From assembly GCF_026210795.1 (NCBI RefSeq), contig NC_089429.1, positions 3,844,001-3,908,000 on the forward strand: a DNA stretch of 64,000 nt. Direction: 5' to 3'. Of this stretch, positions 1 through 64,000 are shown piece by piece (the stretch's first letter is position 1; every line of letters begins with the position of its first letter). The DNA comes from Rhizophagus irregularis (Eukaryota). The notes under the pieces were generated by a model. That model saw only the letters and a program-made list of their open reading frames with translations. It was not told where the DNA came from and ran no database searches. The position numbers and the translations under genes were made by a program.

Positions 1-2283
1 TGTAAAAAGGTTGATAATAAATTTAATCAATAAAGACAGTATATGCAGACGGATTAAAGCTAGTCTAAGCATGTTTAAATCAATTGAGTCAAAGGCCTTA
101 GAAATGTCCTGAGAAACAATCCATAACTCTTGGTCATCGCTTTTATCAAAGCGTCGTTGATGAATAATAGCATCAAGCATCTTAATAGGAATGTCAGTGG
201 AACCACCTGGCAATCCAGCAAAATTACCACCTTGGAGCACTTGGTTGTCAGCTAGGATTTTTGAAAGACGAGTTGTAACGACCTTAACCATACATTTTCG
301 TACAGTTTCCAACAAAGTGATAGGTCACGTATTCTTTAATTGTGCGTCAAATTCATGAGGCTTTGGAATGGGATAAACAAGCGCTTCACGCCAATCAGCA
401 GGAATATCTCCATGAATGAGGCAGGCATTAGCTAAAATAAGGGATAAATTGAAAGCTTCGCCAGTTAAATGTTTGAGCATCTCATAAGAAATTTTTGAAG
501 GACCAGAGGCTTTGTTATTGGGCATAGAATTGAGAATGTTTTTCCATTCATCTTCCAAAATAGGAGACATAACCGAGATATATAACGACGAATCAATATC
601 AGAAAGAGGAGTATATGCTCTTTGCCATCGTGGAGGAAATGAATCCATAGAAGAATACTGGACCAAAGGAGGAGTAACAACCGATTGGAAGTGGTTAATA
701 GCAGCTTGCTTGATATCTGAAGGATCAGTAAGTAAAGTGGGTTTAGAGTCAATAACAACCAAGACTCTATCTAGAATGATAGAACGATGTTCCACTGATA
801 GGGCTGAAGAAATAAAGGAGCCCGGGGACGTAGAGAAATGTTCATCTCTAAGAGCAGTATAATATTCAATGGAATCTACACGATGTTGCTGAAATTGCAT
901 GGAAAGATATGCTGAGACCAAAGTTTTCTGCGAACGCAAAAATTTGATAAAAGCGGGAAGTGGTGTTGTACTATAATTAGGTATAGTATAATCTTTTAAA
1001 AGAGATTTGAGAAGAGATAATTGTGTAGACAAAGAGTTAATCATCTGTGAAATTTGAGCTGGACGACTAGGCCGAGTCGTGGTCAGTTTGAATAATAATC
1101 TATCCAAAAATTTGTTGATAGCAATAAGCATCGTAAGCTCAGGAGGATGTTTATGGTGATGGGTATTGGATACATATTGAAATGGTAGAGAATCAATGGC
1201 ACCACCAAGAATAGAACGTTTAAGAGCGTGCCAAAGTTTGTCCAAAGAAAGAGCTGAAAGTGAAGATATAGAAGGATGATGTGTGGTCAAATACAACTCA
1301 AGACGCGAGTTTACTTCAATAGAAAATTTGTCCCAAGTATCATCTTTCAAATTCTTGTAGAGAAAAATGGTGCGTTGTTCGCTTTTTTGTTTTAATCTAG
1401 CTTTAGCTAGAGTAGCGAAACAGGAGCTAAAATCAAAAGCCGTTATAAGTACACGGTGATCAGTGAATGGATTGTCATTTAATTTAGGACAAGATTCAAC
1501 ATGAGAGAAAAGACCGGGAGCAGGAAAACCAGGGGATGACCAAATATAATCAAGTCTTGAAGAACCATTCTGATGATAAAAGGTAGGACTAGGACCTGAA
1601 AATGAAGAAATATGGGATTGATGATCTGTAAAATATTGAGAGGAGAGTGATCGTAAAACTTTTAAATGATGTTGAGGAAGGTGTGAATGTGAAAGTTCAT
1701 CTGCATTAAAATCACCAAGGATTACTACATGATAATTATTAGAACGGGCTTTATCAAGCCATAAATTAAGTTGTGCAAAAATAGCATCTCGTTTTTTATA
1801 ATGAATAGAGTGATAAAGAGGAATATAAACAGAAATAATAGAAATTTTTGTTTGATGGAAAAAAAGATCCAATTTTAAAAGACGACCTTTCCAAGGATCA
1901 ATCTTCTGAACATGTTTGTGTAAAGGATGGCGCAGTAAAAGACCAACACCATCATGAGGTCGTGAATTAGAAGGGGAAGGTGCCCAATAGGATTTAAAAT
2001 TATAATGGGAATGTTCATTCTGATAAATAAATTTAGCACTGGAAGAAGTAAGACGAGTATCATTTAAAGATAAAACGCCAAAGGAAGAATGCAAAAAATA
2101 ATTTAACAAATGCAATTGTCGAACAGGGGAGCACAAACCATTAACATTGATTTGCCCAAAGTTAATAAGAGGGGAAGAAAGAGAAGGAGAAGAGGGATTA
2201 TTAAAACTATTATTATTAGGTAACGCACTATTAGGGGGGTGAAATCCCTGTGATGCACCCGATATAAATTGGTGTTCAATCAT
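1..2283 (-). pseudogene. LINE-A ORF2 (APE endonuclease + start of reverse transcriptase), premature stop at 325-327
   Basis: APE motifs QINVNGL, GVGLL, ILGDFNA, SRLDYIW, TDHR. RT-region motifs KASGPS and WREALVYPIPKP. TGA replaces CGA in NT[R]PITLLE, and the frame continues (GNFAGLPGGST, SQDISKAFDS) to base 1. Confidence 0.93.
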
Positions 2284-4400
2284 TAGAAGGGGAGGGTTTT
2301 AAGGGAGAGAAGGAGTCCAATTTTTCCATAATCGAACCAAGTTGGGCAGAAAGATTCTTTTGTGTATTAGTAACATTAAAAATTTCTGATTGCAAACGGG
2401 AAGTTGTAACGTCAGGGGTGATATTAATAGGGCGGGAGACAGGTAAGGGGACATGTCGGTTTGATAGGACAGAGCTAGGATCCAAAGCTGAGAAGGAGGC
2501 ATCAGGAGAAACGTCCATAAGAGAAGAGGAAGTGTGGGGAGGAAGATTGAATCCAGAATTCGTGTCTCAGATTGGAGCATCATCCCATCCATTGTCATAA
2601 GAAAGATTGTAATGGTTATGATCATTTGGAGGCGAATGCAATTTAGAGTCGTCAGGGGCATCATAATTCATCATTGATTCCAGCTCAGATAGCCTATACT
2701 CATGAGCCGTGATAGTATCATTCATCCAAGAGACAGTTTCCTCGAGAGTATGGAGGGTGTTAGCGATCTCTTTGATCTGCACCTTTAATTCATCAATAAC
2801 ATGCTGAGGAAGTGTAAGGGCAGGACTGTCAGATGAAGAAGTAGGTGTTGTAGAAACGATAGAATGAGGTCTGTGCGGAGGTTGAGTAGGTCCGGAAGAA
2901 TTATCATTGTTCCTGGAATTATTATTAGTATTGTTGGTCCGGTTGCTATTTCGAGAAGTATTGGGACGAGAAGTGTTAGAATTATTATGGCTGTTATTAG
3001 AGCGAGATGAAAAGGAATTATTATTGCGAGATCGAGAATTGGAACGCAATCTTGAACGGGAATTAGAATTGTCACGTGATTGTCGTGAGTCCTGACGGCC
3101 ACGTCTAGGGCCAGCATTGAAGCGAGAGTAAAGTTTGTTGAGGCGATCGTTCACTTTCCGTGTGGGACGGGGATTGCACTTAGAGGGAGAACAACCAGGA
3201 CGCCCACAAACGTGGCATAAAATTTGTGCTTCATTGGGAGGGTGCCATGTTAGTCCTTTGCCGCGGAAAGCCACGGTCATTTCTTTGGCGGCTTCAAGAG
3301 ATTCAAACGAGGAGAAATTCAAATATACATAGGGTTTAGGCTTGTAAGAACTGACAGACAAGGGGACATTAAGGGCCTTAGCATTGACTTGAGTAGCAAT
3401 TTCTAACAGATCAGCTTCTTTAATATTCTTCGGAATGCCGGCAAGAATAGCAACATGTTCTCTGCAGCTATCGCGTTGGGATTTCGAAAAGGATGCCGGG
3501 CAGATACGTAAAGAATTACCAAGGCAAATAATTGCCCAAATATCATTAAATTGGGTAATTGCATCCGTGGAAGAAAACTGGATATGTCCATTATAGTAAT
3601 GGTTTCTAGGGGTAAGTTTGCACTTGATTACGGTACCATATCAGGAAAATGCCTGACGGACTTGAGTCTCAGTAAGGAAAAGTGGGATGTCGGTAACAAA
3701 TAAAGACTTCGCTTCGTCATTGAGTTTGGCATCTGCAGGAGAATAATGCATAAAGGCTAAATTGAGAAGATCTGCACGTGGGGAGCTGACACAATCGGTA
3801 TAATCATGCTGATCATTAAAGAAGACAAGGATCTTTTTGTTATCTCCTGATCCATCGCAGCGTGCGCGCGGGCACCATATGAGGAATATCGGGAGAGTGA
3901 ACAATCCACTTCCGTCACACATGGAGCGATTGGTGGTAAATTTAGCTTTGAACGCGTCAGGGCACGTCGCGTAGATAAGCCGCAGCATGATAACGAGAGG
4001 GTGCGGATTTGATAGCAGCAGCATTACCATCGGGGGATGGTTGGCGTTCTGGAATATCAAAGGCAACAGCTTTGCCTTTACCATCGGTGTTGGAGGGAGC
4101 ATGGATAGAAGCGTCAACAGTTTCAACAGGAGTAGTAGTAGTATGAGGAGAGGTAATCACTTGGACTTTGTTGACAGGAAGACCAGAAGGAACGGAAGAA
4201 GTAAGGGTGGGAGCAGGAGCAGAGGGCGAAGTTATATCAACATTCATAGTATCATCAGTAACAATACGTGAACGTTTATTAGGCACGCCAGCGGTAGTCG
4301 TGGGAGACAAAGGTCGGTCTCCAGAGGGAGTAGAAGTAATAGGACGCGGTGGCGGCAGAATATCCGGGTTAATAACAGAAGGAGCTGGAGATGAAGACAT
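2276..4400 (-). pseudogene. LINE-A ORF1 (RRM-like domains, CxxC knuckle, R/S/N-rich tract, coiled coil), disrupted
   Basis: ORF pieces 3957-4400, 3641-4126, 2567-3361 and 2276-2518 align to ORF1 of LINE-B (LFVTDIPLF, SYKPKPYVY, GLTWH, LCHVCGRP). Its stop overlaps the ORF2 ATG (AATGATTGA). Confidence 0.88.
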
Positions 4401-4475
4401 AGTAGAGGCTCAGTAAAGAGGAAGGCAACTGAAGAAATATTAGTATTTAGAACGAGCACCATATTTGGTGATTAT

Positions 4476-4561
4476 GAGCAAACAGTCTTATGACTTTATC
4501 TTTTATTATTAAATTTAAACGAAAAGTACAATAAACAAATCGAACAATATTACAAAAATCA
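4476..4561 (-). mobile_element. 86 bp 5'-truncated LINE 3' end with 18 bp target-site duplication
   Basis: The reverse complement (ATTTTTGTAATATTGTTCGAT...AAAAGATAAAGTCATAAGACTGTTTGC) matches the LINE-B terminus 12982-13055. It is flanked by ACCATATTTGGTGATTAT at 4458-4475 and 4562-4579. Confidence 0.9.
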
Positions 4562-4684
4562 ACCATATTTGGTGATTATAAAGAGATGTGACTATATAAA
4601 AAATTTCTTATATTTGTATATCATAATTCCGGCCAAAAATTAACATAATTTAAGCTAGAATTATACTTAAAACTTTATTGTATC

Positions 4685-5213
4685 GTAACTTCGCCAATAT
4701 TAATCGCAGAGAGATGATCTTACTGCCATTCGATTCGTCTTGATGAGACGGTTCTAATGGTATAAAATACGTCGAAATCCAGTCACTAGATTAATTTCCG
4801 AAATTAAAAAAAAAAAAAAATATTAATGGTTTTTGTGTAATAACTCTGCCAATATTTATCCTAGAAAGACGATCTTACTACCGTTCGATTCGTCTTGATG
4901 AGACGAATCTAATGGTATAAGATACATCGAAATCCAATCACTAGATCAATTTCCGAAATTAAAAAATATTAAATGGTTTTTAAGTAATAACTCCGTCAAT
5001 ATTGATCACAAAGAGATAAGCTTACCACCATTCGATTCGTCTCAATGAGGCGATTCCAACGAGCTATAAATCGTCTTTTTACAATTACTAGGTACCGAGA
5101 AATCTAGCAAAATGTTAACTGGCGCAGTAAACGTAAATCAAGAAATATTATAATGACGATGTTTAACATTTTGTTGAATAACTCGTCAGCCAGTGATCGG
5201 AAAAGATTAAAAC
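4685..5213. repeat. ~150 bp tandem repeat with TTCGTCTY-N3-GAGACG palindromic core; the 4th copy is split by the LINE/SINE block
   Basis: CCRTTCGATTCGTCT at 4726, 4881 and 5028. The fourth copy begins ~5175-5213 and resumes at 16163 (TGCCACCATTCGATTTGTCTTAGTGAGACG). Confidence 0.85.
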
Positions 5214-5351
5214 AAAAAGGATAAAACTAACTCTCTCCCGTTCTGCTCACTTGACAATATTTACGAAAAAAATAAAAAATTTTTTCGGAGTTTTTTATTA
5301 CTTTTTCTTTATAATTTCTTTATTTTAGATAACTACTACGACACTTTACAA

Positions 5352-7371
5352 ATGGGTAAAGATAACAAAAAGAAAAATAACCAGTCTAACAAAGATACTA
5401 CATCTAAACGTCCTGCCTCTAGCTCTCCTACTGGCAACGTTTCTGGTCAAGGTTCCTCTATGTCTGGCCCTTCGAACACTCCACCTTCGACCGCCTCTAC
5501 TAATAAACGTACCAGAGTCAGTGCTGATGACTCTGTCATGGATGTTGATAAACCTCTCACGCCTCCTGGCCCTGTTGAGACAACTTCCGCTGAGATACCT
5601 TCTCAACCCGATACCTCCTCTCTCGATGCTTCGCAACACGCCCCTGCTAACAACAACGATAAAGGCAAAAGCCCTGAAATTACTCCCGCAGTCTCCTTCC
5701 CTGAACGTGCTGCCTCTCCGGACGCGTCCCAAGCTGCAGTACAATCTCAACCTACACTTTTCTACGCCGGCCGCTCCTAATGACGTCGATGGCTTTTGGA
5801 ATCACTTCGCTTCGAACCGCGACGCGTGCGACGCGGTTGATCGACAACTTTCCTTATTCTCCTCTTATGGTAGTCGTGCCACGTGTAGTGGATCCAACGA
5901 TTTGAAGAGGATCATCGTCCACTTCCGAAAAAAGGATGATCTTGACACAGCCACAGCTTCCCCTATGGATTCTTTGTTTGGCTTGCATTTCCATGCATAT
6001 GACCCCCAGGCTATTAAAGCAGATGAACACGCGCGTACCCTGGTGGTTACCGACATCCCCCTTTTTATAACTGACGCTCTTTTGCGTGGTACCTTTTCCC
6101 GTTACGGCAATATAGTTCGCTGCCATACCCGTTTATCTAAACTTTATCGTACTGCATACATTACCTTTGAATCTACTGGTGCTTTACAGAACCTCGACTC
6201 TACCTGGGGCGTCCTTTGTGGAGGACATTGTTTGCGAGTTTGCCCCGCTTCTTTCTCTCCTGACCAACGTGCTGAAAGACGCGCTTATGTTGCTTTACTT
6301 GCCGGTCTTCCACGTGGTACTATAGCGGCCGATCTTGCTGAAATTGCCGATGAAATTTCCGCTAAATCTATCAATGTTCCCTTCTCTATGAATTCCTACA
6401 ATCCCAAACCTTACGCCTATTGCCATTTTGCCTCTGAAACGGCTATGGAAAATGCTAAATCTATTTCATGTGCCCTCAAGAAAGTTGGCCTTACCTGGCA
6501 TTCTCCGGACGAAGTCACTTCTCTTTGTCATCGATGTGGTCGCCCTAATTGTAACCCTGATCGATGTGGTTCTTCATCTAGACCTAATCGCCCTCCTCGC
6601 CCTTGGCAATCTAATGATAAATTACGTGCTTTATATAACAAGCATCTACCTCCTTCTCATCCTGCTAAACGACATAACCGTTTTGCCCGCCCTGATAACA
6701 ATAATGATGGACAAAGCCGTACCAATGCTTCTCGCCATCGTTCTAAATCCAGAACTAATAACCGACAACAATCTCGTTCTCGTTCTCAACGCCGACCATG
6801 GAATCGCGATAATCTCAATAATAATAATAATGATCAACGTCGTCGCATTCCTGATGAAAAGGAACTTGATCACTACGCTGATGGCATGGATGTTACATAC
6901 CCTGCTCCTCCTACTGTGCTTACTGATTGGAAATCTATTGGTGCTGCTCTTGAAAAAGTAGTTGAAGAATTAGCCCTTCTTACCACACAATTTGCTACAA
7001 TGAACAGCCGCATCACTAATTTGGAATCTGCTATGGCTGCTCGTGCTCCTATTCCTGGCCCTTTTGTCACTAAACCTCCTTCCTACATCCCTTCCTCTAT
7101 GCAAGGATGGGATGATACAGTAAATCGAAATGATAATAATATCCTCGTTGATGTTAATTCTCCTCCTTTGCAATCAACAAGTGGTTTTTCACCGATTCCT
7201 CATTTTGCTCCCATTCCACCTTCCAACGTCGCTCCTTCCTCCCCTATTGATATGGAACAGCGTCTCTCCTCTCTTTCTGATACTGTTGCCTCTTTGGCTG
7301 GCTCGATTAAAGAAGGAATCCAACAAAACAACCTCATCTTAGCTCGGCAACAAGGCCAAGCTAATCAATAA
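5352..7371 (+). pseudogene. LINE-B ORF1 (RRM-like x2, CHRC knuckle, coiled coil), one frameshift near 5770
   Basis: ORF 5352-5780 (MGKDNKKK) joins 5521-7371 (TLVVTDIPLFITDALLRGTFSRYGNI, AYITF, YAYCHF, LCHRCGRPNC). Confidence 0.88.
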
Positions 7372-7420
7372 TTGTTCTCTTTTTCCCCCTTCTTTATTAC
7401 CGATTTATCAGTGTGTAATA

Positions 7421-10400
7421 ATGATGGACAACAATAAACATAATTTTTCCCCTCACCCCTCTCCCCTTATTAAATTTGGTCAATTAAATGTTAATGGTTT
7501 ATGTTCCCCAGTTCGACAACAACATTTGCTTAATTTTTTTCTCCACTCCTCTTTTGGTGCTTTATCTATTAATGATACGCGTCTTTCCCCTGCAAATGCT
7601 AAATTTATTTTCAAAATGAACACTCCCAACATCACTTTAAGTCCTATTGGGCTTGTTCATCTTCTTCTTCTCGCCCTCATGATGGTGTTGGCATTTTGTT
7701 ACGTAATCCCCTTCATAAACATGTTCAAACGATTGATCCTTGGAACGGTCGACTTCTTAAATTAGACTTGTTCTTTCATCAAACTAAAATTTCTATTATT
7801 TCTATATATTATCCCCCTTCTGGTTCTGTTCATCAATCTATTTGCAATGATCTTATTGCCAAACTTCTTTCTTGGCTCGATTATGCCCGAGCTAATAATT
7901 ATTTTGTAGTTATTCTTGGCGACTTCAATGTTGATGCAATCGCTCATTCTAATTATTCACCTAATCATTTTAAGCTTCTTCGCTTGCTTTCTTCTCGGTT
8001 TTTTACCGATCATCAAGCTCATTCCTCTACAAATGGTCCTGATCCCACTTTCTTTCATGATAATGGATCTTCTAGACTGGATTATATTTGGTCTTCACCT
8101 GGTTTTCCTGCCCCTGGTCTTTTTTCGCAAGTGGTTACTTGCCCGGATCTCTTTGATCGTCCTTTTACAGATCACAAAGTTCTTTCAACTGTTTTTGATT
8201 TCAGTTCTTGCCTGGCTATTTTGGCTAAATCTCGTCTTAAACAAAAACAAGAATTGCGTACTATTTTCTCTTACGCTTCCACTTCAGTTGAACAATGGAA
8301 TAATTTTACCACTGAAGTAGATGATTCTCTTGGAGTTTATTTAGATAGACAATATCACCCCAATTTTGATTTCTCCTCTCTTTCTCTTGATCGTATGTGG
8401 CATGCATTGAAAGCTGCCATAATTAGTGCTGCAATTGAAACCTTACCCTTTCAAAAAGTCTCCAATACACACCGACATTCGTACTCTCCTGAATTAACTA
8501 AACTTATTGCTATTAACAAGTTTTTAGATCGATTTTTATATCGCCTTACTACTCGTCGTTCTAATCGGCCTACTCAGATTGCGCAAATGACTGCCGCTTT
8601 GCCCTCCCATCTTGAAAATCTTGCATCCTTACTTCCTGATTACTCAGTTCCTACTTATTCTACAACCCCTGCATCTGTATTTAAATCGTTTTTACGATCA
8701 CAGAAGACTTTAGTTTCTGCCTTTTTATCTACCAAATTCGCCCAACATCTTACGGACTCAGTGGAATATTATACTGCACTACGTGACGAACACTTTTCGA
8801 ACTCGCTCGGCACCTTTATCGATTCTGCCTTATCAGTAGAAAAACGTTCAATTGTTCTTGACCGTGTTCTGGTCGTTTTGGACTCAACTCCTACTTTATT
8901 AACGGATCCTTCGGATATTAAACATGCGGCTGTTTCTCATTTTCAATCAATTGTTTCTCCTCCGTTGGTCCACTATTCTTCCATCACTTCATTTCCCGCC
9001 CGATGGCAACAAGCTTACACTCCTTTTACAAATGTGTCTGCTTCATTATATGATCCTGTTTTGGCGCCTATTTCCCTACAAGAATGGTCTGATGTGATTT
9101 CCTCCATGCCAAATAACAAAGCTTCCGGCCCTTCAAAAATTTCTTATGAGATGATTAAACATCTGTCCGGTGAAGCCTTGGATTTCTCTCTTTTACTGGC
9201 CAATACCTGCCTTTCTCGCGGTGATATTCCTGCTGACTGGCGTGAAGCTGTGGTTTATCCTATTCCTAAACCTCACGAATTTGATGCTCAACTCAAGAAC
9301 ACTCGACCTATTACTCTTCTGGAAACAGTTCGAAAATGTGTAGTTAAGGTCGTCACGAATCGTCTTTCCAACATCCTTGCTGATAATAAACTTCTTCAAG
9401 GTGGTAATTTTGCTGGTTTACCTGGTGGCTCTACTGATGTCCCTATCAAAATGCTGGATGCGATTATTCATCAACATAAACATGACTCTACTGATGATCA
9501 GGAACTATGGATCGTTTCTCAAGATATCTCTAAAGCTTTTGATTCTATGGATCTAAATATGCTTAAATTAGCTTTAAATAGGTTACATATCCCTGCACTT
9601 TTAGTGCGATTTATTTTAAATCTTTTTACACGACGAAATAATAAGATAATTACTTGTCATGGCGATACAGCTGCTTATAGAGTACGTGTTGGTATCGATC
9701 AAGGAGAAATTATTTCCCCTCTTCTTTGGGTTATTTATTTGGATCCCTTACTCACTGTTTTAAATCAAGAAGCACGAGATCCTTTTATTTTAAAATCTTC
9801 AGCTCTTTTAAATTACTCCCCACTTGAATTTGAACAACATTCTTTACCAATTTCACATTTAACGTTTATGGATGATTCTACACTTATTGCTTCCTCAAAA
9901 TCTGGAATAGAAGACCGTCTTTCTATTACTGCTGAATTTTATACTTTGAATAATGTTCAAGCCAATTCAGCAAAATATGTTCTTCTTTCATCCTCTTCGC
10001 CTTCTTCGGAGATTACTTTTGAATTTTCACCTTCCCTTTTAATTTCCGATATATCTCTTTCCCTTTCTTCTTTACCTCTTAAAACTTCATTTCGTTTTTT
10101 AGGAGTTTGGTTTTCTTTGTCCGCCTCTTCTGATTTTGTTTTGAAACAAGCGCGCTCCATGGTTAAAGATATGGCTGCTCTCTTGGGACCGAAGAAATTA
10201 TTAGCACAACATGTGGCCTATCTCTATAATGCTGTCCTTCTTCCGCGATTGGAATTTCGTCTTCAAACTACCCTTTTCTCTGAAAGTACTATTCAATCAA
10301 TAGTCAAGCCTATGTTTTCAGTACTCCGAAGAAAAGCTGGTCTTGCTGCGACTACCCCGTTGGCCTTATTATTTCTCAAACTTCCATTTTCGCTTTAGAA

Positions 10401-12805
10401 TGCTTTTTATCGATTCCTTTCTTCCCATATCGCATCTTGGCAAAAAATTTTCACTCATCCTGATTTTACAGATTTTGCCCTTTATGCTATTTCCTATCTT
10501 CAAGGATACTTGGGTGCTGAAAGTTGCCCGACTACTATTAACCTAGAACCATGGTCGCATATTGTTTCTTTACGAACGCATACCTTGTTTAATTCGCTTT
10601 TGTTTTCTTCGCGTTTGAACATCACGTGGTCTTTCTCCTTCCGGCCTCCGAGGCGTGATCTACAACCTGCTTTACCACTCCGATCTATTCTACCACATTC
10701 CATTTTTCAAACAAGTTGGAAACTTTGGAAAAACTTGAATATATTTGTGCTTGCTCAATTGGTTTCTCCTTGTGGACGTTATCTTATGAATTGGCCTGAC
10801 CTTCGTTATCTCGGCATCGTTGGTCGTAAAGGACGGATTCCTAATTGGTTTACTTTTATTAATAATAATTTTCTTTTTTCTTCCTCTTCTACTTTACTTT
10901 TATCTTCATATTTTATTAATTCTTCTTTTACTTTAGCTTCTCCTTGTTTATTAGATCATACTGTTAAAGATTATTCTTTTTATCCTCAATGGGCTATTAA
11001 TCTTGACTCTGCTACTCAAACTTTATCTGTTGGTCGTGTGTGTATCACTTATAAGAAACAAAACTCGGCTATTATGTCTCATTGGCTTCCTGTTTCTACT
11101 GTGGCTGATGAACGATCCTATAACCCTTGTCCTGGTTGTGCGGTTAACATTCCTGCCTTATCCAAGAAATCTGCCATTAAACAGCGCTGTAACAGCGAAA
11201 AGTGTTTTTTCAATGTTACCCTATCAGAAACTGTGGGCTACCCTACCAGAAATGCCAAAGTTTTCGCGGCTTATCTTCCCATTACTCTATCTACTTCATG
11301 GAGTTATGCGACTTCCTTGGCTCTTGTTCATTTTTCAAACGCTTCTCCCGCTCTTTCTCCTCTCTTTATGGATAGAATCGATAGAATTGAAGATACTATT
11401 TTACCACTTTCGGTGCAATCTTTGTACACAGATGGTTCGTTCCATCCTGCCAATGATTCTTCGCCTTCTTCCATGACTTCTGCTTGGATTGCTCTTGATG
11501 ATGATGGACTTGTTCTGGAATCTTCTTCCGCATCTCCCTTCTTACTTTCCTTCCGCTTTGCGCTCTGAAATTTCTGCTGTCCTATTAGGATTGAATGCTC
11601 TTTTCCGTGATTCGTCAATCTCTATTTATACTGATTGTAGTCAGTTAATTTCACTATGGACACGGTTTGTTGATGCTCCTTTCTCACCGAAGTTGCTCCG
11701 AGAACCTAATCATCTTCTTTGGCTTTCTATTCGACAACTTATCATGGATCGTAATCTTAATGTCGAATTGATTAAAGTCCCTGCTCATGACGATGATATC
11801 TACAATATACAAGCGGATTCTTTGGCAAAAGATGCTCATTCGTCTTTAAAACCCACTACTCTACTTTCAACATTTTGTTATGCTCCATGCGTGTTGACTT
11901 TTAACTCCTTGCCAATCGACGTGAATATTCGACATTTTCTCCGCTCTATTGCTGATGCTCGTGCTCTTTTATCTTTCTGTTCACTTGCGCGTTTTACTGC
12001 TCTTGGTGCTCCTTCACTTTTTGATTGGGCTGGTATATATTTTTGCCTTTCACAAATTAAAGGTTTTGCTTCACATAGGAATGGTCGTCCTGAATTTTGG
12101 ATCTTCCGCATTAAACTTCTTCTGGATATGTTGCCTACCTTAACTACTCTTCAACAACGTAAACCTTACTTATATTCTCCTGACTGGCTCTGTCCGCAGT
12201 GTAATTCTGCTCCTGAAGATTTGAATCATCTTTGGACTTGTCCTTATATTTTACCGGAATTAAATCCCTGTTTAACGCACCGGTCTGAAGTCATTAAATT
12301 TAGAGATTCTTGTTTATCTTCTTTCCTTTCCTTGAAATCTTTGGATAATTCCTTTCATACCAATTTTTTTGCTTTGGATTGCTGGAACTATGAAGCTCCT
12401 TCTTCATCTTGTCTTTGGCTTACTCGAGGATTGTTGCCTGCGCATTTAACGGCATTTTTGAATCAATACTTTCCTCTCTCTGTTATATACAAGACTATTT
12501 CTCCCCTTCTTAATGACTTTCAAGTCGAATTATATGGTGAAATTTGGCTGTGTCGGAATGTTCTTTTCCATGCTTGGGAGGAGTCGCAGGGTATCTCGGC
12601 TGCTTCCAAATTACGTGGCCCATCTACAAATTCTTTCCCTAATACTACTTCTCCACAACAACACAACTCTTCTTTGGCGTCAGTTTCTCAGGATTCCTGG
12701 ATTTCTTGGATATCCTCTTCTATAATTTGGGGTGGATCTTGGATCTCGCACTTGGATTTTCTGCGCCGCTTAACAGTTCAACCTCTTAGGATCTCTTTCT
12801 GGTAA
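7421..12805 (+). pseudogene. LINE-B ORF2: APE endonuclease, RT, RNase H, CCHC finger; frameshifts ~7612 and ~11530, stop at 10396-10398
   Basis: APE: GDFN, RLDYIW, TDHK. RT: DISKAFD, QGEIISPLLW, FMDD, FRFLGVW. RNase H: YTDGS, RSEISA, YTDC, KVPAH..NIQADSLAK. Zinc finger: CPQC..EDLNHLWTC. Confidence 0.95.
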
Positions 12806-13073
12806 CGGACTGGATTTTTGGATGTTGGATAGTTGACTCACACTGGCCTTCGGGTAAAGTTGGGGTATGCGATTCTGTAATAGTTCAGTTTTTCTTTGCT
12901 TTAATTTTATTTTAGTTTAGATTTCTTTACTTGTATGAGTCGTGAAGCTACTCTTTTTATTTTTTATTAGTTTATTTTCTTATTTTTGTAATATTGTTCG
13001 ATCATTTTTCGAAGTTCAAAATATAAATAAAAGATAAAGTCGTAAGACTGTTTGCACAGGAAAAGATTAAAAC

Positions 13074-14046
13074 AAGGGTTGGTCACCTATCTCGGTGGTT
13101 AGTCACTGAGACCCTCATTAAGCCTGAGTATGGTGAGGTCGCAGGTTCGATTCCCATGACCACGGAAATAAAAAAGAATTTTACTGCGGACGCTACAACC
13201 AATAGCGTGAAGGTACAGGGGATTAGTGTAGTTGGACTGCATCATGGTGAATTAGTGTGTACGGTTAGGCCGCACATTTCAACTAAGGGTCGTGGTGTCC
13301 TTCTAACGTTCCCTATGAGGCCATTGGTATGTGCGCAGTCCTGTCCTTGAGGTCACTACTATACCTTGGGGGGACTTCCTGTCTGGGTGGTCAGCTCCAC
13401 GATACCACTTGGGGTCAGTAATGGCTAGATGGTCGTCCTAGATGGTAAAGCTGAGGGTGCAATGTCTTAGTGGTAGTTTGACCTTCTGTTAGGTCTTAGA
13501 CCAACCAAAGTGTTCGTGCACAGTGGTTATGGGGTTCGATTCCCCACTTCTTGGGTCCTGGTTGGTGATCCCTGGTGGTTGATACCCACCATAAGGAGTG
13601 ATCCTGGACAGAAGCCTGCTACTTCCTGTGCTAGGTGGTCGGCTACAAAGTATACCACTTGGGGTAAACAACTGTACTATCGGTGCTAGGTAATCGCGGG
13701 CTGTAGTGGCCTTTGAGTGAGGCTTAGTACCTAAAATGGTGGTATGGAAGGGTACTAGATGGTTGATGTTACCTGTCGAAAGTCCTCCATGAAAGTAGAT
13801 GCTCTCTAAAGGTCGTTAAATAAATTGAGTATCAGTATCATGCAATGGGTATAGGATGAGTAGGCGGCGTGTACCTAGCTTCAGATCAGCCTATAATGGC
13901 CCGATGGGGGATGTCTTCTATAGTGGTGCTGTTACCTGAGGAATTAAGTACTCGGTATAATGGTTGCCCATTGAAGATGATAGGACACAGACCCGAGATT
14001 AGTCTCATAAGAGGCAATGGGTGGTCTGGCCGTAAACATTAGCAAA
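13074..14046 (+). mobile_element. tRNA-derived SINE-like unit 1 (~970 bp, non-coding)
   Basis: 5' tRNA-like head with A box (TATCTCGGTGGTTAG) and B box (GGTTCGATTCC). GC-rich body, no T5 run, no credible ORF. 3' end GCCGTAAACATTAGCAAA. Flanked by the shared 15 bp repeat. Confidence 0.8.
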
Positions 14047-14061
14047 GGAAAAGATTAAAAC

Positions 14062-15044
14062 TAGGGTTGGTCACTCTATCTCGGTGGTTAGTCACTGAGA
14101 CCCTCATTAAGCCTGAGTATGATGAGGTCGCAGGTTCGATTCCCATGACTACGGAAATAAAAAGAATTTTACTGCGGACGCTACAACCAATAGCGTGAAG
14201 GTACAGGTATTAGTGTAATTGGACTGCATCATGGTGAATTAGTGTGTACGGTTAGGCCGCACATTTCAACTAAGGGTCATGGTGTCCTTCTAACGTTCCC
14301 TATGAGGCCATTGGCATGTGCGCAGTCTTGTCCTTGAGGTCACTACTATACCTTGGGGGGACTTCCTGTCTGGGTGGCCACTCCACGATACCACTTGGGG
14401 TCAGTAATGGCTAGATGGTCGTCCTAGATGGTAAAGCTGAGGGTGCAATGTCTTAGTGGTAGTTAGACCTTCTGTTAGGTCTTAGGCCAACCAAGGTGTT
14501 CGTGCGACAGAACAGGTAGCATGGTTATGGGGTTCGATTCCCCACTTCTTGGGTCCCGTTGGTGATCCCATCCCTGGTGGTTGATACCCACCATAAGGGG
14601 TGATCCTGGACAGAAGCCTGCTACTTCCTGTCCGAGTGGTCACTACATAAGTATACCACTTGGGGTAAACAACTGTACTATCGGTGCTAGGTAATCACGG
14701 GCTGTAGTGGCCTTTGAGTGAGACCTAGTACCTAAAATGGTGGTATGGAAGGGTACTAGATGGTTGATGTTACCTGTCGAAAGTCCTCCATGAAAGTAGG
14801 TGCTCTCTAAAGGTCGTAAAATAAATTGAGTACCAGTATCATGCAATGGATTAAGGATGAGTAGGCGGCGTGTGCACACTTCGATCAGCCTAAAATGGCT
14901 CGATGGGGGATGTCTTCTACATGGTGCTGTTACCTGAGGAATTAAGTACTCGGTTTAATGGTTGCCTATTGAAGATGATAGGACACAGACCCGAGATTAG
15001 TCTCATAAGAGGCAATGGGTGGTCTGGCCGTAAACAATAGCAAA
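14062..15044 (+). mobile_element. tRNA-derived SINE-like unit 2
   Basis: Colinear with unit 1, with many substitutions and small indels. Flanked by repeat copies 14047-14061 and 15045-15059. Confidence 0.8.
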
Positions 15045-15059
15045 GAAAAAGATTAAAAC

Positions 15060-16147
15060 TACCGGGGTTGGTCACCCTATCTCGGTGGTTAGTCACTGAG
15101 ACCCTCATTAAGCCTGAGTATGGTGAGGTCGCAGGTTCGATTCCCATGACCACGGAAATAAAAAGAATTTTACTGCAGACGCTACAACCAATAGCGTGAA
15201 GGTACAGGGATTAGTGTAGTTGGATTGCATCATGGTGAATTAGTGTGTACGGTTAGGCCGCACATTTCAACTAAGGGTCATGGTGTCCTTCTAACGTTCC
15301 CTATGATGCCATTGGTATGTGCGCAGTCCTGTCCTTGAGGCCGCCTACTATACCTTGGTGATTTCCCGTCTGCGCTGGCTACTCTACGATACTACCTCCC
15401 CCGGCCAGTACCTATTGACGGTCGGTCTCACTGCAGTGTTCGAGCCGCAACGTCTTAATGGTAGCCTTGGGGGGACTTCCTGTCCAGGTGGTCACTCTCG
15501 AAATACCACTTGGGGTCAGTAATGGCTAGATGGTCGTCCTAGATGGTAAAGCTGAGGGTGCAATGTCTTAGTAGTTTGACCTTCTGTTAGGTCTTACGAC
15601 CAAAGTGGTTCGTACAACAGAACAGTTAAACATGGCTATAGTTAACGCCTCTTAGGTCCCGAGTTGGCGATCCCTGGCGGGTTGATACCCACCATAAGGG
15701 GTGATCCTGGACAGATGCCTGCTACTTCCTGTCTGAGTGGTCACTACAAAGTATACCACTTGGGGTAAATAACTGTACTATCGGTACTGGGTAATCGCGG
15801 GCTGTAGTGGCCTTTGAGTGAGACTTAGTACCTAAAATGGTGGTATGGAAGGGTACTAGATGGTTGATGTTACCTGTCGAAAGTCCTCCATGAAAGTAGA
15901 TGCTCTCTAAAGGTCGTAAAATAAATTGAGTATCAGTATCATGCAATGGGTATAGGATGAGTAGGCGGCGTGTACCTAGCTTCAGATCAGCTTAAAATGG
16001 CCCGATGGGGGATGTCTTCTATAGTGGTGCTGTTACCTGAGGAATTAAGTACTCAGTTTAATGGTTGCCCATTGAAGATGATAAGACACAGACCCGAGAT
16101 TAGTCTCATAAGAGGCAATGGGTGGTCTGGCCGTAAACACTTGCAAA
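15060..16147 (+). mobile_element. tRNA-derived SINE-like unit 3 (~1090 bp variant)
   Basis: Colinear with units 1 and 2, but has an extra 112 bp module (15359-15470) and lacks the second B-box hairpin. Followed by the repeat copy 16148-16162. Confidence 0.8.
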
Positions 16148-16261
16148 GGAAAAGATTAAAACTGCCACCATTCGATTTGTCTTAGTGAGACGATTCTAAC
16201 AAGCTATGATACATCTTTGTACGATTATTAGATGCCAAGTTATTTAATATATTCTTTATAT

Positions 16262-16443
16262 AACTGTGATTATAAACAGTTCTTTTTAATATAAGATTTT
16301 TAAGGATAGGTGTGATAGTGACTATAGATAGATTGTGACTATATAGGATAGATTTTAATAATAAAGTGTTTTGAACATTCAACTGGTGTGACTATATAGT
16401 AGAATGTGACTATAACGGGAGTGACTATAGAGGGAGTTGACTG
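16262..16443. mobile_element. Right terminus of a Tc1/mariner (pogo-like) non-autonomous host element
   Basis: Ends TATAGAGGGAGTTGACTG followed by TA (reverse complement TA-CAGTCAACTCCCTCTATA). Multiple subterminal GTGACTATA motifs, also seen at 4572-4596. The left end is presumably outside the window. Confidence 0.6.
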
Positions 16444-17239
16444 TAGCCCGGTTGGTGTCAGATTTTGGCGGAAATCGGATGCCAATCGGGCAGCCCGATT
16501 GCCCTATAAAAAATATGTATACAGTTTTTATACTGTATATACGTATTTTTGATATAGTTTGCATTTTTACATACGGCATATCAGTATATATAATGTATAC
16601 TGTTCGCAAAATGTGTTTAGTAAAAAATACAATAAAGTATACGGTAAACATACTGTGTGATACGGTATATTAAATTCATACGCCTATAACGTATATCATT
16701 TCTACTGTATATCAGTATTTTGTATACAGTTCACAAAAATATTGTAAATAAAGGATACGGTATACGTATTATTCTACAGTATATTAAAATTCATACGTTT
16801 ATAACGTATTTTCTACAGATATACACAGGTCAAATAAATAAAAATCAGATTTTTGCCCTTTTTAATATGGCTATCTGATTTTTTTGGCAATTTTAATATA
16901 ATATTTCCGATTTTAATAAATATTTCTGATTTTAATATAATATTTCTGATTTTTAACATGAAATTGCCGATTTTTGGTTATTTGTAATAGGATTTTTCGA
17001 TTTTAATATATAACATGTGATTATGTATTACGGTTTAATATTTATTTATTAACTTAGATTTTTTTTTTTATTTTAGTTATAATTATTTTTTTGCCTTAAA
17101 AACTTTACTAAAATACTTTTTAAATACTTTATAAAATAGAATTAAAATACTTTTTTTCTTAAATATAAATACATTTAAATTAAATAACTCATAATTTAAA
17201 ATATAAACAAATATTATATTTTTTTTACATATATTTCAA

Positions 17240-18470
17240 AGTATGGTTTGAGCATTTTGGCTGAAGTAAATCTTATTCTTTTAATTAAAAGTAGTTTAGT
17301 AAGTTTAAAACTGTTAAGATCATATAAGTACAGTTAATATTTTTGGAATTATTTACATTTTTTATATTATACAGTAGTATTAAGTTACAAATTTTTTTAC
17401 CTTCAGAGCGTATTTTGAGATCTTTAGCCAAAGTAAATCAACTTCTTATATTAATTGTAAGTTGTTCGGCAGGTTAAAATCTACTTGGATATTAATTTTC
17501 ACGAAGGTACAGTTAATACTTGATGAGTTATTTACAATTTTCACAACAGTACTCATTCATGAATTTTATTTTTTTCATTTTGTCACTTCAGAGCGTATTT
17601 TGAGCACTTTATCCAAAGTAAACCAACTTCTTATATTAATTGAATGTTGTTTAGCATGTCAAAATCTACTTGAATATTAATTTTCACGAAGGTAAAGTTA
17701 ATACTTGATGAGTTATTCACGATTTTCACAATGGTACTCATTTACGAATTTTATTTTTTCCGTTTTGTCACTTCAGAGCGTATTTTGAGCACTTTAGTCA
17801 ATGTAAATCGACTACTTTTATTAATTGAAAGTTGTTTAGCATGTCAAAATCTACTTGAATATTAATTTTCACGAAGGTACAGTTAATACTTGATGAGTTA
17901 TTCACGATTTTCACAATAGTACTCATTTACGAATTTTATTTTTTTCTGTTTTGTCACTTCAGAGCGTATTTTGAGCACTTTAGTCAAAGTAAATCGACTT
18001 CTTTTATTAATTGAAAGTTGTTTAGCATGTCAAAATCTACTTGAATATTAATTTTCACGAAGGTACAGTTAATACTTGATGAGTTATTCACGATTTTCAC
18101 AATAGTACTCATTTACGAATTTTATTTTTTTCCGTTTTGTCACTTCAGAGCGTATTTTGAGCACTTTAGTCAAAGTAAATCGACTTCTTTTATTAATTGA
18201 AAGTTGTTCAGCAGGTCAAAATCTACTTGGATATTAATTTTTACGAAGGTACAGTTAATACATGATGAGTTATTCACGATTTTCACAACGGTACTCATTT
18301 ACGAATTTTATTTTTTCCATTTTGTTACTTCAGAGCATATTTTAAGCACTTTAGCCAAAGTAAATTGACTTCTTTTATTAATTAAAAATTGTTCAGCAGC
18401 TTAGAATCTACTTGAATATTTATTTTAATAAAGGCACAGTTAATATTTGTGGAGTTATTAATTTTTTATA
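17240..18470. repeat. 185-186 bp tandem repeat, ~6.5 copies
   Basis: CTTCAGAGCRTATTTT at 17401, 17586, 17771, 17957, 18143 and 18328. Confidence 0.95.
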
Positions 18471-18964
18471 ATTGTGCGTATTACATTAAATTACAAGTAA
18501 ATTTATATTCTTAATGTATTTTGTTTAAAATTTAATTATTTAAGATTAGTTTTTTATTTAATATTGCTTAATAAAATATTTTTTAAATTTTAATTCAATA
18601 TTACAATATAATTTTTTATAAAAATATATATTTCATAATGTATATACAATTTTTTTGTATAGTGAAAAAACTGAAAAATGTGGTTAAGAATTGGTAATAC
18701 AGCTGTAAAAAGTCATAAATCAGACAAATATAGCTAAAATCAGCCAATTTTTATTTATTTGACGTGTGATAGAGTAAGTTTTTCTACACTTTAAAGCATC
18801 AAACAATACTAGTATCTGCTAAAATGTACTATCCAAAAACTCACTGATGTAAAATCACAATTATTAAAAAATTCACAAGAATTTTTGTTAATACTGTTTA
18901 ATTTTTAAGTTCAAAGTCTGATTGATAATACTAAATTCAAAACTCAATTATAAATCATTTTTAT

Positions 18965-19400
18965 AAATTATAATTTAAAAATTAAGCAGTATTAAGGAAA
19001 ATTCTCATGAATTTTTCTTAATACTACTTAATTCTAATTTAACTAATTTAGTATTAAGGTTTTAATTTAAAAATTAAGCAGTATCAAGAAAAATTCTTGC
19101 AAATTTTTCTTAATACTGCTTAATTCTAATTTAACTAATTTAGTATTAAGGTTTTAATTTAAAAATTAAGCAGTATCAAGAAAAATTCTTGCAAATTTTT
19201 CTTAATACTGCTTAATTCTAATTTAACTAATTTAGTATTAAGGTTTTAATTTAAAAATTAAGCAGTATTAAGGAAAATTCTTGCGAATTTTTCTTAATAC
19301 TGCTTAATTCTAATTTAACTAATTTAGTATTAAGGCTTTAATTTAAAAATTAAGCAGTATCAAGGAAAATTCTTGCGAATTTTCTTAATACTGCTTATAT
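18965..19400. repeat. 92 bp tandem repeat with an internal hairpin, ~5 copies; further copies at 20500-20706 and 28149-28210
   Basis: AATTTAAAAATTAAGCAGTA at 18972, 19064, 19156, 19248 and 19340. Each unit has the inverted repeat AATTAAGCAGTA...TACTGCTTAATT. Confidence 0.95.
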
Positions 19401-22400
19401 CTGCCAATTCGTGAAATTAGCCAAACATAAAGATTTGCACATTTTAACAAGAATTATGTTTCACAAGCTTAAATTGTATGTGTTACATAATCAGATGATC
19501 TAAATCTATCAAAAAATAAAAAAAAAATTTTTTAACGTTTATTCAAAAATAACAATGGCAACTACTTTCTTTTTTAATCACTTTTCAATCACTTTTCAAT
19601 CAGATTTTTGTTAGGTGACTTAGAAAAGTTTATAGGCATATATAGCAGGGTTTTTTTAATCAGTAAGTAAGAAAACAAATATTAATAATTTTTATTAATA
19701 AGAAAAATCTTTTTTCATTTATTTTTAACCTTATTTCCTTCTTTTTTTTAGTAAAAATATATATAAAATAAAAATGTGAGTTATGATTTAGAGTTTTTGA
19801 GATGTTTTTTTTTGTTTTTTACTATACTAATTTTATTCTACTTGTTAATTACTTTTTAAAATTGATTTTATTAATTTATTCAATTTAAAACAGAAATGGC
19901 AAATAAAAACTTGTTAAGTAAAGTAAAAAGAACCCAATAATACCTGTAAAGATCATCTTTTGGTAAGAATTATAATTTTAAAAATTTTTGTGTCAGAGTT
20001 TATTCAATTAACAAAATCGTTAATATCTCGGCGTACATGTATGCTAAACACATATATTTATATTCATATGAAAGCCCAGAATCTACTCTACCTGAACGAA
20101 AAAAGATTATTCAAATTGAATTACTAGATGTGAAGATATTAACGATCAAAGTCAAAGGTTAAAAATAAATATATTGAACGTAACTATTCAGCAACTTGTG
20201 ATCCAATTCATGTGATATTTGGTTTATGGATAGCTCTTGATTACCTCTTTCTAATGAATATAATTCATTCATCTAGCACACATACACGTTAAGTTATTCA
20301 ATATTTTGTCATGACAATTATATTTAAATTTTTTAATTTTAATGATATTATTAAAAAAATCAAAAAATAATATAATCAAATCAATTTTATTTATATCAGC
20401 GGTGTGAATCTATCATTTTCATGTAAATTGTATTAGCATTTTCTTAATAAAGTTAGTTTTTTGAATATAAAAACTTAATTCCATAAATCAGCCCATATGT
20501 TAATTCTAATTTAACTAATTTAGTAGTATTAAAGCTTTAATTTAAAAATTAAGCAGTATCAAGGAAAATTCTTGCGAATTTTTCTTAATACTGCTTAATT
20601 CTAATTTAACTAATTTAATATTAAAGCTTTAATTTAAAAATTAAGCAGTATCAAAGAAAATTCTTACAAATTTTTCTTAATTCTAATTTAGCTAATTTAA
20701 TATTAAAGGTATAGTATATGTCGATCATTTTTTATATATACGCAGTGGCAAATTTTTGTTGATCACATGAAGTTCCGAAAACTGGGTACACGTATCAACT
20801 CAATTAACGCGTCTGAAAAAACAAGTTTTCAAACAGGTTTATCGATCTATCCTATACACTTTTATATAGACATATAGCAATATGACACATAACTGGTATG
20901 ACCTTATCGTCCAAAAAAATCCTTCTAAATATCAAAGTTATAAAAGAATAAATAGAAGCTGGTTTGTTATTGACTTTTCTTCTAAATTCGAAGTATTACC
21001 ACTTCATAAAGAACTGTCAGAATTTATTATACCCAAAAACTTCCATAATGAACTTGAAAAAACTCGGCAAAAAAATATAAATGTTGGTTATATACATTTG
21101 CAAAATAATATTCTTAACGAAAAATCATGGGTTCCATTATTGCCAGGTTATATCATTTATACTTCTTTAGGTGGTTTTTTTTTTAAACTTTCTATTGAGA
21201 GAAATGGAGAATCTTTGCAATTTTTTTGGCAAGAATTTGGTGAAGACTTTACATTTACTAAATGTAATGCTCAAGGTCGGGAAACATTAGGATTTTATCT
21301 AATGATAAAACAGTATAATATAAAAAATATTTCACTTGCCTCAGTTTTAGGGTTTAATGATCATACCATTGTAGCAATGTTGCAAAATACAGTTCATAAG
21401 GTATTTTCCCATCGTTTTTCTTGTCAAAATTTAAATTTTCAATCTCCTACACTATCAACTTCAAAAGAAGAGACTCTAGTCCGTAGTCTTAAACGAAAAA
21501 GTTCTGAACTTGAGCAGCTTAATGAAAAAGATTCAATTGTTCATGGAATTAAATTGGAAGAAAGTGGAAAAATTCTTTCTCCAAAATTTACACAAGCCCT
21601 TATGGTAATGCATGAAAAATACAAATCAACATATTATAACGCTAATCGCAATATCAAACGGCTAAAAACTAAAATTGATCAACTTCAAAATGAAAATTCT
21701 GATTTTAATAATAAAATTGATTTAAATGAAAAATCTGAAAGAATAAAAGAAGCTGTGGATAATATTTTAAATGAAAAAAAATTGGGATCAACGATATTAA
21801 TTAGTACAGAACAATACTTTTCTTTAGTACTTTTGCATCCCTGTAGTCATTGTTATAATACAAATTTTCAAAATAAATCATATCATGTATCTTGTGTTGG
21901 GTTTAATGTTACAATTGACGTAGATTGTCAGCTATGTGGTACGATAGATTCATATTCTAATCAATCTAAAGGAACCAATTTTTCACATATAGTTGCGGCA
22001 TCAACTTTAGCAGGTGGAATGAATCATTATGCTATGCAAAGCTGCATTGGCGGTTATGGGTATTACTGCTCAGAGTTGTAAGAGTTCCTATCATCAATAT
22101 CAATCTCGTATGTTTCCTACTCTTATATTAAAAGCTGAAGAATCTGCTAAACAGGCGTTAAATGCTGCTATAACTCATACTGTTGCAAAAGGAAAAAAAG
22201 CTTTAACTATTGGATTTGACTGCTCTTGGTCCCATTCTCGCAATGCAAAACAAGCTAGTGGAGAATTTATTTATTTGGAAGATCTTGAAGGTAAATTTAT
22301 ATAAAATCAAATTTGATTTTTTATTAATCTTGATTAATTTTATTTTTATTTTCATAAGATTACGGGCACAAAGCTGTTGTTGCTTTTCATGTAGTAGAAA

Positions 22401-23599
22401 AGTCTCGTGTCATCACTAAAAAAGGAAAAGATGGAACTTCAGAGGAAAAAGTTGTGGTACATAAAGGCAATTTTGACGCCAGTTCTCGCCAAATGGAACA
22501 CGCAATTTTAATCACACTTTTGGAACAGATAATTCCAGTATTAGAAAAGTCTGACCTTTTACTTGAAGTTTGTATTGATGGAGATTTAGATTCCAACAAA
22601 ACTTTAGCCAATGTTCCTATTGTATCAGAAATTTATGCGGACCTTAAACATGCAAGCAAAAATATTTGAAAAAACTTATGTTTGTTATTGTTTATTTATT
22701 AATCTATTAAAAGTCAAATATTATTATCGTTCTATTTACTTTTTATTATTTTGCAATAGTAAAAAAACAATATGCTCGTTATCACAGATTTGAGCAGCAT
22801 ATAATGAGATATTTTAATGGATGTGTATTTACTGCTGGCTTGCGAAAAAAAAATGATGATCCAAATACACCAACTAATGAAGAATTGCGTTACATCCAAG
22901 TAGAAGGTTTAATCCAACATCTGCTTAATAATCATGATCTTTGCTGGAAAGAAGTTTGTTGGTATAAGGAAAATGAAGAGCTACAATTGCAAACTCCAAC
23001 ATTACAATCTTTTACAGAAATGGAGATTGAAGGATTTTGAAAAATGCTTTTAACGATTTTTAAGCTTCCTATTCAACAAAGTCTTGTTACTTGTTACCGA
23101 ACAGCCTATAATGAAGCTTTTAACCGAAAAATCTTGCGATTTGTTGATAAGAGAATTGATTTTTGGGCTTCTTATAAAGCACGATATGCTTTAGCTGTTA
23201 TAGATAACAATGAAGGGCTTGATTGTATGATGGAAGGTGTGCGTAAGGCTGCTAAAGTGAATAAATTCAGTACAAATGATCAGTATAATATAAGCAAGTT
23301 GGTTAGACAACGTCAAGGTCAATTACATCATAATCGAAATGTTATAGATAAACGAAATCAAGAACGTGCTGTGAATTATGCTAATGATCGGCAAGAATTG
23401 CAAGGATTTGATTTTAGCCAGGTTGGCTAAAAATATATTTAAAATGTAATATTTATCTATTTTTTAATATAGTATACCTTTGCATATAGGAATTGATTCC
23501 TTACAAGTACAAAGCAGAAGAAAGAATACGCGCAAATTCATTTTATCCTTCCTTTGCAAAATTAATTACAGATTTTGATGTAATTATTAAGTGCCAAGG

Positions 23600-24950
23600 C
23601 CCTATGAAAAAAAATCATCCAATTTTTGTACAATATTTGTTCAAGTCCGTGTGGAAATTGTACAATTATTGCAGATTTTTGGATAAAAATAGCTATGAAG
23701 CTTTTCAAAGCATATTAAAAGTATGCAATTTTTGTACAACTTAAATTTAAGATATAGAAAATGTTCAATTTTTGTGTGATTTTTATACAACTTAAATTTA
23801 GGATACAGAAAACATTCAATTTTTATACAATAAAAATTGTGATTATTGTACAACTTGAAAATAGACTTAAATTTAAGATACAGAAAGCAATTTTTGGGTA
23901 ATCCTACTATACTACTTTCCATCTTACCTGTATGGTTACATTTGACCACTTTTAGGGTCGAATAGACCACTTTTAACCATTACAAATAGATTTTCCTAAG
24001 TAAAGTGATTTATGCAGTAAGGTTACATAAAATTCAACTGCATATTTGCTTATAAATGGGCATCTTCTGGACCCATTGGTGAAATTTTTGTATCATCTTG
24101 TAACTAAAAAAAAGTTAAAAACTTTTTATTAGGTTACACAATTAGTTCTGACCGGAATTATAATTTGGCCAGAATTATGCGGTAAAAATCAACTCTTAAA
24201 ATTATATATGTTGATCACGTGATCTGATCGTCAAAATAAATATGACGACGCGAAATGTTTTTGTTTATGTTTTTTTAACCTTTTAACTTTTCTTCAACTT
24301 TCTTTTAAAATATCAGGTAAGAAAAACTCGTGTTCTTTATCTTTTTATTTTCCTAACTTTTTATATTTTAATGTTACTAACTTGCTTTCTTCACTAACTT
24401 CATACTTTTTTTTATTACTAATACTAATAATTTACTTTTTAACACTACTAATTTGCTTTCTTCACTAACTTCATACTTTTTTATTTAATACTAATAATTT
24501 ACTTACACTAATAATTTACTTTCTTCTTTGATAATACTAATTTACTTTCATGTTACTAACATACTTTATTTTATTTTATTTTCTTACAAATTTTTATATT
24601 TATGATTATATCAAATTTAGTATTTTATTTATGAAATATTGTGTATATTTTTTATATTTTAAGTCAATAAAAAAAATTCATAATTTCACTTTATAAATTG
24701 CCTGTTATTACTGTAAAATTTAACCTATAATTCCTAAAATATGGCCTAAAAAAATTTGGCTCAAAAATCACACAATAATTGTATAAATTCAGGTCAAAAA
24801 TAGGATAATTATTGAATGAATTACCATGCAATAATTGTGTGATTTATTGCAATTTTTAGCACAATTATTGTATGGTCAAATATACAGAAATCGTAGTGAA
24901 TTTAATTGAATGATTTTTCAACAAAAATCACACAGACTTTTTTCATAGGG
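23600..24950. mobile_element. Non-autonomous CMC-like element (1351 bp) inserted in the Kolobok gene
   Basis: TIR CCCTATGAAAAAA / TTTTTTCATAGGG with 3 bp TSD AGG. Excision restores the frame KCQGCSSFRKKTVSGLCSLC. Confidence 0.92.
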
Positions 24951-27004
24951 AGGGTGTTCTTCATTTCGAAAGAAAACTGTTTCTGGTTTATGTTCTTTGT
25001 GCTCCTTTTATGTCTTAGCAGGTTGGTGGGAACGCTTGCTGAATAAAAATTATACTCCTAGTGGCGAGAAAAATATTTTGGAGTTAAAGGAGTTAATAAA
25101 ATTAGCTGTGAAAAAAGTGTTTGGATACGATCATTTGCGTGAAGGACAACTTGAGGCTATAGAGTCATATTTAAATGGCAAAGATACACTTGTATCAATC
25201 AAAACAGGAGGAGGAAAGACATTGTGTTATGTAATTTGCGCACTAATTTTTGAAGGAATAACAATAGTTATTAGCCCGTTAAAAGCTTGATGGAAGATCA
25301 GAAAGTAAGTAATCGTTTATCTCATTTATCAGTAGTTCGTTGCAAATTATTAAATTATTATTTACATAATTACATTTTATTTTAATAGCGAGAATTAATA
25401 CAAATTGGTATACCATGTGCTTCAATTTATGCAAACACAATACAAGGTAGAAGCGAACAAGAGAAGATATTTGAAGAGATTGCCCTTGGTTTTACAAAAA
25501 TATTATTCATCACTCCTAAGAAACTTTGCTTAAATAAAGAATTTCAAAATTTTATTAGTAATATGTATAGTAAAGCAAAAGTGCGTTTTGTGATTGATGA
25601 AGCTCATTGTATTCTAGATTATGGTAATTTTAGGTAAGTTACTTACGAAAATAGCTTGCTTAATTTAGTGATAATTAAATTTAATAATTCTTTTTTAATA
25701 GAGAATCGTGGAAAAATTTAGGACTATTGAAAAAAAATTGGCCTATAGTCCCTATTATGCTTTTAACTGCTACGTGCACATATAAAGACGCCCAAGATAT
25801 CTGCACATCTCTTGAAATACCATCAGAAAATTTTGCTATGATTCGGGGTTCTTCTTTTGAACGCAAAAAAATAACTATAGAAGTTTATAAAAGAAGAGAT
25901 AATCGTGAAATCTTTTCAAATGATCTTATAAGTTTAATTAAGAAGCATGAAAGAGGAAGAATTATTATTTATTGTGCAACACAATTAGGGTGTGATGATC
26001 TTTTTGCGACATTGCAACCACTATTACCAGATAAAAATTTGGGCGTGTATCATGGAGGAATAGGAGATGAGCAACGTCAAAGCATTATATCGCATTGGAA
26101 AGATGGTAAAATTCAAATAATGATTGGGACCAATGCATTTGGCATGGGTATCAATTCTTCCGATGTTTACCTAATGTACATTGTGTAGCTTCTTTAAATA
26201 TGAGTAAGTAATTATGTTATAATTATTATTTTACACACCTTCTCATATTTTTTTTTTGTATATAGCAAATTTGATACAAGAAATTGGACGAGCAGGACGT
26301 GATGGTAATGAAGCCAGAAGTGTGATGTTTTATTCAATAAAGAAAGATCTAAGAACAAACTTTGGAATTTTGGCTGAAAATCGAGAAACGTGAGTTGCTT
26401 AAGTAAATTTTATCAAATACTATCTATTACAAATTTAAAAGTTGTACTATTTTACATAAATAAAGAGAGAATTAAAACTTTATTATTGTATATTTAAAAC
26501 TAGTTGTTTTGATATACAAAATATGACTGATCAAGAACGTGAACGAAAACTTTACCTTGATATCAGTGTACACAAAATTCACGAAGTTCTTTTATTTTGC
26601 CGAAACCAATATGAATGCAGAAGTCAAATAATTAATCGTTATTATCTTTGGAATGGAGATAATGTTCCTTCTCCTTGTTTGAAATGTGATAATTGTAAAA
26701 ATCGGATTAAAGAACAACCTACTTATGAAAATTGTGTAGAGGATATTCTTCATTTATTAGATACTGTTGAAGAAATGAATTATAGTAATAATTGTGAAAT
26801 TACTGAAGATGATATAGTGGATGTTTTTTGTAAATCGAATACTAAGAAAATTCGAGAATTAGGCTTGACTGAGTTGCAAGTATATAAAAGCGGCCGAAAA
26901 CCAAAATTTGGAAAACCAAAAGAATTGGCAGGCTATATGCTTGCAGATTTGATAGTACGTGGTTACGTAGAACAAAAAATCTCACTTTACTATTCTTGCA
27001 AATG

Positions 27005-27577
27005 TGAATCTCGACGAGCAGCCGAGGAAAATTTCGAGCCGGCTCGCGAAGCCTAGGTATATCGAGCCGAGCTGAGCCGCGGCTCGTAATAATTAGCTCG
27101 CTCATTCAAGCCGAGCTTTTGATAGCTCATTCGAAGCTGGCTCGCAGTTATGAGCTGGCCTCACGAGCTCCAGAACTTTTTTTCTTTATTATTGCCGGCA
27201 TCACGTGATTTTTAATTTTGGCCGGAATTAAGTGATCGACATAGAAATTTCCTTTTTTGGAATCCTGTGCAACGTATTTCCCCATTTTTGATAAGAAATA
27301 AAATTGCCTTTTTTGGATTGTGTAACGTTACTCAGGTGTTCAAAAAAGGAAATTTCCGTGTCGATTACTTAATTCCGGCCAAAATTAAAAAAATTACGAG
27401 AAATATGCAGAATTTGATAAAAAGCTTAGGTCGGCTTCGAGCCAAGCCACCTTAAAAGCTACGGCTCGGCTCAAACTCGAGGTTGGCTCGACACGAGCCA
27501 AGCTCGAAAATTCTAATCGAGACGAGCCGGCTCGAATTTTAGCTCAGCTCGGCTCGAGCCGGAATCGTCGAGCTTTA
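27005..27577. mobile_element. hAT-like MITE in the RecQ C-terminus
   Basis: Imperfect TIR TGAATCTCGACGA / TCGTCGAGCTTTA, degenerate 8 bp TSD TGCAAATG/ACCAAATG, many CGAGCC subterminal repeats. Confidence 0.75.
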
Positions 27578-29562
27578 ACCAAATGCACAAACCTTGTCAA
27601 TGAATGTGTTTATAATAGGACTCAAAGAAGGAGCAAGGGAGAGGGCTATTATAGATTCATGGTATTATTGGACGCGTAAAAAATAAAAAGAATACATAAT
27701 AAATTTAAATAATACATAATAAATTTAAATTTAATAATTTATACAAAATATTTCTTTCTTCAGAATACATTAATTTTTTATTTAAAATTAAATATATACG
27801 AATAATTAAATAAATTTTGCAAATTGCAACGCTTTCAATAAAACATACTAGGGTATTACGAGTTTTTCTAATGAGTCGACGCCAGTAAACAGGGAGCCAA
27901 TAAAAATCCTATTTGCCCATTCGCAAAATAAAAAGCCCATTCGCAACTTTATAGGAAGGTTTTTAAAAAAGGGCTGTAAATAATATGACTTTTTAAGTTT
28001 AAAAAGTATTTTCCTGGTTCGTGGCTTTCTAACCATATAAGTTTCATCCTTTCACATTAAGTATTACATAAGTTTACATTACACAGAAAATTAGTGTTAT
28101 GATTTGCCATATTGATCGTAATAAATTATCACGTGATTTTCTATATCTTTAAGGCTTTAATTTAAAAATTAAGCAGTATTAAGAAAAATTTTTACAAATT
28201 TTCTTATTAAAAAAAGAACTTTTAAATTACTAATTAAACTTTAAAAACAATCTGTATGATTTAAATTTTAAAAAAAATACTTCTGCTTTTTAATTTTCGC
28301 ATTTCTATATTTAACCAATTAAAATTCAGCTGATCGCTGATCACATGCATTAATAACACGTTATTGTTTATTTTTTGTTTATTTTTTCAAAAATATTTTT
28401 TTCTCTTCTTTTTTTTTAGAAAAAAAAAGACAATAAAAATGAATACCAAAATTATTTTAACATATAATAATAAAAATTAAATAAAAAACTTATTTTGATA
28501 ATATATAATATATATATTTGTACCAAAATACTAATTATACAAAAAGTGATATGCACGTATATCAATTAACAATTACTTTCACTAATATCTCTCTGGAATT
28601 GTAATGGTGAATTTTAACAATATTACTATATGTACACCATTTTATGTTTTTATTTTTATATTAATATTATATATTAACATATATTAATTATATTTTTTTT
28701 TTTACTTTTATGTATTTTATTTAATTTTTTTAATATATTACTAACATTACTACTATCGTTTTATTACTTTTTTATATCTAACTAATATATTAATAATATT
28801 ACTAACTTTTTATTATTTCTTTTTTATATTTAAAATAATGATAATATTACTAATTAAATTTCTTTTTTTTTACTAACCTTTTATTATTCCTTTTTTATAT
28901 TTAAAATAATGATAATATTACTAATTAAATTTCTTTTTTTTTTGTTTATATTTTGCTAATATCATTTTTTTTACAAATAGTATATTATTTTATACTAGTT
29001 TTTTATTTATATTATTTATAAAAAAATATTTGTATATTTAATATTATTTAATAAAAATTTTATTGATTATAAATGCATTTTAAATTCTGTTTGCAAATAT
29101 AAAATATACGATTTAATTGAATAATATATACTATTTATCAGTACAAAATATGCAGTTTAAACTGGAAAAAAGTACTGTTTATCAGTATAAAATATACGGT
29201 TTATCCTGGAAAAGTATACTGTTCGCAATATAAAATATAAAACAATATACTGTTTATTGGTATAAAATATACGGTTTTTCTACTATTTACAAGTATAAAA
29301 CATACAGGTAAAACTGGAAAAATATACTGTATGCAAACCGTATATATGATACGGTGTGCAGAATACCGAATATATACAGTATGTGAAAATACTGTAATTA
29401 TACGGTAATAATACTATATATAAATATACTGTTCGCAAAATACGAAAATACAGTATACTAACTGTATATATATTTTTTATAAGGTTGGTATCTGATTGAG
29501 ACAATCAGTTACTAATCAGGCACAAATCGGATACCTGATTGATGACTGATTTGACATCTTTT

Positions 29563-30135
29563 GACCTGTAAAAGTTCATGATTATTGAGTAAATGTTGAA
29601 TTAAGCTTTCTACTTGAATGTGTCATAGTTCTTTATTTGTTAGTGTATCTGGTTCATTATTCTTTTTTTTAAAACCAGCAGCAAAGACATATCCATTATA
29701 ATATTTCATTATGTGTTACTCAAAGTTATAATAACGTATATATTGTTTTTTTACTATTAATAGCACATAATAAAAAGTAAGCAAAATTGATAATAAAAAA
29801 AACACATAAATAAATTTTTAAAACAATTAAACTTACATAAATTTTTTTGAATATTTTTGCTTGCATCAGTTGCATGTTTGAGATCTGCATAATAAATTTC
29901 TGAGATGATAGAAATATTAGCCAATGTTTTATTAGAATCTAAATCTTTATCAATATAGACTTCAAGTAAAATGTTAGATTCTTCCAATATTAGGGTAATT
30001 TGTTCCAGAAGTGCAATTAAGATAGCATGTTCCATTTGGCAAGAACTAGCATCAAAATTACCCTCTTATATTACAACTTTTTCATCAGAAGTTCTATCTT
30101 TTCCTTTTTTGGTAGTAATACAAGATTTTTCTACT
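29563..30135 (-). pseudogene. Fragment of a second Kolobok-type transposase copy
   Basis: ORF 29757-30035 (MEHAILIALLEQ...DLDSNKTLAN) is paralogous to 22454-22669. The homology covers roughly 22390-22960, including the intron. Confidence 0.88.
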
Positions 30136-30164
30136 GCATCAGGAAATTTTATAGCGCGAAAAAT

Positions 30165-30475
30165 TGTGTAAATTTACGATTTTGTAAGTTTACAAAAGTT
30201 TATGGCATAATATTTCAAAAAATTTCAAAATATTACATAAGTTTACAATTTCGTAAGATTTATGTGATATTACGGTTAAAATATTACACAAGTTTTCAAT
30301 ATCGTAAAATTTACGCAATATTACGGTCAAAATATTTTGAAAATTTACGAAACTGTAAACCTGCGTAATATTACAGTTAAAATATTTTGAAAATTTACAA
30401 AACTGTAAATCTGCGTAATATTACAGTTAAAATATTTCAAAAATTTACGAGATTGTAAACCTGCGTAATATTACT
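30165..30475. repeat. ~51 bp degenerate tandem repeat
   Basis: AATATTACRGTYAAAATATTTTGAAAATTTACRAAACTGTAAAYCTGCGT repeated, with the clearest copies at 30317, 30367 and 30417. Confidence 0.75.
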
Positions 30476-31627
30476 ATTTGATCGTTAAAGCTGCGTAAGC
30501 AGTAGAACGTATACAAGGGCATGTGATACTATTGAATAATCAAAAATAATATAAACACCTTTTTTTTATATAAACACCTTTTTTTTTAAGTTTGGGAAAG
30601 CAAATTTATTTTTATTTACAAATTTTTTATTATTTACAATTTTTATGTTAAAAATTAAAGTAAATTCTAATTTTTATTATAACTTAATAAAAAAAATACA
30701 CATTTGATACTTGTTCGCTACTATTTTATAAAATAGTACCCAGGCTGTATGGCATGGACGTCAGTATTAGTCACAGCCCAAAAAAAATGTGAGTCTCCAG
30801 CCGATATTTGGTATGGACTGGGTCTAGCTACTCACTTAATAAATAATAAAAAAATAAAAATAATTATCTTCTTCTATGATACGTAGGTAAGTTTCTCCTT
30901 GCCCTACGATCATTACACGTAACTAAAATTAATCAAATTTATCAAATTTAAAACATGAACGTAAATATTAATTATAAATTTTAGTAGTGTTTTAAGACAT
31001 ATTAATATATTAATATGTCTTAGGACACTACTTGTTCAAGACTAATATGTCCTAGGATATTATAATCTAATAATTAATATGTCTTAAGACATTATAATCT
31101 ATTAATTAATGTCCTAGGACGTTATAATCTATTAATTAATATGTCCTAGGATATTATAATACACATATTAATATATCCTAAAGATGGGGTCTATTTCCTC
31201 TCTCTGTGACCTGTTGGTTAGTAAATATGGATGAGGTGCGCGCCTATTTGGTTGCCTTTCTAGATGCCAAAATATGGTAAAAAAATATCATGTCAGGTGG
31301 CGCAATAGATCTGCGATTAATTTCTGGCTGATCTTTAGAACACATGATCTGATAGATCCAAGTTGGCGTCATGGTAGCGATCTGATAGTATCATGGAACT
31401 GTCATGGAACTGATGTAGAACTGGTGGGGAACTAATAGGAAGCCAGAGAGTTTCTATTTGTTCGCCAGTTTTATGCCAGCTTGGGTGCTGAATTATTATA
31501 TCCAAAAATCTGGCCGAAGTTATGGAATAGTGCTGGCCGAAATTAATTGAAATTTACTGTGCCAAAAATTTTGGGTAACAGGCTAGTTGCAAGCTTATTG
31601 CGGGCTAGTTGTGGGCTCTTCCCCGTT

Positions 31628-32387
31628 TAGGGATGGTTAGGTCGATCCTGGTCCGGTCCTGGTCCTAGGACCTATAAGTCCTATTGAACGGACCTGCGGA
31701 CCAGGTCCTGTTAGGACCAGTCCTGGACCTCCTGGTCCTGACTAAGTTATTTATAGATTTTATGAATTTTAGTAATAATTAAATATAAAAAAAGTGAGTT
31801 GCGATATCGGGATTCACTTTTTTATATTGATTTTATATAAAAAAAGTGAGTTGCGGTATCGGGATTCACTTTTTTATATTGATTTTATATAAAAAAAGTG
31901 AGTTGCGGTATCGGGATTCACTTTTTTATATTGATTTTATATAAAAAAAAGTGAGTTGCGGTATCGGGATTCACTTTTTTATATTGATTTTATATAAAAA
32001 AAGTGAGTTGCGGTATCGCGATTCACTTTTTTATATTGATTTTATATAAAAAAAGTGAGTTGCGGTATCACGATTCACTTTTTTATATTGATTTTAATAT
32101 AAAAATGTGAATCGCAATATCGCAACTCATTTTTTATATGATTTTAATAATATAAAAATTGTATTGCAATATTGCAGTGCACTTTTTTATGATTTATAAT
32201 TACTTAAAATCAAATTTACAGCAAATTATACATATATAATTTAAACATATAGATCTCTTATAACCTTATTGGCTAGGACTTTTTAGGACCTGGTCTGCTT
32301 CTGGTTCAAAATTTGGACCTAAAGATCTGCAGACCAGGTCCTAGAACCAGGTCTTTAGGTCCAGAACCTAGGACTTTACCATCCCTA
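31628..32387. mobile_element. hAT-like MITE with an internal array of ~53 bp hairpin repeats
   Basis: TIR TAGGGATGGT / ACCATCCCTA, TSD TCCCCGTT/TTCCTGTT, GGACC/GGTCC subterminal motifs. About 8 copies of ATATAAAAAAAGTGAGTTGCGGTATCGGGATTCACTTTTTTATAT at 31783-32195. Confidence 0.85.
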
Positions 32388-33011
32388 TTCCTGTTACCTT
32401 GCCGTCATATTCAAGGCAGTGGTTTGGAGATACCCATTTGATTGCCGGATGAGACACAAAGTGCCGAATTTGCAATCCATCTATTTGCTAAAGATGTACC
32501 GCAATCCATTCACTCACTTTTTGATTGCCGGTGAGGCACGAAGTGCCAATGTTATGCCATTCTTGCAATCCCGCCTTCTATGACCTTTTTGATTACCGAG
32601 GATGAGGCACGAAATGCTGAATTAATTCAGGCTATATGGCTTTCATACCCTTTTTTCGTGTATTCTTCTGAACCTTTTTGCCTTCCCAATCTTTTTCCTG
32701 CCTATCACCTGGTGACCCACTCGAGCATAACTTCTTTTTTCTTTCCTATATATAATTCTGCTTGAGTGGGTCACCATTTTTTCGCTTGTTTTTAGCTTCT
32801 AGACCCTATTCCTGTATAGTTACTACTCTGGGATACTTTAGAATACTACCACATCAACCACTTTGGAGTACTACCACATCAATCACTTTGGGGTACTACT
32901 ACTGATCCAATGTTTTGCTAGCAAGCATATTTTCTCAAAATTATATAAAATTTTTATTTTGAACTTTGCTAGTTTCTCTGTTAGTTTATACTAGTTTCTT
33001 GTATATACACC

Positions 33012-36000
33012 ATGCTTCTTGTACAAAAAAATGCCAGGCCTGGCCCTAAAACAATAAATGAAGCAATCAGGCTCTTCTCTGGTTTAGTGGACCTTGACTA
33101 TGAGCCTAGTTATAATGATCATATATACTTTCAATATTTGTCTAATAATAAAAATGATATTTCTCTTCTAGGAGCCTATCATCCTGAAGAGATTTATTCA
33201 AAATATATTATTCGGGTAGCAGGAAAGGGTTTTATGATAGTTAATCATCCATCTAAAGTTTATGGGTTACCCGATACCCATGAGTGTATTGATGGAAATT
33301 TGCCTCTCCACCTGGTTCTGGATATTGATGTGAGGCAAAAGCCTGATCTTATAAACCCTGAACTTCCTTCTTTAAATAAATATAAAATTTCTCACGAAGA
33401 TTTATTATACAGGATCTTAATTGCCTGTATTAGTATTTTATATTCTGATTTAAAACATTTTGCAATATTAAATGCTTTTACCTTAGCCAGTTCGTCTAAT
33501 TCTAATAAATGTAGCTGGCATATCATGTATCCCCATGCTCGTTTTATTGATTATAGAGACCTTGGGGGTTTTGTAGAAAAGGTCGCTAATAAGATCAGAA
33601 AGCCATATTCGGAATTTATTGATATAGGACTTTATAAATCCTGCTTCAGCCTTCGACTTCTTGGATCAGCAAAAGAAAATAGAGTTAAAAGACCTGCAAT
33701 ATTTTCAGTTAAGAACGGGTATTGTGAGCTAGAAGATTATTTGGTTCAATATAAATCTGATTATTCTGAAATCTAGCCACGAACCTTTTCTCCTGAAAAG
33801 CCAGAAAAAGAGGAGTTTCAACTTATCGAAGATGAAACCACCTTAGCTGGTTTAGTTACCGCAAAATATGAATGGCTTGAGGTTGGTAACATTAAGAAGG
33901 GATTTGTTAACTTCCAAGCAAAGTCATATAAAGCATATCCTATTTGCAATATCAAACATGAGAAAGATCAGTTATATGGCTTTCTTCAAAATAACGACTG
34001 TTTTGTATTTAAATGCTATCGACAAAAGCAATATAAACCAGGTCATAAAGGATTGGTATTCGGGGAAGCAACTAAATTTTCTGCAAAGCCTAAGTGAGGA
34101 ATAGTTGAAAGAATAGGCGATGCTATATCCAATCCGCGCCCCTTATAGAATTATCAGAAATGATGATTAATGTAGAAAAATTAAAGGATGTTCCAGAAGT
34201 ATATTCTGATTTCTTGGGTATTGAGAAAACAACAACGCTTATTCGTTCTCCTCCGGGAACATGGAAAACCATTGCATTAAGAGAGATTATTATGGCATTG
34301 AAAGATAAAGTACATGATATTTCTTCTTTACCATGCTATATCTGGATCTCTTACCGAAAGTCTTTTAGTAATGAATCAAAATCCAAACTTAATGAGTTAA
34401 AAGCATCTGGCTTCTGAATTTGCAACTACCAAAATATGCAAGGAGACTTATCTATAAATGAGTGGGATATTATCATAGTATAGGTTGAGAGCCTCTTTCG
34501 TGTCAAATTCACAGACCGTTCATTTGTAGCTATTCTTGATGAAGCTAATGCCATTATGCGCCAAATGTCTAGCGGTACAAATGCACGGGAATCTAAAAAT
34601 GCAATGCGTGATGTCTTAAGATTTGCAAGACATATTTTGGCCATAGATGCCTTCGCAAATATCTCAACATTAACTTTTTTCCAGATGTATCGTGGTGAAA
34701 ATATTTGGATAGTCGATAATAAGTATCAGCCTCATATAAGGTGAGACAGTTGAATTTATTTATGATCCAAATAGTGGAGCAGAAGCCATGCGAATAGGAT
34801 ATGACCTTTTAAGGCAGGGTAAACGTGTGGCATTTGTATCTACTGGAGCAGTGATGGCTAGAGCGTTAGTAGAAAAAGCATCTAAGTCATCTAAACCTGA
34901 TAATTCGCTTATTAGAGCCTGTGCATATTATGGGGATATGGATAAGAAACGGTGACAAAAAGACTTTTCTGATATTAATGTCGCTTGGAGCGAGCTTAAC
35001 TGTATAGCTTATACAAATACAGTGGAGGCGGGAATATCATTCAAGGTTACAAGTCACTTCGATATAGTTATAGCTATTACAAATATCGCCACTCCAGTTC
35101 ATGTTGAGGCTCTTGCAGGACCGGGAAAACTTATAATAAAGGTCACCAGACAATAGTAAAATGATGGTTTTGCCCAAATTAATAAAAATTTTTCTTAAGT
35201 AATTAAACTAAAAATCTAATAAATCATACAGAAATGTCTGAAAAATAAAATGAATTATAAATTATTCTTTTAATATCAATATTAACTGAGATTATTAAAT
35301 TTTCCAAAAAAAATTTTATAATAACGCGAACCACTTTTTAAAAAATTTACTAATTATGCGAACCACCTTTTTGTGTTACACAGAATATATGAAAATCTAA
35401 ATTGAGTGTATAAATCATGCATTTAACTCTAAACTTAAACAGATAAGTTTAATCCACACATTTTGGCTTCATTAAAAATTGTATATATAAAAAATTCAAT
35501 GGATTTTACTAGTGTGCCGGGTACTACAGTGACCTCCATTATAGGTTTTCCTGGTTCTGCTCTTGCACAAATGCTTTATCAAATTCGTGACTGTTCTCGT
35601 CTTATTGTTTCCCTATTCTATCAGAAAAATTCTAATGAGCTTTTTCGCCCACCAGGTCATGAAAATATTCGGGCAGAACTTGCTAGTGCTCGGCCTAATA
35701 ACTTACCTATAGCAATAAAGGGTCATCGTGAATAGGATAACAATATCGTTTCTTATAAAATTGATGAATCTCTGGCTGCAATAATATTTATTGAAGTCAA
35801 GCACCAGAAACGCCTTTCCACAAAATACTTTATTGAGAAGGTTTGTAGTCTTATAGCCAGTACCAGTGCTTCTCTTCAGCTAATAAAAATGGATGAGAGC
35901 CAAGGTGTTATAGGAAATCGTAAAAAAGTCCACAATGAGGTTAGGGTTGAAGCATTAGTTATCAAGGAAACAGATTTTGATGCGGTTGCTACTTCTCAGA

Positions 36001-36783
36001 ATCTTGATCCTAAAGAAGCTGAAAATCTTAAGTTTGACCAAGAACGCTCTATCCCAGATACTATGGCACTTAAACGTTTTTATATGTGAAATATTTATGG
36101 TAAAGATATGGATGATAAGATTTGGGATAATCTTTGCAATAAAAAGTTTGTAAAACATTTCAGTCCACCTGAACCTCAGAAACATTTCTTGCGGTTATCT
36201 CACTTTCGAAAGCAAGGCTATAATGAGGAAAATGCAATGAAAGAGTTAAAGGCCAAAGATATTGCACAATGGGAAGATACCTATTATAAAACTGGATATA
36301 ATTTTGAGAAATCAGTAGCGGAGGACTTGCACAAATCATATTCAGCTAATCATTGGAAAGTTATAAAGGAACTCTTTTAAATACTAGGCTTTACCGGCAT
36401 AGATGATAAGCGTATTCTTTCCAGTAATATAATATCAGAAACGTTCATACAATCCTGCAAGAGGTTTATAGAAGTTCTGGATCAATCCCTATTACTCTTC
36501 GTTCAGATTCAAGTCTCGTGCTAAGGTAACATCGGATCTTAATTCAGCTATAAGGGTAATTAATGCAATTGCTGGAAATTGGTGTGGCTATACTGTAAAG
36601 ATAAATAGGAAAAAAATAGGGTCTAAAGAAAAACAGGTTTGGGAACGTTCATATCAAATTAATCAGCAACCATATAATGGTCTTGGTTTTAGAGATAAAG
36701 GGGCTCCAGAACTTTCACCATATAGGTCAAAAACAGATAACGATATTCAGGAACTCTTTGATTCTATAGGGCAGGACAAATAA
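33012..36783 (+). pseudogene. AEP (PrimPol-like) primase fused to SF2 origin-binding-protein-like helicase
   Basis: Primase: LVLDIDV, KCSWHI, DIGLYKSCFSLRLLGSAK. Helicase: IRSPPGTWKT (Walker A, mutated), ISYRKS, VESLFR, ILDEANAIMRQ, IDAFA, YTNTVEAGISF, QMLYQIR. Many in-frame stops and a MITE insertion; no introns evident. Confidence 0.85.
35116..35559. mobile_element. MITE with CAGGACC termini in the helicase gene
   Basis: TIR CAGGACCGGGAAAACTTATAAT / ATTATAGGTTTTCCTGGTTCTG with duplicated CTCTTG. Excision restores HVEALAQMLY. Confidence 0.9.
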
Positions 36784-36804
36784 TACTTTAGTCCAAATCA
36801 TTAT

Positions 36805-37044
36805 TCAGCTAAGTCTTGACCATATTAGATTCTGTTTTAGTTTTTTTAATTTTGCGCTAGGCACAGTCATAAATTCCGCTATGTGAACTACAGATTCCAG
36901 TATCAGAATAGGTTCCCTTTTACAAATAGGGCATATTATTCTAAGAAGGGTATTATAATGTCTGGCACATCTTAAATCACTCATGCACCCTTTCCCACAG
37001 ATTGAACCATCTCTCTTGATGTATTGGCAGATAAAATGACCCAT
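36805..37044 (-). CDS. Small Cys/His-rich putative zinc-binding protein
   Basis: MGHFICQYIKRDGSICGKGCMSDLRCARH...CPICK. The C-terminus may be frameshifted. Confidence 0.5.
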   Translation of the reverse strand: MGHFICQYIKRDGSICGKGCMSDLRCARHYNTLLRIICPICKREPILILESVVHIAEFMTVPSAKLKKLKQNLIWSRLS

Positions 37045-37352
37045 ACGAGGTAATTTTGATATTAATAATCTCAAAACTTCGCTTTTACTTTTATTATAGA
37101 TATTTAAAAATGTGTTGCATATCTTTCATGGCCAAATCTAGTCCCTTTAGGACCGTGTGAGTTATATTATTATTTTTCTTATCCTTCGACCTGAGAACAT
37201 CCCTTCTATTATTTTTTTACCGATCATGAGTGAGGGCTGGTATTTACAAAGTAAATCTATTATTGGGATATTTTTTTCGAATTGAACTTTTTTGTACGTA
37301 ATATAAAATTAGTACGTTTTAATATTCTTGACTATAGTGTCATAAAAACAAT

Positions 37353-38454
37353 ATGGCAAAAGTAGCTACAGATTTCATGAAACGCCATAAATGGACCTCT
37401 GAAACTCCATCATCCGAACTAGCCAAATACACAAAGGAAATTAACAAAAGTTTGAAGGATGATCGCAAGGTAAGATTCAATGCCAAAACACATATTCGAC
37501 AATTAGGGCTTATTAAGGAACAAGTAGAAGATCTCATTCCTATTCGACCTACTGGAAAGCATGAAAAAGGCAGGGATATTGTTGATAAAATTGCTCAAGA
37601 AATTGTGAACAATGACTTTCCACTGGAGAAAATAAAAGAAATTTCAAATGATCTGGCCGGTTATGCACCTAATCCAGTCGCAGGAAGTTCTCGGCTCACT
37701 TTATTGCAAAAAAAGTTACGCGATCATGAAGCTGATCATTCCAAAAAAAAAGTGACCAAAATTCCACACATTACTACAGAATCGAATAAAATTCAAGCAC
37801 ACTGGCATATATTTGATGAAGATGAGGGCTTTGAATGTCCTGAACACTACTACTTAGAAAAGGTTCAGGAAAGACTTGAAAATGTGATATTTCCTCGTCT
37901 TCTTCTAAGAAAAATCTGGTTGATATAATGATAATGTTGTCTATGCGACCGGCAGATGTTGCTGGTCTTTCTATTGATCAATATGATATATCAGACGAGA
38001 TGTGGTATAAATCCAATTATAGTTGGTATTGTACTGATTACTCCAAAATTAAGCGTGAAACAGGATCAGGAGAACCCTGACCTTTTCTCTCAATGGAAAA
38101 AGATCCAATACGAGCAAAAGAGTTGCTCACCTGGATTCAGAACGCAATATCGGAAAAATTCACTTTCTTACAAAAAAATCGTAGTGGTATAGTTAACGTA
38201 AATCCAATTAATACCACTATAGCTGAGCATGGAATTACTTCACGTAAATTAAGGGTAATAGGTGTGGACCACGCTAGCAGGATCCATGGGGTAGGAATGA
38301 TTCTTATCGTCAATATTTGTGAAAATTGGCTTGCAGACAGGTAGTAGGCAGAGTTGTATCAGTAGAACACTACGGCATAATGAACGACTCACCTTCTTGC
38401 AATTATTCAAAGGGGTCAGGGAATCAGGCAAAGATAAAAGAAAAAATGGATTAA
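37353..38454 (+). pseudogene. Putative tyrosine recombinase / telomere-resolvase-like protein, frameshifted
   Basis: Manual repair of frameshifts at ~37881 and ~38290 gives DIMIMLSMRPADV, YSKIK, TSRKLRVIGVDHA, KLACRQ and SVEHY. The order matches the R..K..(H/K)xxR..H..Y catalytic layout. Confidence 0.5.
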
Positions 38455-39189
38455 TCTTATTGATATACTGTAATGGTGATAATGTTCTGGCTGATTATAT
38501 GAGGCCATTTCCTCCAAATATATTATCCTTATAAATGCCAGTCCGCAGTGATAGAGGTTTATTTTTTATATTTGGATATTATATATGCCATAATAAAAAT
38601 GGTATTCGTGAATTGTATAATCGAAGAAAATAGTCACACCCAGGCATCAATTGATACGAGCGCTAATGTAAATTTCATTAGCCAAAAACATATTAGTGAA
38701 TTAGGAATTACATATTATAGTGAAAGCAATAGCATTGCAACTCCGGATGTATCCTATTCACTGGTCAAAAACCAATATATCGGGTAGCAGATATGTATCA
38801 GATATGTACCCGATATGTGTAGTATTAATGCTGAAAATCGGGTACCCGATATGTGTAAGATATATGTAAATATATATATCATATACATATCGGGTACCGA
38901 TATGTATATGATATGTAAATGATATGTAGACGATATATATATTTACACATATCTTTAGAGCTTTTCACTGGATTATCCTATGAATAATTTAGGATAACCC
39001 ATTGGGAAATTTGAAGATCCGAATATCCTGTCAAATTAGGATAACGGGTAATCCGAGTAATCATCCTAGGATAATCCAAATTATCCTAGGATATTGTTTC
39101 TAACAATCGGAACGTAATTACGTAAGTACGTAACACCATTTTTTTTACTTTTTTTTCGTTGTCAGATTGTCAGAAGCCTTCAAACTGGA

Positions 39190-40400
39190 AATGTGTCACT
39201 CACGTTAGCAAACGAAATCAAAAAATATAAAACAGATGCTCTTATCGAATTTTTACAGAGAGAAGAGGACTTGGAGCTTGATGACTTGAAAGTTATTCGC
39301 GAAGAAAAAGTTAATGGGCGTGACTTTCTCAAGTTAACCGAAGAAAAACTTGAGCGGACAATGGAATGAAACTGGGAGGACTACATCGAGGCTTGCAGAC
39401 TTCATTAAGGAGTGTAAGGAGAAAGAAGCGCTCATTTTCCTCGTATAAGACTCAGAAAGACTTAAAAGAGGTATTAGCAAAGTATGGGATTGATGGTAAT
39501 GGGATAGGTGCAATCCGTCAATTTCCACCAAGTGAGTCCTATCTTCTCAGTTTATTATTTACAAACTATTACGTGAGTTGATGGGCTAATTTTAATGTTC
39601 CACTTTCTAGAAACATATACACTCGAAGACGATGATGAGGAATTGAAACAATGTATAAGGGAAATAAAATGCAGGTTGGGAAATATGGGGACTATTCTTG
39701 CCGATAGCAATGAAGCCATGCGGTGCGAATATATTTCGGTCATTCTTCAGCTTGATACATGTATCTTTCATTATGAGTTTGCCGTTTTCTTACTAATCCC
39801 TATAATTAAATTGAGTTGGAAAAATAAATTGATAATATACTAAACCAATTGAATTTCATTTTTACACTTACAACTTCGTACAAATTGAGTAAGATATCTT
39901 GAAATATTACCCATGAAGTATCAGGTCTTCGCTATATATTGTCAAGAGAATAACAAAAAAAGAGATTACTTTGGCTCCCCAGTTAGAAATTGTTGGTGAA
40001 GAAAATACCGGTCGAGTCGATTATACAATCAAGGCCCTTGAGGAACTTATTTGCATCACGGAAGGGATATTATATCAAGTGGTCATTAGCTTTGCTCAGA
40101 ATCACGGGTGATGCATTCGGAGATGACTTCGATTATATCTATGGAATCGTTACAACAGCTACGGATTGGTATTTCATCCTTTACGCTTTGGACGGAATAT
40201 ATTGTACAAGTAAAAATTCTCTTAATATCTGATTTACCGAGTCTGCTTTGAAAGAGAATTCGGAGGATGAAAAAGAATTGTGTAAAAATGTGAAGCGAGT
40301 GATAGAAGTTATTGTTGGGTTATTGAAGGATAGGGTAGATGTTGAGAAGGAGCCGGCGATGAAGAAACAACAAGTTCAAGAGTATTTTGAAAACAAATAA
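39190..40400 (+). pseudogene. SAM-like header + PD-(D/E)xK nuclease-like (Crinkler-related) gene carried in the hAT
   Basis: SAM-like LIEFLQ..IREEKVNGRDFLKLTEEKL, intron ~39532-39610, NEAMRCEYIS, GRVDYTIK..CITEG, YGIVTTATDWYF. Paralogous to 48691-49881. A ~175 bp insertion lies at ~39750-39925. Confidence 0.75.
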
Positions 40401-40650
40401 TTATGCATATTAGATAGAAATTTCATGTATAGGGTTGCGTCCTGTAATTTATTTTTGAAGTGCTTTATTAATAATTTATCATTGTAATAAAATAATAAAA
40501 AATTTATTTTTCATTTATAGAACGATCACAATAATTCTTTATTTAGTAAAATAATTTGGCAAAAGCAAACATGTAAGGAGTGGTGGAGCAAATATAAATT
40601 CTAATTAATTAATACGAGTACATATAGTGAAATAAACTCTAGTAAAATTG

Positions 40651-42850
40651 TCACATATTATTATTATTATTATTATTAAACATTTCACCTACTCCAACTA
40701 AATTGCCGTTTCTTTTCAAAAAAATTAAAGCTTCAAATAAATCCGCCTTCATACTTGTCCTTTTTGAGGACATTATCAATCCAGCATCGCTAAAGACCCT
40801 TTCGCTTGCCCCAATGTTGCTTAGATAGATAAATACTTTCGTGCCAATTGTGCTAAGACTGGAAATTGACTCTTATTTACGTCCCACCATTTTAAAGGAT
40901 CTTGATCATTTTTGATTTGTGCCATTACTAAATATCGTTCAACTTCATTATCTTCAGTCTGAAGATCATGAGATTCATCATCTGAGAACAAGCTTCTTTT
41001 ATAAACTCGTGTTGAAGTTTTTCTTTTTTTTGGTTTTGGCTCACATTCCTCTAGTTGAATATTAGTATTCTTTGCTAATTCATAAATTTCGTGGAGATTA
41101 GCTTTTGCTAATACCTTTTGTTCATTGTTTGCAAATGCTGTTTTTTTTTTACGTGGATCCAAAAGTGCTGCAATAAGTGCTTCCTTTTCAATTACCTCAA
41201 AATAATTTTCAAGTGCCTTATAAAGATTTGATTTAATACCATCCAAAAGCCCGAAGGTATTAGTAGGAGTATTTATTTTGATTTTTCGTCTGGCATCGGG
41301 TTCATCATCTTCATCAACTTCTTCAAATTGATGATTTTCAAACGCATTATCATTTGTTTCCAAATCTAAATTAGAGTTTATTGTTAGACTAAACATAGTT
41401 TTGAGTTTAATGATACCTGGATATATGTAACTCATTGTAGCATATTTCGTCCCTTCCAATCTTTCTGTTAACTCAGCAAAGGGACCCAAAATTTCAAGCA
41501 AATCTCTTATAATTTCCCATTCATCATTAGTAAGGTTAACTTTATTTAACCTTTTCGCGTCCTCTTTAGCATTATTGTCTTTGCATGCATTTAATGATGA
41601 AATAACAATATCAATATAAGGTTTTAAAGTAATTAACCTTTCCCATGCTATATATGTACTTGACCAACGTGTTTCAACATCGGTTATTGCCCTATAAAAA
41701 ATTCCATGTAAATCACTCCCTTCTTCAACATTGTCTGAAATTTTTTTTTGCGCATTTAAAAGACGCTCATTTTGCTTTGGTGAAGTAAAAAAATTAATTA
41801 ATCTTTTTGCACGTGCAATTAGAATTTCAGCAGTAAGTAATCCCTTCCCAACTACCAATTGGATTGTGTGTGCAGTGCATGATAATCTATGTAACCAAAC
41901 TATTTGATTAAGACACTTTTTCATGTTAGATGCGTTATCTGTAGTACAAAAAAAACCTTATTTTGCAATTCCCATTGAGTAATAATTTTCTCTAACGCAT
42001 GTTGAATAGCTTCTCCGGTATGTGGATAGGGCATATATTGAATAGCTAAAGTAATTTCTCTCATTTCAAAATCGGGTGTAATAAAGTGACATGTAACTCC
42101 AAGAAAGCCCTGCTTACTACGTGAAGTCCAAAGGTCACAAGTAAGTGAAACTAAAGCTGCATTTTCATGGATATACTGCTTAAGCTTATTTTTTGAAAAT
42201 TCATACGCTTCAAATATTATTTTTCGAAATTCTTTATCACTTGGAAGTTCAAAATTTTCACTTAAAGCATTAATAAATTGACGAAAAAAAGGAGATTTTA
42301 AAAGATAAAGAGGTTGAAAATCCAGAATGAGCCATTCAAAAAGAAGAGTTTCCAAATATTTTTGCCGATCTGGTGTCATTTGTGGATGTGAATCTGATGA
42401 AATAGTATAACGATCAATTTTTACTTGTTTTAAAGATGGTGTAATAGTTGCTGAAGGTTTAGAATGTTCATAAATTTTGTGTTTTCGATTAAGGTGGCTA
42501 ATAATATTACCAGTAGGACTGGAAGTTTCAATTTTTGAAGTACAGTTTTCACCGTTATCTAATTTTTGATTACATTCAAAAATAAATTTATTTGGATTTG
42601 ATGGATGATTTTTTCGCTCACCCCAATTATATACCCAACTGCGAAATTTTGATCCTCCTTTATTTTTAGCTTGAAAATCTAAATCATGTTCTTCTTTATT
42701 AAGAAGTTTATCAAACGCATTTTTTGTATATTCTTCTATATTAGTATTATCTAAAGGTGATGTTACGGGCGTATGATTTTCTATATCAATTATATCAATA
42801 TAGTTATCTTCAGATTGTACATGTGTTTCTAAAGTTCTTTCAGTTGACAT
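40651..42850 (-). pseudogene. hAT transposase (BED finger, DDE, C-terminal dimerisation domain), frameshifted
   Basis: C..C..HLNRKH BED finger, SLTCDLWTS, TTDNA at the ~41950 frameshift, CTAHTIQL, DVETRWSST, LLDPR, PLKWW..FPVLAQLARKYLSI, then SERVFS after a stop and frameshift at ~40821. Confidence 0.95.
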
Positions 42851-43577
42851 ATTTAGATTAAACTTTAAAATATTCTTTGTTCTATAAATTCTTTGAATAA
42901 AAAAAAAAACGTTTTTTTAAAAGTAGTACAAAATACCAAATATTTATATACAATTGCCAATTTGTGTATGACTATCAAATCAGTCAATCAGATTATATAT
43001 ATTAATCATTTTTCAGGATAATCTGGATAATCTGGATAATCTATAGAATTATTCATTCATAATTTCTTAAATCCGAATATCCGTATAAAATTAACCGGAT
43101 ATAAATTTGGATAATAGGATAATCCGGATAAATCCTAGGATTTTATCCGTTCAAGGAAAGCTCTACATATCTTACACATATCGGGTACCCGATTTTCAGC
43201 ATTAATACTACACATATCGGGTACATATCTGATACATATCTGCTATCCGATATATTGGTTTTTGACTAGTGATTCCACATTAGGGAAGGTCAATCTGCAT
43301 ATCAGCTTTAATGATGGTGAAAAACATAAAAGCACACCCAGTGAATTCATAGTTGTTGGACCAGATTGGCCGGGACCTGATTTAATTTTAGGAGGGCCTT
43401 AGTTTCGAGAAAATGGTACAACTTTGAATATATGTAATTCAAAACTATTATTAGACGATAATTTGCGATTCCATTCAAAGTATGAACCCATGCAGAATAA
43501 CGATTATCCGAAGTAGTGATCATCAATATGCGTAATTTTATTTTTTTGTTTAAAGATACAACATATAATACAGACTA

Positions 43578-45289
43578 CAGTCAAACTTCGATATACCGAT
43601 GCTTTCGGTATTGGGAAAAAGTATCGGTACATTGAAATATCGGGACATATATGTAATTAGTAGATTATAATGCAGGCCAAAATCTAACTCTAGCTTGCAC
43701 TATACTTAATTCTAAGTCCAAAATTTCCAAAATTTCTTTAATATATTATGTATAATGTGAATATGATTATAGAAAAAAATCCAATTTCGGACATAATTAA
43801 GAAGGATGCTTAAATTTTAAAGTTACAATTTTTTAACTCAGGCCAAACTTATAGTGCCGGCCGGAATTAACACTAGTGTAACCAAAATTATTGGTACATC
43901 TTAATATACATTATTATAAAGGGACCAGGAGGTTGTATCGGTATACGTTACATCGCGAAATTATATAGTATAATATTGGTATAATGAGGTTTTTTTATTA
44001 GTGATAAACAGAACAACAAAAATTTATCAGTAAAAGCAATTATCGGTATATAGAGTATCGGTACTAAAGCTCTGAACGGGTCAGTTTGGTCTGGATTATA
44101 GACAGTTTGGATTAGAGCTGAAATCCGTAAGAACTGATGAACTGAAAAACTGGCAGTTCAGTTCAGTTTAATCCGATTTTTATAAAAATGCAAAAATCGA
44201 ATAGCCGGCTATCTAGTGATCATATAAATTCAAGCCATATATCATTGGATTCGTCTCGACAAAATGCGTCGAATGGCGGTAAGATCATGTCTCTAGCATC
44301 AATAGATCACACGTTAACCCACGCTAAATGATTTATAAATAATTGGAATTAGCAAGCTATTTATCAGAGCTAGAGACATGATCTTAGCACCATTTGACAC
44401 GTCTCAGTGAGACGAATCCAATGCATATAAATTCGTTCATGTACGACTACTGGATGGCGAACAATATCAAGTTTCGCATTTTTTTTAAAATTTTTGAGCG
44501 TTAAAAATTAAAAATTCTGATACATGAATTTATTCGTCGTCCAATGGTCGTACAAATATGAATTAGGACTCATTGGATTCGTCTCAACGAGACGAGTCGA
44601 ATGGTGGTAAAATCATGTCTCTAGCATCAATACATCACACATTAACCCACGCTAAATGATTTATAAATAATTGGAATTAGCAAGCTATCTATCAATGCTA
44701 GAGACGTGATCTTACCACCATTCGACTCGTCTCATTGAGACGAATCCAATGAGTCCTAATTCATATTTGTATGACCATTGGACGACGAATAAATTCATGT
44801 ATCAGAATTTTTAATTTTTAACGCTCAAAAATTTTTAAAAAATGCGAAACTTGATATTATTTGCCATCCAGTGGTCGTATACGAACGAATTTATATTCAT
44901 TAGATTCGTCTCACTGAGACGCGTCGAATGGTGCTAAGATCATGTCTCTAGCTCCGATAGATAGCTTGCTAATTCCAATTATTTATAAATCATTTAGCGT
45001 GGGTTAACGTGTGATCTATTGATGCTAGAAACATGATCTTACCACCATTCGACGCGTCTCGTCGAGACGAATCCAATGATATATAACTCGAATTTATACG
45101 ATCACTAGATGGCCGGCTATTCGATTTTTCGCATTTTTATAAAAAATCAGATTAAACCAAACTGAACTGCCAGTTTTTCGGTTCTAATACCCGAACCAAA
45201 CCAAACCGAATTTTGAGCCGGTTTCAGATTGGTTCCCCGGTTTAGCCCGAACTGTTCGGAGCTTTAATCGGTATATCGAAGTTTAACTG
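43578..45289. mobile_element. Tc1/mariner-like MITE with a nested hAT MITE
   Basis: TIR CAGTCAAACTTCGATATACCGAT / ATCGGTATATCGAAGTTTAACTG with TA on both sides. Confidence 0.88.
44065..45266. mobile_element. hAT-like foldback MITE with ~500 bp inverted arms
   Basis: TIR TAAAGCTCTGAAC / GTTCGGAGCTTTA, TSD ATCGGTAC/ATCGGTAT. 44140-44630 is the reverse complement of ~44690-45180. It contains six CGTCTC-N3-GAGACG-type units. Confidence 0.88.
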
Positions 45290-45615
45290 TATTTAGCCAG
45301 AGGCGCTTCGCATGACGCATTTAACCATCTTTTATTTACCAGAAGTACTAGAACATATTTTACATTTCTTATTGATAGATAAATCCATCTACCCCGCTCT
45401 ATATGTTTCCCGATTGTGGTACAGATGCGGTGCCCTATTATATGAAGACGCATTGAGCTAAAGGAAAACGATCCCAAAGCAAAGAAATTCATAGAATTAG
45501 TATGTGGGAAGCAAAAGCCAATTTATAGCTTGAAACTAACCCATCTCCATACTATAATCCACTTTCAAGTAAGAAAATTGAAGGTATCGTAAGAACATGC
45601 CCAAACATAATTCAT

Positions 45616-46614
45616 TTGAATTTCGAAAATTGTGTGGGTTTTAGTAATAGAGCATTAAATCAGCTTAAAGCATACCCCAATCTGAGATATCTTAATTTAT
45701 GTAGTAGTGGTATTATGGGTGATAAAGCTTTATGTGGAATGGTGGGATCATGTCATAAAATAGAATATCTAAATATTTCTTTCTGTCAAGGTATTACTGA
45801 TAGATCTTTAATCAAAATTGCGGACAGTTGCCAAGCTTTACAAGAGTTTCATTTTGCTTGTGCGCATTTGATTTCTGAAAGATTTATAAGTCACATCTTA
45901 AACTCATGCCCAAATTTACGAAGATTCAGTATTCCGGGTAGCTGTCGAAGAAAAAATAGATGTGATATATTAGTAGAAAAACTTCTTACTGTAGAGAAAC
46001 ACCTTAATGTAGAGAAACATCTTAGTGTAGAGTATCTTGATTTTGGTAGGTGTGTTTACGTCACCGAGACTTCAATTTGCAATGCCATTCATTCCTGTCC
46101 AAATCTCCAACATCTCAACCTTAGTTTTTGTGGAATTACTGATAAAACTATCGAAAAAATTGCTAGATCATGTTATATTTTAAAATATCTTAATTTAAGG
46201 GGGTGTTATAAAATTAGCAAAAGAGCTATAAATAAGCTAAATCCAAATATCCACATAGAGAATTTCGAGGAAACTTTATCACCTCCCGATCTCATTGGAG
46301 CAGTTAGAAATCATCTTATAGAGAACAATGTTTCTAATAGACAAATTTTAGCTCAGGGTTATCAGCGCCTCTTAGATTTAAGTATGCGAGATAATTTGCA
46401 GTGGTATTCCAATCCAGGGTTGGCTAGATCAACAGTCCAGAATGGTGGTCGGTTATATAACACCCGGTATAGTATTGCTAATAATCAAAATTCAGTTCTA
46501 TCTCAGATACACCGGCAACCTAACAGACGGTCACCAAGGAATTATTTTGATAGAATACTAGCTGATCAAGCAGAATGCTGGTACTCTACTGATCTAACTA
46601 ATCTGGAGCAGTGA
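45616..46614 (+). CDS. Leucine-rich repeat (RNI-like, F-box/LRR type) protein, 5' part degraded
   Basis: Repeats such as [26 protein letters not shown] and [27 protein letters not shown]. The true start is upstream and frameshifted. Confidence 0.82.
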
Positions 46615-46704
46615 TCAGCTCGGAAGATTTTTTGTTGGGTTATAGTATGTGTGATAAAAAATATAGATTAGCTAACCTGTTCTAGACATGGGCATTGACT
46701 GGCA

Positions 46705-47302
46705 CTAGATGGATTTTTGACGAATATTTCGTGCAATTGTTGAGGAGAGAGCTTTGGAAATAGCGGATGCCTCTCCAGTAAACCGAATTTTATTTACCCC
46801 CATTTCACCATATTTCTGTAAAATCACAATTGGAACATCTTCTAATGGACCGTGGAATTCCTCAAACTTTTGGAGATATGCTCTTGCTTTTTCATCGACT
46901 TCTTCTGCCCTTTCTTGATTAGAATAACCAATAATACCGAGTTCATCCTGAATTGTTATTATATCCTCTTCCAGGTATAAAAGCAAATTATATATTTCTC
47001 TATATGAAATATCCGTAGAAGCTTTATAACTCCTAAGTTCCACCTCTAGAATGGGATTGCCTTCGATGTTGAGTTCCTCCTGTATTGGTAACATATCTCC
47101 CACCAAGTCTAACAACAACTCATATGAATCGGCAAGTGTTATCTCTTCCTTGCTTTGACGCACTGCCTCTTGATTTGCATTGATATTAATACCAAGCTTT
47201 TTCTGAATAGCTATTATATCCTTCTTCTTATATAAAAATACTTCATATAATTGATCAAGAGATTCTTTCGTAGGAGATTTATTAGTATTGTTATTCACCA
47301 TG
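46705..47302 (-). CDS. Hypothetical acidic helical protein with internal repeats
   Basis: Open frame with a likely start at MVNNN. Repeated YxxLLx..DIIxIQxxLGI motif. Confidence 0.55.
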
Positions 47303-47985
47303 ATTGCTAATAGTAAAGTAATATATTTAATGTGGAAAATTTTACCGAAGGTGCCTATGGCCGAGTCCGGAATACTGATCGTCAACCCGGGATAGTGATC
47401 ATCAGCTCGGAAGAATTTGCTGAGCCACAGATTGTGTGACAGAAAAAGGCCGATCACCAGGCAGGGTTTGTGCGACATATTAATTTTCACATATATATTC
47501 GAAAAAACATAACCTTTATTCTTTATTTTTTTCCCGAACAAACATGAGAAAAATGTGAAAGGAGGTCTAGTTGGAGCACAGGACCAGCTCTAAAAGTAAA
47601 TAGTGCCGACAAAAGCATATGTTATGAAAGGCTGAGGACTTTGGAATTTCGAGATCGCCAGGCGTAAAACCAACTGTGTGTCTCTCCGGTAGATCTACAT
47701 GTGAAAGGGTATGAGAATTACATTTGCATGTGCCTTCATAGAACTCTTGGCATCAGACAACAATACTAATTACGCCTTATATCTCCTTATCTTCGGTCTT
47801 GGCGCTCTTTTTCCCAGCAAGATATAAAGCATGTAATGGTATGTGGAAGTTCAGTCAACTTTCCCGCAAAAATTTTAAGGTATGTAACTTATTTTATTCA
47901 CTTATAGAAAATGTTTCGAAATATTTTTGCATCTATACAGACGAAATTTTATTCACTATGGGCCTTTATAATTAGGAAAAGCAAA

Positions 47986-48358
47986 ATGCCAGAAATCAGA
48001 CTTAACTGTCTTGTTGTTCCTGAACATTCCAGTCGGGGAAATCACTCGTCAAAATCTCGTTACAATCGATATTGGCACCAATGAATCCGTCCATTCTCTT
48101 AGATCGAAAATTAAAAAAGAATGTGCGCCCTGTTTTGATGACATTCCAATCACACAATTCGTAATCCGTGCAGTTGAAATTTCAAGTAATGATTTGGCGA
48201 ATGATAATACTACAGTATTGTTTCTAAGCATAAAAAATGGGACTCAGGGGACGGAACTATCTCCAATTTCTAATATTTCTCCCCGCTTTTCCATTCAACC
48301 TCCTCAAGATAATATTCATATTATAGTATATTTGAAAATTAAAACACCCCAGCAGTGA
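47986..48358 (+). pseudogene. Crinkler N-terminal (ubiquitin-like header) domain only
   Basis: MPEIRLNCLVV, a frameshift at ~48020, then VTIDIGTNESVHSLRSKIKKE...QPPQDNIHIIV, the canonical HIIV end of the CRN header. Confidence 0.8.
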
Positions 48359-48690
48359 AATGCGACTGTAATTACATATATTATCGTTTTTTGTATCAGT
48401 TGCTCTGGCAACGTTTTTTATTTCATAAATAAAGTATTATTACGTCTTGTCGTAAATCTCGATAAATGTCACGTGTAATGATGTAATATAATCGCCTGAC
48501 AATCCTGTACTACATCTTAATTGCATATATATTGGCCAAATGTATTATGAATCGATACAAAAAAAATCTATCATTTCTCCCGAGCGTCGGAAACCAAAAA
48601 TACTTTTATATCCATAAACCAGCTTTACCTGTAACTGCAGTCGAATGCATATTTTTTTTTCGCAAGCACAAACTCACATATATAAAAACT

Positions 48691-49881
48691 ATGTCTTCAC
48701 AAGCTTCTTCACCCGCTTCACCCGCCTCAATAACAGAAGAAATTTCCACTAGAACAATGTCGGACGTGGTTAAGGATTTCGATACAGAGGGGCTTATTGA
48801 ATATTTGGGGAGGAAAGACTTGAAGCTCAAGGAGACCGACCCACTTTAAAATTTTACGAAAGGAAGAGATTGCTGGCTCTGACTTTCTTGAATTAACAGA
48901 AGAAAATTACGTAGTATTGGTTTCGCGTTAGGTCCAGCAACAAGGCTTACGAAATTTATTGAAGGCCTCAGTCAGAAATTACGAAACTATTCCTCCCTTA
49001 AAACTCTCGACGACCTGAAGGAAATGTTACGTAGAAATAAGGTCAATGGGGAAGATATAACAAAGATCAAGCAATTTACTCCTGATAGGTAATTAATTAT
49101 TTTTCGAAGCTGACTAGATAGTTATATTAACTTTATTTTTCTCTATAGTCTTCGAGGAGATTAGTGATGATGATAAAGCATTCAAACACTGTATGGAGGA
49201 CATTATCTTAAAACTTTCGAATGTGGAGACCATGACCGATGCTAACGAGGCAACGCGCTGTGAATTTATTTCAGCTATATTACATGCATCAATTGCCATC
49301 GCCAAGAAACTCACTTCTCAAGATATATTCATAGTTTTGCAGAAAGAGACGTTTCCGGTGAAGATGCAACGGGCAGAGTAGACTATGCGATCAAAAGTTT
49401 GGAAGACCTCCTCTGTATTACCGAAGGGAAGCCACGCAATATTAAGATTGGATATGCGCAGGTGCGTCTACTACACAGATCTGTGTTTTTAGAGCGCCAA
49501 AGCCGAAAGAGATTCAATATTAACACATTTTATTTTTCTTAGAATCTGGCTCAGCTTGAAAGTGCGTTCCAGGCAAATAAGAAGAAGCGGACTGCGGATC
49601 AAGCTTTTGGGAACGACTATTTTGATTATATATATGGTGTTGTGACTACAGGCACAGAGTGGCATTTTATCATATATACTCCTGATGGTATATACTCTAC
49701 GAGCGGTAGTGAATATCAGATCAATCTCACGAAGTCCGCAGTTAAAGATAATCCCGAATTACTTCGAAGCAACGTGAAAAGGGTAATCGGCATAATTGTA
49801 GGGTTATTGAAGGATCGGGTTAGTGTAGATAGTTCCCCAACTAGCAAGAGGGCTAGGATCGAAAAAATTATTAAAAAATAA
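48691..49881 (+). pseudogene. SAM-like header + PD-(D/E)xK nuclease-like (Crinkler-related) gene, 2 introns, frameshifts
   Basis: VKDFDTEGLIEYL..EEIAGSDFLELTE, NEATRCEFIS, GRVDYAIK..CITEGK, YGVVTTGTEWHF. Introns at ~49089-49148 and 49462-49542. Confidence 0.8.
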
Positions 49882-50304
49882 GTATCCTGGGCTACGTCCC
49901 GAACATTTGTATTTATTTTTGCATGTAATAATAAAAAATTTTCTTGGCAGAATTTGGACGACCTGAGGTCGCTGAAATCACGTGAATTTTATTAGCCGGA
50001 CTTACGAAAAAATAATGTTTTCAATTGAATAAGCATATTTATTAGTTGTACAAATTGATCTACAGTGTATTAGTTAATGAAAAATATAATAAAGCTTTGA
50101 TTTTTAAATTAAGCAAATTAAATATAAAAATAAATCATGTTAGGAATGAACTAGCTATATTCTGATGAAAAAAAATCATGTGTGCGTGACCATTTGTCGA
50201 AAAAATTTTGCGAAACCTTTCCTCCACCTTGTGCAAATCTACCGCCATCAATATCAATTAATCAAATGAACAGTATAAAACAGAGCATGTTTGTCGGTTT
50301 GATT

Positions 50305-50952
50305 CTAAAAAACGTTATCACAGAGATCAAGAGCCACGAAAAGTTTTTCTAGAGCATTTTTAAAGCCTTCCATGTTATTAGGAAATGAATTTAATTTTTC
50401 TTTTGCCTCTGTTCGTGTTTTGGATCTATCCCCGTGAAATTCGCAATTACTTTTGAATTTCACTAGTATCAATATTTCATACTCCTCAAGTGTCATATGA
50501 ACGTTAGTTAGTACAGTTTCTAATTGTAAAACATAATCTCTCTCAGAGGTAGAATAATTGGCTATTGAATTTTCTACTTTGTTGTAGATTGCCGACTGTG
50601 CTTTACTCCATACATTAAAGTCGCCCACCTGACCTCTCAAACGTTTATTGAAAAAGGAGATCCAATCTCTGTACTCACTCAAAGCATTTTTTATTTCTAG
50701 TTTGTTAAGTAACCTTTTTGATAAGTCAATGAGATCATTACTAACAACTCTTTGTTGTTCCATTATATTGATAACCTGTTTTGTGTTGTCTTTTAGATCT
50801 TTCAAGGATTTCGTACATTCATTAAAGTCTTGGTCATAAATGTTTTGCTTGAGGGTTTTAATAAGTCTCTTATTCTCAACACATTTATCTTCAAAGGGTT
50901 TGGCGAACTTAGAGTCTTGTTGAATCAATCTATTTAAGGTTACGGTTTCCAT
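50305..50952 (-). CDS. Hypothetical coiled-coil protein
   Basis: Uninterrupted 215 aa ATG-initiated ORF in very AT-rich DNA. Confidence 0.7.
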   Translation of the reverse strand: METVTLNRLIQQDSKFAKPFEDKCVENKRLIKTLKQNIYDQDFNECTKSLKDLKDNTKQVINIMEQQRVVSNDLIDLSKRLLNKLEIKNALSEYRDWISFFNKRLRGQVGDFNVWSKAQSAIYNKVENSIANYSTSERDYVLQLETVLTNVHMTLEEYEILILVKFKSNCEFHGDRSKTRTEAKEKLNSFPNNMEGFKNALEKLFVALDLCDNVF

Positions 50953-50989
50953 AGTTATTAGAAAAATTTAAGATTATTATTTCTACGAA

Positions 50990-51145
50990 GTATAGTACGC
51001 GTCAAAGAGAAAAAAAAAATTAAGAATTATGAGGAAGAGTATGGAATAATATTATAGTACGCGTCAAAGTGAAAAAAAAAATTAAGAATTATGAGGAAGA
51101 GTATGGAATAATATTATAGTACGCGTCAAAGTGAAAAAAAAAAAT
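50990..51145. repeat. ~64 bp tandem repeat, 2.4 copies
   Basis: TATAGTACGCGTCAAAG at 50991, 51053 and 51115. Confidence 0.9.
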
Positions 51146-51861
51146 TAATTCAAGGAAGTTTGAGGGTATTTAAATACTTTATATACCTTTCTGAATAGAC
51201 TCTTGCATGTAACACGAATACTGACTCATTAGATGCGAATTCGATTCTCAAAAAAGATGAATAATGTTACGTAATTTTTAGGTCGTACAAGTGTCGTACG
51301 TAAGGACACTTTTTTTTCTTCGTTAAAAAAGAAACCGACCTATCGCAGTGTTGACGAAAGAATTGTTGAAGCTTCGGACGAGACATTTACGCAATTTAGG
51401 TATGAATGTTTTGGCTGTGGCTGTGCATTTGCAAGGAAGTGACCCATCGCTTGCAGAGCTAATATCTATTTTTTTGCTCAGAAATTTCGAGGACCTTATT
51501 AAGCGAACATAAACTTTCGGTGAGTTTTACTAAGATCGATATCGTTAATTTACTTCTGACTCCGCGTATTTTATGCATAATTGACGACCATTCTATTTTA
51601 TTCAGAGTATCGACGTTGGGACGAATGAAATCGGATTAGAGATATTGTGTTAGTATAGATAGCTTAGATGAATGAAGCACCGGCAGGCATTAGTATAGGA
51701 TTCTACTTCACTTTGTAAACGTTTATGTATTTTCGAATCTTGTAATTTATTTTTTTACATCAATAAATCAGTAATTCCGATCATGACATTTGTCACAGTT
51801 TTTTTATCTATGCTAACAAACTATTGAATTATTCCGTTTTATATAAAAATTAATATCGAAC

Positions 51862-54118
51862 ATGCAATCCATCGATTCATTGAGAGAATTAAATTCCAAG
51901 CTCTTAGCTGAGATTGCTGAGCTTAGAAAAGAGAATACTGAGATTCCCAAACTTTGAGAGAAATTTGCTGAAGTTGAGGCTGAGAATGCGAAGCTGAGAC
52001 AGATTATTGAGGAGAATGCCAGGCGTGATGCTGAGAATGCTGAACAAAGGGCTAGAATAGAAGAGTTAGAGAAGAATAGTGCAAATATTTTGGCAGAGAA
52101 TACTGAGCTTAAGATTAGAGTTGCGAAGTTGGAACAAGATTCTAAACAGCCACAGAATGATTCACATGTTGAGGAAGCTGTCGTCATACCAGAGTCTGTA
52201 TCAATCCAGCTTAATCAACATACACCTGTTTGTAAAGCGGGGGTTTCAGAGAAACCATCAGCAAATGTAATTGTACCAGAGGTGTCTAAATCATCGGAGG
52301 AGAAAGAGATGGATAAATTCTTGGATGAGGCAGATAAGAAAAGCGTTAGTGATAGAATAAGGCGATGCAATAAGGAGAAGAAACTTTTACGTGAGTCAAC
52401 CAAAAATCAAATCCAGGCTGTTACTTCTGTAGATTCGAAATTATCACGTGACAAAAAACCGTTACCATTGGTAACGATCAAGATTCAAAATTATCATTCA
52501 GTACAGGCGATGATATCTCTGCTTCGCTTTCATTAATTAATGAAAGGGTGGATACTAGAGTGATTCAGGATAACTTATCATGCGACATGAAAATGATCTC
52601 TTGTGTCGATAGTGAGGATGTCTCATCTGATGAAATGCCTGGGCCAATTGCTACACAACCGCTTGATAGAAATCAACTCACTGAACAAATTTTGAAGCAT
52701 GATCTTTCTAGACCTATTTCTTCAGTGGCATCAGTTGAACTACATGACGAATCCATCTTAAACAACGCAATTGAGGGCTCTACGCGGAGATTAGCTTATT
52801 GGATTGATGAGGCTATAAAAACAGGTCTAAAAGAAATCTTATATTTGTATCATTATTCCCTCGAGTTCGAAGAAAAAGTAAAAAATATTACAGCTGATAG
52901 CAAGACTAAAGATAAGACAGCAAGATCGATGATATACAAAGATATGTTGCAGTATTTACCTAATGTCACTCTGGGTAATTTGTGAATCTGAACACATAGA
53001 GCTAAAAATATTCTTATGCTATTTGGAGAAAAAGGGGTCGGGATTGATAGAATTAAGTTAGTTACTTGTAGCGCGAGTGATATTTCTAGATTAAATAATA
53101 CTCAAATTCAAAATATTATAGATTATGTGAATGATCGGGTTCATGTAATTTCGAAAACCGTTACCAATGGTAACAATCAGAGTCATGTGACTTTTGCAGA
53201 AACGATTTCATCAGTCACATCTCAAACAAGTAGGACTAATCCAACCTATGACCGCACCTATTTTCAAAACAAGACATTGGATCAATATCAAAATTTATAT
53301 AGAGAATTTAGTAGTGAAAATTTCGATTATTATGGAATTACCAACGAGAAATTATGCCCATTATGCAAGTTAGGTCATGACGATGAGGAAAGTATAGAAG
53401 GTAGGTATAAAGCTGGATCTTACTTTATTAAATGTGAACAGCATGAAATTGAGATTATAGATACTTCGAAAGATGATCTAATTATTTTTTTTGGAAATAT
53501 GATAAGAAATATTAGACAGCTTTCTATCCGGGAATTTAAATTGATCTGTAATCATAGAAAAAAGCAACATGAGCAAGTCCGATAAAGTATTAACCCCTGA
53601 GTAGCTGGATTGGCATGCCAAATTAAGTGGGTTACCAAGCGCTTTGACAGATAAGATTCGTTCTAAATTATACAAAAAATATAAAAAAGAAACTGGGCAT
53701 GAGCCATGGCAATTATCAGAAGCCCGCCTTTTCATAAATTTGAAGCCAGAAAACAAAGTATCCTATTTATCTTCTTCTGAGCAATGTGAAGAAAAAGGGC
53801 TTATAACTTTTAAAGTCAGACCCGATCCAGAATTAATTATCAAATCTGTTTTGGAGCACTTCCCATACTTGAAATTCGGAAATAGTTTCAGAGGGATTGA
53901 TAAATAATTTTACATCACCTCAGCCGTGAAGTTCACCATGCCCTATTTGTGATGGAAAACATGGGAATTATAGATTACATGGCTCATAGTACTGCAAAAA
54001 TGGGAATCAGCTCCCTTATGATCCTGAATTAACGAAATTGTATTCTCAAGACAAATTGGAATATTGCCTTACCTGCAATACTTCAAGCATTAAACTCAAG
54101 TTCGTAATTATAGCATAG
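51862..54118 (+). pseudogene. Degraded coiled-coil / Cys-motif protein
   Basis: ATG at 51862 (MQSIDSLRELNSKLLAEIAELRKEN), followed by consecutive fragments 52090-52536, 52548-52985, 53016-53585 and 53644-53907 separated by stops and frameshifts. CPLC and CPIC motifs. Confidence 0.7.
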
Positions 54119-54399
54119 CCGGTCATGTGGACCTGATCACCTGAAATACTCCGGTAAATTCTTGCCGAAGAATAGGGGCTGTGCAATGTGCGAATCACGA
54201 TTTTTATTTATTTTTTGCATATATTAATAAAGTGAGTCTAACATTGAATAATTCCCATTGTGAAAAAAATAATATCAGCTATGTCAGTTAGCTGTTAGCA
54301 AGGTAGCCTATCAGAGCTTGATTTATTGAAATTTTGCATTGTTTATTAAACCAAACCCGAGTTCATCATATTCGAAAAGATTTAAACCTTTCACAGGAT

Positions 54400-55099
54400 G
54401 AGCTAGAGCATCTAATAATGCGTTGTGTTCTAATACTCTAAATGAATTAAATCTAAAAAATGCCATTTTTTGCTTGCTCAGATAAATTAGAAAGGTGCAT
54501 GGTTAATAGCCTAAGAAGGATAAAACGTTGACGAGCTTTCCAGTCTCGATAAAGCTTTTTTCAAGCATCTTCACCAAAATCTTTTTTATAATCCCATCTG
54601 TCATATAATTTGCTAGAAAATACATCATCATCTTCAATATCATCATCATCTTCGTTATCATCATCGAACAGCCAGAATTCATCATCATCATCATCAGTAT
54701 CGGCGCCTAACCCAAATTTATTATTACCATCACTAGGACCAGAAATAATTAGTAAGCTTTGTTCCATAGCTGGAGAGATATTTACTAAGAAATACTTATC
54801 TTTAATTTACGTTCAAAAACCTCTTCACCTAGTCGAGCCAGAATAATTCTTCGAATCAGATGCTAAAGCATAAGCAGTATCATGAATGTTTGGTCACAGT
54901 AAGTAAAAATATTTCGAATCACGTAGTTTATTCTTCTCAGATCTGCAGAATATTCTATGCGCAGTAGTATGTCACCAGCATCTGCAGTCGTCATTTTTAA
55001 AGGATCTATTAATAAACCCAATATTTTTGTATTGCTATAGTGATGAACTTTCCCCAGCGCCAAACTGAAAGAAGTTCTGGTATATTATATCTTACTCAT
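54400..55099 (-). pseudogene. Degraded hypothetical gene with an acidic D-rich tract
   Basis: Overlapping - strand fragments 54863-55063 and 54561-54767 (DTDDDDDEFWLFDDDNEDDDD). Confidence 0.45.
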
Positions 55100-55938
55100 T
55101 ACGCAGTTCTGAATTACTAATAAAAAAACCACATCCCTGATTTACATTTTGCGGATCGTAAGACAGGGTGTTGATAAAAAGAAATTCAAAAATGGAAATA
55201 GAGCTGATTAGAATCAATGATTTACAGATTTACCCACAGGTAAATAAACGGTATATTTTTATTATCCTACTGACGTTAGCACATTCAAATTACGTGTACA
55301 GGTTAATCACACATTAATCCGTTTTTTGAATAGGAATTAGTAATACATGTGTGATTTGTCATCTACAGATCTCGATCCATGATGAACAAATATTTCAATT
55401 TTTATTCTTTTTTCGTGATTACAATTGAAATAGGAGTGGGGCTGTAAACTCAGACAAAGATGCACTACATGCGATCTTCTGTTTTGTAAGAGATCTTAGA
55501 AATAAATGGAAAATTTTGAGACATGGCATTGCTTCATTAGTGTTACATTAAGTTGTCATAAAACTGTAATTCGTCGGATTTACTTTTTAAGCGCTATTAT
55601 TACAATTCAGGGGAGAGATATTTGTTATTATTAGACGAGATCCAGGCTGTGACTTTAGGTGAAAAAAATATAATTATGAAAAAAATGTAATAATGACAAG
55701 TACGCATAATAAAACAACGTAATTTTTTATTTGATCTATTTAAATTAGATTAAATTCTCTTTTTGCGCATAGTAGGCATACAGTATAAAATAAACCTTTT
55801 TTCCAGCGCATTTACGCAAAAGATTGCATATTAAAAAAGTATATCTAAAAAACTTGATCCACCAATAAAATTTCTTAATAAAATTACTACGCCTAATCAT
55901 GTCCAGTTTGTCATTGCTCAACTCTTCAGGAGTTATGC

Positions 55939-56912
55939 TTTTTTTGACCTTAACCGCTGTTTTTTTGTTCATTGGTCCAGTGTTAATCATGGGGATCGCT
56001 ACCATGTGGTCAAATCTCAAATAAAAAATTTCTGATGAACTTTCTGCATGTGTCATTAGAATCGTCAATGATCTTAATACAAAAAATAATACACCAGAGG
56101 AAATCGAAAAGACCTTTATTGAAATAAACAAAAAGTTTATGGCAGAATTCAATACCAAAATCTCTAATGAAGTCACCACACGTCTTTCTGAAATTAATGC
56201 ATCTTTCACTGCAGAGTTCGGCAGAATTAATACTAAGCTTAATAATAAACTTACCGCAGAAATTGAAATTTTTAGGGCACGTAATGCGGCTACGCCACAG
56301 AAGCGCAGAAAATATTGGGAAGACTTAATAACATCGAGGAAGCCTGCCATAATGACTCTGGCAGTATTAGATTCCTAGTGGAATCCGTTACATCCAGATT
56401 CATGTCAATTAATGTTGTTATCAAAGATCTCCAAAACAAAATAAATCATTACGTGGTAGTTCAAAGGACCAACAAAGTGTGTCCAATGAATCTGAAGCTA
56501 ATTTGACCAATGAATCTGAAACTGATTCGCGAGGCTCTTCAACTAATTCATCTTCAAGCTCTTCCGGTTCTTCTGGTAAGATAAAAACAAAATAATTCTT
56601 GATAATCAATGCTTTATGTATTAGGGGTTTGACTAACATTTTTTGATTGCAGGCTCGAGCCAAAAATTCACAAATATTATTTCTGTAATCCTGAAACAAT
56701 TTATTGACATCTTTGATAGGATTAAGGGTGCGAATGATTATTCTTTAGATCAGATATGTGCTGTTGTATCGGTTGATATTCTTAGTAGACTTGGGATGGG
56801 AGTAATTGGGAAAGATACAATAAAGGGATTTTATCGTAAAGATAACATAAGTAGCAAAAATTTAGAAAAAATAGGTACTTGGGTGGATCATACTCATTTA
56901 CATCGTTACTGA
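55939..56912 (+). pseudogene. Degraded hypothetical gene with one intron
   Basis: Fragments 56139-56378 and 56643-56912, intron GTAAG 56576 to CAG 56652, in-frame stops. Confidence 0.5.
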
Positions 56913-57279
56913 GTAGCGGGGAAGGAACTGCCATTATGTGAGTTAGGGCTTGGCAAATTCCTCCCTTGAAACAACTTGCTACTCCAATATCTTTCATTAG
57001 TTTCATTTTTTTTTTGTATAGCCGGCCGGCCCTTTCTCATGTATTACTTTGCAATAAAGAATGTTTTGATTGATTTTTAAAAAAATATGTGTTTCGTGTT
57101 TTACAAGTGATATTTATTAATTACATTTGCTTATTAATACAGCTATAATTGTAAAAAACAAACAGCTAGAACATTAAAATGCTATTTTACAGTTGCTAAG
57201 TGCTATACATATATATTAATAAAAAATATTCTATCTCCTATTGTTCTTCCAAACTGTTTTCTTTGCCACCATAATTAAT

Positions 57280-57965
57280 TGTTACATTAATTATATTCGC
57301 ATTTTGAGAGAATGGAAGTAACAGGTCTGCTTGAAGCGCCTCCAGTAGAGACAACAGGAGTCTCAATAGAAGGCGTTACTAGAAGTATCAGACCCTGTTT
57401 CGAAAGGATTCAAACTCTCAGAAGATGACTGCCCATCTGATACGACTGTCAAGAGTGTTGGTAAAGGTGTTGTGGAGACGGTTGTATTAGATGATGATGG
57501 ACGTTGTGTTCCTAGAAACAATAAATATCCCTCAATCTCCTTTTTCTAAAAAAATAATATCTAGTTGGAGAAATATATTACAAAACTAATTACCAGGTTC
57601 TTGCCAAAATTCTGTGGAGAATTCCTTGTAATATTATTCTCCAACAAGACTCCTCTTATTTTTAGTTCCTTCATAATAGGCTTTAGTCGACTAAGTAAAT
57701 GAGGGTATTAGATTAGAGACGGTTAATAGCTCTCAGAAAAACCAGACTATACACTTACATAATATGCTCGAGTTAATAATAAAAATTTCTTATTGCAAGC
57801 TTTCCCGGTAAAATAATTCAAATTATTAACTTCGTTGAGCTTCTCTGCTATTTTTTCCCAAAAGATTCTCTTATTACGATTAGGGGTACAGTGATATTCT
57901 TCATTACCATTTTTACGTTCATTGATGAGAAAGTGGGTTTGTTCATTATTCCACTCAAGAGACAT
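57280..57965 (-). CDS. Myb/SANT-like (trihelix-type) DNA-binding protein, spliced
   Basis: WNNEQTHFLINERK..FWEKIAEKLN..FTGKACNKKF. Introns at ~57693-57759 and ~57512-57593, with an S/T/P-rich tail. Confidence 0.7.
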
Positions 57966-58537
57966 TTTTACGGTTTAAGAAAAGTGGGGTAACACCGTAA
58001 TAGAGCAAGTGAAAAAAGCCTCACCTTTAAGTGCCATGATTTAAATGAAGTTGAGATTAGTGTTGTTTAAAAAATAATATCTGATATGATTAATCGAATT
58101 TTAATGGTAGCTTAGCTACTCACGCGCAAAATCTGATTGGTTGATCCTCGTGATTTGAGTTGCGGGAAGGTTGCGAGGAAGTACCGGGAACTGTTTAGGA
58201 GGCAGGGTGATACAAATTTTTATGTTGTACATCATGCAAAGCACTTACGGTCAAACCACATGTAAATATAAAATTAGCTTAGCTGAGATATGTCACTGAT
58301 ATGACCCTATATAAATCCCGATATGCTAGTAATCGAATAAAAAATGAATTTTGATTTACTAGCATGTAGTCTCACAAATCGGCTACAAATCAACTAATCG
58401 CTAATCAGTAAATCCATATAAATTTGAATGATGATATTATCTAGTATAAGTTGCTAAAAGAATTGCTAGAATACACTGAAATTGCTATAATTTGCTAAAA
58501 TGCTATAAATCACTAAGATCAGTAATAAACTATAAAA

Positions 58538-59880
58538 ATGGTTAAAACTAACTATTCTGGTTTAAATCCTGTAGTAGTGAAAGCATTAACTAATCTGCAT
58601 TACAGATATACCGATGAAACGCCAAAAATGTGGTGTTCTCATATTCGTGTTTCATTTAGGAAACTTATCGAATATAATCCAATATTCTTCTCAAAAAATG
58701 AATATATTCATATAACTGAAAGATTATATAAAGATGGGGAATTTAGACCTGAGAAGCGTTCATTTCATATATATTGCACTGCATGTGATTCCTTAGTATT
58801 TATCTGTGATAATACCGAGAAATGCGCAAATAAGCATCTGAATGAATGCATTGCTAAAATAGAGGAAAGGCGTGTTGCTTATTATAGATCTATATTATGG
58901 AAATGAAAAATTAAAAGAGCACTTAGTTCTGAAGAAGAGATTAATAGGGTTTATTGTAACATATATTTTAGATATAAAAAATCGTATGAATATATAGATC
59001 TTCACCCTACAAATGAATTTAAGGAAAAGATACATCGCTTTATTAATAGTGCAATAGCTATCCAACGGATTTGGAGAGCTTTCAAGTTGGGACCTGAAAC
59101 ATGGGTACAACGAGTCTGGAATATAGTAAGGAATGATGGTACTCCCGATAGAAAGAGATTTTTAGGCGAACTTCCATCTTTTCAAAGGATAATAATAAAT
59201 CCCGAGACTCAAGAAGAATATGCTTTACGTGTTGGTGAATTTGTTGACGGATTTATGAAAAACTGTATTTATATCGAAAATTTTAATCTAGCTGAACTGG
59301 TCACTCCAGGACCCCGAACAATACTGAAATAGGTAACAAGAAATAACGCGTAGAATAGGCTAAAATGATCATGAAAATCTTTCCTTTTTTAGATAAATTT
59401 TGATAACGTTGGTAAGAAATATATTACTTTATTTAGTAACTGACTGACATTATCATAATTCCGGCCCTGAAAAAATGCGTAGAGCTAATAGTAAAATTTT
59501 GCCAATTTCCTATGACCTATTTATATATTGTTCGGGGTCCTGTCACTCCGTATAAGGAATATATTGATTTAGTACGTCCTACTACATGGATAGAAAATAA
59601 GAAACACCAGTTGTTGAATCGTTTAAGTATTGTAGCATATATAGTTGCTTTTATAGTAGTATTACATCAGCAAGACTATAGAAACGTTAAATATGGTGGA
59701 TGGTCTTGTCAGTTAAAGTGTCTATTGAATTCTGAATATTACTGTATTAATCAATACGATCATCACGAAGTTGATCAAATGTTAGACTTGTATTCATCAA
59801 ACACAAATTATTTAATAAATACTTTAATGTTTCATGAACATCTATTTGTATTTAAAATAAGCATTTATTTATCATTGTAA
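58538..59880 (+). pseudogene. Degraded hypothetical gene (CxxC..C..H finger, IQ-like motif) interrupted by a MITE
   Basis: Fragments 58538-58906, 59087-59306 and 59549-59880. Motifs CTACD..C..H and AIAIQRIWRAFK. Confidence 0.65.
59307..59542. mobile_element. MITE with CAGGACC termini (236 bp)
   Basis: TIR CAGGACCCCGAACAATA / TATTGTTCGGGGTCCTG with duplicated TCACTC. Excision restores LVTPYKEY. Confidence 0.92.
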
Positions 59881-61080
59881 TAAATTACAAATTAAATATT
59901 AATTATTAAATACTTCATAATTGCTACTTTAACAAAACACTTAAAAAATATTTTAAATTAATACTTATTAATTGCTATGAAAAAAAAATATCAATTAAAC
60001 ATTTGAATTTATTATTAAAAAAACATAGAATATAAGCATTTAGATTTTGTTATTTTTATATTAAGTCTTAGGGGCTTACCTTTGATGTAATAATATAAAC
60101 TTGTTAAAAAAAAATCATGTCCCAAAATTAGTATTACGCGTATCACGTGATATAGATTAATCTTTTTTTTACAAATTTTTTTTTTAACGAAGCTTCACTT
60201 TTTTCACTCTTTTATTTTTCCTTTCCTCTCTCTCACTTTCCCATTTTTTTTCCTTCCTTTCACTCTCTCCATTTCCATTTCCTTTATTCTTTTCCTTTGT
60301 TCTTTCCTCTTTTTTATCCTTTCCCCTTCTGTTTAAAAGTTAAAATCACCCATAAAAAAAACCAAAAATTCTTTTTTTAAACTAAAAATGTAAGGGTTTT
60401 GCGGTGTAATATATGCAAAACTACCAAAATTAGTTTCGTAAAATCATAAAATGTGAAACTGCAAAACTGTCAAAACCTGCAAAACTGTTTTGATATTTCG
60501 CTGTAGTATATCATATGATATACATATAGTTCTAACATTTATAGATCATGATCATATTCAATATATATATATACTATATATATACAATTTCGGTCTATTT
60601 GGTCTATTTAAACTAAAAAAATTTTATTTTTTTTTTAGTTCCAGTATCGGTTATGATTATCGATCTGATCAATTGATAATCTTTTTTATATAGAAATTCG
60701 TTAGAAAAAATTTACTATCACGTATAAAATGTTAAAAAGCTAAAAGCTAATTCAATAAAATTGTAAAAAAAAACATTTTTATAAAACCTTTTATGTTCAA
60801 GTGAAATGACAAAAGTTAATCAATTTTTTTCTTTAGGAATGTTCCTGGTTGGTAAGTTGATTGATTTTTTTTATTATTGTTTTTCATTTCTTTGGTTCTA
60901 ATTTTGTTTTTTTTTATTAGATTTCGTTTACTTCATTTTTATTATTTTGTAGAAAACCACTTTGAAACTAGTTAAAACTGAAACCTACAAAAAAATAGTC
61001 TAACCGGTAAAGAAAATGTTAAACCAGTGTAAGTTCAAGAAATAATTTTTTGGACGCAAGATTTCTGTAAAGTGTAAATG

Positions 61081-62680
61081 GTAAGTTTCATAGTGAAACT
61101 TATCATTTTTTCCTTTTTTTTTCAATAGAAACACTAAATAACGTTTCTTTTGCTATTTTTTTTTGTAGGTTTTTTTTGAAATATCGGGCAGTAATATTAA
61201 ATCTCAATAATGGTAAGTTTCATTATGAAACTTTACTATTTCTTCCTTTTTCCTGAGCTTGGATTTCGGCAAGGAACTTTATGGTAAGTTAAGGAAAGGG
61301 ATGTGTGAAGCTGGAACTTTTTCTTTTATTTAAGAATGTTACTAATACTAATGTTTATTTCATTCTTTTCTATAGAGACACCTGGACTCAGACTTCGGCT
61401 AGGAAACTTGATGAAAGGTAAGTTGTAAATTGAAGGAGTTGGAATTGTGTATTTTGGGAATATTACTAACATTTCTTTTCTTTTTTTTTAGGGACAACTT
61501 CACTTAGACTCTTGGTTTCTTTGACACGTGAGTCTTAAGTACGTTTTTTTTATTTTTCTTAATTTAACTACTTTAACAAACTGTTATTAACAATTCGCTT
61601 TTTTTTCTTTTTTAGCTTAACTAAAAATAAAATAAATTGATGATGGCTTGGGAATTCGGTAAGTCTTAATTTTTTTTTACTAATTTTTTTATTTTTAACG
61701 AACCATACTAACAGTTCATTTTTTTTTCTTTTTTAGGCGGATCTTTCTGGTTTCTGGAGTTTGGACGGCTTGGATTTTTGAATACTTGAATTTGGTAGGA
61801 GAAGGGCTATTTTTTAATTATTCTTTAATAAAACATTTACTAATGTTTCGTTTTCTTTCTCTTTTTTAGACAGCTTCTTTTTTTTTAAGTCTTTGAACAC
61901 GTGGATTACGGTATATATTTTTGTTTCTTAAATTTTTTTATTATAACGAAATGTTAATCTAACAATTTCGTTTTTTTATTTTTTTTTAGGCGAGTCTTCT
62001 TTGGATGTGACATTTTGGTAAGTAACTTTTTCTTTTATTTATTTTAACAAAATGTTTATTAACGCTTTATTTATTATTCTTTTTTTAGTCAACTTCAAAA
62101 TTTCCTAGGCACGAATTCGTAAGTTTTTTTATATTTAATTTATTTCTTTTAACAAAAATTACTAATCATATTCATTTCTTTCTTTTTTTTAGTCAGTTTG
62201 CTCTTCAGGTCTGAACATGTTAGATTTGGTGGGCTATTATTTTACTTTATTATTTGTTTAAACGAAATGAATGAAGCGTTTTTAACGTTTCAATTTTTTT
62301 ATTTAGATGGTCAGGCCTTTGGTATGGAATATCAGTAGGAAAAATCAAAAATATTTTTTTGAATTTATTTCTTTTAGCAAAATATTCTTACTGACATTTC
62401 AATCCTTCTTTTTTTAGGCGATCAGATTATTGGATGCGTAGATTTTAATTGGTATTAGAATTTTTCTTTGATTTATTTCTTTTTAACGAAATGCTTTATT
62501 AACGCTTTGATTTATCTTTTTTCTAGACGCTCAGATCTTTGGACGCGTAGAATTTTGGTAAGGAGAATTTTTTTTGAATATATATCTTTTAGCGGAACGT
62601 TTTTATTAACGTTTCAATTTTTCTTTTTTTAGACGACCTGGTCTCTATATGTAGTGATGATCTGTGGCTTATGGTGGTCT
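61081..62680 (+). other. Tandem intron / micro-exon array (~14 introns)
   Basis: Periodic GTAAG-like donor, YTAAC branch point, poly-T and TAG acceptor every ~100-135 bp, separated by 28-58 nt related exons. Confidence 0.75.
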
Positions 62681-62860
62681 GTTCTGCCTTCAGTTTTTTT
62701 ATACCGCACTTTCTGCTACAACCAGAGAATGCATTATTTAATTTTGTTTCTTTTTGGCTGTTACTGAATATAATATCCTATTATATATGGAATTTCGCAA
62801 ATTTCTAATTTAAATAGTAGTAAGGTCTGAAAAAGTAAATTAGTCATAATATAAAGATAC

Positions 62861-63279
62861 TACTTTACAGAAACTTTAAGTTTTCAAGTGATATCATTTC
62901 AATATCATTTCAATATCATTTCAATATCGATTTAATATCGATACGATATCGAAATAAAGTATTATCACTTCGATATCATTTCGATATTAAATCGATATTA
63001 AAATGATATCAAAATGATAATAGAAATGATATCGAAACAACATCTTTAAGTTTAATTTAAAGATATCATTTCGATATCATTTTAATTATCATTTCGATAT
63101 CATTTCAATATCAATTTAATATTGAAATGATATCGAAGTGATAATACTTTATTTCGATATCGTATCAATATTAAATCGATATTGAAATGATATCGAAATG
63201 ATATTGAAATGATATCGTTAAGATAAACTTAACGATATCGATTCTATATTGATTAAAAATGGTAAGTTTCTGTAAAGTA
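62861..63279. mobile_element. Palindromic MITE with GATATC-rich internal repeats
   Basis: TIR TACTTTACAGAAACTT / AAGTTTCTGTAAAGTA, with many inverted GATATCATTTC/GAAATGATATC 11-mers. Confidence 0.75.
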
Positions 63280-64000
63280 TATATTATATGTAATATGATA
63301 TAATAGAAAAATATATAAAATATAATAATAAAATATAAATTATGCCGTAATAAAATATCAATACTAAAATGGTGTTTATTATATAATTAATTTAAGTAAT
63401 TTAATTATATTAATTTCTATTAATCAATTAGCAATAAAAAAATAATGCTTATCGAATACAAGCTGCGTTGAAACTTGTTTAATAAGCACTTAAATTAAAT
63501 ATTCTTAAAGCATTTAATAAATGGTTGGTAAATGCTTAGGTTAACTTCGTGATGATGGTACTGAAAACTTTGTTAGATCTTCAGAATATACGCGATATAA
63601 GTATAAAGAGGCAGGCAAACAGTATCCATGTGATTCGCTGGAAATTAACTATTTCAAATCTGCAGGTATTAATTTCTCAAATTTTAACAATAATTGTGAG
63701 TACGTGCAACGAGTTTTCTGAAACATAAGATAGTATATCATATATCCGTATATTCATATATTCATGTATTCAATAGTTAGCTATATAATACAATAAATCG
63801 ATATACTTTTTACCCACTATACTGCCACGATGCATGTAGTAGAACAGTGTACGACATAAATTAGCACGTTTTCAATCCTCGTTAAAGTATATATGATGTA
63901 ATAGGTGATACACCGCAAATCATCTATCTGCTTGTGCGACAAATTAATTTTCACACATAAGCCCAGAATATTTTGAATTTTTTCCCTATCTATCTGAATA

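Follow-up and report, generated by a model that had tools for sequence, protein, structure and literature searches.

How a LINE and three SINE-like units came to lie head to tail at one position, with the same 15-bp spacer (R) throughout, is the question raised by this locus, part of a 64,000-nucleotide stretch of the Rhizophagus irregularis genome (the window; coordinates in Table 1). The layout R-LINE-R-unit-R-unit-R-unit-R is real. All five R copies lie where a first-pass annotation had placed them, and with up to two mismatches allowed R has six matches in the window (0.81 expected; none of 100 shuffles reached six), the sixth, with two mismatches, being located elsewhere in the window at 54373. 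The bases that follow R (from upstream to downstream AA, AA, TA, TACC and TGCC) also read as first reported. An assembly artefact is unlikely, as the units differ by 5–8% and rare local letters appear at a few % of read depth, an argument built from reads that each cover part of the array, no single piece crossing it whole (read mapping covered 12990–16420 in three DNA runs and one poly(A) RNA run).

Table 1 Features of the R array and its surroundings (positions in the window).
Feature	Position	Strand	Remarks
LINE family B, starts right after R′, exits window	1..4457	-	
Second stack: R′ / LINE family B stub / R′	4458..4579	-	
Diverged tandem host hairpin repeats plus left half of targeted copy	4675..5198	+	
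R1, upstream 15-bp target copy	5199..5213	+	host context on left
LINE family A, full length	5214..13058	+	homologs up to 95% identical in R. irregularis
R-like tag, LINE 5′ end	5214..5227	+	genome-wide R variant, not local one
R2, LINE tail/unit 1 boundary	13059..13073	+	AA next
Unit 1, SINE-like, 973 nt	13074..14046	+	tRNA-like head, second B-box, structured
R3 plus TA	14047..14063	+	
Unit 2, SINE-like, another subtype	14064..15044	+	tail type recurs in P0073
R4 (one mismatch) plus TACC	15045..15063	+	
Unit 3, SINE-like, extra module, without second B-box	15064..16147	+	
R5, downstream target copy	16148..16162	+	
Downstream part of targeted host hairpin repeat plus adjoining very high-copy repeat	16163..16420	+	

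LINE A is a two-ORF non-LTR element with an APE endonuclease and RT (Pfam). ORF1 (ATG 5352 to 7371, one frameshift near 5780) encodes an RRM (Pfam), while ORF2 (about 7421–12805; frameshifts near 7610 and 11530, stop at 10396) encodes APE, RT and RNase H (Pfam matches Exo_endo_phos, RVT_1 and RNase_H). The best solved-structure matches of the LINE were human L1 ORF2p, then R2. The zf-RVT domain was not reported in the four LINE homologs scanned; Grem-LINE1 of Mucoromycotina is described as a pericentric element with an L1-clade RT and zf-RVT (10.1101/706580). A metagenome scan with the LINE protein returned only one locus (L001, E 9e-6), weak and unrelated-looking, which was set aside.

The three units are pairwise 95.1, 94.6 and 92.4% identical over ungapped columns, with module differences in addition: unit 3 carries an extra module of ~112 nt (about 15353–15464), present in the three DNA runs at a depth below that of the rest of the unit, and two of the three units have a second internal B-box. 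Unit 1, with an A-box-like motif at 13088, a B-box at 13144 and the second B-box at 13533, is structured (z -4.0). The unit B-box is exact and the A-box has two mismatches; ARAGORN identified a tRNA-like fold in units 1 and 3 at relaxed thresholds only and none by default, and Rfam gave no tRNA family match in the units. Their longest stop-free frames are 107–108 aa and their summed depth in the three DNA runs is very high; in being non-coding, high-copy and TSD-flanked they agree with tRNA-derived SINEs. Like Mg-SINE and SINE2-1_BG (PMC3747384), they combine a tRNA-like head, box A/B-like motifs, high copy number and TSD with the lack of a long ORF, but they differ from these in being ~1 kb long and modular, with the additional internal B-box in two of the three, without a significant LINE-like tail and with an apparently fixed target. 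The last 30 bases of the units are not significantly similar to those of LINE A (shuffle p 0.37–0.81) or of the LINE B stub (0.45–0.98), and a BLAST comparison of LINE with unit bodies gave no match of ≥40 bases. From the poly(A) RNA run, 176 of 11.05 million reads mapped to 12990–16420, 126 of them only in part, without a pile-up at start or end. A pattern scan with the unit tail had zero matches in viral contigs, metagenome contigs and prokaryote genomes.

Removal of 5214–16162 puts the host hairpin repeat back in register without gaps, with 46–55 of 80 positions identical to five paralogs in the window, in agreement with the original proposal that R is host target DNA duplicated at insertion. 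The accompanying statement that this deletion rebuilds an intact repeat holds for flanking register and length, but not for the R span itself, where local paralogs match at only 4–6 of 15 bases and the consensus-like copy at the LINE head at 8 of 15. The same downstream host continuation is found at another locus (P0220), and the summed depth of 16163–16420 is above that of the unit in the three DNA runs. Rfam gave no match in 4400–17000, including no ribozyme or other RNA family, and the target is not 28S rDNA.

Junctions outside the window show that LINE A and its SINE-like partner have used R as an insertion site at many loci: these 15 bp, part of a high-copy hairpin repeat, are conserved and do not represent a random duplication specific to one locus. 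The earlier idea of a one-off local site gives way to that of a conserved, sequence-specific target. A unit followed by R and a unit head was identified in 15 sequences (at least 21 accessions, many contigs of one assembly), by R and full-length LINE A in three, by R and a truncated LINE in five (two sharing one junction), by R and a truncated unit in two, and by R and host hairpin in one, with another one stopping at R; all come from other assemblies as translated gene models, in which splicing may occur and the short host-junction class may be under-called. Contig joints in the DNA runs also connect R to internal unit positions.

A rare 2-base variant is common to all five local R copies. 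The other variant is present in 27/27 outside protein sequences that translate the unit tail through R, and the window's in 0/27, while at the R2 site the other variant makes up 95.4–96.7% (13066) and 96.9–98.6% (13067) of summed depth in the three DNA runs. Sharing of the rare variant implies that local R was copied from the local target, which speaks for separate insertions rather than a single jump spanning R-carrying RNAs. The R-like copy formed by the first 14 bases of LINE A, overlooked in the first-pass annotation, has the outside variant, a sign that this 5′ tag was probably brought along from another, donor locus. Other short R fragments are found at LINE 5′ ends in P0219, P0221 and P0231.

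The array is probably the result of four separate insertions, by TPRT, of a sequence-specific Rhizophagus LINE and its ~1-kb SINE-like partner at one 15-bp site. The chemistry of TPRT is established, and on that basis the first nick would be made at R's left edge, with the second 15–19 nt downstream; every insertion would duplicate R, leaving a usable target. Mobilisation of the unit by LINE A is suggested by their common target, not by a common tail. Repeated use of one nick position, as first proposed, remains the best reading of five in-phase R copies that all carry the local variant. The left edge of R may vary by 1–2 bases, since the R4 mismatch resembles the single-G junction of the same tail type in P0073.

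Given serial insertion, entry of newcomers into the upstream R copy, and with it the order unit 3, unit 2, unit 1, LINE, is somewhat favoured. Extension lengths (4, 2, 0, 0) shrink upstream, one of 12 orderings, and private changes drop in the same direction (38, 31 and 11 of about 950 columns in units 3, 2 and 1; 22 of 2440 codons in LINE A), a gradient that sets unlike measures side by side and in which many ‘private’ unit changes are family modules. Nested right edges, initially taken as a record of order, lose that role, as TA, AA and TACC are also seen at junctions of other loci (P0233–P0242, P0223, P0243) and may therefore come with the donor RNA. In addition, TA and TACC can derive from downstream host sequence in either polarity, because the genome-wide target continuation has A at 16164 (97.6–100% of depth in the three DNA runs). 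An extended reading, which we consider rather unlikely, is that, genome-wide, two related LINE families and kb-sized SINE-like partners target a single high-copy hairpin repeat, each at a fixed site of its own, and build strictly polarised mixed arrays, with R-carrying read-through transcripts annealing to the cut target and biasing insertion to existing stacks. If true, the arrays would preserve the sequence of retrotransposition bursts of a long-asexual fungus, and the LINE would act as a fungal site-specific integrase whose kb-sized RNA cargo needs no LINE-like tail.

It is improbable that only one unit was inserted, with the unit-plus-R block amplified by unequal crossing over, modules obtained via gene conversion from dispersed copies, and the LINE added separately. 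Such amplification would likewise place the local variant of R at all junctions, unequal exchange has been described as a route by which TE dimers expand (10.1101/158386), and the mosaic similarity of unit 1 (nearer unit 2 in the middle, nearer unit 3 in the 3′ part) would fit; however, crossover expansion predicts a hybrid middle unit, whereas the mosaic one is unit 1, and the units diverge by 5–8%, while for the LINE private change per non-synonymous site is ~0.4%. Three head junctions and three tail types are present, of which each head and two tail types were found at other loci, upholding the first-pass view that the units are not simple local tandem copies.

More improbable still is a single event, either by RT template jumping, the alternative put forward at the outset, or by copying of one read-through transcript of a donor array. 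L1 ORF2p template jumping makes concatemers in vitro (PMC10830420), and the + strand of the units lacks a T5 run, an absence that would permit read-through but is not significant (p about 0.3). Internal R copies from such an event would show the donor variant, which predominates outside, but all are local here, and the RT would need to copy the target overhang anew on three occasions. That R is the elements' own 3′ terminus, common to LINE A and the unit, with the target merely similar, is the least credible explanation: R does follow every outside unit tail readable through the junction, and the poor match of local paralogs would fit, but a copy of R in host context precedes the whole array, filling the exact host repeat length, and elements of different subtypes would each require this one rare variant when the same tail types carry the common one elsewhere (P0073, P0218–P0221). 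A hybrid of this reading with the main one, in which R-bearing read-through RNA anneals to the target and local R is retained, is possible.

Serial insertion into a resident target copy is a stacking mechanism already known from insects and trypanosomes. In R1 tandems of Drosophila rDNA, new copies were inferred to enter the 5′ TSD of the resident element (Stage and Eickbush 2009, PMC2718515), with a fixed bottom-strand cut and a variable top-strand cut, and some R1 transcripts carry target sequence at the 5′ end (ISR), which the R-like tag of LINE A resembles. Here, too, copies of a sequence-specific non-LTR element are TSD-separated, but the target is a dispersed non-genic hairpin repeat rather than 28S rDNA, the host is a fungus and the stacks mix LINE and SINE-like elements. 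Tandems of ingi/RIME, L1Tc/NARTc and Tvingi/TvSIDER1 have been attributed to independent same-position insertions (PMC3820030), and an RHS insertion hot spot is reported in trypanosomes (PMC7563717). As in ingi/RIME pairs, autonomous and non-autonomous elements are separated only by the TSD; in trypanosomes the TSD has a fixed length of 12 bp and a 5′ signature of 76–79 bp is common to both partners, whereas the array TSD is 15–19 bp and itself strongly conserved, and LINE and unit have no detectable common sequence. Double-insertion TE dimers in Drosophila (McGurk and Barbash, 10.1101/158386) likewise keep the TSD at the junction and join an intact 3′ end to a full or 5′-truncated neighbour, but are mostly of one family at varied sites, compared with longer mixed arrays at one conserved target here. 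Non-LTR arrays are also formed by Utopia in U2 genes (PMC4640811), which has a restriction-like endonuclease where LINE A is APE-type with RNase H, and, in a fungus, by Cnl1 of Cryptococcus (10.1101/2021.08.11.455996), where they are subtelomeric.

With the mechanism already proposed for R1 and mixed tandems known in trypanosomes, the notion of a CRISPR-like chronological array was not retained. A CRISPR-like function was rejected, the inserts being copies of two abundant resident families and not foreign guides; no integrase family was found among the 12 window ORFs scanned. The literature search found no sequence-specific LINE/SINE pair or TSD-spaced stacks described in arbuscular mycorrhizal (AM) fungi. 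The term ‘target site’ is absent from the available text of PMC11075540 and PMC8647823, and the available portions of PMC11343200, PMC12857005 and PMC13465315 hold no content on this type of locus; the TE library of PMC11075540 may already include both families as consensus sequences. If confirmed, the LINE/SINE pair would account for a class of spurious gene models in a model AM fungus, provide strain markers, possibly time-ordered, and supply an APE-type element from a fungus that is specific for 15 bp and mobilises RNA of 1 kb.

About 620 bp from the R array, a second stack, absent from the first-pass annotation, consists of an 86-bp LINE B 3′ stub (4476–4561) bracketed by a duplicated 18-bp motif, R′ (4562–4579 and 4458–4475). 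In ORF2, LINE families A and B are ~70% identical at the nucleotide level.

Stacking of elements at one site, each insert separated by a copy of the 15-bp target sequence R, is real, more general than the first-pass annotation had recognised, and an instance of a known mechanism. The proposed repeat-insert layout was borne out: R lies at all five positions claimed for it, and six matches with up to two mismatches were found in the window against 0.81 expected (six reached in 0 of 100 shuffles). The insert between the first two R copies, LINE A, is full-length (ORF1 with RRM; ORF2 with APE-RT-RNase H), its ORFs interrupted by three frameshifts and one stop, and its homologs are from Rhizophagus irregularis, with identity up to 95%. 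The three SINE-like units are ~1 kb each, with pairwise identity of 92.4–95.1% plus module differences. Joining the flanks by script puts a hairpin-forming host repeat back in register, gapless and identical to five window paralogs at 46–55 of 80 positions; within R itself these paralogs match at only 4–6 of 15 bases.

Features of the window related to the stacks, and other repeats and remnants
Feature	Position (strand)	Description
R copies	5199, 13059, 14047, 15045, 16148	15-mer matches; one mismatch at 15045
R'	4458, 4562	18-bp motif on both sides of a 3' stub of 86 bp; followed at once by a second-family LINE on the minus strand
Second stack	4458–4579 (-)	Orientation opposite to main array
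Family B LINE	1–4457 (-)	Orientation opposite to main array
Unit hairpin	13996–14018	Near unit 3' end; similar to host hairpin repeat core at 5033–5053
9-mers	4572–4596, 16266–16430	All six copies of one 9-mer and both of a related one in the 64 kb, flanking hairpin cluster ends
Hairpin-repeat cores	44176–45145	Five, alternating orientation; no R, no inserts
AT-rich tandem repeat arrays	17232–18523, 18968–19397, 31767–32190	
hAT transposase remnant	40821–42916 (-)	
LRR protein ORF	45529–46614 (+)	

In other assemblies of R. irregularis, some annotated proteins are likewise translated across R junctions. A unit tail is read through R in 27 of 246 fetched proteins, always as an outside variant (KRIK, KKRIK or EKDK; 27/27) and never as the KRLK reading of the window (0/27). 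R is followed by a full unit head in 15 (those listed out of a cluster of 16 members, with at least 21 accessions in one assembly), a truncated LINE in five (one junction common to two), the LINE A 5' end in three, a truncated unit in two, host hairpin in one, and directly by the protein end in one. This tally leaves out proteins departing from the tail before R, among them P0222 and P0232, which then enter host flank as in the window, probably through a predicted splice. These proteins show that element stacking is common; the counts give no frequency, and gene models may be spliced or miss short ORFs. Adjacent accession numbers on single contigs hint at longer mixed arrays.

Logan contigs from three DNA runs (three studies) and one RNA run, four of the 24 runs listed, were compared over 12990–16420. 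In the DNA runs, G at 13066 and A at 13067 (both in R2, the second R copy) account for 95.4–96.7% and 96.9–98.6% of summed contig depth, which is not copy number, and A at 16164 for 97.6–100%; the R-type junction is widespread and the R variant of the window rare. Depth of the flank past R5 exceeds that of the unit. Contig joints tie R to internal unit positions (e.g. 13071 to 13857, 13073 to 14831), as expected of 5'-truncated units stacked elsewhere.

In target-primed reverse transcription (TPRT), staggered bottom- and top-strand nicks duplicate target sequence. Here, nicking of the bottom strand where R starts on its left and of the top strand 15–19 nt downstream would duplicate R and leave a target behind. 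The five window copies have in common a 2-base variant that none of the 27 outside junctions carries, so their template was this locus; the first 14 bases of LINE A are an R-like tag of the outside variant, pointing to a separate donor locus; and the units are different family members, since both their tail types and the additional module in unit 3 are known from other places. Together these points make four insertions the likely origin of the array. Local unequal exchange fits less well and is improbable; a single event (one jump or a co-transcript), also a poorer fit, is more doubtful again, and R carried by the elements themselves, again a poorer fit, is the least credible. From the shared target we infer that LINE A mobilises the unit; no significant likeness was found between the LINE A and unit tails.

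The nested right edges of R, previously read as a record of insertion order, proved weaker than claimed: the consensus target continuation begins TACC, so TA and TACC are compatible with either direction, and TA, TACC and AA alike turn up as junctions elsewhere in the genome. Upstream addition is nonetheless somewhat favoured by extension lengths, which decrease upstream (one of 12 orderings), by private changes, which also decrease upstream (38, 31 and 11 of ~950 unit columns; LINE, 22 of 2440 codons, a measure unlike that for units), and by reported R1 behaviour.

In Stage and Eickbush (PMC2718515), R1 tandems are separated by a 14-bp TSD, and the authors conclude that new copies go into the TSD lying 5' of those already present. 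Trypanosome LINE/SINE pairs are often tandem with only a TSD between them, ascribed to independent insertions (PMC3820030), and double insertion is generalised by McGurk and Barbash. The array probably works like all three; it is neither an R1 (the target is wrong) nor an ingi pair. No description of such stacks in AM fungi was found in the openly readable literature searched, which took in passages of two Rhizophagus TE papers and one supplement but not the TE library that the authors keep online.

'SINE-like' is an apt strength of label for the unit, which contains a B-box without mismatch, a motif resembling an A-box (two mismatches to the consensus), tRNA-like folds called by ARAGORN only at relaxed thresholds, and a folding z-score of -4.0 (20 shuffles). 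It has no Rfam match and no stop-free frame beyond 108 aa; a poly(A) RNA run gave 176 reads and no discrete ends, which leaves a discrete RNA hypothetical. The likeness of its 3' hairpin to the host core (shuffle p 0.001–0.008 in three of six comparisons) may reflect capture of target sequence, or may be accidental. In the outside gene models P0168, P0224–P0227 and P0229 the unit is of a variant type whose 3' tail differs, and two of these models run on into more unit sequence; a second SINE-like subfamily may stack too.

The 86-bp stub of the second stack matches family B protein tails at 81%, and R' follows a family B tail at one outside locus (P0018 with neighbouring model P0178); family B thus seems, from two loci, to have its own conserved junction. 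In P0001 and P0025, annotated proteins, two family B LINEs are joined head to tail, with a unit tail ahead of one. The 9-mer positions suggest one composite high-copy host element that would hold both target sites.
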